NCBI GenBank assembly: GCA_965218095.1
Contig: OZ244587.1
Span: 5,856,001 to 5,920,000, forward strand
DNA from: Candidatus Poribacteria bacterium
GTDB lineage: Bacteria; Poribacteria; WGA-4E; PCPOR2b
Direction of reading: 5' to 3'
DNA length: 64,000 bases
Shown: piece by piece, positions 1 through 64,000 of the stretch
How positions within the stretch are numbered: position 1 is the stretch's first letter
Layout: each line of letters starts with the position of its first letter
Translations under genes and position numbers: made by a program
The notes under the pieces: model-generated
Database searches by the model: none
Told to the model about the DNA's origin: nothing
What the model saw: only the letters and a program-made list of their open reading frames with translations

Positions 1-291
1 GCTCTGGAAGATGTAACCCACTCTGTGACAGCGGAACCAGGCAATTTGCGATTGACTAAGTTGGGACATATCTTGATCGTCAATGTAGACCTTGCCTCCG
101 GTTGGAATATCCAGGGCGCCAATCATATTAAAGAGGGTTGATTTCCCCGACCCGGAGGGCCCCATCAATGAGATGTACTCTCCTCTATAGATCTCCAAAT
201 CAATCCCGTCGAGTGCTTTGAGGATATTGGTACCCATGCGATATTCTTTGACGACTTTCTCAGTTTTAACAACAACGTCTTCCATTGACAT
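1..291 (-). CDS. ABC transporter ATP-binding protein (LolD/MacB-like), runs off window start
   Basis: Translated by hand from ATG at 291 (RBS GGAGGAG): MSMEDVVVKTEKVVKEYRMG...LMGPSGSGKSTLFN...VGYIFQS, with a Walker A motif; not in ORF track. Confidence 0.9.
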   Translation of the reverse strand, partial: MSMEDVVVKTEKVVKEYRMGTNILKALDGIDLEIYRGEYISLMGPSGSGKSTLFNMIGALDIPTGGKVYIDDQDMSQLSQSQIAWFRCHRVGYIFQS

Positions 292-297
292 CTCCTC

Positions 298-948
298 CTA
301 AACCTCAGTCCGCATTGCTTCAGCCGGGGGAAGTTTTGCGGCGCGCCACGCTGGAAATGCTGCGCCAATAACCGCCAAAATTATGCCAAGCACGCAACCA
401 AAGAGAATAATCCCTAGCACCGGCAACAATGGAAAATAAAAGAATAGATCCAAACCGTAATCTTTGAGTCCCAGGAAAATAGATCCAAGGCAACCGATTA
501 ACGCCCCAATGAGAGCGCCAGCTAATCCCTGGAACCCCGATTCCAGCAGGAATAGCCTCACAACAAAACGATCCAAAGCCCCGAGACACTTCATGGTACC
601 AATTTCCTGAAAGCGTTCTGTGACTGCCATCAACATGGAATTAGCGATTCCCACGACACAGACAACTAGGGACATGATAATCAGCCATATATCTTTCGTT
701 GTAATCCCTGATGGTTCTTCTTCTTCAAGGCTGGTAATCGGCCGTTGTCTGCTGCTCTCTCGCAGCGCTTCACTGATCTCGCTGTTTACCAAAATTGTGA
801 CGAGAAATGCAATTCCCAATGTGATTCCTGCAGTCGTAATGATAGACCGTCCAAAACGGATCATCAAACTCTGAAAGCTAATCCGCACGGACTCCAGAAA
901 GGGAAGTTCAATCTGCTGCCCAATTGTACCTTGTGTTTGTTGTTCCAA
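298..948 (-). CDS. FtsX-like ABC permease
   Basis: Motif GIANSMLMAVTERFQEIGTMKCLGA...PAWRAAKLPPAEAMR; likely start is TTG at 948 after AGGAGG. Confidence 0.85.
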   Translation of the reverse strand: MEQQTQGTIGQQIELPFLESVRISFQSLMIRFGRSIITTAGITLGIAFLVTILVNSEISEALRESSRQRPITSLEEEEPSGITTKDIWLIIMSLVVCVVGIANSMLMAVTERFQEIGTMKCLGALDRFVVRLFLLESGFQGLAGALIGALIGCLGSIFLGLKDYGLDLFFYFPLLPVLGIILFGCVLGIILAVIGAAFPAWRAAKLPPAEAMRTEV

Positions 949-1266
949 ATTTAGCCCTCCTGATTTGTGAAAATGTGTCGTCATTTTATCATGTTGCGGA
1001 AATAAAGTCAAGCCTTGCATTTGCCAAAATGCACCGATAATGGGGGATGGTACTTTGACTGACACTTTTTTCAAAGTCCTCGCCCCGCACTTCTCCTGTT
1101 CATTGATTCAAGGATTCATTATGTCCTTGAATCCTCCATGTTTCACGTTTTTTTGAGTTGACAGTGGCGGCATTTTTAGTGTATGATGCTTTTTGTTATA
1201 GAGAGTTCACAGTTTGGTTGAGTGAACAGTCGATAATTGACCGTTGGAAAAGGAGATTCTTCCGCC

Positions 1267-4188
1267 ATGAAAAAAATTGCACACGCCAAAGACTGCCGGA
1301 TCTTTTTTCTGATATTGATGATCTGTTCCTGGCTTGTTCCGGTCACTCATGTATGCTCGCAAAGGACGCCGCGAATTAATGTGCTGTTTCCCGCGGGCGG
1401 TCAAGTTGGTACGACGGTTGATGTCTCTATCCAAGGGGCTGACCTCGATGATGCCCACATCCTGATCATTGAAGGAGAACCGGGGATTAGCGGTAATCTT
1501 TTCGCAGAAGGTGGTGAAGTTGATACAACCTATCAGGAGTTGTTCGAGGCGACTTGCACCCAATGCCATGAGTTGCGCTCACCAAGCAGCAGATCGATGA
1601 CCCCTGCGCAATGGGAAGCGACCGTGGATCGGATGATTAGGGAAAAAGGCGCCCCCATTGACCCGGAAGGTCGAGATAAAATCGTATCGTATCTAAAATC
1701 TGCAGCGAGAGCAGGTGGGGGACTCACTGCACGATTGACAATTGCCTCTGATGCTATGGTTGGCGATCGGGAAATTCGTATCGTGGGGAAGCATGGCGCC
1801 TCAACGGCTTGGCCCTTTGAGGTCAGCCAGCAGGTGGAAAAAATCGATACCGAGCCGAACAACACGATCGATGAAGCAACGGAGATTGAGATGCCGTTAC
1901 TCGTAAACGGTGCGATCGCCACCAGTGGTGATGAAGATTATTTCAAGTTTGAGGGTTACGCAGGCGATCGGTGCATTTTTAACGTCAAGGCATATTGGCT
2001 CAACAGTGCCAGCCAACAGTTCTTCAACCCGACAATCTCTCTGCTTGATGCGCAGGGGAAAGAGCTTGCCCGCAGCAATGGTTTCTACAGTCTTGATCCT
2101 CTGATTGATTATGAACTCCAAGCCGATAGCACATATTATCTCCGCATCCGAGATTTGCTTTATCGTGGCAGCCCCGTGGCAGTCTACCGCCTGACAATAG
2201 GGGTTATCCCTTATAACGCCTATATCTTCCCCACAGGTGGGCAGATTGGCACAGTGGTTGAAGGGGTTGTTGGCGGTGAAAACCTCCCCGAAACTTCGTG
2301 GACAATCGATCTCACCAGGGACACAAACCCCGAACTCAAAGAGATTTTCACACCGTACGGCGTTTTTCCGTTTATTGCGAGCAGCACGCCTGAAACTGCA
2401 GAGGTCGAAATGAACGGATTCGAGTATGCAGCCGCGGCTATGGGTGAAAGTGGTGATATTGAAGGCGAGATCCTTTTTCAAACGAAATGCAGCCAATGTC
2501 ATGAACTCCGTTCACCGAACAATCGGGCGCTTTCTGATGAAGAGTGGGCAGCGACCATTACGCGCATGGCGAACAAAGAAAACTCTGATATTTCGTCACC
2601 GGAACGCGATCGAATCATTGCTTTCATACAAGCGGAAGCGAAACGCTTGGGTGAATTGATAGCCCAACGGCTGAGACACGCCCAGGCAATTGACGTTCCC
2701 GGTGCGGTGAGTGGACGCATTTCCACACCCGGTGAGATTGATTATTACAAATTCACGATTCCTGAAGGGAAAACACTTGGGCCCTGGTGGGTCATCCAGC
2801 CATTCGACAATCCTAGTGAAACCGGTTTCGACACAGTCTACCCGCCCGAAACGGAGACAGATCTGAAGAAAGAGTATATCGGTAAAGGCGGGCGGAAGCT
2901 TCGTTAGTATCGATCCAATAGGACGGGCAACAACGTGTTTTCAAATGTCCCTGAAGATGACGTTGTTGGTTACGCGCTGACATACTATGAATCAGATCAG
3001 GATACCATAGAGATTTTGTCACTCGGGTCCGATGACGGCATTAAGGTCTGGGTCAATGATTAGCTAATCTTCAGTAAGCATGTCCATCGGGCGATTGCTC
3101 GTGCGCAAGATGTCATCGCTTTACCCCTTGTCAAAGGCCGTAACAAGATCCTTATCAAGGTTGAAAACGGCTATGGTCCCTGGGGGTTTTTCGCAACGAT
3201 TGGGGGATATTCGTTGGAACTTTCCGCCGATAAGCTCAGTTCACCCTTGAATCCGTCGTTGACCTTGCTAGACGTGGAAGGGAAGGTTCTGGCAAATAAC
3301 GTCGGTATCGGTGGGCGGCGTGATGCCCGGATTGACTATAGTTTTTCCAAGCCAGGCGCATATGCCCTGCGAATCGAGGACATTACCGGCCAGGGTGGCG
3401 CCGGCTACATCTATCGCTTGAGCGTCGCGCCGTCGATCCCTGATTTTGCCATTGATGTGACGCCAGACAATCCAAATATCGGGAGGGGCGGGACGGTTCT
3501 CTTAACCATCGTGGCGCCCCGCCGCGTCGGATTTACCGGGGAAATTGGCATAAAAGTGAAGAACCTGCCTCCTGGCGTGACAGCGAGCTCCGGTGCAATT
3601 TTGCAAGATACGAATCAAGGCTTCATTACGCTCACCGCGGCTCCTGATGCGCCATTAGGATACAGTGTTGTGCAGGTGATTGGCTCGGTGAGGACGACAA
3701 GCGATAAAGTGATTCAACGCGTTGCGACTCCTGTTGAGGCTTATCGCATCCAGAATCAACCGCTGACTGTGCAGCGCTCGAGCATCGTGGTGAGTGTGAC
3801 CGAAGAACCGAGAATCACGCTATCCGTTTCGCCAAAGCACGTTATAATTACACCGGGAAAACGGATCCCGCTGGAAGTCATCGCCCAGCGTCAGCTCGGC
3901 TCACGGCAAGAGCTCACTCTTACTGTTGTTGGATTGCCATCGGGGGTTTGTCCACAGCGCGCAGTTACCATTCTCAAGAGCAATCAGACCAGAACAACGC
4001 TCGTGCTGGAGCCGGTCATCGTTGGCGTTGGAATTACGAGGCGTCAAAATCCCTTCATTGGCCGAGAACTTGACACGCGCCCATACAACATTGTCGTCAA
4101 CGGTTCAGTTGGACAGAGACGAGTCGCTAGCAGCCCTGCCGTGCAGTTATCGATCGGAAAGGATCAGGGAAGGGAAATTGGGGAATGA
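1267..4188 (+). pseudogene. Secreted PPC-domain protein with two c-type cytochrome (CxxCH) inserts and a PA14-like domain, interrupted by two in-frame TAG codons
   Basis: ORFs 1237-2907 and 3214-4188 are in one frame; the gap translates as YRSNRTG...LGSDDGIKVWVND*LIFSKHVHR...NKILIKVENGYGPWGF; TAG at 2905 and 3061; motifs CTQCH, CSQCH, EPNN, DYFKF. Confidence 0.75.
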
Positions 4189-4421
4189 AGGGTAATCAAT
4201 GGAGGCGGGCTCAACAGAAAACAATATCAAAGATCTGCAGCCGTGTTTGCAGATTCATCCCCAGTTGGCAGACGAGTCAACAGGCAACCTGAAAGGGTTT
4301 TTCTCCCGTGCCCACTTTCTTGCTTGCCCAGAAGTTGGGAGATGCCGTTGGCACAACCGGTTTCAACCATACTGACAAATTCCTTGTACGCTCTAGATAA
4401 TCCCAGGTAAGTTTTTTCCTT

Positions 4422-4538
4422 GAACTTATAGCGAGTAAAACGTGCTCTTCTCCCGTCAACCTGAACGAAGTGAAGGATCTCTTGCACTTTAACGAGGAGA
4501 TTCTTAGACTTCCAAGAAACTACCTGTAATGAGTTCAT
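4422..4538. repeat. MITE-like dispersed repeat family 1, copy A
   Basis: Closely similar to 21823-21953; imperfect ~16-bp terminal inverted repeats (TGAACTTATAGCGAGT / ACCTGTAATGAGTTCA). Confidence 0.75.
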
Positions 4539-4799
4539 TTTCAATAACTTGTTCACCGCACGAGGGGGCGAGGGAGTCCGATGGGATCGGACGAGCACGG
4601 AGAAGCGAGGGGGCAAGAACGGGTGATTTAACCCTGTGACTTAATCGTGCCACCGCACCGTTTTTCGGGGTTTTGTGTGGTCGAGAAATTGCCTCGAACC
4701 GCCATCAATGTTGCAAAGTGTAAAAAACATCAGAGCAACTATGTCCGATAACACAAGGGCTGCCACTTTGCCGAATCAGCTTTATTACGAATAGCACTT

Positions 4800-5315
4800 T
4801 CACTTGTTCAACGCCTTTCGCATAATCTGGCCTCGCTGAACGTAGTCCTCCCTCCCAAGCCGTACGCGCTCCAAATCCGCCGGCGTGACCTCCCGCCTTA
4901 TTTGCGCCGGAACCCCCATTGCCAATGCCTCTGATGGGATTTCCTGCCCTTCCCGGACAACGGCGCCGGCAGCAACAATCGCCCGCTCGCCGATTTTTGC
5001 GCCAGTCAAAATAACCGCTCCCATCGAAATCATCGCGCCATCGCCAACTGTGCAGCCGTGCACAATTGCCCCATGACCGATCGTTACGTCGTCTCCGATG
5101 AGGCAGGGAAAACCCGGATCGAGATGCACAATCGCGCCATCCTGAATGTTCGTGCGCTCTCCAACTTCAATCCACTCCAAATCACCGCGCAGAACGCAAT
5201 TGAACCAGATACTCGATTCCTCGCCAACGGTGACATCTCCCATAATCATCGCACCGGGGGCGATGAAGGCGGATAGATGGATCTTTGGTAATATATCTTG
5301 ATAAGCTATCTGCAT
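4800..5315 (-). CDS. Gamma carbonic anhydrase family protein (YrdA-like)
   Basis: Hexapeptide repeats; LRGD, TNIQDG, H..IGHGAIVHGC motifs. Confidence 0.92.
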   Translation of the reverse strand: MQIAYQDILPKIHLSAFIAPGAMIMGDVTVGEESSIWFNCVLRGDLEWIEVGERTNIQDGAIVHLDPGFPCLIGDDVTIGHGAIVHGCTVGDGAMISMGAVILTGAKIGERAIVAAGAVVREGQEIPSEALAMGVPAQIRREVTPADLERVRLGREDYVQRGQIMRKALNK

Positions 5316-5497
5316 TTTTCCTCCAAATCTGATTGATAAGTCATAAATTTTATCATGCTTCGGGGCACTAGACAAGAAAATCTCTGCTTCAAATCATTAT
5401 CCTCCAGCGATGTCAAGTTTACCAATTGACAACAAAAGCCCGCCGTGCTACAATTCCAAACGCCCTATCTTTCAAACCCATCAATCAGGAGAGGAAT

Positions 5498-6247
5498 ATG
5501 CAGCAGTTAGCAAACAAAGTTGCAGTGATTACCGGTGGCTCAACAGGGATCGGTGCGGCATCAGCGATTCTCTACGCGCGAGCGGGGGCAAAGGTCGTCG
5601 TCGGTGATATAAACATCGAAGATGGCGAAAAGACGGTGGCGTCTATCCAATCCGAAGGTGGAGCCGCTAAATTTGTCCATACCGATGTCACTGTGGAACC
5701 CGAAGTCGCGGCTTTGATAAAGACCGCGGACGAAGCATTTGGGCGGCTGAACGTGCTGGTGACATCCGCAGGCATTTTGAGCGGTCCAAGTATCCGAGTC
5801 GATCAATTCGACGAAGCGATGTTTGAGTCAGTGATTGACGTAAATCTCAAAGGCACATTTCTGTCGATTAAGCATGCTGTGCCAATTATGGAACGCAGTG
5901 GTGGCGGCGTCATCCTGTGTATCGCTTCTAGTGCGGGTGTACGTGGGGGTAGTTCATCAGTGGCGTACGGCTCAAGCAAAGGGGGTGTAAATGGGCTGGT
6001 GTTGACTGTCACACCACAACTTGCGCCACTCAATATTCGGGTTCACGCGATCTGTCCCGGCAGCATTGCTACTCCTCTGAAACTCAGGCAAATCGCTAAG
6101 TCTGCTGAACGATCAGGACAATCCCCGGAAGCTGCTGTTGAGAATGCATGCCAATCGTTAGGCGAGCCGGAGGGCGTTGCGCGTGTACTGACGCTCCTAG
6201 CGTCTGATGATGCTTCATATGTTCGGGGCACAATCTCCACGCGGTGA
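5498..6247 (+). CDS. SDR family oxidoreductase
   Basis: TGGSTGIG, YGSSK; ATG at 5498 after AGGAGAGG. Confidence 0.92.
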   Translation: MQQLANKVAVITGGSTGIGAASAILYARAGAKVVVGDINIEDGEKTVASIQSEGGAAKFVHTDVTVEPEVAALIKTADEAFGRLNVLVTSAGILSGPSIRVDQFDEAMFESVIDVNLKGTFLSIKHAVPIMERSGGGVILCIASSAGVRGGSSSVAYGSSKGGVNGLVLTVTPQLAPLNIRVHAICPGSIATPLKLRQIAKSAERSGQSPEAAVENACQSLGEPEGVARVLTLLASDDASYVRGTISTR

Positions 6248-6664
6248 TCGAATTGAAGGTCGATCTCCTCATTGCTTCAATGAATGCGCATACAAAATCT
6301 TGTACAGTGGAATTAGGCGAATGAAGCCGCGTTTGGCTGTCGACAGATGGGGCAATACGTAAGATTCGAACTGTTTGTCAATTGTACCGGTATTTGCTTT
6401 TGCATTTGTTAAAAGTTTCAACCGGTTCTGCAACAAAGTGTGTGCTTATGAACACACACTTCTATTTCCTCCTCTCCCAAATGTGGTTTACTTAACACAC
6501 TTTCCCCTCCCTATCCGCTTCGTTTTACCTCTCCTTTTCTTCTAATCCGTACAAACCCTCTCCTCGTAAGGGATTCATGGTTTTGGCATACTCCTTGCCT
6601 GACAGAGATTAATCTATTGATTTCGTTAAACCAAATAACAATTTGGAGTGAGGAGGACAAAATC

Positions 6665-7408
6665 ATGTTAGTTCGCATGTCATTTACAATAACAATCTCC
6701 ATTTTCCTAGCGGGATTGGTCTGTTGCTTTATGTTTGGCTGTGACGATCAATCAGAAGCATCTCCTGCACACCCTGAAATTCAGATCTTGCAGGTTGGTG
6801 CATTTCACAGTGATGAAGTATCCGCAAAGTCAGGTGAAGTCTGGCTGGGATTGTATCTGACGCAAAATGGATATGAGTTAATCCCTTCAAGGATTACAGT
6901 AGAAGCTGTTTATGATCCGCTAGTTGATGCTGAAGGGGAGAAAACCGGCAAAGTAGTATCGGTAAGAAGCCCAATCGAGCCGATTTTTCTGGTGCAGAGC
7001 TTGGGAATGCTGAAAAGCGGAACCGTCAAGACGCTATTTTCTGAGCAAACAATTTTGGCTCCGGGCAAGTCTCTGAGTTTTACATTTGACAACAAAGCTG
7101 AGTATTATTTGACGGCGTTTGGTGAGGGAAGCATAGATTCGACCGGGTTTACTTCACTTCAAAACTACACAGTTGAGCTATCGCGGGGACAGTTGTCACA
7201 GGTAATTCTTTCATATAGCTCGACAAATGATGCCGTACCAAGTCTCCTTTGGGCTGGGGATTTGGATCGAGACGGTAAATTGGACTTACTTGTTAACGCA
7301 ACCCCTCATTATGTCGTATATTCAGCGTCGACACTGTTTCTTTCGTCCATGGCTGAAGACGGTAAATTATTGCAGAAAGTCGCCATGTTCGTTGCTTCTG
7401 GATGTTAG
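6665..7408 (+). CDS. Putative lipoprotein with FG-GAP-like motif
   Basis: Hydrophobic signal ending MFGC; WAGDLDRDGKLDL. Confidence 0.65.
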   Translation: MLVRMSFTITISIFLAGLVCCFMFGCDDQSEASPAHPEIQILQVGAFHSDEVSAKSGEVWLGLYLTQNGYELIPSRITVEAVYDPLVDAEGEKTGKVVSVRSPIEPIFLVQSLGMLKSGTVKTLFSEQTILAPGKSLSFTFDNKAEYYLTAFGEGSIDSTGFTSLQNYTVELSRGQLSQVILSYSSTNDAVPSLLWAGDLDRDGKLDLLVNATPHYVVYSASTLFLSSMAEDGKLLQKVAMFVASGC

Positions 7409-7916
7409 TTGAACTGAGGAGGAGACTTGAGTGTGTTTCTGTGTAGCAAGATGTAATGGGGGTTTGAATCCCCTGACAGTAACTTGCAACTGTCAGCCTA
7501 ACCTTAACAGCGTCGCTGGAAACGGCGGGGTTGGAAGCAAAGGGACAAGGCGAACACCCTATGGGAATGTAGACCCAAAAATAGGTGTGTCAGGCTAAAG
7601 ACGGCAAGGCTAAAGCGAAAGTTGAACTGATGTTTGAAGCCCCGTTACCTCCAAACGGGTTAATCTACAAAGGGAAGAATTGAGATAACTTCCTAGTATC
7701 AGTCTGTAGACAAGAATGTCAAAGTGGCGTGGGTGACTTTTTTGTAATAAGTCACAATAGGAAGGTGTTTTCAAGTTACGCCTTCTAGCAAGTCGAATGC
7801 CATCGGGGTAAAATCAGAGCCTAAACCGTCTGCGAATGTACATCTTGTAAGAACAGGAAAGTCCCTAAGTTTCTCATTGAGAAATATGGGAGAGGAGATT
7901 CGATAGACTTATCATA

Positions 7917-8852
7917 ACCCAAGTTGCGACCTATTCATCGAATATGTGAGTGAACTCAGAGCTGATTGATACTGCTAGCCAATACAAACAAGACCACTTT
8001 CAATTCAAATCCGTGTTGCGTTACTGCATGGATTGAACGTGGAAGCAGTTTGTTAATCAAACTGCCAGCCGTCTCAACAGACTTACGATGGTAATTAGCC
8101 AAGTAGGTCTCCCATGGTGGATACAGCCGCTTGGAATTCTTCTTGCGTACTGGCTTTAATTCGACTCCGACTGATGTAACAATATCTTCTATCTCATAAT
8201 TATTGTATGCTTTGTCACCATAGCCCGGTGGCAAGTCGAAGTCAAACCACTGTAACCCTTCAACGTCCCCTGTACTGGCTGGGGTCACAAAAAATTCAAC
8301 AGGGTGTCGACTCGCAGTCACTAGCAGATGAACTTTCAAGCCATAGAAATACCGACGTTTGGACGCTTGATAGCCTCGATATGCCTTATCGGTGTAGATT
8401 TTTGACCGACGAATGCGGAACAAACAGCAATTGGTATGGTATCCAGTGCATAGATTTTCTGTTGATTAAGTTGCACATAGCTTCGTCCCAAGATTTTGAA
8501 CAATGTGGTGAACATCGGTTTAATTCGATGAAGTCGTCGGTTGAATCGACTTTTTGAAAGCATCTTGGGTATATAGCCATGAGTCTTTAGAAAGTCACAA
8601 GTGGTTTGCAAGTTTGCCCCGAAGAACAACGCAACGACGATGCCGGTGGTCATCACTTCGGCATCAGACATCTGCGTTTGTGGGTGTGGTTTTGAGTTGA
8701 GTGCTTCTAAGAGCTTGTCACAGAGATAGAAAATGGTTGCAATTTGGATGTCCATGGGTTTCTCCTTTGGTTTCTCCTTTGAGGTATTATGGTTTGGATT
8801 ACCTCTACTTTAACGGAAAACCCATGGATTTTCAATTACTAGCAACTTGGGT
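7917..8852 (-). mobile_element. IS982-family insertion sequence
   Basis: Terminal IRs ACCCAAGTTGC/GCAACTTGGGT; 7-bp TSD TATCATA at 7910-7916 and 8853-8859. Confidence 0.9.
7956..8755 (-). pseudogene. IS982 transposase, frameshifted
   Basis: Two overlapping ORFs (MSDAEVMT...SRFNRR; YFYGLKVHL...GDKAY...RKSVET) with a frameshift near 8420. Confidence 0.85.
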
Positions 8853-9187
8853 TATCATAAGTCAAGCCGAATCAGAGTCATGGTTTTAGAAGGATTCTGA
8901 AATAGGTTTATCGCTACGGAGATAATCAGGGTAACATGAAACCTGTCCACCGAGCGGATTAGACATTATGTCTGAGAATCTAAAGGAATCCGGACAAAGC
9001 GGTTGCAAATAGTGATACAATAACCTGTAAAGGAAGTCTAAGGGCAACGCAACCTATCGCAACCTTAGAACCCTCAAACCATCTACAGTTTAATCGCCAC
9101 TTATGACTGGGCAAGCCGTATGCGGCGAAAGTCGCACGTACGGTTTAGAAGCAGGGAAAATTCCGCGAGAAATCTACCTATGCTTAC

Positions 9188-9408
9188 TGGGGGACAAACG
9201 AAAAGAGAAGCTAGGCCTCAGATTAAGGGCATCGAAAGAATGGGTTGCGTGTTTTGGGACGAACGCAAAATCCTTAATCGAAATCCCGTGGGAAAGGGGG
9301 GTGGAGTTTTCGGCCGCAGAATGTATGGCAATTGCTGCGTCCGCACAGGAATTTCAGCGTGGTGAAAGCTCAGAAGTACGCAACAGCAACTGCGTGATAC
9401 GCCTATAG
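9188..9408 (+). pseudogene. 3' exon: N-terminus of a ferritin-like-domain protein, truncated by IS3 sequence
   Basis: Splicing gives A|TG GGG GAC: MGDKRKEK...EWVACFGTN...IPWERG...AIAASAQEFQRGESSE; IS3 orfB sequence begins at about 9375; family call from motif recall. Confidence 0.55.
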
Positions 9409-9959
9409 CCATATTTCGGATAACGGGCAGATAGTTTTTCGATTTCATCTCGTAGCACTTCGTAGCACTGGTTCTAAGGGGTCGCTTTTAGGTTGATAAT
9501 AGAGACTGCTCCGATTGAAGCCGAGAACCTCACAAATGTGTCGAACCGAGTAATCGGTATGTAAAGCCTCAACTATCTGTCGCTTTTGAGACCGATTCAA
9601 GTCAGCCAAGTCGAGGCTTTTTTTGGATGTCTAATGCCAGGGTCAATCGACCGACGAGTTGCTCCAGTTGAGCAATCCGCTCTTTAGAGTCGTTGGATTG
9701 CTTATCAGTGGATTCAAAGAGAATCGCTGCGTTGTCAAGGAGTTGGTGTTTCCACTTTGATAGTTGTTCTTCGCTGAGGTTATGCTGTCGACAGAGTTGC
9801 GCTTGTGAACTTTGGTTGGTAAGTGCCTCAATAACGACTTCCGCCTTAAATTGGGGTGTGAATCTTCTTCGTTTTGCCATCGGATTCTCCTTTCAATCTG
9901 ACTGTCATTGTATCACAATCTTGGTTTAGACAATGGGCTAAATTTCCGATGGCAGTACA
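9375..9959 (-). mobile_element. IS3-family element, left part (IRL, orfA, 5' of orfB)
   Basis: IRL TGTACTGCCATCGGAAATTTAG on minus strand; orfA HTH; A7G slippery site near 9617-9624; orfB fragment LSARYPKYGYRRITQLL. Confidence 0.85.
9602..9880 (-). CDS. IS3 transposase OrfA
   Basis: MAKRRRFTPQFKAEVV...LSKWK HTH. Confidence 0.88.
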   Translation of the reverse strand: MAKRRRFTPQFKAEVVIEALTNQSSQAQLCRQHNLSEEQLSKWKHQLLDNAAILFESTDKQSNDSKERIAQLEQLVGRLTLALDIQKKPRLG

Positions 9960-10420
9960 GTAATTTAGACCACAAATAAGCAAAGTTAAACCAAGTGTTG
10001 TTGCTCAAATTCACTCGGCGTCAAATACCCTAACGCCGAGTGAGGTCGTTTCTGGTTATAAACTTGTCCAATAAAATGCCCGATTCGCGCTCTGGCATCC
10101 ATTATATCATCGTAGCCATTGAGATACACCTCTTCCTCCTTGAGGGTTCTTATCAGTCTTTCGGCGTAGCCGTTCTCCCACGGACACCCCCGATGGGCTA
10201 AGGAGATGTCAATCCCATGACCGATGAGAGTGGAAATATAAGCTGTCGAAAGATACTCAACTCCCTGGTCGCTAGGGTGAATCTCTGGAATGCTTTGGCT
10301 TAATGCCTGTTGCAACGGTCTCAATGTGAGAGGTTGTGTCAACTGCCGACTCAGTTGCCAGCCTCTTCCCATTCGAGTCAATACATCGATTAACACCGAA
10401 ACATAGATGAATTGCCCCCC
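9960..10420 (-). mobile_element. IS3-family right part (orfB integrase core fragment, clipped IRR)
   Basis: SDQGVEY, ENGYAERLIRTLKEE, YNQKRPHSALGYLTP; inner IRR GTAATTTAGACCA abuts the neighbouring IRL. Confidence 0.85.
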
Positions 10421-10429
10421 CGATAAGAT

Positions 10430-11026
10430 CGGGATTCAAAGCAACTTGAGATGTTGCGCAATGCGAGTTTTGACAAAAACCTTCCCTTTACAACCGTTTT
10501 AGTTGACAGTTGGTATGCCTCCCGTCAAGTGCTTGTTTACATTCAACGGCTTGAAAAGGTCTACTATTGTCCGCTAAAGAGCAACCGTCGTGTTGACGAT
10601 TCGGATGGCAAACACCCACACCAAAGAATTGACCAACTCAACTGGAGTGAAACCCAACAGACCCATGGGAAATCCATCCACCTGAAGAATTTCCCCAAAG
10701 GTCATCGAGTGAAGTTTGTGCGCTCCACCGAGCGCACGGAATATGTCGTGACCAACGACCTCACTCAAGATTCGACGACTCGTTGGAAGATTGAGCAATT
10801 TCACCGACAAGCCAAACAGGTCACCGGTCTTCAACGCTGCCAGTGTCGCAAACAGAGGGGGGTGAGAAATCATATTGGGTGTTCGATGTGAGTCCGGGTC
10901 AAACTCAATCGTCTTGCCCGTCAGACCGGCAAGATGATTTACCAACTCAAGGAGTCACTGCTTGACGATTATCTGCGTCAGCAACTGCTTTCACCTTTTA
11001 TTCCAATGACTCTTGCGTAAGTCCTA
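10430..11026 (+). pseudogene. IS701-family transposase 3' remnant
   Basis: VLVDSWYA...RWKIEQFHRQAKQVTGL..CQCRK...RNHI; internal TGA at 10889; end motif TGCGTAAGTCCTA. Confidence 0.8.
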
Positions 11027-11048
11027 AACTTTTGATGGAGGTGTCAAA

Positions 11049-11897
11049 ATGAACAACGCAAAACCGCATGTTGTGTATCTATCAAGCAGCGCACATAACG
11101 ACTGGCGAGAGCCGGTGAAAGCTAAATATCCGGATGACGATTGGGTTATTTTCGTTGGGCCTTGTGAGGAGCACGGACTCAGCGACGCAATGGGAGCGCC
11201 GGGGGATGTGAAACCTGGGCATAAACTTCGTATCATGCAGATGCTCAGTAAAAGCGACTTCTTATTCGGCTATATTCCGAATGACCGCTACAGGTCCTTC
11301 AATATCATGCTGGAGATTGGAATCGCACGCGCATGGCGAAGGAAGATTCTCTTTGTCAATGAAGCAAGAAGTCTGGATGAAGAGGTAAGGTGTGCTCAAC
11401 CTTATGTCGATGAATCATTTGACTCGTTGTCAGCGGGGTTGGATCGACTCCATCAATTCATCACTGTGGATGGAGGCGTCCCTTCCGAAAATCGTGTGTT
11501 GAGACCCGAAGTCCAGCAGCCTGTCAAGCCTACCGGTCGTGTCGAGCATAAAATCTATCTCTCAGGTAGCAGCGACCCCGGGTGGGTGAATCATGTCCAA
11601 ACGCATTATTGTGATGATGAAGCGGTCACCCTCATCGTCGAGGCAGGCTTAGACGCCGTTGCGGACAGTGACATCTTACTCGCTTGCCGGACAAGCAGCG
11701 AAGGAAGACTTTTCAATCTCTCCCTCGTGGTAGGCTACGCCAGCACCCTCGGCAAACGCATCCTGTTTGTCAACGAAGGTGATCACCACTCCCATGCGTA
11801 TGATTATGTCAAACCGTTTTCGGATGGCTACTTCACCAACCTTGATGAAGGCTTGCGCTATCTCGATTACGCTGTGGGTATCGAAGAACGGTTATAA
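11049..11897 (+). CDS. Tandem YtoQ / nucleoside 2-deoxyribosyltransferase-like domain protein
   Basis: Two internal repeats: VYLSSSAHNDW...SDFL...FNIMLEIG...KILFVNE and IYLSGSSDPGW...SDIL...FNLSLVVG...RILFVNE. Confidence 0.6.
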   Translation: MNNAKPHVVYLSSSAHNDWREPVKAKYPDDDWVIFVGPCEEHGLSDAMGAPGDVKPGHKLRIMQMLSKSDFLFGYIPNDRYRSFNIMLEIGIARAWRRKILFVNEARSLDEEVRCAQPYVDESFDSLSAGLDRLHQFITVDGGVPSENRVLRPEVQQPVKPTGRVEHKIYLSGSSDPGWVNHVQTHYCDDEAVTLIVEAGLDAVADSDILLACRTSSEGRLFNLSLVVGYASTLGKRILFVNEGDHHSHAYDYVKPFSDGYFTNLDEGLRYLDYAVGIEERL

Positions 11898-11932
11898 TCC
11901 AACCTATGGATATACTGATGTTATTTCGCTTT

Positions 11933-13021
11933 TCAAACATTAAATCGGATCGTCAAGACATCGCCATCCTGTACGACGTAATCTTTTCCTTCAAGCCACA
12001 GTAAACCCTTTTCCCTCGCTTTCGCCAGGCTGTCACACTGCACGAGTCCTGCCCAATGGATAGTTTCGGCGCGAATAAATCCAAGTGCCATATCCGTGTG
12101 GATTGCTTCCGCGGCATCGAGTGCTGTCATTCCCTGCTTGAGTGTCCAGGCTCTCAACTCACTAGAAACGACGGTGAAAAAGGTTATCAACCTGAGCAGA
12201 CGGTATGAAGCGTGGATAACCCGCGTCAGTGCGGATTCATTGAGTCCCATTTCAGCGAGGAATACCGCTGCATCTTCTGAATCAAGCTGCGCAATCTCCA
12301 TCTCCAATCTTGCAGAGAGCGTGATGATCTCAACCTGCGGCTTTTGCGCGTATTCCGCGAAAGCCGTGCGTATTTCTTCCGCCCGATTCAATTGGTCTTC
12401 ACCAATATTGAGAATCAGCAACAGCGGTTTTTGCGTCAAAAATCCGTAACCCCGTATCGCCTTTTCATCTTCAGGTAAGAAATCGATTTCTCTAAGCGCA
12501 ATGCCCGCCTCAAGTGCTTCTTTGCATCGCTCCAATACAGCGCGCTCATGTTCTAACACCGGGACTTTTTGTGCGCGAAGTTCCTTGTTAAGCCGATCTA
12601 GTCGCTTGTCGATAATCTGTAAATCGGCAACGGTGAGCTCAATGTCGATTGTCTCAATGTCCCGCTTCGCATCTACACGTCCGTCAACATGAGGCACTGA
12701 ATCCTCTTCAAAGGCACGGACGACGTGTGCCAGCGCATCAACCTCGCGCAACTCCGCAATGAGCCTTGCCTCCAACCCTTCCTTCGCAGCATCACCCTTA
12801 GAAACGCCGGCAACGTCAACATAATCAATACTTGTCGGAGTGACCTTCTTCGGGTGAAATATCGACGCCAGCGATTCTAGCCGTTCATCCGGAACTTTCA
12901 CTGAACTGATGTTTAATCCTTTTTTGGTGATATATGTTCCCGTTTCTGCCTCGGATTGTGTCAGCGCATTGAAAACAGAGGTTTTCCCGACATAGGGCAG
13001 TCCAACAATGCCAATTTTCAT
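11933..13021 (-). CDS. ychF: Redox-regulated ATPase YchF
   Basis: GIVGLPYVGKT, DVAG, GFIRAE, LEGKDYVVQDGD..RFNV. Confidence 0.95.
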   Translation of the reverse strand: MKIGIVGLPYVGKTSVFNALTQSEAETGTYITKKGLNISSVKVPDERLESLASIFHPKKVTPTSIDYVDVAGVSKGDAAKEGLEARLIAELREVDALAHVVRAFEEDSVPHVDGRVDAKRDIETIDIELTVADLQIIDKRLDRLNKELRAQKVPVLEHERAVLERCKEALEAGIALREIDFLPEDEKAIRGYGFLTQKPLLLILNIGEDQLNRAEEIRTAFAEYAQKPQVEIITLSARLEMEIAQLDSEDAAVFLAEMGLNESALTRVIHASYRLLRLITFFTVVSSELRAWTLKQGMTALDAAEAIHTDMALGFIRAETIHWAGLVQCDSLAKAREKGLLWLEGKDYVVQDGDVLTIRFNV

Positions 13022-13118
13022 AAGAGCTCCCCCTCGTTCCGATTTGGATAATGTAGCAAGAGCATATCACTTGAGATCGCGCGATGTCAAGGTCGTTCTC
13101 TGCGCTGAAACTAAAGCC

Positions 13119-13147
13119 TTGACGTGATTTCCCAAGTGAGGTACAAT
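13119..13147 (+). promoter_or_regulatory. Sigma70-type promoter
   Basis: TTGACG-17bp-TACAAT. Confidence 0.7.
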
Positions 13148-13154
13148 TGAGTAT

Positions 13155-13265
13155 CATTCGGCAGCAGACCTGCCTGACTAGGCAGGGGAACTTTAACCTG
13201 ACACCTTCATTGCATCGAGGTAAATGACACGCTCCGATTAGAAAGATCGAGGCTGCTACCGTGTG
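13155..13265 (+). ncRNA. Unassigned structured RNA / 5' leader (multi-branch)
   Basis: Closing stem CATTCGGCAGCAG/CTGCTACCGTGTG (11 of 13 pairs); hairpins CCTGCCT-GACT-AGGCAGG, ACCTT..GAGGT and CGATT..GATCG. Confidence 0.45.
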
Positions 13266-13278
13266 TAGAGAAAAAGCG

Positions 13279-14058
13279 ATGAGATTTCAAGGAAAATCCG
13301 TCATTGTGACCGGAGGGGCTTCAGGCATTGGAGAGGCAACAGCGAGGCTGTTTTCTGCCGAGGGGGCAAACGTCGTCATTGCTGACGTGAATCCTGCTGG
13401 CGAAGCCGTTGCACAACAACTCTGTCAGCAAGAGGAGGAAGCGATCTTTGTTCAAACCGATGTATCGAAAGCGGATGATGCAGAATGCCTGATTCAAGCG
13501 ACTTTGAGCCAATATGGTCGGTTAGACATCTTGCACAATAACGCGGGGATTCTGGTTGTTGGCGATGTCACAACAATTTCGGAAGCCGATTGGGATCGAT
13601 GCATCGACATTAACCTGAAAGGCGTCTATCTCGTTTCTAAATATGCGCTTCCTACAATGCAGGAAGCAGGCGGTGGGGTGATTATCAACACTGCCTCCAC
13701 AGCGGGGATATCCGGTGGAAGTGGTTATGCTGTCTACGGCGCATCGAAGGCAGGCATTATTCTTCTGACGCAGTGTATGGCTTTAGATTTCGCAAAACAC
13801 AATATTCGCGTCAATGCGGTTTGTCCTGGCCCAACGGCGACACCGATGATTCTTTCACCTGACGCTGACCGAGAAAGTGCACTTGAGCGATGGGCACAAG
13901 AGTTGCCAATTGGACGTGCGGGCGAACCGGAAGACACCGCCAAAGCCGTCGCTTATCTGGCGTCTGATGATGCGTCATTTGTTACGGGAAGCGCATTTGT
14001 CGTTGATGGAGGGCGCTTGCTGACCGGCATTGGACAGCGTATCGCCGTTGATACCTGA
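13279..14058 (+). CDS. SDR family oxidoreductase
   Basis: TGGASGIG, NNAG, YGASK. Confidence 0.92.
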   Translation: MRFQGKSVIVTGGASGIGEATARLFSAEGANVVIADVNPAGEAVAQQLCQQEEEAIFVQTDVSKADDAECLIQATLSQYGRLDILHNNAGILVVGDVTTISEADWDRCIDINLKGVYLVSKYALPTMQEAGGGVIINTASTAGISGGSGYAVYGASKAGIILLTQCMALDFAKHNIRVNAVCPGPTATPMILSPDADRESALERWAQELPIGRAGEPEDTAKAVAYLASDDASFVTGSAFVVDGGRLLTGIGQRIAVDT

Positions 14059-14305
14059 CCAGAATCGGAGTATTTGGTTAGATTATACTTGAGAGAAGTT
14101 GAGCCAGATTAGTGGGCGACGCTTCGATTTTCAAAGGTGACCAGACGGTAAGCGGCATGCTGTTGGATGGAAAGTGAAAATCGACGCCGTTCCCGCCCCT
14201 GACAATGTAGGAGTGCAGGCTAGTGTGATAGCGAGGAAGACAGATGTAGAATTGAGGGGAAGCAGTGAGAAGAAGCGCAGGAGGGGAAAGTTTTCATCGA
14301 ACAGC

Positions 14306-15148
14306 TCACTCAAGTACGAATTCGACATTGACCCGATGTGGAATAGCCCCAGATTCATATCCACGGCCCATCAGCACCCGGACGCCAGCTCTGCCTTGCT
14401 CACCATAATCAAGCGTGTAGTTGTTTACATACATGCCAACGAACCGATCTGCAAGTTCCGTTTCCATATCGCGTGCATAGGTCATTGCATATTCTAAGCC
14501 CTTCCCTCGATGCTCAAGTGAATATTGAATGCTCTGCCTGAGGAGCGATGTAATGTGGTGGATTTTCTCCTTCCCGAGATTCCGGCGGATTGCATTCACC
14601 CCCAATGGCAGCGGCAATCCGGTTTCCTCATACCACCACTTCCCCAGATCCATAACTTTGTGTAGCCCCGTGCGAGCGTAGGTCAACTGTCCTTCGTGGA
14701 TAATCAACCCTGCATCCGCCCGACCTTGTTGAACATGCGCTAAAATCTGATCGAAACGAACAACTTCCGGTTCAAAATCCGGTTGACAGAGACGCAACGT
14801 CAAGTAAGCCGTCGTCATTTTTCCGGGAATCGCGATTTTTTTACCCGCGAGCGCTTCTCTGCGCATTGGTTCCTTGGAGACGACGAGTGGTCCGTATTTA
14901 TCACCGATACTTGCCCCACAAGGCATCAAAGCGTAGTGATCGGCAACGTAAGCGTAAGCATGGACGGAGATAGCTGTCACCTCTAACTCCGCGTTGAGTG
15001 CCCGTCGATTTAAACTCTCAATGTCTTCGATAACGTGGATAATCTCGACGCCATCAGTTGGAATGAGCCCTTTAGCCAGGGCATAGAACATAAAAGCGTC
15101 ATCAGAATCAGGGCTGTGACCGATACGAATCTGTTCTGTTTGTGACAT
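14306..15148 (-). CDS. mqnD: 1,4-dihydroxy-6-naphthoate synthase (futalosine pathway)
   Basis: GHSPDSDDAFMFYAL, IIHEGQLTY, LPLPLG, MYVN. Confidence 0.88.
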   Translation of the reverse strand: MSQTEQIRIGHSPDSDDAFMFYALAKGLIPTDGVEIIHVIEDIESLNRRALNAELEVTAISVHAYAYVADHYALMPCGASIGDKYGPLVVSKEPMRREALAGKKIAIPGKMTTAYLTLRLCQPDFEPEVVRFDQILAHVQQGRADAGLIIHEGQLTYARTGLHKVMDLGKWWYEETGLPLPLGVNAIRRNLGKEKIHHITSLLRQSIQYSLEHRGKGLEYAMTYARDMETELADRFVGMYVNNYTLDYGEQGRAGVRVLMGRGYESGAIPHRVNVEFVLE

Positions 15149-15406
15149 CAGTTTCTCCCATTAGCAGAACCATTTTTTGTCCCATGAAGGTATGATTACA
15201 TCGGATCTAAAATACTCGTTAGGGACAATTATGCTCATCCCTGCATCCCATTATCCTGTTTTCTATCTGAAGCCTTCCAGTACTTCACATTCTCACGGAG
15301 CTACCTGGTATATCCTGCCGATAGGGTCGAAGCCCCGTTTCTGATATATTATGCCTGCCGATTATATCAGATAATAGAATTGATGTCAAGGTGTTAAGTA
15401 GATATG

Positions 15407-15618
15407 TAGAAATTCCGGGAGGGTATACTATCATTAAATGTTTGAGAAACTGTACAGTGACAGAAATTTTTCCCTTTTCGTCGTCCACGACAAGTGATGA
15501 GTGACGAGTGATTCTCATGCATCACTTCTCACTCCTTACGCTAGACGCCAGATCACTGATGCAGAGTTGACTGACTTTCTCAAGGGTTTAATGATAGCAC
15601 ACCATGCCGGAATTTCTA
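15407..15618. repeat. MITE-like family 2, copy A (long terminal inverted repeats)
   Basis: TAGAAATTCCGG..GGTATACTATCATTAAA..TTGAGAAA / TTTCTCAA..TTTAATGATAGCACACC..CCGGAATTTCTA. Confidence 0.7.
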
Positions 15619-15635
15619 ATTAAACCAGATTTTTC

Positions 15636-15664
15636 TTGCAATTTTGTGATTGATTATGTATAAT
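15636..15664 (+). promoter_or_regulatory. Sigma70 promoter of tRNA-Asn
   Basis: TTGCAA-17bp-TATAAT. Confidence 0.7.
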
Positions 15665-15697
15665 TATCTCCCGCTTTGGAGGGGTTATCCACAATGA

Positions 15698-15770
15698 TCT
15701 CCCGTAGCTCAGCTGGTAGAGCAGGTGGCTGTTAACCACTTTGTCGGCGGTTCGAATCCGTCCGGGAGAG
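15698..15770 (+). tRNA. tRNA-Asn(GTT), CCA not encoded
   Basis: Acceptor stem TCTCCCG/CGGGAGA, D arm AGCTCAGCTGGTAGAGC, anticodon loop CTGTTAA, T loop GGTTCGAATCC. Confidence 0.97.
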
Positions 15771-15776
15771 TTAAAT

Positions 15777-15818
15777 AAAGCCCCGTTTGATATTTTTGTC
15801 AAACGGGGCTTTTTTATT
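15777..15818 (+). terminator. Rho-independent terminator
   Basis: AAAGCCCCGTTTGA..TCAAACGGGGCTTTTTTATT. Confidence 0.9.
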
Positions 15819-15874
15819 GGCGCTGCAGCGTTCTTCCGTCCCAACAGATGCTCTGGCAATGAGTTCCTCGCACG

Positions 15875-16135
15875 GTGATGCCCAACACAGCTTTCTATTT
15901 GTGCATGGATAAACCGTTTGATTATGAATTTCAGCTAGAAGGTCTGGAAAAACAGAATTTTTATCTAGAGGGGGATTTTGATGGACAACCTCTTGAACCA
16001 GGTATAATGACCTTCATCTATATCATCTTCTGTCCCAAAACTCGCGGGACCGGGAAAGCGCAACTCGTATTAATCAAAGATGGTATTCCGGTCTATCGAA
16101 TCGTTCTCTCCGGTCGTGGTATCGAACGAAATTGA
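15875..16135 (+). CDS. Hypothetical protein or fragment
   Basis: 86-aa ORF with protein-like composition; no recognised motif. Confidence 0.3.
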   Translation: MMPNTAFYLCMDKPFDYEFQLEGLEKQNFYLEGDFDGQPLEPGIMTFIYIIFCPKTRGTGKAQLVLIKDGIPVYRIVLSGRGIERN

Positions 16136-16183
16136 GATTGACACATTGAATCAGATGTTGTGAATTTTCAGAAAGGATTAACA

Positions 16184-18253
16184 ATGCCAGAAAAACCGAG
16201 ACACACCAACCGACTCATCAACGAAACGAGTCCTTACCTCCTGCAGCACGCACACAACCCCGTCAATTGGCATCCGTGGGGCGAAGAAGCATTGGAGCGT
16301 GCCAAGCGTGAGGACAAACCGATTCTATTGAGCATTGGCTACGCTGCGTGCCACTGGTGCCATGTTATGGAGCACGAGTCCTTTGAGAACGAACATATCG
16401 CCACGGTCATGAACGAACATTTCATTAACATCAAGGTCGACCGTGAGGAACGCCCAGACCTAGATGAAATCTACATGAACGCTGTCCAAATGCTTACCGG
16501 GCAAGGCGGCTGGCCCATGACCATGTTTCTGACGCCGGACCTCAAGCCGTTCTACGGAGGTACCTACTTTCCGCCAGACAATCGCTACGGGCGTCCGGGT
16601 TTTCCACGTGTGCTGCTTGGCATCGCGGAGGCTTACCGTGAACGTCGTGAAGCTGTGGCAGAACAATCAGAGCAAATCACTGCCAACCTGAATCAGCTCT
16701 CAGGAATGGAAGGGCACGGTCATCAGTTGACAACTGACTTGCTCGATACGGCTTTTCAGGACTACCGATCACGATTCGACGCGCGATGCGGCGGTTTCGG
16801 GCAGGCGCCCAAGTTTCCACCAAGCATGGGACTCTCCCTATTATTGCGTCACTGGCATCGTACAGGTAACCTCAATGCGCTTGAGATGGTTGAAGTCACG
16901 CTGGAAAAAATGGCGCGAGGCGGTATGTATGACCAACTCGGCGGAGGATTTCATCGCTATTCAGTCGATGAAAGATGGCTCGTTCCTCACTTTGAGAAAA
17001 TGCTCTACGACAACGCTTTGCTGACGGTAGTCTATCTGGAAGCATATCAGGCGACAGGGAAAACCTTTTATCGCCAGATCGCCATGGAAACGCTTGACTA
17101 CGTTTTACGAGAGATGTATAATACGGAAGTTGGCAGTTTCTATTCGACACAGGATGCAGACAGCGAAGGCGTTGAGGGCAAATTCTTCGTCTGGACGCCA
17201 GATGAGGTGGAAGAACTCCTTGGCCAAGAAAAAGCCAAGATTTTCTGCGAATATTATGACATAACCAAGCATGGTAATTTTGAACATAAAAACATCCTTC
17301 ATGTCCAAACTCCGGCAGATCTTTTCGCCAAAAAGCTGAGAATGGATGTGCAGAAGATAGAGGCGATACTTGCCGAAGGCAAGGGTAAGCTCTTTGAAGT
17401 TCGCGAAAAACGGATTAAGCCCGGTTTAGACGACAAAATCCTCACAAGTTGGAACGGCTTAATGATCCGGAGTATGGCAATGGGATACCAGATCCTCGGT
17501 GACGAGCGCTACCGCGAAGCCGCAGAAAAATCAGCGAGATTCATTTTAACTGAGCTCTCGCAGGATAGCAGGTTGCTGCTGCGTACTCACCGTGAGGGCA
17601 AAAGCCACCTGAACGCTTACCTTGAGGATTATTCCTACTTCGTTGCTGGCTTGATCAATCTCTACGAAGCAACCTTCGAGCTAGAGTGGCTGAAGGAAGC
17701 GCAGCAACTCAATCAGATCATGATCGAACAATTCTGGGACGATGTAAACGGCGGTTTCTTCTTTACAAGCAAGAATCACGAATCCCTCATTGTCCGCTCA
17801 AAATCCGGGTATGATGGCGCGACGCCGGCTGGCGCATCAATGGCTATCCATAATTTGTTACGGCTTGACAAACTCCTCAACCAACCAGATCTGTGGGAGA
17901 AAACGGAGACTACCCTCGATATCTATTACCATCAAATAGAGCATTCTCCCAGCGGATCGGCGCAACTGCTCTGCGAACTCGATTTTCTGCTTTCCACCCC
18001 CAAAGAGATTGCAATTGTCGGTCAGAGGGAGGGCGAGGATACCAAAGTCGCATTGGAATCTATCCATAGCCGCTTTGTTCCAAGCAAGGTGCTCGCCCTT
18101 GCCAGCGATGAAGAAGATGTCAGCGATTTCATTCCGCTCCTTGAAGGCAAAACGCAAATTGATGGCAAAGCGACAATCTATGTGTGCGAGAACTACACCT
18201 GCAAGGCACCGACGACGGATTTAGAAGAACTGGCAGGTCTGCTTCAAGAATAG
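16184..18253 (+). CDS. Thioredoxin-domain protein YyaL/SSP411 family
   Basis: [42 protein letters not shown]. Confidence 0.95.
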
Positions 18254-18309
18254 GGTTATCTGGGAGATTTCGGGCAGAGGCGAACATGCACCATCAAGTG
18301 GAAGAGATC

Positions 18310-18945
18310 ATGTACACATTTTGGATAGCCGTGCTGTTGATTGCCGCCTGCAATTCTAGTTTGCTTATCGATTCCCTGATGACATCAGAGCCATCTGAAA
18401 TTCCGACACAGACCGATGTTCGGATGCGGGCACTGGCTGCAGGAGAGTTTCGCTTGCCAGCAGCCAGTGCCTTCGGTGAAAAGGGGTTCCACGAAGTGCT
18501 GGTAGCTACCCATACCGTGCCGCAGGATTTGCGTTCTACAACTGGTATGAAGTTTGTCATCTCGCTATGGGATGCCGGGCGGCCGGGGCAAACCTGTATC
18601 CGACATCATCCCTTATCCGGGTGTGCTACGGTAGACTGGTCTGATGCAGAAGGTCGGCCCAAGGTGCCGCCTGGTGGCGTGTTTGAGAATAGCATCACTC
18701 TCCAACTCGCATCCGGAACGCAGAAGTTCTTCTTGAGCGAATCGGAAAAACTCGCCGATGCACCGGATGCCTTCAAGCCGGGTTGACCTCACACCGCAGT
18801 GGGCGGAGCCGCCCGCAAGTGGGAAGTAGACATAAAAGACGAAATAAGCCCTGGCAGCCAGATTAAATTTCGTCTGGTCATGACGAAATTCAACCCTCCT
18901 GATGTTCGTATCGCCTACGAAATTCGCCTGGAGCCGATTAAATGA
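18310..18945 (+). CDS. Putative lipoprotein; candidate selenoprotein (in-frame TGA at 18784)
   Basis: Lipobox LIAAC; frame stays open for 52 codons after TGA; hairpin GGGCG-GAGC-CGCCC with its loop 19 nt downstream of TGA. Confidence 0.55.
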
Positions 18946-19051
18946 GGGGTGTGGATAATTGAGTGTTCAAAGACTTCTGTTAAAACTGACAAATCGGCGA
19001 ACAGATTCACTGATTCGTTGATTCGTTGATTCTCAGACAAGGAGTACCATC

Positions 19052-19543
19052 ATGGACGAAAATGAATCTGACAGGAGAGAGCAGGCACTACTTTATTTAT
19101 ATGAGGGAGAAGAACACCAGATGCGTGGTGAATTCGGACCTGCAATCGAGTTGTATATGAAATCGATCGACCTCTATCCGACTGCGAAAGCGTACACATG
19201 GCTCGGCTGGACTTACAGTATGATGGGACGCCTTCAAGACGCGATCGAAGAATGTCACAAAGCCATTCGTCTGGATCCCGACTTTGGCAATCCCTACAAC
19301 GATATCGGTGCGTGTCTGATCCAACTCGGCGAACATGACGCCGCTATCCCCTGGCTGGAAAAAGCGATTCAAGCACCTGACTACGAAGCACGGTGCCATC
19401 CCCACATGAACCTGGGGCGGGTCTGGGAGCATCGGTTGGAATGGGATAAAGCAATCGAAAGTTACAAACGTGCCTTATATGAAAGTCCCGATTACGAACC
19501 CGCATTCACCGCGCTCAGAAAACTGCGGGCGAGGCTGAATTAG
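19052..19543 (+). CDS. TPR repeat protein
   Basis: Four TPR-like repeats. Confidence 0.88.
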   Translation: MDENESDRREQALLYLYEGEEHQMRGEFGPAIELYMKSIDLYPTAKAYTWLGWTYSMMGRLQDAIEECHKAIRLDPDFGNPYNDIGACLIQLGEHDAAIPWLEKAIQAPDYEARCHPHMNLGRVWEHRLEWDKAIESYKRALYESPDYEPAFTALRKLRARLN

Positions 19544-19691
19544 ATTATGTGAGAGTTCAAAAAGTTCAGGAGTTCAGGAGTTCATTAATGAACCAATTTA
19601 CCCATGAACTATCACCTACTTACCTACGTTTTACGCTTTACGCAATACATATTGGGCATGACTTCCAATAGCACTGAATGAGGAGAAAACA

Positions 19692-21356
19692 ATGGCAATT
19701 TTAGAAGGTGGTCAAATCATTACGAAAGTTCTAAAGCAAGAGAACGTCGAATATCTCTTCACACTCTGCGGAGGGACAATTGAATCAATCTACGAAGGGT
19801 GCCTCAACGATAGTATCGAGATCATCGACACACGCGTAGATCAATCTGCGACGATGATGGCTGATGCGTATGCGCGGGTGACAGGGAAAGTCGGCGTCAG
19901 TGGCGTCACCCGAGGACCGGGACACGCAAACATGATCTATGGGCTGGCAACAGCATACATGATGGGAAGCCCTTTATTCTCAATAAGCGGTAACAGCGAC
20001 GCCGATCAACTCGACATGGGCGGCTCTCAGGAGTACAATCAGACAGGACTGGTCAAGCCGATTACCAAATGGACACGGCTGGTCATGCAGACGGAGCGGC
20101 TGCCGGAGTATGTCGGTACAGGATTTCGTAAGGCATTGGGTGGTCGGCGAGGTCCTGTCCACTTGAGCGTCCCTTACGACATTTTATATGACAAAATTGA
20201 TGACGCAGACCTCGCTTATCCTGAACCCACAAACTCTCGTACGCAAGCCAGAGTCCACGGCGATCCGGAGCAGATTGACTGCGCACTGAAGTTGTTGGCG
20301 AAAGCCGACAATCCGGTGATCGTCGCCGGTGGCGCGATTCACTGGCAGAACGCCATCGACGCACTCTTAGATTTTGTGGAGACAACAGGAATACCGTTTT
20401 TTACGAGAGGCAGCGATGTCAACGCAATCACCCGTCCGCATCCGCTCTTCTTTGGTATGGCAACGTCGCGCTTCGCCAATGCCTCAAAGGAACTCCGCAA
20501 CGCCGATGTGATCCTCGCCTTGGATGTCAAATTCGACACAAACATCAACTACGGCAAACCACCGCTCTTTCACCGAGATGCCAAATTTATCTGCGTCGAT
20601 ATCGACCCGGAGGAGATGGGAAAAAATCGACCCTTCGAGGTTGGCATCATCGGTAATCTGCAATCCGTATTGACCGAGATGACAAATAACGTCGCCAAGC
20701 ATGATCTTCGCAAGCCAACGGATTGGATTGAACGTTTGAATCTCGCCCGTCAACGATTTTTGCAGCGCGTCGCTGAAGGGGAAAACTCAGATAGTGTTCC
20801 CGTTCATCCTCTACGCATCTGCAAGGAGGTTCGAGAATTGTTCGGAGATGACACCACAATTAGCATCGACGGTGGGGATGCCTCGCTCTTTTCACATATC
20901 GCGTTTGATCATTATCACCCATCCTACTTCCTGTTCACGGGCCCAATCGGCGGCATCGGACAAGGCGTCCCATTCGCACTGGCTGGGAAGGTGGCAAGAC
21001 CAGACCATCCAAGCGTCTTAATCTCCGGCGACGGTTCCTTCGGATACGGGCTCATCGAGTATGACACGGCGCTGAAACATAACTTACCGATCATCTCGAT
21101 TATCTCAAGCGATCGGGCGTGGGGAATTGTGAGACATCCACAGATCCAACGCTACGGGCTGGAGCGCTCCGTCGCAACAGACCTCCGATCGGTCGATTAT
21201 GAGCGGCTTGCCCAAGCCCTCGATTGTCACGGGGAACTTGTCACCAAACCAGATGAAATCTGCCCAGCCTTGCAGCGGGCTGCCGATGCGGGTGTGCCAG
21301 CGGTAATTAATGTCCCGACAATCTTCACGAGTGCGGCGGCGTTCTGTCCGCAATGA
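19692..21356 (+). CDS. Thiamine-diphosphate-dependent enzyme (acetolactate synthase / 2-hydroxyacyl-CoA lyase-like)
   Basis: TRGPG, GPVHLSVP, GDGSFG motif. Confidence 0.9.
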   Translation: MAILEGGQIITKVLKQENVEYLFTLCGGTIESIYEGCLNDSIEIIDTRVDQSATMMADAYARVTGKVGVSGVTRGPGHANMIYGLATAYMMGSPLFSISGNSDADQLDMGGSQEYNQTGLVKPITKWTRLVMQTERLPEYVGTGFRKALGGRRGPVHLSVPYDILYDKIDDADLAYPEPTNSRTQARVHGDPEQIDCALKLLAKADNPVIVAGGAIHWQNAIDALLDFVETTGIPFFTRGSDVNAITRPHPLFFGMATSRFANASKELRNADVILALDVKFDTNINYGKPPLFHRDAKFICVDIDPEEMGKNRPFEVGIIGNLQSVLTEMTNNVAKHDLRKPTDWIERLNLARQRFLQRVAEGENSDSVPVHPLRICKEVRELFGDDTTISIDGGDASLFSHIAFDHYHPSYFLFTGPIGGIGQGVPFALAGKVARPDHPSVLISGDGSFGYGLIEYDTALKHNLPIISIISSDRAWGIVRHPQIQRYGLERSVATDLRSVDYERLAQALDCHGELVTKPDEICPALQRAADAGVPAVINVPTIFTSAAAFCPQ

Positions 21357-21790
21357 AAATTCCAACCGAGCAGTCTCCTAGCTTTTGACAAATTAATCTC
21401 TTTCTGTTCCTCATCGCCGGCGATGAACACCGCGTCAAACACTGTGTGTTGAACGGGAATCGCCGCGAGGTAAGCCAGCACGAGGTCTTCCTCATCCGTC
21501 GCCCAGATGTGCACGGGACCGGACCTGGGTTGACTCTGCCGTTCAATCTACTGCTGACGCGTCGAGGGGCCCGTGATTCGCAGGGCGATGATCGACATAT
21601 CGTGTTCGCGGCAGAAGTATCAACAGATGCGTTCCCCGAATCCCTTTGTCAAGCCGTACACGCCGGGATTATCAAGCGGAACTTTCTCCTCCGACGGAAA
21701 CCAATTCCGCGTCCGTTCATGAACGGTGAATGTGATTGATACGATATGAAGTTGGTTTCCGATATGTCAATGGCCTTCGGCCTAGCCATC
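21340..21790 (-). pseudogene. NAD-dependent epimerase/dehydrogenase remnant
   Basis: GVYGLTKGFGERIC*YFCREHDMSIIALRI...INLSKARRLLGW with internal stops; 5' part missing. Confidence 0.65.
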
Positions 21791-21822
21791 TGATGTTGGA
21801 TATTGCATGACTTTCTCATATA

Positions 21823-21953
21823 GAACTTATAGCGAGTAAAACGCACTTTTCTCCCGTTAGCCTCAACGGAGTGAAAGATCTCTTGCACCTTAACGAGGAG
21901 ATTCTTCGCTACGCTCTATTAGACTTTCAAGAAACCACCCGCAATGAGTTCAT
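21823..21953. repeat. MITE-like dispersed repeat family 1, copy B
   Basis: Matches 4422-4538; carries REP-like core GATCTC..GAGATTCTTCGCTACGCTC. Confidence 0.75.
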
Positions 21954-22294
21954 ACAAAACTGGCGACGGTCTTATTAATCATCGTGCTTTCTCTTTTGAA
22001 GCGTTGTATGATTGTTTCGCGATTAAATATCCCATCAAAGATGAGAACAGGAGGCATTTTATGGCGGTACAGTATATCTTTGCCGGCATTGACACGATTA
22101 TGTGAGAAGCCTGAATCGTTTCGCCATGTTAATGCACGCTGATCTCGCGCTATGTCATAGCACAACTGAAATCCGAGTATGTTCGTGTCCTGGTTAGACC
22201 AAACGATGAGATCAAAAAAGTCATCATGGAACCACCGACGTCGTGGCTCACCAGGAATTTGTCGGACTTTGCTTAGTGGTATTTCTGTTAGCAT
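21950..22294 (-). CDS. Hypothetical protein (stop codon supplied by repeat)
   Basis: RRWFHDDFFDLIVW..GFQLCYD; TGA lies within the repeat terminus. Confidence 0.6.
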   Translation of the reverse strand: MLTEIPLSKVRQIPGEPRRRWFHDDFFDLIVWSNQDTNILGFQLCYDIARDQRALTWRNDSGFSHNRVNAGKDILYRHKMPPVLIFDGIFNRETIIQRFKRESTMINKTVASFV

Positions 22295-22397
22295 GATAAC
22301 GTAAGTTTTTGTAAACTGAGACCCGAAGGGTTTTTATGAAAGTTAAGAAGGCAATTCCAAAAAACCCGATCTTTGATTGGGGTTGAAATTTGGCCCA

Positions 22398-22814
22398 CTA
22401 AGGATTCGGTGGTGAAGTACAAATCAGTATCTCCATCGTCTCGTCGCTTGTGTTTTCGATGCCATGTTCGCACCACGGCGGCAGATGGATGAACGTGCCT
22501 GCCTCTACTTCGACTTTCTCGCCAGCGAGCGTCATTGTGCCTTGTCCGCGCAAAATGACATAGCACTCCTCTGTGTGATGGCTGCCCGACTCTAGCACAA
22601 CATGGGGCGGCACGTAGAACATCACCAGCCCTAGATTCTGGGCAGGGGCTTTCGGGTTAGCTGGATGGACGACGCGCACGCCGATTCCTTCGCAGTCAGG
22701 ATATTTCACCGGCACACCATCCTGTACCCTGACAATGTTTGGCAGCACTTTCTCTTTGGGCTTCGGAATCGGTGGCTCGCCTTCGTAACCTTTGAACATC
22801 GTAATTTTTGCCAT
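22398..22814 (-). CDS. Cupin domain protein
   Basis: GSHHTEECYVILRGQG...PPWCEHG. Confidence 0.85.
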   Translation of the reverse strand: MAKITMFKGYEGEPPIPKPKEKVLPNIVRVQDGVPVKYPDCEGIGVRVVHPANPKAPAQNLGLVMFYVPPHVVLESGSHHTEECYVILRGQGTMTLAGEKVEVEAGTFIHLPPWCEHGIENTSDETMEILICTSPPNP

Positions 22815-22841
22815 TTATGTTACCTCACCAAATAAAAAATT

Positions 22842-23036
22842 GGCATGGTATGCTATCACTAAATCCGTGAGAAAATCTGTCCCATTTGGCGGATCGAGAA
22901 GACGACCCACGATTTGAGTTCAAGGGTTCAAACGTTCAATGAACCCATGAACTCCCCGATAGATCGAGGTACTCTCTCAATGTTAACTATCCAGTTCTGA
23001 TGCAGGTTCTCAAGAATTTAGTGATAGTACCATCTC
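22842..23036. repeat. MITE-like family 2, copy B
   Basis: GGCATGGTATGCTATCACTAAATCCGTGAGAA ... TTCTCAAGAATTTAGTGATAGTACC. Confidence 0.65.
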
Positions 23037-23090
23037 AGTCGCCTTTCTGTTTATTGGCAACTCTCTGCGTTTTGAGATGACTCATGCCCC

Positions 23091-24611
23091 TCATTTCACA
23101 ACAAGGAACAAAACCTGTTTATTGCGTTTCACTTGTAACAGAATCGATTCCGCGTCCGTCTTCACAGCCAATTTGAACTCGTCTACATTGTGGACAGGTT
23201 GATGCTCGACTTCGAGTAGGACATCCCCTTTGTGGATCCCTGCCTCGGCAGCCGGACTGCCCGGCGTTACGCCAGAAATTAACACGCCTTCATCGGGAGT
23301 GTACCCGAATTTTTCAGCAAGAGCCTCGGTGAGGTTCTGCACACTTAGCCCTTTCCAATCTCCTTTGCGGAGGTGCTTCGTGTTTCGTGTCAGGTGTCGA
23401 AGCACACCTTCCGAACGTTCATCAAGCGTCACGGAGATATCGAGCTTTTCGCCCTCCCGCATGACGGTGACAGATATGGTGGTACCGGGCTTGTACATTG
23501 CGATTACATGCCGCAGATGATTTGGATCTTCGATGGCTTGACCTTCAACGGCGATAAGGACGTCACCTTTCTGTAGACCTGCTTCCTTGGCAGGCGTATC
23601 TCTGCCGACGTCGTTGATCAACGCGCCCATCGGTTTGTCTAGCCCCAGCTTATCAGCCAAGCCCAAATCAACGTCCTGAATCATAACACCGAGCCAACCG
23701 CGTGCAACTTCCCTGTGTTCGATCAGGTCTATCGCAATATGCCGAACAGTGTTGATCGGGATGGCAAACGGCCTCGCCGGTGGATTGGCGACGCTCATAC
23801 CAATGATTTCGCCGTTTGTGTTGACGATTGCGCCACCGCCTGAACCGGGGCGAAGGTTCGTGTCGATCTCGATCCAGTTTTCATAATTGAATACATGGGG
23901 GTTGCGTCCGACGCCGCTGATCATTCCGAAATAAACAGCGGGTTCCTGATTGGCTGTATGTCCGAGGGCAAGCATCAACTCGCCGATGGAAATTTGATCC
24001 GAGTCGCCAAACTTCGTCGCGGGCAGCGCATTCACATCGACTTTTACTACAGCTATTCCCGTTTCTTTGTCGGAGCCAATCACTATGGCGTCAAGGCGCG
24101 TGCCATCTCGAAGCGTGACGATGACCTCTCTGCTATCGTTGACTAATTCGATAACAGTGGCAATGTGTCCTTGTTCATCAAGCAGGATACCGGATCCAAA
24201 AGCAGCCTGATCGGAAAGAGCCGGTGGGAATATGGCTTCAGGCATCATGCTATGCCGACGTTCTCGCTTGTCCCGATCTGGAACGCGAAAGAAGAAATGG
24301 TGCTCTTCGTCTTCCTCCTGATTTGAATTCCGCCGGAACCGATTACGAAATTGTGGGCCGAACCATTCCCAACCTTCAGGACTCCTGCGGCGGTGCTCAA
24401 AGTGCCGACTCTGATCTCTGTCCTCGTCCGATCGCTCGGTTTCAATCCCAACAACCGTTTTTCCAACTTCCTGGGCGATCTCTGCTAACCTCTTGCTAAC
24501 CTCTTGCAGTGTCTGTCGTTCATCTGCTGCCGGGGCAGTGTGTTGAAACACGCCAAAGACGAATACGCAGGTGAAAATGACGCTGAGTGTTTTGCGTACA
24601 TCAGATTTCAT
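23091..24611 (-). CDS. HtrA/DegP-like protein with two PDZ domains, catalytic triad degenerate
   Basis: Signal peptide, GSG, RGWLGV, two PDZ domains; TVIELV, TGIAV and PGSGGG replace TNxHV, TDxAV and PGNSGG. Confidence 0.88.
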   Translation of the reverse strand: MKSDVRKTLSVIFTCVFVFGVFQHTAPAADERQTLQEVSKRLAEIAQEVGKTVVGIETERSDEDRDQSRHFEHRRRSPEGWEWFGPQFRNRFRRNSNQEEDEEHHFFFRVPDRDKRERRHSMMPEAIFPPALSDQAAFGSGILLDEQGHIATVIELVNDSREVIVTLRDGTRLDAIVIGSDKETGIAVVKVDVNALPATKFGDSDQISIGELMLALGHTANQEPAVYFGMISGVGRNPHVFNYENWIEIDTNLRPGSGGGAIVNTNGEIIGMSVANPPARPFAIPINTVRHIAIDLIEHREVARGWLGVMIQDVDLGLADKLGLDKPMGALINDVGRDTPAKEAGLQKGDVLIAVEGQAIEDPNHLRHVIAMYKPGTTISVTVMREGEKLDISVTLDERSEGVLRHLTRNTKHLRKGDWKGLSVQNLTEALAEKFGYTPDEGVLISGVTPGSPAAEAGIHKGDVLLEVEHQPVHNVDEFKLAVKTDAESILLQVKRNKQVLFLVVK

Positions 24612-24760
24612 TTTTGTTACCTCCTTTTAGTTAAGAGGTAACACACTTCGCACATCGGTGAGTTTCATCAAATTGCGTCGATTATGGAAGGCTTATCTGC
24701 CCAATGCTGTTAGTCTAGCATAATCGAGATATGGATGCGACTTAAAAGAAAAGAACCACC

Positions 24761-24831
24761 TTGACGGCAGAAAAGTGACATGCTATACTCTCCTTCCACA
24801 GAGCGCCTGTATTTTAGAGCGCCTGTATTTT
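24761..24831 (+). promoter_or_regulatory. Sigma70 promoter followed by a 16-bp direct repeat
   Basis: TTGACG-17bp-TATACT; AGAGCGCCTGTATTTT x2 at 24800-24831. Confidence 0.6.
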
Positions 24832-24987
24832 CAGTAATTTTCAAAAAGGAAGTAATGGTTTGTAGTGAGGCGATTGATCGCCGTCCCAAACGTGTCCACA
24901 GCCGGAACAAGCATTCCACCGTGCCATGGTCCTGGCAGGCCTCCAATCGCATAAATTTGCCCATCTATCCCACTGGAGGAGGGTTAA

Positions 24988-25593
24988 GTGAAAAAGGTAA
25001 CCCTTTTATTGTGTTTCGTTACGATGGTAATGTCTGTTTGGGCGGAAGAGAATCAGAAGAAGACATCAATTGGTGACCCCGTCAAACGTGGTGGTTTTGG
25101 GGGACCGGTATTAAAAGTGACAGAGATCAACGATGTGTTCGGCTTAATGATCGGCGGGCGAGGTGGTTGGATCCTCAACCATACGTTTGCGATTGGCGGA
25201 GGCTTTTATGGCTTACTCAGGGACATAGGGGTGGAAGACTCACGTTTTGAACGCGATTTTGAGTTCGCTTATGGCGGGCTAGAGTTAGAATATATTATCG
25301 CCCCCCGTAGAGTCATTCATCTCTCTGTTCAAACCTTGATAGGCTTCGGTGGTTTGACAGATCGGGAGCGGAGCTTCGATAGGTTTGATGAATTCAATCG
25401 ATTTGATGGTCCTGATGACTCCTTTTTTATCGCTGAACCGGGACTCAATTTGATATGGAATATGAAAACGTACCTCCGGATCGGTTTGGGTGGGAGCTAT
25501 CGTTTTATTCGTGGCGTTGGGGTAGAAGGCCTCCACAACTCAGATCTGAGCGGTTCTTCGGTCATACTGATCTTCAAATTTGGTCGCTTCTAA
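24988..25593 (+). CDS. Outer membrane beta-barrel protein
   Basis: Signal peptide, Gly/aromatic alternating strands, C-terminal Phe. Confidence 0.75.
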   Translation: MKKVTLLLCFVTMVMSVWAEENQKKTSIGDPVKRGGFGGPVLKVTEINDVFGLMIGGRGGWILNHTFAIGGGFYGLLRDIGVEDSRFERDFEFAYGGLELEYIIAPRRVIHLSVQTLIGFGGLTDRERSFDRFDEFNRFDGPDDSFFIAEPGLNLIWNMKTYLRIGLGGSYRFIRGVGVEGLHNSDLSGSSVILIFKFGRF

Positions 25594-25605
25594 TCACCAA
25601 ACTGC

Positions 25606-27540
25606 CTACTTCGTGCTCAACCGCTTGCGAAGTTCATTGAGGCGTTGGATGACAGCGATTGAATCTGTTCCATGAAAACCAAGATCGTGGGCTTCATCAA
25701 GCACCATTTCTGCTTGGATTGGACTGCCGATAATCAAGTTCATCGCTTTGTCATAAGCGTTCTGTGCCCTTTTCGCATCGCCGCGCTGTTGGCTGATATA
25801 CGCGAGATAGATATAGGCAGCCGCAAGGCGTGGCGAGTGTGATCGGCTTTCGATAAACTCCTGGAAGGCAGCGATGGCGGCATTATAGCGTTGGTCTTCA
25901 TAGTGGACTCGCCCAATACGGAACTGCGCCTGATCCGCGAAGCTGTCCTTATAGCCCTCCGGGAGGTACTGCGCCTGTTTCGGGTAAGCAATTGTCGTTT
26001 GATAGGCTTTCAAAGCTTCGTCGTATTGCTGGAGTGAGCGATAAATTTCGCCAAGCTGGAAATATGCCATCATAGTCTGCGAAGAGGGGGGATAATTCTC
26101 GATCAGGCTTTGATAAAGTTGGATTGCCTTTTTTGTGTTACTGAGATGTTCAGCGTGAATGACGCCGCTTCGGTATAGTGCTTGAGCTGCCCAAGGTGAT
26201 TGGGGATGTGTCTTGATCAGTTGGCGGTATGCGGCAATTGCCTGCGTATAATCCTTCAATTCGCGCTCATAGATCTTGCCAATCCGGAAGTGGGCGTAAG
26301 CAGCATCGTCCGTGTTCGATGTTTGCAATTTCTGGATTGTTGCGTGTAATTCAATTAAGCGGAGTTGGGCTCGCGCATGCTGTACGTATTCACTATTCCG
26401 TACGTTGATGATGAACTGCCGCGCCAGTGGCAGCGCAGCAATATAGCTGTTTCTGGCGATCAGCTTTCTTATCCGTTCCCATTCAATTTTTGGGGGCTCT
26501 GACTGGAGTTGTTGGATCTTCGCTTTTAATTCTGTTTCAAGTTGGAAGGGGCTCTGATCATATTTACCGATTGCCCCAAAATAGATGGGATCGAGGTTAG
26601 GCAGGTATACATAGAGGAAGGTTTTGAAAGCATCAATTGCGCGACGATAATTCTGCAATTTTTCATAACAAACACCTGACCAATAAAAAACCGCGTGCAT
26701 ATTCCAAAAGTCTGGATGCTCTTGGGCGAGTTGCTCAAAAATCTGCGCGGCTAAGGCATACCGCTTCTGCTTTTGGCGGACCCGCCCCATCTGAAAAAGT
26801 GCCTCCGCTGCGAAATTACTTGTCGGATAGTTATCGACAACTTTCTGATATGCTTGAATTGCTGGCTCCGGCTGATTCAATACGTTAGCTCGTAACTTCC
26901 CAATACGGCATTGCACTTCAGCGGCGAGTTTCGTATCCCCGTGCTGCTTCAAGATATCTTCATATGCCGCAATCGCGTTCTCCGGTTGATTTAGTTGGTG
27001 GGGATTGCGATACAATTCGGCAATATGAAATTTCGCCTCAATGGCAAGGGGGGTTCCTGTGTAAGCGTAGATGGCACGCTGCTGATCTCGTAAATCATTA
27101 AGGGCTGTCTGAATGCTGTGAATCTTTCGCAAGCCGGTTTTATGGACAAAGTGGGTTGGTGGGGATTGATCGACAAGGGTTTGATAGGTCTGAATCGCTT
27201 CCTCACATTTTCCCATGCGACAGTACACATCACCCTTCTTGATATAGGCGAGAAACAGATCGTCTGCCGGAAGCCCTTCGGCACTCAGTTGAATAATCTG
27301 GTCGTAAACCTTCAATGCCTTCTGATATTCATGGGTATAAGCGTAATAAATCTCACCTAATTTATCGTAGAGGCCGCCAAGCTGTTCAACGTTTTTCGTC
27401 GAATTGGTAAGTTTCTGGAGCATTTGTGCGGCTTCATGATACTGACCTGCCTCAAGGAGCGGAGCAACGCTGTCAGCCTGCGCTTCTACGATAGCCGAAA
27501 TTGCAATACAAAATGCAGCGGCGTAAACAAGCCATTTCAG
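25606..27540 (-). CDS. Long TPR protein (YbgF/BamD-like repeats), non-canonical or lost start
   Basis: Many YP.S..A..A repeats; frame extends upstream of ATG 27423 through a signal peptide (LKWLVYAAAFCIAISAIVEAQA) beginning at CTG 27540. Confidence 0.8.
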   Translation of the reverse strand: MKWLVYAAAFCIAISAIVEAQADSVAPLLEAGQYHEAAQMLQKLTNSTKNVEQLGGLYDKLGEIYYAYTHEYQKALKVYDQIIQLSAEGLPADDLFLAYIKKGDVYCRMGKCEEAIQTYQTLVDQSPPTHFVHKTGLRKIHSIQTALNDLRDQQRAIYAYTGTPLAIEAKFHIAELYRNPHQLNQPENAIAAYEDILKQHGDTKLAAEVQCRIGKLRANVLNQPEPAIQAYQKVVDNYPTSNFAAEALFQMGRVRQKQKRYALAAQIFEQLAQEHPDFWNMHAVFYWSGVCYEKLQNYRRAIDAFKTFLYVYLPNLDPIYFGAIGKYDQSPFQLETELKAKIQQLQSEPPKIEWERIRKLIARNSYIAALPLARQFIINVRNSEYVQHARAQLRLIELHATIQKLQTSNTDDAAYAHFRIGKIYERELKDYTQAIAAYRQLIKTHPQSPWAAQALYRSGVIHAEHLSNTKKAIQLYQSLIENYPPSSQTMMAYFQLGEIYRSLQQYDEALKAYQTTIAYPKQAQYLPEGYKDSFADQAQFRIGRVHYEDQRYNAAIAAFQEFIESRSHSPRLAAAYIYLAYISQQRGDAKRAQNAYDKAMNLIIGSPIQAEMVLDEAHDLGFHGTDSIAVIQRLNELRKRLSTK

Positions 27541-27677
27541 ACGTGAAACCCCGAAGGATCGGCACAGAGCCTGTTCCGATCCTTCGGAGCTGTGAAACGT
27601 AAGGCGTATTGCGTATTTCGTATTGCGTATTATATCAAACGCCCCCTCTAGCTTTCCATTCTTCCATTCCTCTTGTT

Positions 27678-28238
27678 TTAGGGCCCCCGTTCTGCCAATG
27701 CCAGAAGGAGTCTCGCAAGTTGGTCATTGTCCTTTAAGTGCCTCGCTTCCAGTGCTTCTGTTCGGCTGTCCTGAATCTCCCTCTGTCTATACGCCTCAAT
27801 CCTTTCGCGAGGGGTTTCCGAAATCGCACCGATGGGAACATCTAGCGATTGATCTCGATCAAAGAAGGTCACAGTAATTGGGATACCGATTGCTAGCACG
27901 CAGGTCGCTATTGCGCTGCGTAAGATCCAAGTGGAACCGTTTTTTACAGTGGGAAGCGGCAAAGATTCAAAGAACCGCACCGGCTTGGAGCGTGGGGATT
28001 CCGCCGCCAGACGTTTGTAGACTCGCATCTCGATGTTGTCAAGAATAACGCTTGGAATTGGCGCTTCCCCCGCTTCTTCAGTCAAGCTGAAGACTTTCTG
28101 CAAAGACTTAATCTTGTGGACGCAGGTGGGACACCCTCGTAGATGTTCCTCCATGACGGCGACCTGCTCCTCATCAAGGAGCTCACAAACATAGTTAGTG
28201 TGCGATTTTTCCAACTGTTTACACGTTGTCATTAACAA
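27678..28238 (-). CDS. Anti-sigma factor (zf-HC2)
   Basis: HLRGCPTC motif plus one TM helix; follows the ECF sigma. Confidence 0.85.
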   Translation of the reverse strand: MLMTTCKQLEKSHTNYVCELLDEEQVAVMEEHLRGCPTCVHKIKSLQKVFSLTEEAGEAPIPSVILDNIEMRVYKRLAAESPRSKPVRFFESLPLPTVKNGSTWILRSAIATCVLAIGIPITVTFFDRDQSLDVPIGAISETPRERIEAYRQREIQDSRTEALEARHLKDNDQLARLLLALAERGP

Positions 28239-28260
28239 CTCCTTCGGTTAAATTTTTTGT

Positions 28261-28297
28261 CCAACCGTGAAAAGGTTCAGAACCTTTTCACGGTTGG
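28261..28297. repeat. Perfect palindrome (18-bp arms)
   Basis: CCAACCGTGAAAAGGTTC-A-GAACCTTTTCACGGTTGG. Confidence 0.9.
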
Positions 28298-28308
28298 ATG
28301 ACCGGTGG

Positions 28309-28890
28309 TTATATTTCATTTTCATCCCAGAGAGGCTGTAACAAAATTTGTAGCTTTTTCACCGCACGATGCAGGTGAATCTTTACTGTTCCTTCTGCCA
28401 TGCCGAGCACCTCTGTGATTTCCTTAATCTGTAGCCCCTGGTAACGATTCAACATAAAGACAGCTTTTTGGTTCGGCGAAAGCTGATCTATTGCGCCAAG
28501 GATAATCCGACGCCGATCATTTTCTTCAGCCTCCCATTCGGGATTACTCCGCAGATCTACGGCTGTTGGCTCGTCAAGCGATAGCTCTTCGTCGTCGAGT
28601 GAATAGGTCTGTCGGCGCGATTTCGCACGGTGATGATCGATCGATAGGTTATGGGCAATTTTATAAAGCCATGTCGAGAAGCGCGCTTGAGGTTTCCAGG
28701 CTCCAAGCGCACGGTAGACCTTGAAAAAGACTTCGATGGTCAACTCTTCGGCATCTTCATAATTTTTGACGGATCTGAGCAGGTAGGCATAGATTCTCTG
28801 CTTATATCGCTTCATTAGCTCATCAAATGCGTCCTGCCGGCCAGCTTGAAACTGCGCGACTAGCATTTCATCTTCAACGATTCTATCCAT
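28309..28890 (-). CDS. ECF RNA polymerase sigma factor
   Basis: DAEEL..EVF, FSTWLYKIAHN, GTVKIHLHRA. Confidence 0.92.
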   Translation of the reverse strand: MDRIVEDEMLVAQFQAGRQDAFDELMKRYKQRIYAYLLRSVKNYEDAEELTIEVFFKVYRALGAWKPQARFSTWLYKIAHNLSIDHHRAKSRRQTYSLDDEELSLDEPTAVDLRSNPEWEAEENDRRRIILGAIDQLSPNQKAVFMLNRYQGLQIKEITEVLGMAEGTVKIHLHRAVKKLQILLQPLWDENEI

Positions 28891-29135
28891 AAGGAACTTC
28901 CCGCGTTGATGAGGTTGGGCTAAGGTTTGCCGGTCTAAACGGTATGTGCTCCGGGGGGGGTTACACCTAGTGCATACTAATTTTGGAATTTCGTCATCAT
29001 ACCATCGTGAACGCAGTGGGTCAAGCAAAAAACGATGGTAGAGAAGTGACAACCCACGCCCCTACAATGGGATGTTGTCCAAATCTGAAACGTAATAAGG
29101 CGTTATAAGCTTTCAAGTTTTTAATGAATGGTTTT

Positions 29136-30089
29136 TCATTCCCGCTTCTGCCATTCCCTTGCCAAACGCTGAGCTTCGGCAATTTGAGCGGGAGTCATTT
29201 TTTCGGCAAGAATGTTACGGTAGACTTGACCCAATGTATATCCTTGTGCTACGGCGAGGTTGTACCACATGTGTGCTCTGGCATAATCTTGAATTACTTT
29301 TTCGCCTTCATCATACATTTTAGCGAGATCCCAAAACGCCTGTCCATTAAACGAATCCCGTGATTCGGTAGCTTTGCGATACCACTTGCTTGCTTCGTTA
29401 TAGTTCTGTACGGTGCCCTCAAGTGTTTCATACTTACCTGTTTCATACATTCTACCAAGATCGATTTGGGCTACGTAATAGCCCCGTTCGGCAGCCTTAC
29501 GATACCACTTGCTCGCCTCCCGATTGCTTTTAGATCCACCTTTGCCACTTTCGTACATTTCACCAAGACGATGTTGAGCCCAAGTGACGCGAGCGTGAGG
29601 AAAATCATAGTTGTTTTCTTGTTCAGCGGCTTTGCGATACCATTTTCTTGCTTGACTGTAATCACGAACAGTTCCCTCGCCAGATTCATATATTGCACCA
29701 AGATCGTATTGAGAAAATAGAGATCCTTGCTTGGCAGCTTTGCGATACCATTTAACTGCCTCCTCGTTGTCCTGAACAACGCCCCGGCCCATTCGATACC
29801 AGTAGCCAAGAGTAGTTTGGGCTTCGGCATAGTCTTGTTCAGCGGATTTATGCAACCATTTGACTGCAGCTTTATGAATCGCAAACCGATAACTATATAC
29901 CAGACTAAGTTCATATTGAGCCTCTGCATTACCTCCTTTGGCAAGAGGTAGCCATTCCTTTATGGCTGTTTCGTAATCTCCTCGCTCATAAGCGTCTTTG
30001 CCTTTCTGAAGATCTGCTAACGCCGATTTTATTGGAAGTAAACACACTATTAGAATGAGAATGAGGTTTCTGAGTTTTGGGTAAAACAT
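29136..30089 (-). CDS. Sel1-repeat secreted protein
   Basis: Repeated KWYRKAAEQG; signal peptide. Confidence 0.9.
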   Translation of the reverse strand: MFYPKLRNLILILIVCLLPIKSALADLQKGKDAYERGDYETAIKEWLPLAKGGNAEAQYELSLVYSYRFAIHKAAVKWLHKSAEQDYAEAQTTLGYWYRMGRGVVQDNEEAVKWYRKAAKQGSLFSQYDLGAIYESGEGTVRDYSQARKWYRKAAEQENNYDFPHARVTWAQHRLGEMYESGKGGSKSNREASKWYRKAAERGYYVAQIDLGRMYETGKYETLEGTVQNYNEASKWYRKATESRDSFNGQAFWDLAKMYDEGEKVIQDYARAHMWYNLAVAQGYTLGQVYRNILAEKMTPAQIAEAQRLAREWQKRE

Positions 30090-30189
30090 TGTATTTCCTC
30101 CTTTTGGTTTTATCCTTTCCTGTTTCTGTTTTAAGCCCATAACTACCTATCTCAATTTGAAATATATAGAAATCAGATTTATCGAAAAA

Positions 30190-30852
30190 CTACACACCCA
30201 GACTCGCCTTGGCGCGTTGAATCTCACTCCATAAGTGATGAGTTGCGGCAACTGGATCCGTTTGTGCACAAACGGCTGAAATGACAGCGATTCCGTGGGC
30301 ACCAGCGCAGATAACTTCGTATGCAGTTTCAGCCGTAATACCACCGATGGCAACGACAGGACACTGTGCAATTTCGCACATCCGTCGCAACGCTTCCAGA
30401 CCCTTTGGCAGTTCCGCATCCGGTTTGGAAGAGGTCTGATAGATGGGACCGAACCCGATGTAATCTGCCCCTGCAGAAATGGCTTCTAGGATCTTCTCCT
30501 CCGTCCGCGCAGAAGCCCCAATAATCATTTCCGGTGGAAGGATTCGCCGTCCAACCGCAATTGGTAGATCATCCTGTCCAAAATGGGCACCCGCTGCTCC
30601 GACAGCGAGGGCGATATCCGCACGATCGTTGACAATCAAGGAAACCCCATGCTCCGCACAAACAGCTTGCACCGCCTGTGCGGATTCGACCAGTTCGCGT
30701 GTACTTTCATCCTTCTGACGAAACTGGATGGTGTCGGCACCGCCCCCAATCGCCATTTTTGCTAACTGTGCGCGTGTAAACCGCGATTGGATGGTTGTAT
30801 CGGTGATAACGTGCAATACACCAATTTTTTTCATACCGGAGCTTATTTCCAT
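30190..30852 (-). CDS. thiE: Thiamine-phosphate synthase
   Basis: QFRQK, LIVNDR, HFGQDD, AIGGI. Confidence 0.93.
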   Translation of the reverse strand: MEISSGMKKIGVLHVITDTTIQSRFTRAQLAKMAIGGGADTIQFRQKDESTRELVESAQAVQAVCAEHGVSLIVNDRADIALAVGAAGAHFGQDDLPIAVGRRILPPEMIIGASARTEEKILEAISAGADYIGFGPIYQTSSKPDAELPKGLEALRRMCEIAQCPVVAIGGITAETAYEVICAGAHGIAVISAVCAQTDPVAATHHLWSEIQRAKASLGV

Positions 30853-30980
30853 TTTGTTGGTGAAAAAGGCTGTAGTGTGGATTCAGAACTGGAATCCTTA
30901 TTTTGAGATGCGCAAATATTCTCTTTCATAACAGACATCGAAAGTTCGGTGCTATTTTGTTTCTGTTTTGTTGTTTGTGA

Positions 30981-31757
30981 CTATAACTGGGGTTTTTGTT
31001 CTGATTTCGCACACCCGACGATTTCTGCTATTCTGAGTTCATACATCACCAACGCCACGCCCACAATCGCGGCGGTCTCCGTGCGCAAAATGTTGCCGCC
31101 GAGTGTTACAGGTAGGCACCCCTTTTGAAGCGCCAACTCGACCTCTTTGTCTGAAAATCCGCCCTCGGGACCAATAAAAAGCCCAATCGATTCTGCCGTT
31201 TGATGACTTCGTAACACTTCTTTGAGCCCTCGCCCGTCTTTGTTTTCCCACAAGAGGATTAACAAATTGAGATTCGTCGCTCGTTCAAGACACACCTCCA
31301 TCCGCTGAGGGGCAAGCACTTTGGCGAATTGAGGGCGTTTACACTGTTTGGCGCTTTCGTTTGCAATGCGCTGCCAACGGACTGTCCGTTTTTTCTCGGC
31401 AACCTCTGTGCGTTTCGGAATCGAGCGGCGACAAATCATCGGCGCAATTTTAACCACACCAATTTCCGTCGTTTTCTGCACGATGAGATCTAGTTTGTCG
31501 AATTTTGGTAAGCCCTGGAAAAGTGTGATATACGGCGGGGTTAGCGGATGAAATTGGCGCTCCAAGATTTTCGCTTGTAGAAGGGGAGAGCACATATCAC
31601 AAAGCATAGCGATATAACTGTTGCCTTCCCCATCAAAGACCTGAACTGGATCGCCGGGCTTCAGGCGCAGCACATTGAGCAGGTGATGCCGCTCCGATTC
31701 ACCAATGTAGATGGTATCTTTGGAGATTTGCGTGGGAGGAACGTAGCAACTGTGCAT
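30981..31757 (-). CDS. rsmE: 16S rRNA m3U1498 methyltransferase
   Basis: HHLLNVLR, QKTTEIGV, IGPEGG, ILRTETA. Confidence 0.95.
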   Translation of the reverse strand: MHSCYVPPTQISKDTIYIGESERHHLLNVLRLKPGDPVQVFDGEGNSYIAMLCDMCSPLLQAKILERQFHPLTPPYITLFQGLPKFDKLDLIVQKTTEIGVVKIAPMICRRSIPKRTEVAEKKRTVRWQRIANESAKQCKRPQFAKVLAPQRMEVCLERATNLNLLILLWENKDGRGLKEVLRSHQTAESIGLFIGPEGGFSDKEVELALQKGCLPVTLGGNILRTETAAIVGVALVMYELRIAEIVGCAKSEQKPQL

Positions 31758-31760
31758 CGG

Positions 31761-32438
31761 CTACCCACCTGACGAAGCTGCTTGTCGTAAAGCGCTGATC
31801 GCACCCCGGAGATCATCACTCCCAAAAATCGCCGTGCCCGCCACCAAAATTGTCGCCCCACAATGCCCCACTAACGCGGCGGTCTCCTTGTTGATTCCGC
31901 CATCGACCTCAATCTCAGCGTTCATTTTCTGAGCTTGGATCAGTTCCCACAAGCGCGTGATCTTGTCAAGTGTACTCATTTGGAACGATTGCCCACCGAA
32001 GCCGGGTTCGACGCTCATCGGCAGAACAAGGTCAACATCGGACAGATGCGGTTCAACCGCTGAGAATGGTGTCTGTGGGCGCAGAGCGATGCCAGCCTTC
32101 ACACCACGACTCTTGATCTGGTCGATAAATTTGGACAACTCGCCATCAACCTCAATATGCACAGTAATCAGATCCGCGCCGGCATCTGCGAATGCATCAA
32201 TATAATCCTGCGGATGGGTGAGCATCAGATGCACATCGAATGGGAGTTCCGTATAGCTCCGGATGGACTTAATAAGCTGTGGCCCCATTGTCAGATTCGG
32301 GACGAAATGCCCATCCATCACATCAAGATGGATGAGATTCGCCCCCGCTCCAGCAACTCGACAAACCTCCTCACCCAGCCGACTAAAATCCGCTGCAAGC
32401 ATTGATGGGGCGATTTTAATCTCTCGTTCCATTACCAA
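31761..32438 (-). CDS. rpe: Ribulose-phosphate 3-epimerase
   Basis: APSMLAADF, HLDVMDGHFVPN, MSVEPGFGGQ, VDGG. Confidence 0.96.
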   Translation of the reverse strand: MVMEREIKIAPSMLAADFSRLGEEVCRVAGAGANLIHLDVMDGHFVPNLTMGPQLIKSIRSYTELPFDVHLMLTHPQDYIDAFADAGADLITVHIEVDGELSKFIDQIKSRGVKAGIALRPQTPFSAVEPHLSDVDLVLPMSVEPGFGGQSFQMSTLDKITRLWELIQAQKMNAEIEVDGGINKETAALVGHCGATILVAGTAIFGSDDLRGAISALRQAASSGG

Positions 32439-33415
32439 TCGAATCCCTCCGTTTTGACCAGCATTCTATCTTCATAAACGCGCATTGTTGCTTTACCCAA
32501 AACCCTTAGCGACGGCTTTTCGATGAGCATACCGGACTGATATAAATCATTGACAACCTCAATCCGCTTTGTGCGCTCATCCTCAACAATGATTCGTACA
32601 CTCTTGTAAGGTGCACCGGTTGAGGAAACGCGATATTTTACCTGCACCACACACCCTTTATCGGGTTGGCTTCTACGGGAACCGCTAATCTCAAGATTAA
32701 CCACCTGTCCGACTGGAATCAGTTCACCTGCAGCGGGCTGATGATTGATAATCAATCCCTGGTTAATCTCCGGATGCGGCTTGTACGCTTCTTCACCGAT
32801 TTTGAGACCGTGTGATTCGAGTAAAGCAGGCACCGCATCGATTGGCATACGGCGCAGGTCCGGCATCCGCAGCACTTTTGAACGCACACCCAGACTCAAT
32901 AGTAGGTGAACGGACGCACCTCGCTGATATATGGTACCTGCCCGGGGTGTTTGCGCGATAACGGTATTGACCTCTGGATACCGATCGGCGTGGACTGCCG
33001 CAACGCGCCCCTTTCGAAATCCAGTGTCTTTGAGGGTGGCCTCCGCATCGTTCACGAGGCGCCCTGCAATATCCGGTACAATGACCGCCTCGTTACCCAT
33101 GCTCAAAGTCAGTCGAACCGGCTTATTCAACTTAATTTTGAAATTCGCCGGGGGCTCCTGGGCCATAACATATCCCTTCGGGATGTCTGGGCTTGGTTCC
33201 TTTTTAATAGCGGTATCGAGTTGAAGTCCAGCACGGCTGATGAGTTGGACTGCGCCCCGGTAGTTTTGCCCCACTAGGTTCGGGATAGCCACTTCTGGAG
33301 TGCGGACCTGATGGGGGATGACCCAAAAAAGGAAAACCAACCCAATGCCGCTAATCACCACAAGGCAAAGCAGCGCAACTTTGATGATAGCAATTAATAT
33401 GGCATTCAGGCTCAT
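32432..33415 (-). CDS. PASTA domain membrane protein (3 PASTA, no kinase)
   Basis: N-terminal TM; IPNLVG/VPDIAG/MPDL repeats. Confidence 0.85.
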   Translation of the reverse strand: MSLNAILIAIIKVALLCLVVISGIGLVFLFWVIPHQVRTPEVAIPNLVGQNYRGAVQLISRAGLQLDTAIKKEPSPDIPKGYVMAQEPPANFKIKLNKPVRLTLSMGNEAVIVPDIAGRLVNDAEATLKDTGFRKGRVAAVHADRYPEVNTVIAQTPRAGTIYQRGASVHLLLSLGVRSKVLRMPDLRRMPIDAVPALLESHGLKIGEEAYKPHPEINQGLIINHQPAAGELIPVGQVVNLEISGSRRSQPDKGCVVQVKYRVSSTGAPYKSVRIIVEDERTKRIEVVNDLYQSGMLIEKPSLRVLGKATMRVYEDRMLVKTEGFDW

Positions 33416-33422
33416 CTTGGAC

Positions 33423-34403
33423 CTAATGTGTTGGCGTTTTCCTGCGAAAGAGCCAATCGCCGGTTTTCAATCGATACCCATTTAAAAAGGCACGCGCATC
33501 CATTGCTTTTTTGTTTGCGGGTTGAACACGATCTAATCGCAAGGATCCCTTCCCACACAAGACAATAAGCTCCCTGGAAGACGTGATCTGAATCGTACCG
33601 CTAGGGACATCCGCCGGATGCGGATAATCGACGTCGGCACACGCAATTATCTTCAAACGGAGATCATTAGGCATAGAGGTCGGGCTTGTCCCTACCCATG
33701 TATACGCGCCAGGCCAAATCGATGTGCCACGCACTAAATTACCAATCCGATCCGCTGGCTGTTCCCAGTCAATCTGTCCGATCTCTTTGGTTAGTCGAGG
33801 GGCATGGGTCGCCTTCGCATGATTTTGAGGCCGGTGCGGTGGCAGTCCCTCTGAGGCATGCGCTAACGCTTGAATCAACAGGGAAGGCGCTAAATTCGCC
33901 AGTCGATCCGAGAGCGCAGCGGCATTATCCTGGTTGTTAATTGGAACGCGCTTTTGCAGGACGATATCCCCTGTATCTTCTCCTTCATCCAGCAGCATGA
34001 TGGTAATGCCCGTTTCCGTCTCCCCGTTAATGAGCGCCCATTGAATCGGGGCGGCGCCTCGATATTTCGGAAGGAAAGAGGGATGTACATTGAGGCAGCC
34101 ACAGGGAGGGAGCGTCAGCACCAATTTGGGAAGAATCTGACCAAAAGCAGCGACAACAATTGCGTCGGGCTGAAGCGCTCTGAGGACATGAACGAAGTTG
34201 CGATGCCGCACCTTTTCCGGCTGATAAATCGGTATATTGTGTTCAGCAGCCACAATTTTAACGGGTGGGGGCGTAAGTTGCTTGCCTCGACCGCCTGGTC
34301 GATCCGGCTGCGTCACAACGCCAATCAGATCGAAACCCGCAGGAACGAGCTTTTCTAAGCTCGGAACAGCAAATTCGCTTGTGCCCATGAAAAGAATCTT
34401 CAT
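33423..34403 (-). CDS. fmt: Methionyl-tRNA formyltransferase
   Basis: FMGTSEFA, NVHPSFLPKYRGAAPIQ. Confidence 0.96.
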   Translation of the reverse strand: MKILFMGTSEFAVPSLEKLVPAGFDLIGVVTQPDRPGGRGKQLTPPPVKIVAAEHNIPIYQPEKVRHRNFVHVLRALQPDAIVVAAFGQILPKLVLTLPPCGCLNVHPSFLPKYRGAAPIQWALINGETETGITIMLLDEGEDTGDIVLQKRVPINNQDNAAALSDRLANLAPSLLIQALAHASEGLPPHRPQNHAKATHAPRLTKEIGQIDWEQPADRIGNLVRGTSIWPGAYTWVGTSPTSMPNDLRLKIIACADVDYPHPADVPSGTIQITSSRELIVLCGKGSLRLDRVQPANKKAMDARAFLNGYRLKTGDWLFRRKTPTH

Positions 34404-34912
34404 CTTTCAATCACCGTTTTTGTGGTGGAATCAGGCCGAGATTCAAGCAACTCTTGGTCATCAGGGATAAGCCGATCGATAAAGAGAACCCCGTCGAGGT
34501 GGTCAATTTCATGCTGTAAGACCCGTGCCATCAAGCCACTCGCATCAAACTCAACTTTGTCGCCATTCGATAGCAGTCCCTCCACCTTTACGGTCGCCGC
34601 TCGTCGCACGATTCCCCGTTCGTCCGGCAAACTCAGACAGCCTTCCTCACCGAGTTCTTCGCCTACCGCCATTGTAATCGTTGGATTAATCAACGCGATC
34701 TGAGGGTGCTCCGAGTGGTGTTTCTCGATGTCAATCACGATTAGCCTTTTGGACACTCCAACCTGTGGTGCTGCCAGACCGATCCCTTGCGCCTCATACA
34801 TCGTTTCAAACATATCCTTGATGAGTTGAAGCAAATCGGCGTCGATTTCTTGAACAGAAGGCGCCTTTTGTCGTAAAACAGGAGCGGTGCCGATTTGAAT
34901 TTCTAGTGCCAT
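34400..34912 (-). CDS. def: Peptide deformylase
   Basis: GIGLAAPQ, EGCLS, QHEIDHLDG. Confidence 0.97.
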   Translation of the reverse strand: MALEIQIGTAPVLRQKAPSVQEIDADLLQLIKDMFETMYEAQGIGLAAPQVGVSKRLIVIDIEKHHSEHPQIALINPTITMAVGEELGEEGCLSLPDERGIVRRAATVKVEGLLSNGDKVEFDASGLMARVLQHEIDHLDGVLFIDRLIPDDQELLESRPDSTTKTVIER

Positions 34913-35250
34913 AACGTAGAACGTGAAACCCCAACAGATCGGGGCAGGCTGTGATGAGTGAAACGTGATAAACCTATAAGCCTAAAAGCAAAGGCGAACC
35001 AGTTGATTTAACTGTTGGTGGTATTTGAAAGCTTAACCAGCACACCTGCTTCTTTTAACCGTTCACCATTGGCTCTCTGCAGGATGAGATCGCCGGTTAA
35101 TATACGATTAAGTTCCTGAACCTCTTTTCCATAAGTTGAAATCGAGGCTATTATGAATTGCTGCATCCTTCGCCCCGAGCAGCTCACGTGCCATTGACCG
35201 TAAGAAGTTTTGAATTAGACCGAGAATTCCTTGGAAGTAACATAAGCTCA

Positions 35251-35745
35251 TTAAAAGCGAAAGTGAACAAGTGGAATAACAAGCCCATCTGGCTCATCGG
35301 GCTCCCAATCATTCTGCCCAACTTCCCGAGAAGGCGACTGGGGTGAATTGGGAATACGTTGAGGCGAGGTGGGCATAAGTTGTTCCGAACGATCCTTGTC
35401 GTGCGTATGCAGCCAATCCCAGAATCCGATAAATAGGGCAAGCGATACCGCAGATGCCCCGATAATCTTAAAATCTTTCCCCGATAGTTCGGGAGCGAAT
35501 TGGTTCTGTCGGATCATCTGGACACCACGTACACCCAGAAAACTGTGAATCGCTGTGAACGGCAGGGAAATGAAGGTGACAATTTCAAAGCGACGTAACC
35601 CACTTTCATGGTAAACCTCCTCCTGCCGATGGGCAGGTAGCGTATCTTCCGAATCTCGCTGATATTGGGCGGAAACGTTGGTGACAACCATTGCAGTTAA
35701 AATCAGCATGGTGAGCAATTTAGTTTTCGATCTGTTTCGCTTCAT
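35251..35745 (-). CDS. Hypothetical membrane protein
   Basis: Signal peptide plus TM segments; overlaps lspA end; RBS GAGGAG. Confidence 0.65.
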   Translation of the reverse strand: MKRNRSKTKLLTMLILTAMVVTNVSAQYQRDSEDTLPAHRQEEVYHESGLRRFEIVTFISLPFTAIHSFLGVRGVQMIRQNQFAPELSGKDFKIIGASAVSLALFIGFWDWLHTHDKDRSEQLMPTSPQRIPNSPQSPSREVGQNDWEPDEPDGLVIPLVHFRF

Positions 35746-36217
35746 CGTAATCTCCTCGCTGATAAAACAGATGAACCATGAGCATTCCAGCTCCGATACA
35801 AACCGCGACATCGGCAGCATTAAAAGTGGGCCACCAGAAGCCGGGCAGTCGAAATTGAAGAAAGTCCGTGACTTCGCCAAGGCGGATGCGGTCTATAAAG
35901 TTGCCGAGCGCACCACCGAGCAGAAAACCGAGTGCAATCTTCATCCACAAACTCTCACGGAAACGCTTGTAATAAAAGAAAATAAATCCAATTGCAAGGA
36001 GTGAGATAATAATCAGTAGCAGGTTTTGCCCGCGCATCAATCCAAAGGCAGCCCCATCGTTTGTATCATGACGCAGGTTAAATATGCCTTTAATGATGAC
36101 GTGTTGACCATGGAGTGGGATATTTTGTTGAATCAACCACTTAGTCAATTGATCCACAAATAACATAGGCAAAGCAACACTAAATAGGGGGATAATAGAC
36201 CTGAGAACTTTCTGCAT
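35720..36217 (-). CDS. lspA: Lipoprotein signal peptidase II
   Basis: DQLTK, NDGAAFG, GNFIDR, VTDF, FNAAD. Confidence 0.95.
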   Translation of the reverse strand: MQKVLRSIIPLFSVALPMLFVDQLTKWLIQQNIPLHGQHVIIKGIFNLRHDTNDGAAFGLMRGQNLLLIIISLLAIGFIFFYYKRFRESLWMKIALGFLLGGALGNFIDRIRLGEVTDFLQFRLPGFWWPTFNAADVAVCIGAGMLMVHLFYQRGDYDEAKQIEN

Positions 36218-36308
36218 TTACAATTGTCCTTGTGTGGAATGCGTAAAACGTGATGCGTAAAGCATAAAAAACCTTACGTCTTACGCATCACTCGTTAATC
36301 CTTACTCG

Positions 36309-38780
36309 TTACGTTTTGATTCGCTCATTCATCCAATCGCCTAACAGTTCCTTCCAGCGGGCATCCGCATCTGCGATATGAGGTGCGTTAATCTGGGAAA
36401 CCCAATCTTTCAGAAAAACGCTCGAAAACTCAAACTCACACTCACCTTTGACGCCATCGGAAGATGAGGAAGCGGTGTCTCGTCTCTGGATTAAGGCGTG
36501 GGTTTGTTCGGCAAAAAAAGGGATAATTGGCGCAAACCGTTGTATCAACACACGCGAGAGCTCCCACAGTGCCGTTTGGCCCGATCTTGCTTCTCGTGTT
36601 GCTTTTGCAGCGTTGAACCGATTCTTCAATACTGGCAAGTAAAACTGTTGAAGATCTGATTGGCAGAAGTCTCTTAGCACACACCATGCCTGATGAAAAT
36701 GGCGCTGCTGGTAGGCGAGATCCACGGATTGCAAAACTCGATTTGTAACAGATAACGCCAGTGCATCTAAGGGAAACAGCGTTTCTAAGGCGCGTTTATG
36801 CGCGTCCGGGTTAAAGTTTTCGAGATAACTCAGTATTTCAGCGTATAGCCTTTTAACCGTGTTGTATTCATTCTGACACTGTTGGATGGGAGCCTCCATC
36901 GATGGATGGTCAAAATCAGGATGGATGCCCAGGAGCCGAAGAACATCCTTTGGATATTTATCAATCCAGTTTTCACTTACTTCGGCCGACTGAACATTTG
37001 AACCAACACTTGTCAATTCCATATTCAACGGCGTAGCATCGTGGATCGCAATCGAAGTCAAGATGAACTGGGAAAACCATTTGTGAAATTGATTTGGGTG
37101 AAAAAAGTAAACATTAACAGGCTGGGAATTATTTCCCTTGACCTCGGAATTGTTGATCGCGTTAACAAGAACAGCGAAGCGTCCATCCAGGAGCGTGAAT
37201 TCTTTCCGAAACTCTTTTGCATCACAGTTGGGGCATAAGGTGTTCGGAGGTAACAAATCTTCAGCATTCAACTTGAACCAGATATTGGGGCCACGACGCC
37301 CAACCAAAGCACAGATGGCTTTGAAAATTCTGGGGTCGGAGAGTTGGCACCCACATTTTTCGCACTGAAAAATAGGAATCGGAGCTCCCCAACCTCTGCG
37401 AGATGAAACACATGGATCTGAAAGGTCCCGGATAGTTTGTTGTATCCAATCCCTATCTTCTGGGCTATAGTGCGCCCAATAGTCACCGGAGTCGAGCACA
37501 CGCTGCCTCAAGTGATTACTGTCTAGAGAGAAGCTCCACTGTTGAACAGGGCGGAATAAAGTAGGCGTATCACACATCCAGCAGTGAGGCTGCTGCACCT
37601 CCTCATGCCCTGCATAGACCAGATATCCTCTCTTTTCTAATTCAAAGGCGATGAACTTTCCGACTTCAGAGATTTCAAGTCCACAAAACTGCTCTGAATT
37701 CTGCGTTAGGTGCCCCGTATCATCAATAACAGAAGGGGCCGGGAGTTGCAGCGTTTGTGCAACTTGATAATCGTATGGATGATGTCCAGGCGTCAGATGC
37801 ACCACCCCTGTTGGTGGTGAAAACATCGTTTCCGCATTCAACACACCATCGGGTTGGGAGAGGTCAGGGACAGCAACCACCGGAAGATCTGTCCCCAGAA
37901 ATGGATGGGCACAGGTACAACCCGTTAAAACATCAACTCGACACGTGTCTAATAGATTTATGCCCGTCCGGAGCCCAGCGGGGAATCGGGTGGAGAGGTC
38001 TTCTTCAGCCAGGACAAGGACTGCACTACCAAGCTCAACAATCAAGTATTGGCTGTTTTCCTTCAATCCAATTGCAACGCTTCCCGCAAGATGCCAGAGA
38101 TCCTGAAGCCACACCAGGAAGTAAACGTCCTCACCAAACTCCTCCAAACCTATGCTCACGGGAAATTTCACATATCCTGAATACGCTTGAGCGGGGCGAA
38201 TTTCTATCTCATCTTCATCTAAGATCGTATTACATTTTTGACACCAACAGCCCAATTTTCGATCTTTATCCAGGTAACCCAATGCCCACAATCTACTGAA
38301 AACATTGATAATCTTCGCTTCATCACGTACCTCCAGATTTTTGCTGCTGCTTTTCCAATCCCCAAAAATCCCGAGTGCATGGAGTTGCTGCCATCGGCGA
38401 GCGACTTCATGCTGAAATTCACGTCGACACTGTCGGCGAAATCGCAGTGCATCAAATGTGCCTTTTCTATGCTCCGAATTAAGCGCCTTTCGCTCAACAG
38501 CAGAGGTATAATAATCCCAATGCGGCACGTACTCTACTCCTGCTCCGCGCATCATGTTGACTTTAAGAAAAACATCCTGCTGGATCTTGCCTTTAAGCAT
38601 ATCCAGTTTAAAGTGATGAATGGCAGTGGGCATTTCTCGAAGGATATAGTGTGGCAATCCGGCTCTACGAGCAAATTGGGCATAGATATCGGTCTCTTGC
38701 CAAATTTTCAAAATCCTTTCTTCGGTAAGCAAATGAAAAGTTGGTGAAGCGGATACAGACAAGGTATTTGCTCCGTTCAT
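36309..38780 (-). CDS. IleRS-like class I synthetase homologue lacking HIGH/KMSKS (probable pseudoenzyme)
   Basis: Collinear with IleRS (LGIFGDW, WC..C.T.L, WGAPIP, anticodon domain) but the catalytic motifs are replaced. Confidence 0.85.
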   Translation of the reverse strand: MNGANTLSVSASPTFHLLTEERILKIWQETDIYAQFARRAGLPHYILREMPTAIHHFKLDMLKGKIQQDVFLKVNMMRGAGVEYVPHWDYYTSAVERKALNSEHRKGTFDALRFRRQCRREFQHEVARRWQQLHALGIFGDWKSSSKNLEVRDEAKIINVFSRLWALGYLDKDRKLGCWCQKCNTILDEDEIEIRPAQAYSGYVKFPVSIGLEEFGEDVYFLVWLQDLWHLAGSVAIGLKENSQYLIVELGSAVLVLAEEDLSTRFPAGLRTGINLLDTCRVDVLTGCTCAHPFLGTDLPVVAVPDLSQPDGVLNAETMFSPPTGVVHLTPGHHPYDYQVAQTLQLPAPSVIDDTGHLTQNSEQFCGLEISEVGKFIAFELEKRGYLVYAGHEEVQQPHCWMCDTPTLFRPVQQWSFSLDSNHLRQRVLDSGDYWAHYSPEDRDWIQQTIRDLSDPCVSSRRGWGAPIPIFQCEKCGCQLSDPRIFKAICALVGRRGPNIWFKLNAEDLLPPNTLCPNCDAKEFRKEFTLLDGRFAVLVNAINNSEVKGNNSQPVNVYFFHPNQFHKWFSQFILTSIAIHDATPLNMELTSVGSNVQSAEVSENWIDKYPKDVLRLLGIHPDFDHPSMEAPIQQCQNEYNTVKRLYAEILSYLENFNPDAHKRALETLFPLDALALSVTNRVLQSVDLAYQQRHFHQAWCVLRDFCQSDLQQFYLPVLKNRFNAAKATREARSGQTALWELSRVLIQRFAPIIPFFAEQTHALIQRRDTASSSSDGVKGECEFEFSSVFLKDWVSQINAPHIADADARWKELLGDWMNERIKT

Positions 38781-38807
38781 GATGTGGTGGCTTGGGGTAA
38801 TGCGTTT

Positions 38808-38864
38808 GCTCTAACGAATCGAGCTAGCTCTAACGAATCGAGCTAGCTCTAACGAATCGAGCTA
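38808..38864. repeat. Tandem repeat 19 bp x3
   Basis: GCTCTAACGAATCGAGCTA x3, exact. Confidence 0.95.
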
Positions 38865-39011
38865 TTAGAATCTTAAAATGATGATTTCACTCAAACCTTT
38901 TGCGACTTCAATACCACTATAACTGAGTGCTTCTTGTTGTTCACAACTCTGACTGCAAGCATCCTCAATTATGTCTCAAGGAAAGCGCAATATCCAGCGA
39001 CATCTTTCCTT

Positions 39012-39284
39012 CTACACCTGTATAGCATCCCGTATTACCCACAAAAGCATAATTAAAATAAAAGGTGAAATATCGATACCGAAGCCACGCGTCACTGGAC
39101 TGAGAACGCGACGAATTGGATCTAAGACAGGGTCGACGAACTGATTCGTCATCCAATAGATTTTCCGAACTATCATATTCCTGGAGCTATAAACAAACCA
39201 GGATAATACCGCATTGATGACAACAATCCAAATATAAATCTCAATCGCTCCACGCAATAGCCCTGCTATCGACAATCCATCCAT
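39012..39284 (-). CDS. yggT: YggT family membrane protein
   Basis: LSWF...DPVLDPIRRV...IDISP. Confidence 0.9.
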   Translation of the reverse strand: MDGLSIAGLLRGAIEIYIWIVVINAVLSWFVYSSRNMIVRKIYWMTNQFVDPVLDPIRRVLSPVTRGFGIDISPFILIMLLWVIRDAIQV

Positions 39285-39308
39285 AATCCAGATTCCTTCC
39301 CAATGTTG

Positions 39309-40121
39309 TTAATTTGTGAGTTCTTCTGCGCGTTTAGTTGCAGCAATCACTGCATCAGCGATGATCGACCGGAATCGTCCACGTTCTAACTCATACAGGC
39401 CAGCCGCCGTTGTCCCGCCGGGCGTCGTCACGAGGTTTTTCAGGGCTGCCGGATGTTCTCCCGTTTGCTCAAGCATCTTGCTCGCCCCAAGCACAGTCTG
39501 CACGGCAAGCTGACATGCGTCTGGACGAGATAATCCGACCTGTACCCCTGCATCGGCGAAAGCTTCAATGAATAGGAACACAAATGCGGGCCCACTGCCG
39601 CTCAAGCCGGTAACGGCATTGAGGTGTCTTTCTTCCATGACTAACGACTTGCCTACAGCGTCAAAAATTGCTTGCGCCTCAGAGATATGATCATCTGTGG
39701 CAGCGCTTCCCGGGGTAATTACGGAAATCGCTGCCCTGGCGGATACAGTGATGTTTGGCATCACGCGAACAATTGGTGGGGCGGAAGAAAAATAGGATTC
39801 TAATCTCGCCGTTGCTACTCCTGCTGCGATGGAAACCATCCATTGGGGAGGAGATTGGATTGCAGCGGCAATTTCTGGAAGAATTTCCGGTACGGCACTC
39901 GGCTCGGCGGCATATAAAAGGATATCGACATTTTCAATAAGTTGGGGGATACCATCTGCTGCATTCGCTCCTGATTCTTCGCACAGTTGATCAACGAGGG
40001 GGCGGTAGACATCCGTGATCCAGATCCGTTCAGACGGGAGCACACGACCCACCACTCCCCTAACAATCGCGCTTCCCATCTTCCCAACGCCGATGACACC
40101 CAATCGAAGTTTTGTATCCAA
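39309..40121 (-). CDS. proC: Pyrroline-5-carboxylate reductase
   Basis: GVGKMG, SIAAGV, RVMPN, GSGPAF, TPGGTT. Confidence 0.95.
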   Translation of the reverse strand: MDTKLRLGVIGVGKMGSAIVRGVVGRVLPSERIWITDVYRPLVDQLCEESGANAADGIPQLIENVDILLYAAEPSAVPEILPEIAAAIQSPPQWMVSIAAGVATARLESYFSSAPPIVRVMPNITVSARAAISVITPGSAATDDHISEAQAIFDAVGKSLVMEERHLNAVTGLSGSGPAFVFLFIEAFADAGVQVGLSRPDACQLAVQTVLGASKMLEQTGEHPAALKNLVTTPGGTTAAGLYELERGRFRSIIADAVIAATKRAEELTN

Positions 40122-40204
40122 AAGTTTTGCTCCTATGCGTGAAACGTGAATGAATTAACTCTATGATTCGCCAATTTGTCTACTAGCTGACTTTGCCTGC
40201 ACCA

Positions 40205-40894
40205 TCACTCACGCTTCTCAAAAATGGCGGTACCAATTCTGACAAGATTCGCACCCTCTTCAATCGCAACCTCAAAATCATTTGTCATTCCCATTGACAG
40301 ATACTCCATATCAACGTCCGGCAACTGCTGGGCGAGAATCTTCTCCTTGAGGCGCCGCAGCAGTACGAACATCGAACGAACCGCTTCAGGGTTGGGCAGA
40401 AAGGCACCGATTGTCATGAGCCCTTTGATCCGGACATGGGCATAAGTGAGCGCACTTTCAATGAAATCAAGCGTCTGATCCGGTTCAATGCCGTACTTAC
40501 TCGGTTCGGTGGAGGTGTTGACTTGAATCAATACCTCTGTCTGTCGGTTCAACTGTGTAGACCGTCGGTCAATCTCAGCAAGGAGTCGCAGACTATCTAC
40601 GGAATGGATGAGGTCAAAAATCTGCAATGTCTGCTTCACTTTATTCGTTTGCAAATGCCCGACAAGATGCCACTTAACAGGGCGGCCAACCTGATCATAC
40701 TTGCTTTTTGCTTCTTGAACGCGATTCTCGCCAATGTCCGTGATGCCTGCGTCGATCGCTTCCAAAATGAGGCTGACAGGCTTGGTTTTAGAAACGGCAA
40801 CGAGACCTATCGAATGCGGATCGCGTCCGGAGCGTTCAGCGGCTACGGCAATTCGATCTTGAATCTGCAAAAGGTTTTCGCGAATGGAAGCCAA
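40205..40894 (-). CDS. yggS: PLP homeostasis protein YggS
   Basis: VAVSK, GENRVQE, GHLQTNK, LSMGMTND. Confidence 0.96.
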   Translation of the reverse strand: MASIRENLLQIQDRIAVAAERSGRDPHSIGLVAVSKTKPVSLILEAIDAGITDIGENRVQEAKSKYDQVGRPVKWHLVGHLQTNKVKQTLQIFDLIHSVDSLRLLAEIDRRSTQLNRQTEVLIQVNTSTEPSKYGIEPDQTLDFIESALTYAHVRIKGLMTIGAFLPNPEAVRSMFVLLRRLKEKILAQQLPDVDMEYLSMGMTNDFEVAIEEGANLVRIGTAIFEKRE

Positions 40895-41094
40895 TTATCC
40901 TTCTCCTCTTGCAAGAACAACTTAGCAGAGGTATGTGAAACGGTTAAATGATAGCACATTTCGAGAACCAATTGCAAGAGCAAACCTGAGATCCAAGCAG
41001 TTCTTATGAGGCCAGGTGGCATTAGGGCTTGGGCGTAGGAAATGACCTAACACCTGAGACCGACTTTGATTCGCTGATTCGTTGATTCGTTTTT

Positions 41095-41850
41095 TCAGAG
41101 GAGCCTAATTAAGGAGAGCATCCGCCCCGTTTGTCCACCTTCTGCCCGATGGGAGTAGAAAAGATCTGCCCGACAGGCGGTACAGAATTGTGAGACGGAA
41201 ATCGCGTGGAAGGGAAGGCCAGCTTGAAGGAGTTGGTGGGCATTTGCAGTTTGGAGGTCAAGCGTGCATTTGCCGACTCGTACATGAGGGCCAAACGCAC
41301 CCTCAAATTGCTCTGCGAGGGATACACTCACCGTGTAGCAGCACTTCTGAATCGAGGGGCCAAGGTGAGCGAGACATCTTGAAGGAAGGGTGCCAAAGTG
41401 CTTCTGCATCGCGGTGATCGTCTGTGCGGCAATCTCAGCCAAAGTTCCACGCCATCCTGCGTGCACAATGCCGATTGCTGGGGTCGCCACGTCCAAAATG
41501 AAGATCGGGACGCAATCCGCCGTAAACACACCAGGCGCGATAGATGGGTAAGCCGTAATCATTGCATCTACCTCGGCAAGCGGGTTTTGCAACTGAGGGG
41601 TAAATCGATCTATCAACAGAACACGGTCGCCATGAACTTGACGACAATGCACGAAACCTTTCGTTTCCAAACCGATCTGGTTGAAGAAAATCCGTCGGTT
41701 GGCAATCACCGCTTCCGGATCGTCGTCTACATGATTGCCGAGATTCAGCGCGTGGTAGGGCGCTCGACTTACACCACCTCGACGGATACTTGTCACAGCT
41801 TGGACCAATCCTGTCTTCTCGAATGTGCCAACAGTGTGGTAAAGATTCAT
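41095..41850 (-). CDS. pgeF: Peptidoglycan editing factor PgeF/YfiH
   Basis: QVHG, TADCVP, HAGWRG, FYSHR. Confidence 0.92.
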   Translation of the reverse strand: MNLYHTVGTFEKTGLVQAVTSIRRGGVSRAPYHALNLGNHVDDDPEAVIANRRIFFNQIGLETKGFVHCRQVHGDRVLLIDRFTPQLQNPLAEVDAMITAYPSIAPGVFTADCVPIFILDVATPAIGIVHAGWRGTLAEIAAQTITAMQKHFGTLPSRCLAHLGPSIQKCCYTVSVSLAEQFEGAFGPHVRVGKCTLDLQTANAHQLLQAGLPFHAISVSQFCTACRADLFYSHRAEGGQTGRMLSLIRLL

Positions 41851-42048
41851 GGATTACAAAAACATGGCCAGGAACTGAAATTTACAAAGCGACTACACTG
41901 CCGTTTTTTAAATTCGGATGGGGTTTCTAGATCAGGATTCAAAGCAACCCCGATTAAGAGATCGGGACTCAGAGCAGCCTGGATTTGTCGGTAGGAATAG
42001 ATCGCAGCTCACAATCAACCTACGGCAAACACGCCATTTTGCCGTTTT

Positions 42049-42858
42049 TCACAAATTTCCGCGCCATTTATCGAATTGTCGAATCGATGTCAGCAGCGCG
42101 TTTGCAACCTTGTCCTGATAAGCTGATGAGTTGAGTTTTTTATACTCCGCTCTGTTTGATAAATATCCTAACTCGACCAGGAGGGCTGGCATTTTCGTAT
42201 CAACAAGGACACGGAAGGGCGCCCGTCTCACCATTTTGTCGGGAGCATTCCGATTCCGATTGCGGATTTTGAGGTGGGATACAAGCACGGATTGCACAAT
42301 CCGGGCAGCTTCCCAACTATATTTTTCGCTGCCTCTCTGATATAGATTGTTGACGATAAAATCGATAGGATTCACGATTTCTTCGGCGTTTTCCCATTGG
42401 GCTAACTTTGCTGCGAATCTGTCAGTCGCTTGCAGGCTAAAGATATAACTTTCTAGTCCGTGAACATGCGGACTGGGATGCGAGTTGCAGTGGATGCTGA
42501 TAAAAAGCGTCTGATCGGCTGGGAATTGATTGGCAAAACGAGCGCGGTCAGCTAATGAAATCCAGCGATCCGTCGATCGCGTGAGGTGGACTTCATACAC
42601 CATTTCCTCACGAATTAATGCCGCTAGTTTAAGCGTGATTGCAAGGTTAATGTCCTTTTCCTTGCCCCGCCACAGACTCACGTTGCCAGGATCTCTGCCA
42701 CCGTGCCCGGCATCAAGCACGATGGTTTTCAGGCGAAATGGCAACTTTATCTTCGGGGTGGCTTGGACCAGTTCAGACGTGTCTGCCGGTAACCCGGTAA
42801 TGGATACACATAAGAGTAGTATCGCTGCAGGAATCAGCGATTTCCGTTTTATGGACAT
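42049..42858 (-). CDS. N-acetylmuramoyl-L-alanine amidase (Amidase_3)
   Basis: LDAGHGG, EK, SIHCN, LVELGY. Confidence 0.93.
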   Translation of the reverse strand: MSIKRKSLIPAAILLLCVSITGLPADTSELVQATPKIKLPFRLKTIVLDAGHGGRDPGNVSLWRGKEKDINLAITLKLAALIREEMVYEVHLTRSTDRWISLADRARFANQFPADQTLFISIHCNSHPSPHVHGLESYIFSLQATDRFAAKLAQWENAEEIVNPIDFIVNNLYQRGSEKYSWEAARIVQSVLVSHLKIRNRNRNAPDKMVRRAPFRVLVDTKMPALLVELGYLSNRAEYKKLNSSAYQDKVANALLTSIRQFDKWRGNL

Positions 42859-42976
42859 CTATCTCCTCTAAGCAAAACGAGTTCTACATTCCACGAATGA
42901 AGTAGGATGTTTAAGTATGACTAAATTTGTTAGAATTCCCACCATAGAGCAAGAAGACAATTTCAGTAGGTTTCAT

Positions 42977-43076
42977 ATACCATGATAAACGCATGATACC
43001 ATGATAAACGCATGATACCATGATAAACGCATGATTACCATGATAAACGCATGATTACCATGATAAACGCATGATT
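42977..43076. repeat. Tandem repeat 19-20 bp x5
   Basis: ATACCATGATAAACGCATG x3, then ATTACCATGATAAACGCATG x2. Confidence 0.95.
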
Positions 43077-43222
43077 TTCCGGTCAGTTTCATGGGGTGTA
43101 TATCCGAAAGGGCGATATCAGAGTAAAGCCGGTATTCAGGATTGAATTTGGATTGGGCTATCGTGTTACCTTGTGGGAGGTGAATTCTGATATTGTCTAA
43201 CCGAGGAAATTTAGGGTCAGAT

Positions 43223-43969
43223 TTAATCAGAGGAGGCATCGTCAGGAGGAGGAGTTGGAATGTAAAGAATGCGTTTACAGCTTCCACAACGAATGAACTG
43301 TTCACACTTACGTGCTTCTTGTATCGTTTGAGGCGGAATTGTGAGGTGACAACTACCGCACGCATTATCGACAACCAGCGAAACAAGTCCTGATCGTTGG
43401 CGTTGGAACCGCTCCTGGTACTGGCCCATTAAGCTTTGATCTATCTTCGGGAGGAATTCCCGCCGTTTTCCCTGCCATGCGGCGATTTCTGCCTTGAGAA
43501 CTTCAGCTTCCTGATCGTATTGGGCTTTCTGTTTGTTGTTCTTCACTCGTTCAGCATCGAACGCCTTTTGTTGTTGGACAAGTTCCTCTTTGAGTTGATC
43601 AATACGCAACATCACTGATAAAATCCCGTCTTCCATCTCCGCTTCTTCCATTTCGAGGAAACTAATCTCTTTATCTAGCGCCTGGTACTCTTTGTTGGTC
43701 TTCACATCCCGTAACTGCGCCTGGTATCTTCCACGCCGCGCTTGTTTCATTTCAAGTTCACCCGTTCCGGATCGCTGCTCTGTCTCCGCTTCAGCGAGTT
43801 GCCCCTGCTTTTTCTGTAATTTTTCTCGATGAACGTGAAGGCTTTCCTCTAATTCTTGAATCTTGGGAGGAACAGATTTGAGTTTCTGATGGAATGCCAG
43901 GATTTCCATGTCGATCTGCTGAAGCTTATACAACAGCCGCAGTTGTTCCTGTAAGTCAAGATTAAGCAT
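43223..43969 (-). CDS. Coiled-coil C4 zinc-ribbon protein (DUF164 type)
   Basis: Long coiled coil; CGSC...CGSCKRIL. Confidence 0.88.
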   Translation of the reverse strand: MLNLDLQEQLRLLYKLQQIDMEILAFHQKLKSVPPKIQELEESLHVHREKLQKKQGQLAEAETEQRSGTGELEMKQARRGRYQAQLRDVKTNKEYQALDKEISFLEMEEAEMEDGILSVMLRIDQLKEELVQQQKAFDAERVKNNKQKAQYDQEAEVLKAEIAAWQGKRREFLPKIDQSLMGQYQERFQRQRSGLVSLVVDNACGSCHLTIPPQTIQEARKCEQFIRCGSCKRILYIPTPPPDDASSD

Positions 43970-44792
43970 AGCTCTCAGGCTCCTGTTCTACGATAAAAGC
44001 AAGGAAAATCCCCAACTGATATAATAAGATAAGCGGAATCGCCATCAATAACATAGACAATACATCTGCCGGGGTCAGCATCGCCGCCATGATAAAGATG
44101 CCAACGACAGCATAGCTCTGCCGTTCGCGGAATCCCTGCGCGTTGATGACGCCGATTCGTGACAAGAACGCCATGACAATCGGGAGTTCAAATGCAATAC
44201 CAAATCCTAGCAGTAAGCCGGTTAGAAAACTCACATACCGATCAATGCTCCACAAGTTCTCAACACCGGCGTCAGAGAAGAGTCCGGCGGAAAATTCGAC
44301 CACAACAGGTGCGACAATGAAGTAGGCGAAAATTGCGCCCACAAGAAAAAAGAGAAGGATAATCAGAAACAGAGGCAATGCAAACTTTCTCTCCTGTTGT
44401 GTTAAACCGGGGAAGACAAATGCCCAAACCTGGTAAAGAACAACTGGTGATACGAGCAACGCCCCAAAGGTGACGCCGATTTTGAGAAAAGCCATGATGC
44501 CTTCACCAGGCCCAGGTTTGTTAAAATTGACCTCGCTCCTTGATGCTTTTGCTCTCAGGACAATCGATACAAACCCCATGAATGAACTGTCCGAACTGAA
44601 GGTTCGATCTATCAAGTTTGCCAGTTGCGTGTTGAGCGGTACATCGGCAGGCCGCCTTAAGATTTTTGTAATCGGGTTGATGAACCATAGGCTCACAATT
44701 GTGAATATAACGATTGCGAGCACAGAGACAATAATCCGTCGGCGGAGTTCTTCAAGATGATCTAGAAAGGTCATCGATGCTTCAGAAGGCAT
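43962..44792 (-). CDS. tatC: Twin-arginine translocase TatC
   Basis: HLEELRRR, YQVWAFVFPGL, FELP, TPAD. Confidence 0.96.
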   Translation of the reverse strand: MPSEASMTFLDHLEELRRRIIVSVLAIVIFTIVSLWFINPITKILRRPADVPLNTQLANLIDRTFSSDSSFMGFVSIVLRAKASRSEVNFNKPGPGEGIMAFLKIGVTFGALLVSPVVLYQVWAFVFPGLTQQERKFALPLFLIILLFFLVGAIFAYFIVAPVVVEFSAGLFSDAGVENLWSIDRYVSFLTGLLLGFGIAFELPIVMAFLSRIGVINAQGFRERQSYAVVGIFIMAAMLTPADVLSMLLMAIPLILLYQLGIFLAFIVEQEPESYA

Positions 44793-44800
44793 GCTGATCG

Positions 44801-45007
44801 CTAAACCGTCTTATTCGCAGGTTTGGTCGAATCGCGTTCATCTTCCTCAGTCGATTCGACAATATCGTTTTGAATTTCTTTGCCGGCGTGCTTAAATTCT
44901 CGAATTGCCTTTCCAACTGCCCGCCCCATTTCTGGCAACCGCTTAGGACCGAAAATCAGGAGTGCAATTATGAGGATGATAATCAGTTCTGTTGGCCCAA
45001 ATCCCAT
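44801..45007 (-). CDS. tatA: Twin-arginine translocase TatA
   Basis: ELIIIL..LLIFGPKRLP..G.AIREFK. Confidence 0.95.
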   Translation of the reverse strand: MGFGPTELIIILIIALLIFGPKRLPEMGRAVGKAIREFKHAGKEIQNDIVESTEEDERDSTKPANKTV

Positions 45008-45146
45008 CGTGATTCCTCCAAAAAAATGAAGATTGTAAACCTGAACGCTTGTAAAATCGCACTTCTTTCAGGCTTTTTTGCGACCTGAAACGGTGATATT
45101 ATACAGCATGATCGCCGGAATTGCAATCGTTTTGTCATCAAAGGGT

Positions 45147-45205
45147 TTGACATAATTTAGCGCGTATGATATAATTGTAATCGTTCTTTCTTATAAGAAA
45201 GAACG
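45147..45205 (+). promoter_or_regulatory. Consensus sigma70 promoter plus palindromic operator (putative ModE site)
   Basis: TTGACA-17bp-TATAAT (45147-45175); perfect palindrome CGTTCTTTCTTATAAGAAAGAACG (45182-45205). Confidence 0.8.
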
Positions 45206-45237
45206 CATCAGCGCAACCTCAATGCGACGAGATCATC

Positions 45238-45579
45238 ATGGAGAAAAGTGTCAAAACTAAAGTATGGCTAGATCTGGGGCAGGGCGTTGCTTTCTGTCAC
45301 GGCAAGGCTGAGTTACTCTTAGCGATTGACGAACTTGGCTCAATCAACCGCGCAGCACACCGAGTCAATATGTCCTATAAACGGGCTTGGAAATACATTC
45401 GTGAGCTTGAAGGGCATCTCGGCGCAAAGATCCTTTTAACGACTGTCGGTGGTGTCAATGGGGGAGGCTCCCAACTCACAGAAGTTGGGACAAACCTCCT
45501 CCGCGAGTATGAAGAAACAAAGAAACAAATTGATCACACTTTATCGCAGCATGTCGAAGCGTTCAGCAGGTCTTTCTAG
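45238..45579 (+). CDS. modE: ModE-type HTH regulator (no TOBE domains)
   Basis: GSINRAA..MSYKRAW..GGVNGGGSQLT. Confidence 0.85.
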   Translation: MEKSVKTKVWLDLGQGVAFCHGKAELLLAIDELGSINRAAHRVNMSYKRAWKYIRELEGHLGAKILLTTVGGVNGGGSQLTEVGTNLLREYEETKKQIDHTLSQHVEAFSRSF

Positions 45580-45639
45580 TGATTTTGGGCGGTTTGACGC
45601 CTATCTCCATCGGACACACACGTTGGTACCCCCCTAAAA

Positions 45640-46392
45640 TTGATGAAATCCCATTTTCTTATTCTTCTGAGTTTAGCTTGTCTGTTCATTGGTTGTTCAG
45701 GCGATGAACTGATTATCTTTGGCGCGATGAGCTTGGCGGATGCCCTCACAGAAGTCAGCCAGCGTTTTGGCGCAGTGCAGAATATCAAGGTGTATTGCAA
45801 TTTCGCTGGCTCTTCGACCTTACAACGCCAAATCGAGAAAGGTGCGCCGGCGGATGTGTTCATTTCTGCCAGTCCCAAGCAGATTAATGTCTTACAACAG
45901 AAGGGACTGCTCTATGAGGACTCACGCCGAGCGATTTTGACCAACCGGTTGGTGTTGGTCGCGCCTGCCGATAGATCGCTTACCATGACTGATGTGGGGC
46001 TGCTCACCCAAGACCCGATTCGACGGATTGCTATCGGCGAACCCAATTCAGTCCCTGCCGGCATTTATGGGAAAGAGGCTTTGACACACTTGGGAGTCTG
46101 GACCGCCGTACAGCCGAAATTGGTTCCCGGTGCAGATGTTCGATCCACTCTGGCGTATGTCGAATCCGGTGAGATTGATGTTGGTATTGTCTATCAAACG
46201 GATGCAGCAATCAGTGAGAAAGTCAGAATTATCTATCAGTTTCCTGATTCGATCCATAGCCCAATTGTGTATCCTGCAGCGGTACTCCGAAACACTGGGC
46301 ATGAAGCTATCGCTCAGGCGTTTTTGGAGTACCTACAAACCGCCGAAGTTGCAGCAATCTTTGGAAAATATGGTTTCTCTGTGGTGAAATAA
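45640..46392 (+). CDS. modA: Molybdate ABC substrate-binding lipoprotein
   Basis: AMSL, GSSTL..QIE.GAPAD.F.SA, VPAG.Y. Confidence 0.94.
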   Translation: MMKSHFLILLSLACLFIGCSGDELIIFGAMSLADALTEVSQRFGAVQNIKVYCNFAGSSTLQRQIEKGAPADVFISASPKQINVLQQKGLLYEDSRRAILTNRLVLVAPADRSLTMTDVGLLTQDPIRRIAIGEPNSVPAGIYGKEALTHLGVWTAVQPKLVPGADVRSTLAYVESGEIDVGIVYQTDAAISEKVRIIYQFPDSIHSPIVYPAAVLRNTGHEAIAQAFLEYLQTAEVAAIFGKYGFSVVK

Positions 46393-47057
46393 TGCTAACA
46401 GCAGCGGAAGTCAGTGCGTTGGTTTTATCTATCAAAGCTGCCTCGTTGAGTCTGCTTTTCATCCTTCCTCCGGGACTCTTCATCGGCTGGATACTCGCTA
46501 AGTTGTCATTCCCCGGCAAATCGCTCCTCAATACTGTTGTCATGCTGCCGATGGTATTGCCGCCGGTCGTCAGCGGTTTTTTCCTTTTGATTCTCCTCAG
46601 CAAGCGTGGGCTAATCGGGGGGATGCTTTTTCGTCTTTTCGGGCTTGAAATCGTTTTTTCGTGGCTGGCGGTGGTATTGGCAATCTCTGTGATTTCGTTT
46701 CCGTTGTTGGTACGCGGCATCGTCACGGCGATGGAGGCTGTGAACCCACAACTGGAACATGCTGCAAGAACGCTCGGTGCCTCGCCGTTGAAGGTGTTTT
46801 TTACTGTTACGCTGCCCTTGTCGTATCGTGGGATTATCGGAGGGGCAATCCTCGGATTTTCCAGAAGCCTCGGCGAATTCGGCGCAACCATGATGGTGGC
46901 GGGAAACATCCCCGGAAAGACGCAGACATTGCCGCTGGCAATCTATAACTTCGTTCAAATCGGTCAAGATACGAGCGCCTACCGTCTGGTATTTCTATCT
47001 ACTTTGATCGCTTTCGCCATGCTGTGGATAGCGGAGCGGCTGTATATCAAGAGATAG
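46392..47057 (+). CDS. modB: Molybdate ABC permease
   Basis: LPMVLPPVV, SLGEFGAT..AGNIPG.TQT. Confidence 0.95.
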   Translation: MLTAAEVSALVLSIKAASLSLLFILPPGLFIGWILAKLSFPGKSLLNTVVMLPMVLPPVVSGFFLLILLSKRGLIGGMLFRLFGLEIVFSWLAVVLAISVISFPLLVRGIVTAMEAVNPQLEHAARTLGASPLKVFFTVTLPLSYRGIIGGAILGFSRSLGEFGATMMVAGNIPGKTQTLPLAIYNFVQIGQDTSAYRLVFLSTLIAFAMLWIAERLYIKR

Positions 47058-47101
47058 ATATTGCTACCCAACCCACTGTTACGTTTTAGACATTACGTCC
47101 C

Positions 47102-48181
47102 ATGTTAAAACTCAGTTTTCGCAAGCGACTTGGCAATTTTCAGCTTGAAATCGATCAGATCATCACCGAGAAAGTGACGGCATTTCTGGGACCATCGGGA
47201 AGCGGTAAAAGTACACTACTCAACTGTATTAGTGGCATCCTACACCCTGATGAAGGGGAGCTCCTGTTTTCCGGTCAAACGCTGTATTCCTCCCAGCAGA
47301 AAAAATGTCTGCCACCAGAAAAACGTCATTTCGGATATGTCTTTCAGGAAGGGTATCTTTTTCCGCACCTGAAGGTTCGACAAAACATCGCCTATGGTCG
47401 TCCTCGCCGAACCAATGGCAATAATCGGATTGACACTGATACAATTATTGATATCCTTGAAATCGGGGAATTGCTGGATCGGTATCCAAGCCAACTTTCC
47501 GGCGGTCAACGGCAGCGGGTCGCCATCGCTCGCGCTTTGGGAATGTCGCCGCGCTTGCTATTAATGGATGAGCCACTTACATCTCTGGATGCCGGCTTGA
47601 AAAACCGCATTCTGCCTTACCTGTATCACATCAGACAGGCATTTGATATCCCCCTTCTCTACGTCACCCACTCCATTTCGGAAGTGATGGCACTTGCAGA
47701 CGAAGCCTTTTTGCTCTCCGAGGGTCAAATCACTGCGCGTGGAGAGCCCCACCAGCTACTAACTTCCCCCTCGGCGTTGCCTGTTGCCCAAATGACAGGC
47801 GTGGAGAATATTCTCGCTCTACCGGTGGTCGTTGCGTCTGAGGAGCGCGGCGTGACGGAATTGGCGTTGGGGGAACAAAGACTGATGGTTTCGTATACGG
47901 AGACGGAGCCCGGTGCAACGATGCCGATCGCCATCAGGGCGCGGGATATCATCGTTGCGATGGACCCAGATTTGCGGATGAGTGCGCGGAATATTTTGCG
48001 CGGAACAATCCGACAGATTGCTGTCCAAGCGGGGCGCGTGATGCTATCGGTCGATATCGAGGGGCATCTGTTGTCGGTGGAGGTTACGAGCGATGCCCGC
48101 GAGCAGCTTGGACTTGCGGAGGGGACGGTGTGTTATTTTATTATTAAGGCGAGTGCGATTAACTTGCTTTGGGAGGCTTAA
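47102..48181 (+). CDS. modC: Molybdate ABC ATPase
   Basis: Walker A, LSGGQ, C-terminal TOBE (SARNIL). Confidence 0.94.
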   Translation: MLKLSFRKRLGNFQLEIDQIITEKVTAFLGPSGSGKSTLLNCISGILHPDEGELLFSGQTLYSSQQKKCLPPEKRHFGYVFQEGYLFPHLKVRQNIAYGRPRRTNGNNRIDTDTIIDILEIGELLDRYPSQLSGGQRQRVAIARALGMSPRLLLMDEPLTSLDAGLKNRILPYLYHIRQAFDIPLLYVTHSISEVMALADEAFLLSEGQITARGEPHQLLTSPSALPVAQMTGVENILALPVVVASEERGVTELALGEQRLMVSYTETEPGATMPIAIRARDIIVAMDPDLRMSARNILRGTIRQIAVQAGRVMLSVDIEGHLLSVEVTSDAREQLGLAEGTVCYFIIKASAINLLWEA

Positions 48182-48294
48182 GGGAAAAAGCTGTATTGGG
48201 GATAAGCCTATGGCTTTGTTGTGTTGACATTCTGAGGTTGCTATGTCAGAATGTTTTCTATGCAGTCAAAAGATCTTACCATAAGGAGATTTTC

Positions 48295-49054
48295 ATGGCA
48301 CTGATACCCTGTCCAGAATGCAAGCAACAAATAAATGAGACTGTCGAGAGTTGTCCACAATGTGGATACATATTGACACCGGAAGAAGTTGCGAGGATTA
48401 AGAAGAGACGTAGGGAGTGGAAGATAAGTTTTATAATCATGGGTGCCGCCGTTATGATCGGCATTGTCGTTATCAGCATTGTCGTTATCAGCACAGAGTT
48501 ACAACAATCAAGAATGGAGGTTAACTATCAGAAGCGAACAAAAAGTTCTACGGGGACCTCTACGTATAGCTCTCAACCTCAACGCCCCAAGACTACCCAA
48601 ACTCAATCAGCATCAGCACCGGTGATGTCTGCGCCTAAACCCTCTGAACTCCAAGGCTCCAAAACTCAACAGGAGCAGGATGCTGAGAACAAAGCGTGGT
48701 TCGGTACATGGTCTCTTGAAACCATGGATGGGGAGCCAACTGGACAATACTTGGCTGAAGATTTGCAATCTGAACATCTTTGTCTCGTGGAACTGGACGT
48801 TTTATACGGATGGGAATTTTAAATCAAAATTGCTCCAAGATATGGGCAAGGGAATCCTCACAACTACAACCTTTGGGACTTACAACGTATTTGGTGATAG
48901 GTACACAACCACACTAAACAGGGCAACCATGTCTATAGGGTCAACAAGTGTTCCTATACCTAATCGATCTGGGACGTGGTCAAGGGAAGGAAATACGCTA
49001 ACTATGATCCCTAGAGGTTCTTCCACTAAGGTATTCAAATGGATACATCACTAA
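48295..49054 (+). pseudogene. Zinc-ribbon membrane protein with lipocalin-like C-terminal domain, frameshifted near 48770
   Basis: CPEC..CPQCG, TM, GTWSL; the continuation (WTFYTDG...GTWSREGNTLTM) is in another frame. Confidence 0.6.
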
Positions 49055-49112
49055 TGTATCCACACGGATATATTAGGAATCTTTGAACAGACTTACGAGA
49101 AGAAATATAACC

Positions 49113-49271
49113 ATGCACTCCAAAAATCTCACCATCAGCGTTCTACTTGTCCTACTTTTGCTCGCAACGCTTGGCTGTGGCGGCGATGAGAAGACACCGG
49201 TTGAGATAATTGAGCCTCCGCCTGCGAAGCTCTCTCTTACTGTTCCCGAAATTGCCCTCTGCTTTCGCTAG
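49113..49271 (+). pseudogene. Lipoprotein N-terminal fragment
   Basis: Signal peptide LATLGC followed by an early stop. Confidence 0.4.
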
Positions 49272-49366
49272 TAGATACATGGCTCACGAGTGAAATAAAT
49301 TTGCCTTTTTTTGCTAAGAGCTGATACAATTCATGCACACTCACTTTTCAAGGAAGATCAATTCTT

Positions 49367-49564
49367 ATGATGCAAATCAGACTTAAATTTACAAACGGTG
49401 AAGAGACAATCTTTGAGGCTAGAAATCCTGACGATATAAGTAGACGTCTAGAGGAAATACGTACTGCCAAAGTTAAAGCATGTATTCCCGAAGCTGAGAG
49501 GCACAAGCAGAAACTACTAGAGGAATTGGAAAAAATTCAGAGCCAATCTGAATCCGCCCCCTAA
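49367..49564 (+). CDS. Small hypothetical protein
   Basis: 65-aa ORF with RBS and a downstream terminator. Confidence 0.5.
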   Translation: MMQIRLKFTNGEETIFEARNPDDISRRLEEIRTAKVKACIPEAERHKQKLLEELEKIQSQSESAP

Positions 49565-49603
49565 GCCAATCATGACAATTAAAAACAAAGCATAGAAACA
49601 ACC

Positions 49604-49634
49604 GGCTGACTCTGACAGGGTCAGCTATTTTTTT
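49604..49634 (+). terminator. Rho-independent terminator
   Basis: GGCTGACTCTG..CAGGGTCAGCT followed by a T-run. Confidence 0.7.
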
Positions 49635-49780
49635 GTCTAATCCCGTTCAGCGACTTCAAAAATTATACGAAGTGCGAAATATAAATCAGTATGATAATCT
49701 ATCATTGGCCCCCTCAGCCCTTTGGCAGGGGTGTGATAGACAGATAGTATGGATTTTAAGTGAAAGGAAAACAAAAGTAA

Positions 49781-50626
49781 ATGCGTGACATCAGTGAACA
49801 AGAACGGCAGCAAAATCGGGAAATGGATGTTGTATCCTTGGCAAAGGTTGTATTTCGCCATCTGAAGAAAAACCTTGGATCCGATCCTAATCAGCGTGAT
49901 TTTTTCTATTCTGTTGTGAAATTAAGACACGATTTATTTCCGGATGGTGAATATAACAAATCCTTTCCTGATCACGCTAAACTTTTAGATGCGCTCACTT
50001 GGCTTGAAAGAAGGGGACTGGTAGTCAGAGAATCCTCATCTCCGGCAAACTTCTTCCAACCAGAACACAAAGCTATCGTTTATTTCACCGCTATCGGCAT
50101 GAAGTCTAACTTAGATGATGAAGTGCTCCTCTTGGTGGACAAGCCCGAGGAAATTGTTGGTGCGCTTGAGCAGAAGGTTGGGGACCTTGACGAGGTCGTT
50201 AGGCAATACTATCTCGAAAGCCTACGCGCCTACCAAGAGGGGCTGTACATCTCGTCTGTGATATGTCTTGGTGCCGCTTCAGAGAGAGCCATACACTGGT
50301 TGGCAGAATCTATAGAACCCTACTCCGGGCATTATCAACAAGGAATTAAAAAGAGAAGGAGCGGGAACATTTCTGGCTTAACCAAGCATCTCGCTGATAA
50401 GGTTATTTCCAATGTATTTGGGGAGGACACGAAATTCGCAGGGGAACTGGAGAACCGGTTAAATGGACTTGGGAACGTATATCGCGAGAACCGAAACGAA
50501 GCGGGACACCCTCAGACCGTTGAACAAACTAGCTGGTTAGGGGAAGATCAGGAGTTTCTTTTGCTTCAGTTTCGTAGATACATCACCACGATATGTAATG
50601 CCATTGAACGCCTCAATAGTAATTAA
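49781..50626 (+). CDS. HEPN-like (DUF4145-type) domain protein
   Basis: ESLRAY..GLY.SS...LGAASE helix and RNEAGH (R-x4-H) motif. Confidence 0.65.
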   Translation: MRDISEQERQQNREMDVVSLAKVVFRHLKKNLGSDPNQRDFFYSVVKLRHDLFPDGEYNKSFPDHAKLLDALTWLERRGLVVRESSSPANFFQPEHKAIVYFTAIGMKSNLDDEVLLLVDKPEEIVGALEQKVGDLDEVVRQYYLESLRAYQEGLYISSVICLGAASERAIHWLAESIEPYSGHYQQGIKKRRSGNISGLTKHLADKVISNVFGEDTKFAGELENRLNGLGNVYRENRNEAGHPQTVEQTSWLGEDQEFLLLQFRRYITTICNAIERLNSN

Positions 50627-50776
50627 CCCCTTGATTGACTTGTGTGACAGGATATACGGTGGCTTTCCGATCTTGACACCCAAATGCCGATTTTGGAAAA
50701 TAGACCTACATCAGGGCAAACACAAGGGTTGCCCCTACTGAAGACCGAAATCGTCTCAAAACTTGGGTGTACCTTA

Positions 50777-52252
50777 TCACTTCACGATTTTCTTCGCTTC
50801 CTTGAACTTCTCTTTGGCAAATGCTCTCCATTCTTTTAACTTCTGGTTTCGGAAGTCTGGTTTTTGCCACTCGCTCTGAGGGGGTTCAGTCGCCGCCATT
50901 CCTGTTGTTGGGGCATTGCCATCTGTCTGTGCTACCATTTCTGTTTTTGGCACGTTACCGTCTTCCGGTGTTGGACTAACATCAGGTATCTGAGAAAGTG
51001 CCATCGCTTCCGCTTCTGTAATTGGGACCTGACCCAAGATCTGAATCGCGGCGGCGCGCTTCTCTGGATCTTCACTCTTATTGATGGCTGTCCATGTGTT
51101 GACCAGATCTCTGTGCGGTTCAATGACAAGTGCACCGATGAGATCTCCGACGATATCCCAGCGTATCCCACCTTTTACCGCGTCATAGTCAATGGGAGTC
51201 AGATCCAACTCAAATGGATTGGAGGCAACACAGCGGTCCCCAAGTTCATCGTACAGGGCTGGAACAACACTGCTACGGTTTAGCCCCCCTTTCCACTTCG
51301 GTCCCTCTGGATCGGTGTCGCCTAACACCCAGAGTTTTTGTGCTTCATCTGAAAGAACAAAATCAAGGAATTTCTGGGCGACCGCCAGATTGGGTGCACC
51401 CTTCAGAATTGCAATCGAATCGGGGCTGACGACGGCGGCATCCGGAGGCACGATGTATTTAATTTTGTCCGCGCCGATCACGGCAATCTGGCCATGAGCG
51501 TAAAAGTCGATTGCCATGCCGTAGAGGACTTGCCCCGAAGCGACATCTCTGGGAATTGCATTTGCCCCTGCGGAAAACCCCCGGACGTTTGCGCCGAGTT
51601 GCGTGATCAACTCGAAGCCTTTCTCCCAGCCGTAGCCTTGCAGGATAATCTCGTACATCATGTGGGCGCTGCCGCTTTCACGGGGGTCTGCTGCGCCGAC
51701 ACGACCAGCCAATTTCGGGTGTGTCAGATCCTTCCACGTCTTGATTCTGGGTGCCTTGAGAAGCCCCCGCAACTCCTCATTGTACATGATTCCAAAACTT
51801 GACAACGCCGCGCCATACCAACGGTATTCTGGGTCGTAAACGGGGATGCCAAAAATCTCTTTCGGGATTCGTGCCAGTTGGGTTTCCGGCAATTTGTAGG
51901 GGGAAAGCAGCCCCTTGTCAGCGAGCTTAAGGTAATTATCTGTCCCGCCGCCGAAAAAGAGATCTATCCCGATGCCTTTGGGAAGCCGCTTGAATTCTGA
52001 TTCAATGAACCGAAAGTCAGAAGATGAACCTCCCTGATCAAGCCAATCTATAGAGACTTGCCTACCCGTCTTCTTGACATACCACCCCTTAAAAGATTGA
52101 TCAAATTCGGTTTCGATACCTTCCCAATGGGGCGAAATAATGACGAGCTTATCCTGGGCAGATGCAGGCTGTCCGCAGACTAAAACTGCAATAGTACAAA
52201 GCATCAAAATCATTGAGAAGGCTGTTGTGTCTTTTGATTTCAACATAATCAT
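50777..52252 (-). CDS. ABC transporter substrate-binding protein (Fe3+/polyamine-type family)
   Basis: DLFFGGG, GIMYN, W.DL, DP..SGS, AQKFLDFVLS. Confidence 0.85.
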   Translation of the reverse strand: MIMLKSKDTTAFSMILMLCTIAVLVCGQPASAQDKLVIISPHWEGIETEFDQSFKGWYVKKTGRQVSIDWLDQGGSSSDFRFIESEFKRLPKGIGIDLFFGGGTDNYLKLADKGLLSPYKLPETQLARIPKEIFGIPVYDPEYRWYGAALSSFGIMYNEELRGLLKAPRIKTWKDLTHPKLAGRVGAADPRESGSAHMMYEIILQGYGWEKGFELITQLGANVRGFSAGANAIPRDVASGQVLYGMAIDFYAHGQIAVIGADKIKYIVPPDAAVVSPDSIAILKGAPNLAVAQKFLDFVLSDEAQKLWVLGDTDPEGPKWKGGLNRSSVVPALYDELGDRCVASNPFELDLTPIDYDAVKGGIRWDIVGDLIGALVIEPHRDLVNTWTAINKSEDPEKRAAAIQILGQVPITEAEAMALSQIPDVSPTPEDGNVPKTEMVAQTDGNAPTTGMAATEPPQSEWQKPDFRNQKLKEWRAFAKEKFKEAKKIVK

Positions 52253-52449
52253 GCGTCCTTAAGAGGATTTGGAAATCGTAAAATCGCTTGTAGAGGATAG
52301 GATGGCACACGAATCACGTCGGAATTTGCCACCAATGCGGCGGGTTCATCGTGTCAGCCGTGTAACGATAAAATACGGGCCTGCTGTCGACAGACATGTG
52401 TCTCATCAGTTCGCTGACAATGGCAGGTGAAAAACTTGCGGTAGGATAA

Positions 52450-52587
52450 TCAGAGAGGCAACCAGCGAACAATCGCGGGCATCTGCCACATCAAAAGCAG
52501 AATTGCAGCCAGTAGAATAAGATACCACACAACTCGCTTCCAGGAACCCACTTTTCTGCGTTGAACCGGACGATCTGAGAATTTCAT
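52450..52587 (-). CDS. Small single-TM protein (45 aa)
   Basis: Translated by hand: MKFSDRPVQRRKVGSWKRVVWYLILLAAILLLMWQMPAIVRWLPL; below the ORF-track cutoff. Confidence 0.55.
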   Translation of the reverse strand: MKFSDRPVQRRKVGSWKRVVWYLILLAAILLLMWQMPAIVRWLPL

Positions 52588-52625
52588 TCTGTCTGCTTGC
52601 CTCTTTGAAAACTCACTCAATCAAC

Positions 52626-52796
52626 GGGAGGTATGCTATCACTAAACCTTTGAGAACCCCCACCATGATAGGCACCTCATCAAACGTGACAAATGAAAAG
52701 TGAAAAATGATGAGTGACTCAGGTATCATTTCTCACTCGTCACTCATCGCTTATCACGCTGCAAGGTTCTAGGGGAAGATACGGATTTAGTGATAC
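52626..52796. repeat. MITE-like family 2, copy C
   Basis: GGGAGGTATGCTATCACTAAACCTTTGAGAA ... GGATTTAGTGATAC. Confidence 0.65.
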
Positions 52797-53734
52797 TAAC
52801 GGCCCCGTCTTTTAGAGGACGCCTTGGACTGAATCTGATTAGCGTGGATAATGGCGATACCGTAACCAAAAACTTCAGCGACCGTGAATTCGATACCATC
52901 AAAGGCGACTTTTTCACCCTGTTCCGGCAATCGGCCAATGATTTTTAACATAAAGCCCCCAATTGTATCGTAGCGCTCTTTGGGAATATTTGTGCCTAAC
53001 GCTTTGTTGACAATCTCGATCGGCGCCCGCGCATCAAGCGCCCATGAATTGTTCCCAAGTTGTTCGACTTGTAGCATGTGCCGCTTATGGTGATAGCCGA
53101 TTTCACCCACGATCTGCTCAAGGAGGTCCTCCAGGCTCACAAATCCGACACAACCGCCGTGTTCATCAATGACAATGGCGACAGGTTCTTCAGCAACACG
53201 CAACTCTTCGAGTAAATCACCCATCGGCTTCGTTTCGGGAACATAGTATGCAGTTCTCACGAAGGAACTGAGTTCGTTGGATTCGTGCACGGCATACAGA
53301 ATATCCATGATGCTTACGATTCCTGTCAGCCGATCAATCCGTTCTTCATAGACCGGAAGATACCGATAGTTGGAATGATGCACCATTGCCTTGACCTGTT
53401 CCGTCGGCGTGGCAATATGAACCGCCATCATTTCGGACAGGGGAACCATGATTTCTCTTACCGTTGTCCTCGTAAGGGAAAAAATCCCACGCAGCATGCG
53501 TGCTTCATTCTCTGGCATAGCGTCGATATTTTCAAAGACGATCTGTTTGATCTGTTCCGCTTCGGGCCCACCCTTGGATTTCCGTTTTCTGAAGAAGCCT
53601 CGTTTACCGCCAATATCCTTAGCTTGAGCGGGAAGTCTGAGTTGTCGGTTGGGCGCCACAGCAAGTAAATCAAATTTTGTTTCCGTGGTTTCTGCGGTTT
53701 CCTTTGGCAACTGTGGTGATGGATTCGCTTTCAA
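52796..53734 (-). CDS. CBS/CorC-HlyC domain protein (hemolysin C-like)
   Basis: VREIMVP, VPETK, IDEHGG..G.VSLEDLLEQIVGEI, YDTIGG. Confidence 0.9.
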   Translation of the reverse strand: MKANPSPQLPKETAETTETKFDLLAVAPNRQLRLPAQAKDIGGKRGFFRKRKSKGGPEAEQIKQIVFENIDAMPENEARMLRGIFSLTRTTVREIMVPLSEMMAVHIATPTEQVKAMVHHSNYRYLPVYEERIDRLTGIVSIMDILYAVHESNELSSFVRTAYYVPETKPMGDLLEELRVAEEPVAIVIDEHGGCVGFVSLEDLLEQIVGEIGYHHKRHMLQVEQLGNNSWALDARAPIEIVNKALGTNIPKERYDTIGGFMLKIIGRLPEQGEKVAFDGIEFTVAEVFGYGIAIIHANQIQSKASSKRRGR

Positions 53735-54143
53735 TTTTTTGTCTCACTCCCATTTTAGATTTTTGAGGTGGCTAATAACAAAAGATTGCTAACTGATATG
53801 AATGCGATTCGCATTCACATGATTTTCCAGATTATCGCGCAACACCGAGATGATTATAGCACATCTCAAGAGTTTCTTTCAATCAAAAATCGGGTTCGAC
53901 ATGCGAAAGTGGAAAGTGAAAAAGGGGGCAGCGAATTCACTCTTGCCACTTTGCCCACTGGCTCCCTTTTCGCTAGATGTGGCGTCGCTCCCTTCTGCTT
54001 ATTTTTTTAGCAGTTCTCTGATGAAAAACTCAGCATTGTTGCCGAGGCGGTGATAGGAGGTTTCGCAAGATAAGCGATGGTTTCTGCCTTATCTGGCGTG
54101 CGACCAGTGGAGTTTGGAACGATCTGTGCACATTGCTTGGCTG

Positions 54144-54159
54144 TGGCATATTAATTGCT
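54144..54159 (+). promoter_or_regulatory. Sigma54 (-24/-12) promoter
   Basis: TGGCAT-ATTAA-TTGCT. Confidence 0.65.
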
Positions 54160-54320
54160 CAATAACGGCTCAACACCGTACAGTGAGTGAGTATTACATA
54201 CGAAAATGCCTGCGTGGCTTTATAGCGTCGCCGAAATTTCAGGCACCGTGAATGGTCTCACATCTCACTCATTATAACTTTATAAACATCAATTGTAGAA
54301 CAAACTAAAGGAGACGAAAG

Positions 54321-55109
54321 ATGAAACATAAGGTACATACCGCATGGTGTTGGAATGTGGTAGCCATTTGCATGTTAGCCGCTATTGCAGGAAACACAAC
54401 GGTAACAGCTGAAGAAGAAGGTGGTTCATCATTGCCTGTCAACATCGTAATCGATGCCACCTACGCAAGCGCCTATTATTGGCGAGGCGCCAGTGCAGGC
54501 ACCGGGACGAATTTTCTGCAACCTTCCGTTGACGTCTCTTACACTTCCGAATCTGAAGACTTTTCTTTCACCGTCGGCGCCAATGTCTGGTATTCGCAAG
54601 GCATTGAGGATGCAGGTGTACCTGAAAATAACGGCGAACTCGACTACACTGTATACGTTGGCACGACCGTTTGGGCTCTCGACATCAGCGCAGGCGTTAT
54701 CGACTATATGATTCCCCACGGTTTTCCTTTTGCTGATAGGCATGTCCTCGAAGGCAATCTTGGCGTTGGCGTAAACTCGCTTCCTTTCGATAATAGCGTG
54801 ACCGTTTATCTGAATCTTGATGGGGACGATGATTATTCGGTCTATCTCGCTCCCAGCGTTGGAACTACCTATAAAAACCTGGACCTTGGACTGACCGCTG
54901 GTATCGTCCTTGGCGAAAGTGCATACTATAAGAAACTTGGTATCGTCCTTAGCGAAGCTGGTACCGAGCTCGTTGACATCACACCGAGCGTTTCCTATTC
55001 CATTCCTGGCGATGCGGAAACAACAATCAGCTTCAACGTTGGTTATAATCCCCACACGCATGCGAAAATGACATTCATTACCCTTGGTACTTCATTCAAC
55101 ATTGATTAA
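54321..55109 (+). CDS. Outer membrane porin, TorF/TIGR02001-like
   Basis: Signal peptide; S.YYWRG, QPS, ELDYT motifs. Confidence 0.7.
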   Translation: MKHKVHTAWCWNVVAICMLAAIAGNTTVTAEEEGGSSLPVNIVIDATYASAYYWRGASAGTGTNFLQPSVDVSYTSESEDFSFTVGANVWYSQGIEDAGVPENNGELDYTVYVGTTVWALDISAGVIDYMIPHGFPFADRHVLEGNLGVGVNSLPFDNSVTVYLNLDGDDDYSVYLAPSVGTTYKNLDLGLTAGIVLGESAYYKKLGIVLSEAGTELVDITPSVSYSIPGDAETTISFNVGYNPHTHAKMTFITLGTSFNID

Positions 55110-55395
55110 CCTTCCCGAAAACCTCCGCCGGATAGTGGCCGCTTTAGTTTCTAAAATTAAGCGACAACGACCTCCTATTCCAAGTTTTACATTGTCAAGC
55201 AGGAGAGGGAGGGAAAACACCAAGCTTTCTCTCCCTTCTCTCTTTCCATGCCTCCATTCCTCACGCTGGATGTTTAGTCAAAAGATTTCCTCTCCGTTAC
55301 AGTTGCAGTCAGATCTGCTGCCGAACCCCGATCTTCGATCGGAGTTTCTCATGGGGAATTTCTAAACCATCCCGTAATTTCTTGCAAAAAGAACG

Positions 55396-56352
55396 TCAAC
55401 TCGGTACAGATCCCTGGGTCCGGCAGATTTCCAGGGCTTTTTCAAATACCTTCCGGTCCGGGTAGTCTCCGTCTGCAGCGTCAAGCACACTATCGACCTG
55501 CGCCGGGGTATTCAGGCCAACAATCAGACTAGTGACGATGGGATGACTCAAGGTGAATTTGATTGCGAAGTGTGTCCAGGATGTGACTTCATTGCCAAAA
55601 GCGGATTTTAAGAGCTCCAAACGTTCGTAGGCAGCATTCCAACTTTCGTTCTGGAAGCGGTCATCCTCTGGCAACTGGCTGCGGTCCATCCGTCGATCGG
55701 TCAGCAGGCCCGCCATAAAAGGCCGGATGCAGAAGAAGCCACCCCGACCCGCTTCCATCTGCGGGAAAAACTCAGCCATTTCCATTTCGATCAGGTTATA
55801 GTAAGCAACCATCCCGCTGAAGACGCCAGTTTTCAGCGCCTCCGCGGCAAAACCAGGGGTGTAGGGAAAGGTAGTCAAGTGGCCGACCTTCCCTTCACCC
55901 TTCAGTCTTTCAAAGATTTCTATCATGGGTTCGTGGATGTCCGGGATATTTGGTATCCTGAGGAGGTCGGTATTAGGCCGTGCACGCTGCAGATGTTGCA
56001 GGACGTCGATGTAATCTGCATGCAGGTCCCGAAGCGCCTCTTCGACCCTCAGCCTGAATTTGACCGTGTCGAACACCCCGCTATCGTCGAAGTCGGGGAC
56101 GGGAACTTTAATGATGTGATGGATTTTATGCCGCTCCGGGCGATTTTTTAGAACCTGTCCAACCGCCCAGCGAGTGCCGTATTCGTAGCTGGAGTGGATG
56201 AAGTTGACGCCACGATCTAGCGCCCTTTCCAGCGCCCGGCGGCCTATCCGTGATTTACTGTCGTCTCCAGGTGCTTTGGCGGAGAAGCGCATGGGCCCAA
56301 AGCAGATTTCGGAGACTTCCAGGTTGGTGTTTCCAAATTTGCGGTAGTTCAT
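55396..56352 (-). CDS. Aldo/keto reductase
   Basis: MNYRKFGNTNLEVSEICFG..., K.EGKV, IVG. Confidence 0.85.
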   Translation of the reverse strand: MNYRKFGNTNLEVSEICFGPMRFSAKAPGDDSKSRIGRRALERALDRGVNFIHSSYEYGTRWAVGQVLKNRPERHKIHHIIKVPVPDFDDSGVFDTVKFRLRVEEALRDLHADYIDVLQHLQRARPNTDLLRIPNIPDIHEPMIEIFERLKGEGKVGHLTTFPYTPGFAAEALKTGVFSGMVAYYNLIEMEMAEFFPQMEAGRGGFFCIRPFMAGLLTDRRMDRSQLPEDDRFQNESWNAAYERLELLKSAFGNEVTSWTHFAIKFTLSHPIVTSLIVGLNTPAQVDSVLDAADGDYPDRKVFEKALEICRTQGSVPS

Positions 56353-56399
56353 AGAATGTCCTTTCGCGTGTGTTGTTATAATTATCCAAAAGTTTCTGC

Positions 56400-56975
56400 T
56401 ACCCGTCTTCCACCACTTCCTCGCCGTCCATATAGCAGAAGCGATCGAGATTCGTCAAGTTCAGATGCGCGCGGTCACCACTTTGAAGCGATGGCTTGCA
56501 GCACTTCGGCGCGTTCATCGTCGCCGCGGGCCCACACCTCCACCATAAGCTGTTCGTCAAAATGGTGCAGTCCTTCATGCTGCGACTCGTCCCCGTTTGT
56601 TGCATCACCCCCCGGACGCAGCATTGCCACGAAAGGAGTATCCCAGACATCGGTGGGCGCAGCCGGCAAATTATTGGCTTCCCCACCATAAACCATATAG
56701 AAGACGGTATCCCCACCCTCCGATAGGGTGGGAAGACGAACCCACGCCTCAAGCCTTCCTACTACCCCATCAAAAGTCTCAATTTCGTAGGGCAGCATTG
56801 ATGCACCGTCGGCGTCCACAAAGTGAATATTGCTGCCCTCAATATTTCTGACATGTCCGCCGCGCGCCGTGTGCTTGACCCGCTGATCGGTGAGGGAGAT
56901 GAAAACGAGGAAATCGTTCAGTGGTTCACCTGATGTCTGTGTTTGTTCAATAACAATCCTGCGTCTGAACATCAT
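56400..56975 (-). pseudogene. DUF2341-like N-terminal fragment
   Basis: FRRRIVI..DFLVFI..FVDADG..LPYEIE..WVRLP..YMVYG; ends prematurely. Confidence 0.55.
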
Positions 56976-57113
56976 CGGTCCCTTTCTTCCATCAATAGAT
57001 GCGGTTAAATGAACCATTCCAATGCTCCTGTCCCATATTGTAAACCGATCTCAAGTTATCCTATCAATTTTTCAACTTCAGGTCAACAAAATTTTTCTGC
57101 TCAACATTTTTTC

Positions 57114-57141
57114 TTGACACACCGCCGGAAAGCAGTATAAT
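57114..57141 (+). promoter_or_regulatory. Sigma70 promoter
   Basis: TTGACA-16bp-TATAAT. Confidence 0.7.
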
Positions 57142-57240
57142 TGAAACCGTAGTCAGCTATAAGCCGGTAGAATTAACGCTTTCATATCGGTTGTCTCTAC
57201 TATTTCGGATAGTATCATTATATCTCCAAAGTGAGTTGAC

Positions 57241-57606
57241 ATGAAAATAGATCCAATTACCCTCGTTGTGATTCGTGGCAGCCTCGAGCAGATGGCGTTT
57301 TCACGGGTGATCTCCGACAGGTTTGACCAAGCCAGCGGCATCTACGACAAAATCAATGGTGAGGTTATCATGCAGGGCCTGCGCGGTCTCCTAAGCTTCA
57401 TCTACGTAGATTGAGGACATAGCGCCGGGGGATATGGTGCTCCCTTGGATCGCCTGCGGGAGTTGGCCTCACAGGATGTCAAACGTGGATACCATGACCG
57501 GGAGACGGCAGAACAAGAATACGGCGTCCTGATTAAGAAAGGTGGCTGGGAAGCGGATGCAGAAGGAACGGCGCAACTGCGGGCATCTTTACGTAGCACC
57601 CTCTAG
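57241..57606 (+). pseudogene. Hydantoinase B/oxoprolinase remnant with a large internal deletion
   Basis: N-terminus MKIDPITLVVIRGSLEQ..AFS.VI...D joined in frame (TGA at 57412) to C-terminus GGYGAPLDR....QDVKRGY...A..EYGV. Confidence 0.75.
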
Positions 57607-57623
57607 CAGATCAGGAGGAAAAG

Positions 57624-58457
57624 ATGATTCTAATGAGCCCGCCGCTTCGTGTGGGGAAGACAGCGGAAGAACAGACAGTTTTTCTTCGCAAAGTCGGCAT
57701 AATGGAAGTGAAAACTGTCTCGATGGCCACACCCGCCGACTGGAGCGATGCAGATGTTGAGGAAGCAAAGCGATTTCTCGATGCACATGGCATACGGGTT
57801 GGTGAGTTTAGTGGGTTCCACAAGGCGTTTGGTTCAGCGAAGGCGCAGGACCATCAATCTGCCCTCGAACACTATCGCCGTCAACTGCGCCATGCCCACA
57901 TCCTGGGCGTTCACTGTGTTGGATTCTCTATCATCTGTGATAGGAGCACGCCCCAGATGTGGTCTGAGGAAACGTGGCAGCGATGCATCGCCGCTACGGT
58001 GGAATTGGTCAAGGAGGCAGAACAGGTTCAGATAGACATAGCTGCCCACCCGCATCTGATGAGTCCGCTCTATTCCGTGGAGCGGTACAAAGAACTCCTC
58101 GAACAGGTTGCCTCACCCCGACTGAAGGTACTTATGGACCTGGTGAATCTCACACAGCCCCATATGTTCTACAAAACAACGGAATTGGTGAACCGGGCTT
58201 TTGATGAGTTGGGGGACTTTATCACTGCCATCCACGCCAAAGATGTGGTGATGTCGGGAGGTGGGAAAATCGTGGTTCACATAGACGAAGCGGTCCCGGG
58301 GGAAGGCATGATGGATTATGCAACAATCCTTCGACGGTTAGATGCATTAGACCATGATGTCACGGTGCATGTGGAGCACTTTTCGGAGGAAAACACTATT
58401 GTCGGTCAGCAATATATCCGGTATGTGGCGCGAGAGATTGGTGTGGCTTTACACTAA
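57624..58457 (+). CDS. Sugar phosphate isomerase/epimerase (xylose isomerase-like TIM barrel)
   Basis: D.VN, HAKD, PG.G.MDY, EH. Confidence 0.88.
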   Translation: MILMSPPLRVGKTAEEQTVFLRKVGIMEVKTVSMATPADWSDADVEEAKRFLDAHGIRVGEFSGFHKAFGSAKAQDHQSALEHYRRQLRHAHILGVHCVGFSIICDRSTPQMWSEETWQRCIAATVELVKEAEQVQIDIAAHPHLMSPLYSVERYKELLEQVASPRLKVLMDLVNLTQPHMFYKTTELVNRAFDELGDFITAIHAKDVVMSGGGKIVVHIDEAVPGEGMMDYATILRRLDALDHDVTVHVEHFSEENTIVGQQYIRYVAREIGVALH

Positions 58458-58588
58458 CTTTCAATATTAAAACAGAGGGGGGTCTGGGCAGACAAGGAGC
58501 AAAACTCCCGCCGGGATGGACGAAGGCTTGATCGCCGACTTCCTGGCTCCCGAGTGCCCAGCTTCCAATAATTCTTGAGAGGTATCGT

Positions 58589-59473
58589 ATGATTTTAATG
58601 AGTCCGTCTGTACATTTGGGAAAAACATCAGAGGAGCGGGCAGCGTTTCTCCGTAAGGTTGGAATAATGGAGGTCAAGACCGTTACCACGAATACGCCTG
58701 CTGACTGGAGTGATGTGGACGTTGAGGAAGCAAAACGGTTCCTTGATGATCACGGTATCCGGGTGGGTGAGTTTAGTGGGCACCAGAGCGGGTTTGGCTC
58801 GGCGAATGTGGACGATTACCGGGCTGCCATTGAAGGCCATCGCCGCCAATTGCGTCATGCCCACATTATCGGGGCACACTGCATCGCATGTGCGATGCTC
58901 ATTGGAAGAATTTGGATTGACGAATTACCAAAAACTTTCGCCCAGTGCGGTGGAACCATTCTCCCCATGTGGTCTGAGGAAACATGGAAACGATGTGTCG
59001 CTGCGGTCGAGGAACTTATGCCCTATGCGGAGGAGTTTCAGATGGACGTTGCTATACATCCCCATGTTATCACACCGGTCTATTCTGTAGAGCGGTATAA
59101 GGCGCTTTTTGAGGCAGTCCCATCACCCCGACTGAAGGCACTTTTCGACCCTGTGAATCTTACATGGCCCCAGATGTTCCTCAGAATGACGGACTTTGTA
59201 AATGAGATTTTCGATGAAATTGGTGATAAAATCGTCACGATGCACGCAAAGGATGTTACGATGTGGGCAGCTCAACCTATCAGCATTATCTGTCGCGCAG
59301 ACGAAGCGGTTCCGGGAAGCGGCATGATGGACTATGCAACGATACTTCGACGGCTGGATGAATTAGATCGTGATGTCCCAGTGCATGTGGAGCACTTCCC
59401 CGAAGCAGAGACGATTGCCGGTCAGCAATATATCCGGCATGTGGCGCGGGAGGTCGGTGTTAGGGTAGGCTAG
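58589..59473 (+). CDS. Sugar phosphate isomerase/epimerase, tandem paralog
   Basis: Same motifs; collinear with 57624-58457. Confidence 0.88.
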   Translation: MILMSPSVHLGKTSEERAAFLRKVGIMEVKTVTTNTPADWSDVDVEEAKRFLDDHGIRVGEFSGHQSGFGSANVDDYRAAIEGHRRQLRHAHIIGAHCIACAMLIGRIWIDELPKTFAQCGGTILPMWSEETWKRCVAAVEELMPYAEEFQMDVAIHPHVITPVYSVERYKALFEAVPSPRLKALFDPVNLTWPQMFLRMTDFVNEIFDEIGDKIVTMHAKDVTMWAAQPISIICRADEAVPGSGMMDYATILRRLDELDRDVPVHVEHFPEAETIAGQQYIRHVAREVGVRVG

Positions 59474-59528
59474 GTGAAAGGTTGACAGGCCACTACTTAG
59501 AGCCTTTTTACAACATGGAGAATATCTG

Positions 59529-61079
59529 ATGCAATTTGACTATATCATTCACGGGGGAACCGTTGTCGATGGCACGGGCAGTCGTGAACCCTTCCCGGCA
59601 GATGTTGGCGTCATACGTGACCGGATTGCCGCCCTCGGCGACCTGGACACCGCCGAGGCAAACCGGGTAATCGACGCGCATGGACAGGTCGTGAGCCCTG
59701 GTTTCATCGATGTCCACGTTCACTCGGAGATTGCCTTGTTGGGTGGCAGAGACCAACTGGGAGGCGTCCGTCAGGGTGTGACCACTCATCTCACAGCGCC
59801 GGATGGCTTTGGTTGGGCGCCCCTCTCACCGGAGAAGGTGAGAGAAATGTGGAAATATACCCAATTCATTTATGACTCTCCTGACCTCTCCCTCGACTGG
59901 CGCAGCGCCGAGGATTATCTGAGTATTTTTCCCGGTCGTATTCCCGCCAACGTTTATCCGCAGGTACCTCACTGCGCTGTTCGCTTAGGAGCGATGGGGT
60001 GGGATGCCCGTCTAGCAACTGACGAAGAACTGAAGGCAATGGTAAGAACCACCCGTGAATGGCTGGAAGCGGGGGCATGTTGTCTGTGCCTGGGGCTTGA
60101 CTATCAACCGAGCGCCAACGCTGATCTGCGAGAGCTTGTTACCCTGTGTAAAGTTGCAGCTTCGTATGGGGCGATCTATGCCGCGCATATCCGCTACCGG
60201 ACCCTCGGTCGAAAAAAGGCGTGGGAAGAAACCTTTGAGCTTGCCCGGCAAAGCGGTATTCCCGTTCATATCTCTCATGAACGGGTGGACGAGGAGACAG
60301 CAGATCTACTTGAACGGGTAGACCGTGAAGGAATTGATCTGACCTTCGAGTCATATCTCTATCCTGCTGGGATGACCCACATGGCGCTTATGCTGCCGAT
60401 GGAGTTTCAGGCTGGAAGTCCGGAGGAGGTACTGGCGAAGCTAAAACACCCACAAACACGAGAGAAGTCCTTGCCTTATATCCGGGGGCAGATTGGTCAA
60501 TCTGGCAATCAGATCGTTGGGAATACTCGCTCCGGTCGGTTTATCGGCATGACTCTGGCAGAAGCAGCAGAGCGCGTGAATAAGTCCTGGGAGGAATTTG
60601 CTTACGATCTGATGGTTGAGGAGGACCGGACAGAGACGCTTGTCTTCCCATGGCAGACGCCTCCCGAAGAAAATGAAGTAACCCTCGACCAAACAGCTGT
60701 TCACCCCCGAATGATGATTGCCAGCGATGGTGTTTACAATATTCAGCATCCCCACCCGCGTGGTTACGGCTGCTTTGTGCAGTTTCTCAGGCGGTTCGTG
60801 CGAGAGCGCAAGTTGATTTCTCTGCAGGAAGCCGTCCACAAGATGAGTGGATTTGCGGCAGAACGTTTTGGGCTCAAAGATCGAGGCTGTATCGCTGAAG
60901 GCTTGGCGGCGGATCTGGTCGTTTTCGATCCGGAAACCGTTGCTGATCGTTCGACCTGGCAGGAACCGGTGCAGCCGGCAATTGGTGTGGACTGGGTGCT
61001 GGTCAATGGTGTGCCGGTGATTGAACAAGGGAATCCGACAGGGCAGCTACCGGGACGGAGCCTGCGACACTCACCCTGA
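59529..61079 (+). CDS. N-acyl-D-amino-acid deacylase (amidohydrolase)
   Basis: PGFIDVHVH, ASDG, HPRGYG, ADLVVFD. Confidence 0.9.
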   Translation: MQFDYIIHGGTVVDGTGSREPFPADVGVIRDRIAALGDLDTAEANRVIDAHGQVVSPGFIDVHVHSEIALLGGRDQLGGVRQGVTTHLTAPDGFGWAPLSPEKVREMWKYTQFIYDSPDLSLDWRSAEDYLSIFPGRIPANVYPQVPHCAVRLGAMGWDARLATDEELKAMVRTTREWLEAGACCLCLGLDYQPSANADLRELVTLCKVAASYGAIYAAHIRYRTLGRKKAWEETFELARQSGIPVHISHERVDEETADLLERVDREGIDLTFESYLYPAGMTHMALMLPMEFQAGSPEEVLAKLKHPQTREKSLPYIRGQIGQSGNQIVGNTRSGRFIGMTLAEAAERVNKSWEEFAYDLMVEEDRTETLVFPWQTPPEENEVTLDQTAVHPRMMIASDGVYNIQHPHPRGYGCFVQFLRRFVRERKLISLQEAVHKMSGFAAERFGLKDRGCIAEGLAADLVVFDPETVADRSTWQEPVQPAIGVDWVLVNGVPVIEQGNPTGQLPGRSLRHSP

Positions 61080-61288
61080 CGAGGAAAAGGGGAAATTGGA
61101 AAGTAAAAAGTGAAGATTGTATCTTTGTTGGGCTCACATTTAAGCACCTTCCAAATCATTTAGGGCAGCGCAATTGATTGCATCCCAATCCATCGGGGTC
61201 ATTGTGCGTCTGCGGCGGGCGATGAATCAACCGACTGCGAACCAAAAACCCTAAAGACTTTTGAATCTCTTCAGGAGGAAGCATTCGG

Positions 61289-62101
61289 ATGAAAGTTTAC
61301 ATTGGTACAGATAGCGAGGGCCAAGCGTGTGTCACACGCGAGAAAGACCCCAACACGGTCTATGGCCCCTGGCAAGGCGAGTACATTCGCAAACGAGCAA
61401 CAGAGGAGACGACAGCGGTGGTAGAAGCTGCCCGGGAGGCTGGAGCGACCGACATCCTCGTTCAAGATGTCGGCTTCATACGAGGTGTCTCTCCGGGCGG
61501 GCTGATACTTCACTATGACAACCTCCCCCGTGGCATTCGCATCGGTCTGGGCGGGGCACCTTTACACCGCGTGATAGATGAGAGCTTTGACGCAGTCATT
61601 CTGCTGGGCCACCATGCGATGGCGGGCATCGAAGATGGCGTGATGGCGCATACCTTCAGTTCTCTGGAGATCGAGAATATGTGGCTCAACGGGAGGCGCA
61701 TCGGGGAGATCGCTGTCGAAGCCCTGATATTCGGCGTCTTCGGTGTGCCGGTGGTCATGGTCTCCGGCGATGAGGCGGGCTGTCGGGAAGCCCAGGAATG
61801 GCTCGGCGACGTGGAGGTGGCCCCGGTGAAACAAGGGTTGGGGACGCACTGGGCTATCTCGCTCCATCCAGCCGACGCCGATGACCTCATCCGTGAAAAG
61901 ACCAGAGTGGCGCTTCAGCGATTGAGCGATTTCAAGCCGTTCACGGCGCCTCCTCCCCTTAAACTAAGGGTCGATTGCTATACCGAAGAGCAGGCGCAGC
62001 AGCGGTTTGCGCTGGAGAAGAACGCCACATGGATCGGGCCAAAGAGTTTCGTCATCCGAACCGATACACCGCTTGACTTCAACAGGCAGATGTGTGCATG
62101 A
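61289..62101 (+). CDS. M55 family D-aminopeptidase (DppA-like)
   Basis: MKVYIGTDSEG, GHHA, HT, VSGD. Confidence 0.88.
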   Translation: MKVYIGTDSEGQACVTREKDPNTVYGPWQGEYIRKRATEETTAVVEAAREAGATDILVQDVGFIRGVSPGGLILHYDNLPRGIRIGLGGAPLHRVIDESFDAVILLGHHAMAGIEDGVMAHTFSSLEIENMWLNGRRIGEIAVEALIFGVFGVPVVMVSGDEAGCREAQEWLGDVEVAPVKQGLGTHWAISLHPADADDLIREKTRVALQRLSDFKPFTAPPPLKLRVDCYTEEQAQQRFALEKNATWIGPKSFVIRTDTPLDFNRQMCA

Positions 62102-62145
62102 TCAGGCACAATTTTTCGAGTGAAATCACAGGAGATTAGGACACT

Positions 62146-63722
62146 ATGCCCAAGATGACCGGTGGTCAGGCGCTGGCGAAATCGCTGTATCGAGCGGGCG
62201 TGCGCGTGGTGTTCGGACTGCCAGGTGCAGGACAGTATGAGGCAACCGATGCGATTTATGAAGAGCCTCGCATTCGCTATTTCACCACCCACCACGAGCA
62301 GGTAACCAGCTACATGGCAGACGGATATGCGCGTGTCAGCGGCGAAATTGCGGCGGCGTTGGTGGTTCCGGGAGCAGGGCTATTCAATGCGTCCATGGGC
62401 ATTGCTACCGCGTACGCCGTATCTTCGCCCATGCTGATGGTAACTGGCGTACATCACCTTGGCCATACAGGCGAGGCTGACGACGATATGGCTTGGATAC
62501 GCCCGATGACCAAGTGAGCGTCGCGTGCCCAGAGTCCCGCCGACGTTCCGGCGGTCGTTCATGAAGCCTTCCGCTGCTTGAAGACGGCCCCCCCCCACGT
62601 CCTGTCCTCATTGAGGTTTCACACGAAGTGTTGGCGGGAGAGGAAGACGTCGAGTTGATTGCGCCGGAGGCGTATGACCGCCCTGGCGGTAATCCTGAAC
62701 ATATCGACGGTGCCGCGCAAATCTTGGCAGATGCACAGCGTCCGGCCATCTAGGCTGGGGGTGGCGTTATCAGTTCGGACGCTTCCCAAGCCCTAAAAGC
62801 GTTATCTGGGCGCCTCCAAGCACCGGTGGTGACCTCCCGGAATGGGAAAGGCACCATATCCGACCGGCACGCTCTCTGCTTGGGCTTGGCAGAACTCCGC
62901 TACCTACCGCTCAGACGATGGCTGGAACAACGTGACGTCATCCTGGATGTGGGAACCCAGGCCGGTTTCGGGGAGCAGCTCAAAGCGCAGCAAGTCATCC
63001 GCATAGACATAGATGAGGCGGAGATCGGGCGCAAGAACCACCATAGCTTCGGCATTTTGGGGGGCGCACGCCTTTGCCTGGAGGCGCTCTATCGTGTGGT
63101 CTCAGCCACGACGCCACCTCGCCTAAGCTGTGCGGAGGAGGTAGCTGCCATCAACGCAAAACAGTTCGACCCCACGTCCGAACTCCAACCCCAATTGGAC
63201 CTCATGCAGGCGGTCCGGGCAGCAATGCCTGATGATGGCATCCTGGTCCAGGGCACGAATCAGATAGGATACTACAGCCGTAACTACTATCCCGTGTATG
63301 AATCCCGGACTTGCTTCACCGCGGCGGGTAACCTCGGCGTCGCATTTCCGATGGCACTCGGCGCTAAGGTGGTAAAGCCTAATAAGGCTGTCGTGGCGCT
63401 CTTCGGCGACGGCGGTTTCCTCTACAACTCCCAGTAGTTGGCGACGGCTGTCCAGTATGGCATCAACGCGGTGGTCATCGTATTCAACGACAACGCCTAC
63501 GGCAATATCCTGCGCGCCCAGATTGAACAGTTCAATGGCCATATCCTGGGGATGCAACTGTACAACCCGGACTTCGTCAAGCTTGCCGAAGCTTACGGCG
63601 CTCGGGGCGTGAAAGCAGAGGGTGCTGAACAGTTGGAAGCAGTATTGCGCAAGGCATTCACTATTGACGCACCGACTCTCATCGATCGAGGTTCCTGTAG
63701 TAGGCATGATGGTCAATATTAA
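62146..63722 (+). pseudogene. ThDP-binding enzyme pseudogene
   Basis: HEQ..YMADGYAR and GDGGF motifs; stops at 62515 (TGA), 62751 (TAG) and 63435 (TAG); frameshift in poly-C near 62590. Confidence 0.9.
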
Positions 63723-63827
63723 AAGCGATGACAGCAATCGATGCCGCTTATTACACAAAACCGAGGAGCATTGTTACTCGGAAGCAGACGAGGTCACCTA
63801 TGGCCTCTACAATTCTGGAGCAAAACC

Positions 63828-64000
63828 ATCAAACTCACCGAACAACAAACCAATTTCTTCAACACCTTTGGCTACTTGATGTTTCCCGGACTGTTTTCGC
63901 CCAGCGAGATTGCCTGGATTACCGAAGAGTTTGAAATCTCTATCCAGACCGTCGGCGGGGGCAAAGCACACAACGGGTCAAAGCGAACCATGTTCGGCGG
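63828..64000 (+). CDS. Phytanoyl-CoA dioxygenase (PhyH) family, runs off window end; start codon reads ATC
   Basis: KLTEQQTNFFNTFGYLMFPGLFSPSEIAWITEEFE; GGAG RBS 7 nt before ATC. Confidence 0.65.
   Translation, partial: MKLTEQQTNFFNTFGYLMFPGLFSPSEIAWITEEFEISIQTVGGGKAHNGSKRTMFG

Follow-up and report, generated by a model that had tools for sequence, protein, structure and literature searches.

How does a group II intron come to lie inside the start codon of a gene, with the first base of the ATG on one side of it and the last two on the other? This question is raised by a locus in a Candidatus Poribacteria genome, which we examined in a window of 64,000 nucleotides (the whole stretch of DNA that was analysed; coordinates are positions within it). 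The features that bear on the answer are listed here, with the evidence for each in brackets.

7418..7422, plus strand: IBS2, the Shine-Dalgarno core GGAGG at exon positions -13 to -9 (pairs 5/5 with 7648-7652, in the covariation register)
7425..7430, plus strand: IBS1, ACTTGA (6/6 complementary to 7771-7776)
7431..9187, plus strand: group II intron, including an inserted insertion sequence (IS) (sequence, Rfam, comparison with paralogs and IS copies)
7475..7612, plus strand: segment of domain I, Rfam group-II-D1D4-7 (RF02012, 38.5 bits)
7641..7659, plus strand: EBS2 hairpin with a 6-bp stem and a loop at 7647-7653; EBS2 is CCTCC at 7648-7652 (sequence, covariation)
7761..7785, plus strand: EBS1 hairpin (7 bp) with an 11-nt loop; EBS1 is TCAAGT at 7771-7776 (sequence, family-wide test)
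7916..8853, minus strand: insertion sequence of 938 bp (comparison of IS copies, transposase frames)
9111..9187, plus strand: domains V and VI with the 3' splice site (RF00029, 58.5 bits)
9188..9376, plus strand: 3' exon, with the TG of the start codon and ~63 codons for the N-terminal part of a protein from a conserved uncharacterised family (homologue alignment)
9377..9880, minus strand: truncated multi-copy IS3-like element with an HTH_Tnp_1 frame at 9880-9602 (Pfam, read depth)

The initial annotation of this DNA, which had proposed a group II intron at the site, named covariance models as the means of checking it, and with the Rfam models both domains V-VI and domain I are matched above their cut-offs. 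The domain V-VI match covers the full model (1-77) with a score of 58.5 bits against a cut-off of 40 and an E-value of 6.4e-09, while the domain I match is weak, at 38.5 bits against a cut-off of 34. The intron begins with GTGTG at 7431 and ends with AC at 9186-9187, which agrees with the GUGYG/AY boundary rule, and both ends are common to the aligned paralogs. The proposed type of element is thus borne out by the two Rfam matches and the GTGTG/AC ends, and the ends first placed at 7431 and 9187 are confirmed. What did not hold is the view that all 1757 bases between them are intron: because the 938-bp insertion sequence occupies 7916-8853, the intron proper is ~814 nt long (7431-7915 plus 8859-9187). 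Its closest uninterrupted paralog measures 803 nt (G000, 267583-268385). The proposal that the intron has no RT of its own is supported.

The insertion sequence encodes a DDE transposase in two overlapping minus-strand frames (8755-8336 and 8423-7956), has ends that read AACCCAAGTTGC inward, and occupies a hairpin tip within the intron, between two copies of a 5-nt target duplication, ATCAT, at 7911-7915 and 8854-8858. The hairpin may belong to domain II or III, an assignment for which minimum-free-energy folding was not convincing. The genome holds 27 copies of this IS with both ends, the intron's copy included, and their comparison gives 7916 and 8853 as the ends; a 22-nt inverted repeat was rejected in this role, since it is partly the intron's own hairpin. 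A contig joint that leads from 7910 to 8857, with 16 differences nearby, represents an IS-free paralog or relative at another locus.

The pairings between intron and 5' exon carry most of the argument. It had been proposed that TCAAGT lies in a stem-loop as EBS1, in 6/6 complementarity to the exon's ACTTGA, and that the ACCTCCA loop serves as EBS2 for GGAGG; both assignments are confirmed, the first also agreeing with a family-wide test and the second resting on covariation over 42 related sites. With G-U pairs allowed, a 6/6 complement of IBS1 is present in intron nt 290-400 at 26 of the 42 sites, whereas permutation of the exons leaves 15.1 sites on average and 24 at most, none of 2000 permutations reaching 26. 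For EBS2/IBS2 in the exact register, all five pairs form at 26 of the 42 sites and four of five at a further 8. The mean number of pairs is 4.24, compared with 2.34 +/- 0.16 when exons are permuted (0 of 10,000 permutations reach 4.24), and means of 1.8-2.7 are obtained when the register is slid by 1-3 nt. This test omits six rows in which the loop is not alignable as 7 nt (L065 inner, L035, L070, L036, L052 and L089). Compensatory EBS2/IBS2 changes are also seen in the aligned relatives. The geometry is that of canonical IIB1 and IIB2 introns, for which the consulted portion of Monachello et al. (2021, PMC8643678) describes a 5-bp EBS2-IBS2 duplex that reaches to -13 in the exon and is now and then displaced by one nucleotide; the duplex here ends at the same position, and such shifts occur occasionally here too. 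IBS1 ends in A7430, with which the split start codon begins. The likeness of ACCTCC to the 16S anti-Shine-Dalgarno sequence, pointed out earlier from the loop, is substantiated by the 16S rRNA of the same genome, whose 3' tail ends ...CACCTCCTTT and, as does the EBS2 loop, contains ACCTCC.

We consider it highly probable that this is an RT-less, IIB1-like intron guided by EBS1 and EBS2 into a translation start, that its lineage recurs at such starts, and that the present copy is a relic. According to this explanation, an RT-less derivative of an IIB1-like intron, whose relatives carry an apparently CL-type protein, would have reverse-spliced between the A and the TG of a start codon. EBS1 would have paired with the spacer, 6 nt long and closed by the A of the ATG, and EBS2 with GGAGG, the Shine-Dalgarno sequence that lies eight bases before the junction. 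Throughout the lineage, EBS2 appears to be very often complementary to Shine-Dalgarno-like purine runs; since it pairs at -13 to -9, the insertion point would fall at start-codon distance, so that unrelated genes would repeatedly receive introns at their start codons or next to them. At an intact locus, the ribosome-binding site of the pre-mRNA would be paired to the intron and the start codon would be split or displaced, and translation would for that reason presumably need splicing.

The initial annotation had gone further, in holding that the lineage targets ribosome-binding sites and start codons. Recurrence at the starts of unrelated genes stood up to comparison; constant targeting did not. 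Among the 27 sites with both ends mapped, counts that overstate separate events because the sites share descent and EBS2 is inherited, 8 have within 4 nt a start codon whose gene is backed by Pfam or by homologues, two further sites lie at +17 and -22 relative to start codons, and 17 have no recognised start codon within 25 nt (one of these, L078, was entered as a non-start site with an unsure intron 3' end). The near-start sites comprise the present locus and a GFO/IDH/MocA gene in the genome itself and, in relatives, genes for an M3 peptidase, PhyH, Nramp, an SDR protein, a sulfatase and a secreted Laminin_G_3 protein. The non-start sites include a twintron, an IS end, an RNase P RNA gene, gene-internal positions and one insertion in antisense orientation. 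For the L038/L051/L072-74 group, the placing of the 5' ends is uncertain. Inspection of the other copies' 5' exons for a Shine-Dalgarno sequence, also suggested at the outset, gave a divided answer: SD-like 4-mers are present at -16 to -5 at 18 of 42 sites, compared with a fraction of 0.10 at random genome positions, and 24 sites are without one. At the +17 site, the purine run that pairs with EBS2 consists of codons 2-3 and is no Shine-Dalgarno sequence. Several junction ATGs in the present genome open only short frames, of 17-44 codons.

A different reading of this pattern, which we judge unlikely, is that it is a by-product of an ordinary site-specific IIB retroelement. Its ancestral EBS2 would have been pyrimidine-rich by chance, daughters would have to land on purine runs, and the copies that survive would be those at the 5' edge of genes or in intergenic DNA, the start-codon pattern being one of survivorship. 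Non-SD types of EBS2 are indeed common, the specificities for an IS end, an RNase P RNA gene and a twintron are ordinary homing specificities, and the 17 mapped sites remote from start codons are as this reading would have them; bacterial group II introns are, moreover, mostly found outside genes or in mobile DNA, as stated in the consulted parts of PMC4424553 and PMC12584367. Survivorship alone, however, predicts intergenic scatter and would not place 8 of the 27 sites no more than 4 nt from starts, for which we put the chance rate at ~0.5% per site, a figure that is our own inferred estimate and not a computed control. It is further opposed by the EBS2 5-mers, which in 4 of 27 distinct types are exact substrings of the 16S tail, and by the intron tree, where SD-type EBS2 loops occupy numerous deep branches and the non-SD types nest between these.

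Ligation of the exons joins A7430 to the TG at 9188-9189, in frame with the frame that ends at 9408. The earlier description of the junction as a Shine-Dalgarno sequence, a spacer and an A/TG start codon leading into a 73-aa ORF is therefore correct as to in-frame ligation, but not as to a complete gene: the frame is a truncated remnant, cut at 9377. A HMMER search of 1.84 billion representatives recovered 87 remote homologues of the downstream protein at E <= 1e-3. Alignment of 18 rows places their N-termini within ~3 residues of the split ATG, and homology ends near residue 62-64, the longest aligned homologues having ~260-300 residues, of which ~63 are kept here. Judged by this alignment, the split ATG is the true start codon. 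The repeat boundary at 9377 is marked by a jump in read depth at 9368-9448 and by loose ends at 9377 in 4/4 runs, which are other copies of the IS3-like element with different continuations. When Pfam was applied to 20 of the homologues, ferritin/rubrerythrin appeared below threshold in 2 and no match in 13, the remainder being fusions or noisy rows; because just these 2 of 20 gave even below-threshold matches, the family label is weak, and the protein family bears a weak likeness to ferritin/rubrerythrin. A second copy of the 73-codon frame was not found in the present genome, and the downstream gene was found in 0/60 of the relatives' genomes, with no intron-free allele.

The consequences for translation were assessed at the same locus. 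In unspliced RNA, a TTG at 7427 opens a frame of 9 codons followed by a stop, as had been described; the earlier statement that nothing but this peptide results does not hold, since a frame of 55 codons begins with the GTG at 7431. Over 7100-9500, contigs of four runs were compared, one of them a metatranscriptome, and no joint from 7430 to 9188 appeared. In the metatranscriptome run, depth is zero at 7343-7423 and 9206-9367, the exons adjoining the junctions, and the DNA contigs of the other three runs show the locus arranged in the same way. The claim that translation of the downstream gene depends on splicing is moot at this locus, because the gene is cut at about codon 63 and the intron carries an insertion sequence. 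It is very improbable that the element is still a working splicing-dependent translational switch for the downstream frame. EBS1 and EBS2 do pair perfectly with the exon, the IS lies in a hairpin tip, where large inserts can presumably be tolerated, and the identical arrangement recurs in those three runs; yet the retained codons run straight into the IS3-like remnant, and the genome's sole GIIM-bearing IEP is broken into two frames. That the ATG arises at the junction by coincidence, the intron merely lying in an intergenic spacer, a view for which one could cite a word-based protein search in which the 72-residue frame matched itself alone and the blank Pfam result on the 73-codon frame, is barely credible given the homologues whose N-termini align with the split ATG and a Shine-Dalgarno sequence at normal distance. 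The present copy is a decaying relic, the marks of which would be the IS in its hairpin loop, the host gene cut at ~63 codons, and the genome's only maturase gene, split as assembled.

With respect to class, the intron RNA and the protein of its relatives look IIB1/CL-like. The IEP of one relative has RVT_N, RVT_1, GIIM and HNH domains, with 6me0_C as its best solved relative (310.7 bits), and RF02012 scores 69-121 bits on proteobacterial relatives. In a tree of 22 IEP rows, midpoint-rooted and of small sampling, the 5 rows of the lineage form a clade of their own with 100/100 support; a groEL intron groups with the proteobacterial set, and three cyanobacterial IEPs belong to a clade different from that of the lineage. 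The cyanobacterial IIB2/CL2 class, suggested by two 5' hairpins, was rejected: the host is not a cyanobacterium, the Phycobilisome family PF00502 having 0 matches in the genome, which is 93.9% complete, and ordinary IIB1 relatives have the same 39-60-nt 5' spacing. Among the genomes sampled, the lineage is confined to Candidatus Poribacteria relatives. A search for an RT-encoding partner, as proposed in the initial annotation, did yield one GIIM-bearing IEP, in the intron copy at G000 598220-600671, but one that is split into two frames at about 599470-599494; with this single candidate in the genome, its RT frame split as assembled, mobilisation in trans was unsupported or overstated. Errors of assembly, and not decay, may account for this split and for those in neighbouring genes.

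Several known systems offer points of comparison. A specialised IIB1 clade is described at the start and stop codons of proteobacterial housekeeping genes, Avi.groEL and EcKTE56.groEL being examples (Michel et al. 2007, as reported in PMC12584367); in the consulted parts of the latter paper, of 2025, its defining feature is a 5'-subterminal insertion of 300-700 nt, and how it finds these codons is given as unknown. The present intron shares with that clade an IIB1-type ribozyme with a domain I of the RF02012 family, relatives that carry an apparently CL-type IEP with an endonuclease domain, and a position within or beside an initiation codon, as at 8/27 mapped sites of the lineage. It differs in the absence of the large 5' insertion, the RF02012 match lying 44 nt from the 5' end here, as against 340-357 nt for two groEL introns, with 39-60 nt measured for six ordinary relatives. 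The Poribacteria lineage differs also in its IEPs, which form the separate, fully supported clade, and in its host genes, which are varied and non-essential.

In Thermosynechococcus elongatus, ORF-less IIB1 introns are mobilised in trans, and one family inserts into an intron ORF, between its two start codons (Mohr et al. 2010, PMC2882425, in the portions consulted). Many RT-less copies beside few IEP-bearing ones in one genome, and specificities that diverge through EBS changes, together with IS insertions and twintrons, are common to the two systems as those portions present them. The host phylum and the IEP clade are others, the sole IEP here is split as assembled, and the same portions of PMC2882425 describe neither an anti-SD-like EBS2 nor recurrent insertion at host start codons. 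Subgroup IIC, which inserts after transcription terminators, likewise uses a generic gene-boundary signal as its address at many unrelated sites, but this is analogy alone: unlike IIC, the present intron has a covarying 5-bp EBS2 and a match to an IIB-type domain I. Across the main texts searched, with Michel et al. 2007 by way of PMC12584367, no link between EBS2 and the anti-Shine-Dalgarno sequence was found, nor any treatment of group II introns in Poribacteria.

According to the consulted parts of PMC12584367, group II introns have been recognised at start or stop codons in a single proteobacterial clade, of subgroup IIB1. For the Poribacteria lineage, the RNA makes the address legible: the Shine-Dalgarno sequence is paired by EBS2 and the spacer, as far as the start codon, by EBS1. 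The pairing of EBS2 with the Shine-Dalgarno sequence offers an explanation of how start codons are found and a testable rule for the targeting of translation starts by a retroelement, and it points to a natural design in which the start of translation would depend on splicing. We advance only tentatively the broader proposal that in sponge-associated Candidatus Poribacteria EBS2 has turned into an anti-Shine-Dalgarno mimic, with the ribosome-binding site and spacer as a generic address and translation following splicing. If true, start-codon-seeking group II introns would have arisen a second time, independently, and here for the first time with a readable mechanism.

The initial annotation described a group II intron without an open reading frame at 7431-9187, splitting a start codon and reading the ribosome-binding site through its EBS2. 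Rfam covariance models identify it as a genuine group II intron on the plus strand, with both the domain V-VI and the domain I model above their cut-offs. The same ends were found, the domain V-VI match finishing at 9187, and no reverse transcriptase (RT) is encoded within the window copy, as had been reported. The features of the locus and its surroundings are as follows:

7431-9187, plus strand: group II intron, from GTGTG at 7431 to ...AC at 9187
7475-7612, plus strand: domain I (Rfam group-II-D1D4-7, 38.5 bits, cut-off 34)
7648-7652, plus strand: EBS2, CCTCC, in the loop of hairpin 7641-7659
7771-7776, plus strand: EBS1, TCAAGT, within an 11-nt hairpin loop closed by a 7-bp stem
7916-8853: multi-copy insertion sequence (IS), with a minus-strand transposase encoded by two overlapping frames (DDE_Tnp_1_3, E 1.7e-07)
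9111-9187, plus strand: domains V-VI (RF00029, 58.5 bits, cut-off 40)
from 9377 on, minus strand: IS3-like remnant (HTH_Tnp_1, rve)
15698-15770: tRNA gene elsewhere in the window (RF00005, 66.7 bits)

The initial annotation had counted all 1757 bases as intron, overlooking the IS that interrupts it. Comparison of 27 IS copies having both ends set the termini at 7916 and 8853 and revealed a flanking 5-nt target duplication (7911-7915 and 8854-8858). A 22-nt inverted repeat was rejected as the ends of the IS: it is partly the intron's own hairpin, which the closest uninterrupted paralog (positions 267583-268385 of the same genome, 803 nt, 76-84% identical) carries without the IS. The IS occupies the tip of this hairpin, between domain I and domain V, so that the intron proper measures about 814 nt. 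Invasion between the IS and the intron family runs both ways. The window's genome has at least four intron copies interrupted by the IS, at different positions (the window copy, 707444, 4272802 and a 3' fragment at 4579245). Among relatives, introns of one subfamily are inserted at a constant position, 15 nt in from the end of an IS of this family, with an EBS2 that tracks a one-base change in the IS end; mutual invasion was seen at loci L045, L046, L054, L055, L060, L062, L068 and others.

EBS1 is the full complement of the last six exon bases, and the EBS2 loop pairs with GGAGG at 7418-7422, exon positions -13 to -9, as originally assigned. We evaluated these pairings in related introns from the window's genome and relatives' genomes, with loops extracted from the corresponding alignment columns and exon bases read at a constant register. 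For EBS2, 42 distinct sites remained without six rows whose loop failed to align as 7 nt: five of five bases paired at 26, four at 8, and three or fewer at 8. The mean pairing was 4.24, versus 2.34 ± 0.16 with permuted exons (0 of 10,000 permutations as high), and registers offset by 1-3 nt gave means of 1.8-2.7. Since matching loops occur at sites with quite different exons, the loop of hairpin 7641-7659 is EBS2 rather than a different tertiary contact, which the initial annotation had raised as the alternative. The geometry agrees with that given for IIB introns in PMC8643678, a 5-bp EBS2 duplex ending at -13. For EBS1, a 6/6 complement (G-U allowed) was present within intron nucleotides 290-400 at 26 of the 42 sites, a count reached in 0 of 2000 permutations of the exons (mean 15.1, maximum 24). 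Two copies in the window's genome (3601485-3602927 and 4514987-4516393) share an identical domain I sequence at different insertion sites; a single EBS1 loop serves both, with two overlapping 6-mers that each pair with the final six exon bases of one copy. The 16S rRNA 3' end of this genome reads ...CACCTCCTTT, and the EBS2 loop and the anti-Shine-Dalgarno tail thus have ACCTCC in common; four of the 27 distinct EBS2 5-mer types are exact substrings of the 16S tail.

Exon ligation joins A7430 to TG at 9188-9189, giving the expected 73-codon frame, which ends at 9408. This frame had zero Pfam matches, matched only itself in a word-based search of 5.8 billion proteins, and was absent from all 60 relatives' genomes searched. 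Running HMMER in full against 1.84 billion representatives returned 87 homologues at E <= 1e-3, with 27-68% identity over about 50 residues. In an 18-row alignment with nine invariant columns, the homologue N-termini agree with the split ATG to within about 3 residues, and the window frame tracks the family to about residue 62-64, diverging beyond; the longest aligned homologues have some 260-300 residues. In contigs from four public runs, a depth jump marks a repeat boundary exactly at 9377, and loose ends there in all four runs indicate that other copies continue with different sequence. The split ATG is thus the genuine initiation codon of a real gene, of which only about the first 63 codons are left. 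Its protein family is uncharacterised and possibly ferritin-like, judging by ferritin or rubrerythrin Pfam matches below threshold in 2 of 20 homologues. Positions 9377-10891 form a pile of transposase remnants, comprising minus-strand IS3-like fragments (HTH_Tnp_1, rve) and one plus-strand DDE_Tnp_1 fragment. In unspliced RNA, the 9-codon peptide was correctly read from TTG at 7427, and a second frame opens at GTG 7431 for 55 codons.

The proposal that the lineage inserts at ribosome-binding sites and start codons stands as a strong tendency. Ligated context was examined at 27 sites with both intron ends mapped, 13 in the window's genome and 14 in relatives, and at 8 of these, including the window site, a supported gene has its start codon no more than 4 nt away. 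A second such site in the same genome is at a GFO/IDH/MocA oxidoreductase gene, where the junction frame adds the missing first 11 profile positions before a frame shift; those in relatives involve an M3 oligopeptidase, a PhyH dioxygenase, an Nramp transporter, a short-chain dehydrogenase, a sulfatase and a secreted Laminin_G_3 protein. Two more are somewhat farther off: one at +17 in a zinc-type dehydrogenase gene, with codons 2-3 forming the purine run, and one at -22 from a methionine aminopeptidase. The remaining 17, one with an uncertain 3' end, include a binding-protein gene interior, antisense and transposase-linked positions, an RNase P RNA gene and sites with short frames only. The chance that a randomly chosen site and strand lies this close (4 nt or less) to a start codon is roughly 0.5%, a figure that we estimated rather than computed as a control. 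Shine-Dalgarno-like 4-mers occupy -16 to -5 at 18 of 42 sites, versus 0.10 at random genome positions. The sites have common ancestry, so these counts overstate independent events. In a rough tree (first 300 intron nucleotides, loop columns removed; FastTree, midpoint root), SD-type loops and start-codon sites fall on many deep branches, with non-SD types nested among them. In relatives, a twintron (loci L065/L030, genome G017) carries a second intron of the family that begins about 238 nt into the outer copy, just 3' of the outer's EBS2 hairpin, and an RT-frame-bearing copy (L086, genome G022) lies inside a bacterial RNase P RNA gene (RF00010 82-354, intron start 304).

The window's genome contains 23 RF00029 matches above cut-off and 22 BLAST matches to the intron's 5' part. 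Its single maturase-domain match, in the copy at 598220-600671, supplies one candidate RT partner, but in the assembly the RT domain of this intron-encoded protein (IEP) runs over two frames, with the break near 599470-599494. Several genes beside intron copies (1600608-1601700; 5528122 onward; 600672 onward) are likewise broken into 2-3 frames. Such splits are common in this assembly and may reflect either widespread pseudogene formation or assembly indel errors. Copies at 1927835 and 2598356 share an identical 50-nt 5' flank, with a transposase fragment in the 3' exon of one; the intron was probably duplicated as cargo within a different mobile element.

A cyanobacterial host was ruled out by 0 PF00502 matches in a genome of 93.9% completeness, and the relatives carrying the lineage are labelled Candidatus Poribacteria. 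The IEP of one relative has RVT_N, RVT_1, GIIM and HNH domains and is closest to the Thermosynechococcus IIB1 maturase 6me0_C (310.7 bits); the ORF-less Thermosynechococcus introns, mobilised in trans (PMC2882425), are the nearest model for the genome-wide copy pattern. The group-II-D1D4-7 model scores 69-121 bits on proteobacterial relatives, among them two groEL introns whose 5' exon ends with the groEL stop codon and which belong to a known specialised IIB1 clade at start or stop codons. According to PMC12584367, the defining feature of that clade is a 5'-subterminal insertion of 300-700 nt, and how its members find codons is unknown. From the 5' end to the model match, the groEL introns span 340-357 nt, whereas the window intron spans 44 nt and six ordinary relatives 39-60 nt. 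The IEP tree (22 rows, 4 dropped for stops, midpoint root) places the Poribacteria lineage in a separate clade (100/100). Given this short spacing and separate clade, the window lineage resembles the specialised clade in insertion position without being a member. A tRNA gene of one proteobacterial MAG (L098) appears to be interrupted by a IIB1 intron whose 5' region is enlarged. Our literature search, which lay outside Michel et al. 2007 and supplements, found nothing linking EBS2 to the anti-Shine-Dalgarno sequence and nothing on group II introns of Poribacteria.

The initial observation is real and its structural reading right, but the window copy is a relic: with its gene truncated, an IS within the intron and the sole IEP split as assembled, splicing-dependent translation is moot here. 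At an intact locus, the ribosome-binding site would be sequestered by base pairing with the intron and the start codon split or displaced; translation would then require splicing. The pairing rules, the pairing positions relative to the junction and the recurrence at gene starts are shown, and targeting of translation starts is supported as a strong tendency of the lineage. Because EBS2 pairs at -13 to -9, an anti-SD-like EBS2 would make insertion fall about as far from any Shine-Dalgarno sequence as a start codon does; the 6-nt spacer read by EBS1 would then be the only remaining fit, giving the lineage a generic address.

Follow-up and report, generated by a model that had tools for sequence, protein, structure and literature searches.

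An IleRS1-Derived Gene Upstream of lspA

The window, by which we mean the whole 64-kb stretch of Candidatus Poribacteria DNA analysed here, was originally predicted to carry an uninterrupted open reading frame (ORF) for an 823-aa protein, collinear with bacterial IleRS and situated at an ileS-lspA locus with yggS/yggT. The ORF list of the window has this frame on the minus strand, with an ATG start and no internal stop, and coordinates, strand, open frame and alignment all agree with the prediction. We have termed the gene and its product pIleRS. The features of the locus are as follows.

36309..38780, minus strand: pIleRS (P0001), a probable IleRS1-derived pseudo-synthetase (ORF, Pfam, ileS model, 36 opened loci of relatives, dN/dS)
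38598..38639, minus strand: HIGH-loop relic, REMPTAIHHFKLDM, residues 48-61 (aligned to canonical IleRS1 PPYANGxIHxGH)
38499..38522, minus strand: GWDxHG relic HWDYYTSA, residues 87-94 (alignments)
38232..38249, minus strand: putative zinc knuckle 1, first half, CWCQKC, residues 178-183 (CxxC positions)
37596..38195, minus strand: CP1 (editing-domain) fold, with the residue motif WLQDLWH at 38091-38111 (alignments, predicted fold)
37572..37583, minus strand: putative zinc knuckle 1, second half, CWMC, residues 400-403 (CxxC positions)
37395..37415, minus strand: WCISRQR relic PCVSSRR, residues 456-462 (alignments)
37224..37364, minus strand: putative zinc knuckle 2, CEKC ... CPNC, residues 473-519 (CxxC positions)
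36993..37103, minus strand: EGxDQxRGWF relic FHPNQFHKWF (560-569), then the deleted KMSKS loop ELTSVGSNV (588-596) (alignments)
36396..36764, minus strand: helical anticodon-binding-type domain, Pfam Anticodon_1, residues 673-795 (Pfam E 3e-13)
35720..36217, minus strand: lspA (lipoprotein signal peptidase), conserved downstream neighbour of pIleRS (ORF)
39012..39284, minus strand: yggT-like gene, conserved upstream neighbour of pIleRS (ORF, relatives' loci)
39309-40121: proC, beyond the yggT-like gene upstream of pIleRS
40205-40894: yggS, beyond proC upstream of pIleRS

The gene order is yggS-proC-yggT-[pIleRS]-lspA, as predicted, and includes the ileS-lspA order of the IleRS1 lineage; the neighbours (yggS, proC, yggT, lspA, def, fmt) are housekeeping genes. 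The window had also been described as full of pseudogenes, which is not visibly the case: 79% of its length is taken up by 56 frames of 120 or more codons that do not overlap, and all genes at the pIleRS locus are intact and conserved.

Promoter and terminator scans around pIleRS yielded nothing above shuffled expectation, and a search of positions 30000-45000 with Rfam for a regulatory RNA leader (T-box or similar) near pIleRS gave no match at E ≤ 1. Contigs of four RNA-library runs (one study) cover pIleRS at a low depth that is similar for its neighbours. They match at an identity of at least 95% (70 of 79 at 99% or more), but as evidence of expression they are weak and are taken to indicate presence only, since DNA carry-over is possible and uncovered parts and differences in depth are uninformative.

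Loss of the Catalytic Motifs within a Predicted IleRS1 Fold

Pfam finds tRNA-synt_1 (E 6.4e-31) and Anticodon_1 in pIleRS, the latter corresponding to the anticodon-binding helical domain that was predicted to remain. With the NCBIfam ileS equivalog TIGR00392, the protein scores 291.1 bits, less than half of the curated cut-off of 621.4. It is closer to a type-1 structure (8c9e, E 1.9e-71) than to a type-2 structure (8c8u, 6.5e-31). The former, Priestia megaterium IleRS1, was the reference for the residue-level alignment (query residues 20-761 on chain residues 24-767), and an alignment of 31 sequences provided a second check of the motifs.

All predicted readings, namely the replacement of HIGH, GWDxHG, WTTTPWT and WCISRQR and the absence of KMSKS, match both alignments. 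At the HxGH columns, pIleRS has FKLD, and the class I HIGH signature is consequently absent. In the GWDxHG relic, the W alone is invariant, while D and N alternate among the orthologues. The editing motif WTTTPWT has become WLQDLWH (residues 224-230), by which its threonine-rich character is lost; what remains of the editing site is the H of HxAPGHG and one D. At the KMSKS columns, pIleRS and its close relatives have alignment gaps. Pfam found no match to zf-FPG_IleRS (PF06827) in pIleRS, from which we conclude that the C-terminal zinc finger is missing, again as predicted. The residues of HIGH and KMSKS serve in ATP binding and in stabilising the adenylate transition state; since these and other motifs are lost, pIleRS would be non-catalytic, that is, unable to activate isoleucine or to charge tRNA.

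The four predicted CxxC motifs (CQKC, CWMC, CEKC and CPNC) could be located at residues 178-183, 400-403, 473-476 and 516-519, respectively. The cysteine pairs are presumably two zinc knuckles like those of Thermus IleRS. In an alignment of 17 sequences of the motif-less clade that includes pIleRS (the pseudo-clade, see below), W179 and C180, P398 and C400, as well as C473, C476, C516 and C519, are invariant.

A structure prediction had been proposed as a check, and AlphaFold2 returned an intact IleRS1 fold (pLDDT 87.2, pTM 0.85), for which the top Foldseek matches are 8c9f and 8c9e (both P. megaterium IleRS1; TM 0.79). On this model, pIleRS would keep the whole rigid body of IleRS1: the Rossmann core, CP1, the two zinc knuckles and the helical domain. 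Conservation at the level of columns is much reduced: 24 canonical IleRS1 share 168 columns with a conservation of 90% or more, of which 69 are kept by pIleRS and 99 differ, and 105 are held by less than half of the pseudo-clade.

Conservation and Clean Loss across Poribacteria

A pIleRS match (E ≤ 1e-40) occurs in 155 of 176 Candidatus Poribacteria genomes; all genomes compared are metagenome-assembled. We opened the loci of 36 relatives: 19 from the same family, 11 from families f2 and f4, and six related at the class or phylum level (two of these from genome G041). In each of the 36, the gene is a single open frame of 735-943 codons, and the stop-riddled copies that simple decay would have left are not among them. 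In 35 of these loci, lspA follows pIleRS directly, and always so where lspA lay on the stretch; the exceptions at the lspA side are L057, where a frame of 431 codons lies in between, and L059, where the stretch is without lspA. The start of lspA is overlapped or abutted by pIleRS in several of the relatives' loci.

Two apparent irregularities were rejected. Stops seemingly inside matched regions come from matches that ran past the ends of the ORF, beyond which these stops lie; the opened loci carry uninterrupted frames of 784-861 codons. The gene of genome G007, found in two pieces, is not a split gene; the circular assembly begins inside it.

None of the four genomes of genus g5 and none of the 11 of family f3 were matched. 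In the five genomes opened from these two groups, the gene is absent, with yggT abutting lspA, and a tblastn search for remnants with seven proteins of the clade against the five gene-less loci gave no convincing match (lowest E 0.082). The gene was thus lost in two lineages cleanly, not by visible decay. It is dispensable in at least these two, so any function it has is not essential everywhere.

The pseudo-clade is monophyletic within IleRS1 (SH-like support 99) in a FastTree phylogeny of 36 rows, rooted on the IleRS2 of the same genome (see below) and featuring long branches. The loss of motifs is common to its members, a check that the original prediction had called for: HIGH and KMSKS are missing from all aligned pseudo-clade sequences, down to 25% identity, and the HIGH-loop is lost in every one. 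The C-terminal zinc finger is kept in the basal members P0068, P0069, P0073, P0074 and in G041, and absent in the class of the window.

A second, independent clade of motif-less IleRS1 exists among metagenome proteins. A contig scan for its hosts with one of these, P0152, kept 80 loci; all 11 that were aligned are canonical IleRS1, the nearest to P0152 being from an Armatimonadota MAG (53% identity). IleRS1 may have undergone this kind of “zombification” recurrently.

A Type-2 IleRS in the Same Genome

The prediction that another IleRS would be encoded elsewhere in the genome proved right. At 1.3 Mb from pIleRS lies the gene for a canonical type-2 IleRS (IleRS2) of 1119 aa, which carries the motifs WTTTPWT, GVHH and MHKS and, with 687 bits summed on TIGR00392, scores over the ileS cut-off. 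In a first scan, IleRS2-type frames were matched in 39 of 41 genomes; the enzyme was also found in all five more distant genomes. The GXHH signature has been linked to mupirocin hyper-resistance (PMC10485003), and this link hints that the replacement of IleRS1 by a GXHH-bearing IleRS2 may have come about under antibiotic pressure.

Purifying Selection on pIleRS

Pairwise dN/dS (NG86) of pIleRS has a median of 0.182 and ranges from 0.13 to 0.235 (125 of 190 pairs, with dS < 2), far below 1. Values for the neighbours are 0.075 (proC), 0.09 (lspA), 0.159 (yggT) and 0.185 (def), and IleRS2 stands at 0.05 in the same genomes; by maximum likelihood, omega is 0.257 for pIleRS against 0.082 for IleRS2. 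In each of seven disjoint genome pairs (Fisher p 1.5e-11 to 1.7e-67), there are four to five times as many synonymous as non-synonymous changes per site. All domains of pIleRS are constrained (dN/dS 0.12-0.26). The pIleRS protein is under purifying selection, about three times weaker than that on IleRS2; it evolves some threefold faster than this working enzyme, at a pace like that of ordinary neighbour genes. Selection had originally been proposed from the lack of stops amid pseudogenes; these comparative data support selection as such, while the contrast with pseudogenes is not evident.

Origin and Possible Role of pIleRS

We consider it likely that pIleRS is the ancestral IleRS1 gene, now specifying a non-catalytic protein that is kept by purifying selection. 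It would be the phylum's ancestral type-1 IleRS gene, still at its usual position upstream of lspA. Once a type-2 IleRS had taken over isoleucine charging, IleRS1 would, long ago, have ceased to be a synthetase, and purifying selection would thereafter have kept the derivative as a non-catalytic protein. It would have arisen not by duplication but through decay of the original gene in place, once this had been replaced. Among the features of a pseudoenzyme, a retained fold (as predicted), the loss of catalytic residues consistently across orthologues, and purifying selection are found in pIleRS. Its intact retention at the same genomic place in sponge-associated Poribacteria suggests that it probably has a new, non-enzymatic role, in which it would act by binding rather than by catalysis. 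Whether this class Ia synthetase turned non-catalytic has a new role throughout the phylum, as a partner of IleRS2 or of another translation component or as a sensor of tRNA-Ile status, we rate at somewhat below an even chance.

Our best guess, a tentative one, is that pIleRS is a protein-binding scaffold or a regulatory subunit that works via its CP1 and zinc-knuckle surfaces. We are led to it indirectly, by the loss of the tRNA-contact motifs and by the location of the clade-specific conserved positions: eight of the 19 lie in CP1 (dN/dS 0.19), including four acidic ones (E213, E214, E380, E382). Such a pattern of conservation in the sequences speaks for binding or scaffolding as the role, and against tRNA recognition of the canonical kind.

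Second to the scaffold, and rather doubtful, ranks the idea that pIleRS binds tRNA-Ile or Ile-tRNA-Ile without charging it, acting as a chaperone, as a sequestering protein or as a sensor of uncharged tRNA, for which the HisRS-like domain of GCN2 is an example. The L-shaped tRNA-docking body of IleRS1 is predicted to be intact, Pfam still finds the anticodon-binding domain, the zinc-knuckle module has a clade-specific basic patch (R490, R495, R496), and basal members of the clade retain the C-terminal zinc finger. However, the class of the window is without this C-terminal, anticodon-reading domain, and the KMSKS loop is lost. The helical domain no longer has the conserved RNTxR and KDxxY positions (pseudo-clade versus canonical IleRS1 columns) and, among the five structured regions, shows the highest dN (0.178; omega 0.22). 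Net charge and pI, considered as a hint of RNA binding, are of no help to this idea, pIleRS being as acidic as the canonical enzymes. The original prediction had put forward a non-aminoacylating pseudoenzyme with a tRNA-binding, scaffold or regulatory function; the pseudoenzyme is supported, but the tRNA-binding option is weakened because the C-terminal domain, the RNTxR-type motif and the KMSKS loop are gone and dN peaks in the helical domain.

It is quite unlikely that pIleRS is a new enzyme reusing the old pocket, for example an aminoacyl-tRNA-dependent transferase like SbzA or the cyclodipeptide synthases, a group of charged-tRNA-using enzymes that resemble class I synthetases. Constraint on the protein is strongest in the N-terminal Rossmann half (omega 0.118), the fold is predicted intact, and SbzA sets a precedent as an IleRS homologue that moves Ile from Ile-tRNA to another acceptor (PMC6331615). 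Yet SbzA has HIGH and KMSKS and belongs to a biosynthetic cluster (PMC6331615), and pIleRS has neither motif and only housekeeping neighbours. Besides, the tRNA-contact elements are lost, and the Rossmann half is without a clade-specific conserved polar constellation: its conserved positions are L72, V82, R152, L170 and structural residues shared with canonical IleRS, and the column comparison of the pseudo-clade disclosed no new conserved constellation in the old pocket.

It is very improbable that pIleRS remains a functional IleRS whose active site is unorthodox. The ORF is of full length, the fold is retained, and IleRS2 enzymes tolerate the non-canonical GXHH (PMC10485003); but nothing of HIGH is left, the KMSKS loop is deleted, 99 of the 168 canonical conserved positions differ, the ileS score is less than half of the cut-off, a canonical IleRS2 was found in nearly all genomes of the first scan and in each of the more distant ones, and two lineages have cleanly lost the gene. 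In the IleRS1 of E. coli and P. megaterium, the HXGH-to-GXHH swap alone abolishes product formation, as described in PMC10485003.

Least credible of all is a decaying pseudogene that is open by chance, or DNA kept for lspA-expression signals: the threefold faster evolution than that of IleRS2, the loss in two lineages and the overlap with or abutment on the lspA start in several loci may speak for it, but the frame is open in 36 of 36 opened loci down to 25% identity, the zinc-ligand cysteines (four of them) are invariant, neither an omega near 1 nor frequent stops in orthologues were found, and a synonymous excess of 4- to 5-fold per site in all disjoint pairs does not come from DNA-level selection alone.

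Relation to Known Synthetase Derivatives

Synthetase-derived non-enzymes are known, mostly as truncated or fused pieces; SLIMP and the HisRS-like domain of GCN2 are synthetase folds without aminoacylation that have regulatory or structural roles. The same can be said of HisZ and of the inactive half of the trypanosomatid double-length TyrRS (PMC9437257), which pIleRS resembles in this respect. These four, however, go back to HisRS, TyrRS or SerRS and occur truncated, fused or in partnership with a known enzyme, whereas pIleRS is free-standing, a full-length class Ia relic in which the folds of the editing and helical domains are both present and which would stem from in-place decay. Our literature searches found no description of this pseudo-synthetase.

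Like the IleRS1 of P. megaterium (8c9e) and Staphylococcus aureus (1ffy), pIleRS is collinear over residues 20-761, with a predicted TM of 0.79, lies upstream of lspA and falls inside the IleRS1 tree. Unlike these, it is without HIGH, GWDxHG, WTTTPWT, WCISRQR, EGxDQxRGWF, KMSKS and the C-terminal zinc finger, has 291 bits against the family cut-off of 621, and exceeds the working IleRS2 about threefold in dN/dS. The Streptomyces SbzA, an IleRS-like aminoacyl-tRNA-dependent transferase, is likewise an extra IleRS homologue beside the housekeeping IleRS and is used otherwise than for charging tRNA for translation, but it has slightly modified HIGH and KMSKS motifs with weak aminoacylation retained, was modelled on Thermus IleRS (37.6% identity) and sits in an antibiotic gene cluster (all according to PMC6331615). 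None of these features is seen in pIleRS, which has neither the retained HIGH/KMSKS nor the biosynthetic cluster of an SbzA-type protein. Both types of IleRS also occur in one genome in Bacilli, where, as reported in bioRxiv 10.1101/2022.02.09.479832, both are active in complementary roles; here, the catalytic motifs are found only in IleRS2.

In Poribacteria, a complete IleRS1 body would have been kept through the history of the phylum after the loss of its catalytic motifs, the redundancy having come from replacement and not from duplication. The clade can be regarded as a natural experiment on which parts of a class Ia synthetase survive the loss of catalysis (zinc knuckles, Rossmann core, CP1 fold) and which are lost (the C-terminal domain and the tRNA-contact motifs), and it makes the IleRS scaffold a candidate for an unrecognised non-translational or regulatory role. 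It is also an annotation trap: metabolic or completeness calls that count pIleRS as an IleRS would be wrong, and one clade member, P0073, is already named isoleucine--tRNA ligase in the public record.

A pseudo-synthetase of the IleRS1 lineage

pIleRS is an ancient pseudo-synthetase that most of the phylum's genomes carry and selection preserves; it is no lineage-specific oddity. This supports and extends the original prediction of a catalytically stripped IleRS homologue maintained by selection. The gene is a single, ATG-started frame of 823 codons:

36309-38780, minus strand, pIleRS

Pfam places PF00133, the class I synthetase core, at residues 23-586 (E 6.4e-31) and PF08264, the anticodon-binding domain, at 673-795 (E 3e-13); the IleRS zinc finger gave no match. 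The top match amongst PDB sequences (phmmer) is the type-1 enzyme of Priestia megaterium (8c9e; E 1.9e-71, residues 20-761), type-2 IleRS scoring far lower (6.5e-31). The protein scores 291 bits on the NCBIfam ileS equivalog, for which the curated cut-off is 621. By descent, it is of the IleRS1 lineage; it falls short of the ileS family in every functional criterion.

Motif readings of pIleRS from the alignment with 8c9e and an alignment of 31 sequences
HIGH loop: REMPTAIHHFKLDM
GWDxHG: HWDYYTSA
WTTTPWT: WLQDLWH
WCISRQR: PCVSSRR
EGxDQxRGWF: FHPNQFHKWF
KMSKS: gap at the expected place
Four CxxC motifs: residues 178-183, 400-403, 473-476 and 516-519

The uninterrupted 823-aa frame, the four CxxC motifs, the missing C-terminal zinc finger and every motif reading had been predicted from the DNA, and all of them held, the motif readings in both alignments.

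Residues kept and lost, predicted structure and expression

Of 168 columns that 24 canonical IleRS1 conserve to at least 90%, pIleRS has the canonical residue in 69. Amongst 44 pseudo-clade sequences, 43 of these columns are retained in at least 80% and 105 in less than 50%. The losses include all signature motifs, the C-terminal finger and, within the helical domain, the RNTxR and KDxxY positions; most of what is retained is structural (Trp, Pro, Gly and the zinc ligands), and C180, C400, C473, C476, C516 and C519 are invariant in a 17-sequence alignment. At nineteen positions, the clade conserves a residue other than that of most canonical enzymes: eight lie in the CP1 editing-domain fold (G211, E213, E214, Y338, L358, C366, E380 and E382) and three form a basic cluster (R490, R495 and R496).

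The structure prediction that had been proposed recovered the IleRS1 fold: the AlphaFold2 model (68-row alignment) has a mean pLDDT of 87.2 and a pTM of 0.85, low confidence being limited to residues 1-14 and 776-781, and Foldseek placed P. megaterium IleRS1 (8c9f, 8c9e) on top with a TM of 0.79, followed by S. aureus and H. pylori IleRS.

In one sponge study, four metatranscriptomic runs contain 50-65% of the gene's sampled words, and their contigs (at least 95% identity; 70 of 79 at 99% or more) span pIleRS and the adjacent genes at comparable, low depth. This cover is compatible with transcription without proving it, DNA in the libraries being possible.

A working IleRS2 elsewhere in the genome

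The window's genome, one contig of 6.35 Mb, has a 1119-aa IleRS2 frame some 1.3 Mb from pIleRS, in keeping with the expectation of another IleRS elsewhere:

G000:C1:4547-4550 kb, outside the window (229-3588 of locus L002), minus strand, IleRS2

With 687 bits summed, this frame exceeds the ileS cut-off, and it contains WTTTPWT, the GVHH signature and MHKS; ValRS, LeuRS and MetRS frames are likewise present. The pIleRS query matched an IleRS2-type frame in 39 of 41 genomes, while G005 and G028, searched with this query only, gave no such hit.

In the IleRS2 of all 18 same-family genomes, G[VI]HH replaces HxGH, and GVHH does so in three of four more distant ones. GXHH is a non-canonical signature giving IleRS2 mupirocin hyper-resistance (available text of PMC10485003), and the G[VI]HH signature hints at past antibiotic pressure behind the replacement of IleRS1 by IleRS2.

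Distribution and integrity of the locus

Close homologues carry the source name Candidatus Poribacteria, most commonly under the label “class I tRNA ligase family protein”. Amongst 40 relatives, pIleRS occurs in 20 of 24 same-family genomes (absent from all four of genus g5), in 6/6 of family f2 and 5/5 of f4, and in 0/5 of f3. At E <= 1e-40, 155 of the 176 species-level genomes of the phylum have a match (f1 24/28, f2 111/112, f4 6/7, f8 7/8, f9 1/1, f5 3/3, f10 2/2); at this threshold, no match was found in f3 (0/11), g5 (0/4) and three single-genome families, two of them with a listed completeness of 73 and 79% and the third with none listed. All five more distant genomes have an IleRS over the ileS cut-off (G057 by summed score) and a second, sub-threshold copy. 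The second copy of G045 is located as proC-yggT-(746 codons)-lspA despite an ileS-model score of only 110 bits.

The clade member P0073, without HIGH or KMSKS, is publicly recorded as “isoleucine--tRNA ligase”, and several JGI entries for the clade read “isoleucyl-tRNA synthetase”; such misnaming is an annotation trap for gene-content inference.

Stop-riddled copies, which would have pointed to simple decay, were met in none of the loci examined: every locus with the gene holds one open frame, of 784-861 codons in the 20 same-family loci (the window's included), 735-896 in the 11 of f2 and f4, and 746-943 in five at class or phylum level. Stops flagged inside by the genome search lie outside the same-family open frames. 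The conserved order is yggS-proC-yggT-pIleRS-lspA-(209-aa gene)-(def)-fmt, with two exceptions (locus L057 has two extra frames between; L059 lacks lspA on the stretch). In five examined genomes without pIleRS, lspA follows yggT after 69-546 bases, and tblastn with seven clade proteins found no convincing remnant in these loci (lowest E 0.082). With intact frames in carriers and no remnant in the five gene-free loci, only two states are seen: intact gene or clean absence.

Two further elements accompany the locus:

35251-35880, minus strand, 209-aa ORF overlapping the end of lspA
38808-38862, intergenic, about three copies of a 19-base unit (GCTCGATTCGTTAGAGCTA on the gene's strand), 27-81 bases 5′ of the pIleRS start codon

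The 209-aa gene lies directly 3′ of lspA in 18 of 21 labelled loci, five relic-free ones included (36-57% identity). Between it and fmt, def is present in the window's family, f3 and other f4 loci, and was not found in the f2 and two f4 loci (L054-L061 compared with the window). At the repeat, RNA-library contig X11 lacks 19 bases and X13 skips 38; therefore, the copy number varies in the population.

Selection

Pairwise Nei-Gojobori dN/dS of pIleRS (761 ungapped codons; 125 of 190 pairs with dS < 2) has a median of 0.182 (range 0.13-0.235), below one as anticipated; the neighbours at the same loci give 0.075 (proC), 0.09 (lspA), 0.159 (yggT) and 0.185 (def), and IleRS2, taken from 18 of these genomes, gives 0.05 (the 121 out of 153 pairs in which both dS values are below 2). 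The dN of pIleRS is 3.0 times that of IleRS2, and one-ratio codon models yield an omega of 0.257 versus 0.082. The per-site excess of synonymous over non-synonymous differences is 3- to 5-fold across seven disjoint genome pairs (Fisher p 1.5e-11 to 1.7e-67).

Omega by region of pIleRS
N-terminal Rossmann half: 0.118
CP1: 0.188
C-terminal Rossmann half with zinc module: 0.184
Former KMSKS region: 0.255
Helical domain: 0.216
Last 23 aligned codons: 0.48

Regional, pairwise and maximum likelihood values therefore show purifying selection over the whole protein, less strict than on the real synthetase and similar to that on ordinary genes.

For the same genome pairs, dS is discordant between relic and IleRS2 (loci L017-L053): 0.094 versus 0.434 for G009-G024, and, reversed, about 1.5 versus 0.4-0.9 for pairs with the window's genome. 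Recombination, one-locus transfer or different codon bias could account for this.

Apparent order of motif loss

In a FastTree phylogeny of 71 rows, with its root on the IleRS2 of the window's genome, the 36 motif-less sequences of Poribacteria type all fall into a single clade within IleRS1 (SH-like support 99). Its basal members (P0068, P0069, P0073, P0074 and P0124; 918-949 aa), whose features the G041 copy has as well, are already without HIGH and KMSKS, so that the expected conservation of motif loss amongst orthologues extends to the base of the clade; they retain WTNTPWT or WIGTPWT, mostly a WSISRQR-type motif, and the C-terminal CxxC...CxxC finger, all three of which are lost in inner members, the window's included. 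Judged by this tree, the loss of HIGH and KMSKS is ancestral to the clade, and the catalytic motifs appear to have gone first, the editing site and C-terminal domain later, an order that depends on a root set by one long outgroup branch.

Proposed function

In class I synthetases, HIGH and KMSKS serve to bind ATP and to stabilise the transition state of adenylation. One study reports that product formation was abolished when HXGH was turned into GXHH in the IleRS1 of E. coli and P. megaterium, and that none of 379 natural IleRS1 sequences had a variant motif (PMC10485003). From the motif role and this mutational result, we infer that pIleRS cannot activate isoleucine. With the threonine-rich motif gone, post-transfer editing is unlikely. 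The remainder would be a rigid body of several domains, stabilised by zinc, whose clade-specific conserved surface residues lie mainly on CP1; a binding protein is the best reading. A scaffold or regulatory partner is a reasonable candidate, put somewhat short of an even chance. Binding of tRNA-Ile is more doubtful; having lost its C-terminal domain and the motifs of its helical domain, pIleRS is unlikely to recognise the anticodon in the canonical way. A new catalyst is improbable, the conserved positions of the pseudo-clade including no new polar constellation in the former active site, and the remaining probability falls to something else. The two clean losses imply a conditional role, not a universally essential one.

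The sole IleRS-like protein with a non-canonical role that we found in print is SbzA, which sits in an antibiotic cluster and, unlike pIleRS, which has neither motif, retains HIGH and KMSKS and weak charging activity (available text of PMC6331615; review PMC12945691). In Bacilli, IleRS1 and IleRS2 are both reported active (bioRxiv 10.1101/2022.02.09.479832). The consulted sections of a review of duplicated synthetases cover HisZ and the trypanosomatid TyrRS pseudo-dimer and no inactive IleRS (PMC9437257). In the non-subscription literature on Poribacteria tRNA synthetases, IleRS paralogs or pseudoenzymes, and ileS1/ileS2 pseudogenes, we found no description of pIleRS, and the accessible part of a 2026 IleRS phylogeny paper has nothing on it under pseudo, inactive, degenerate or Poribacteria wording.

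Furthermore, a second, separate IleRS1-like clade (SH-like support 99) groups eight metagenome representatives without KMSKS and often without HIGH (P0141, P0167, P0242, P0259, P0152, P0202, P0222 and P0246), and P0133 and P0149 are single motif-less sequences beside canonical ones. The nearest genome match to P0152 is a canonical Armatimonadota IleRS1 (53% identity). Loss of catalysis in IleRS1 may be recurrent.
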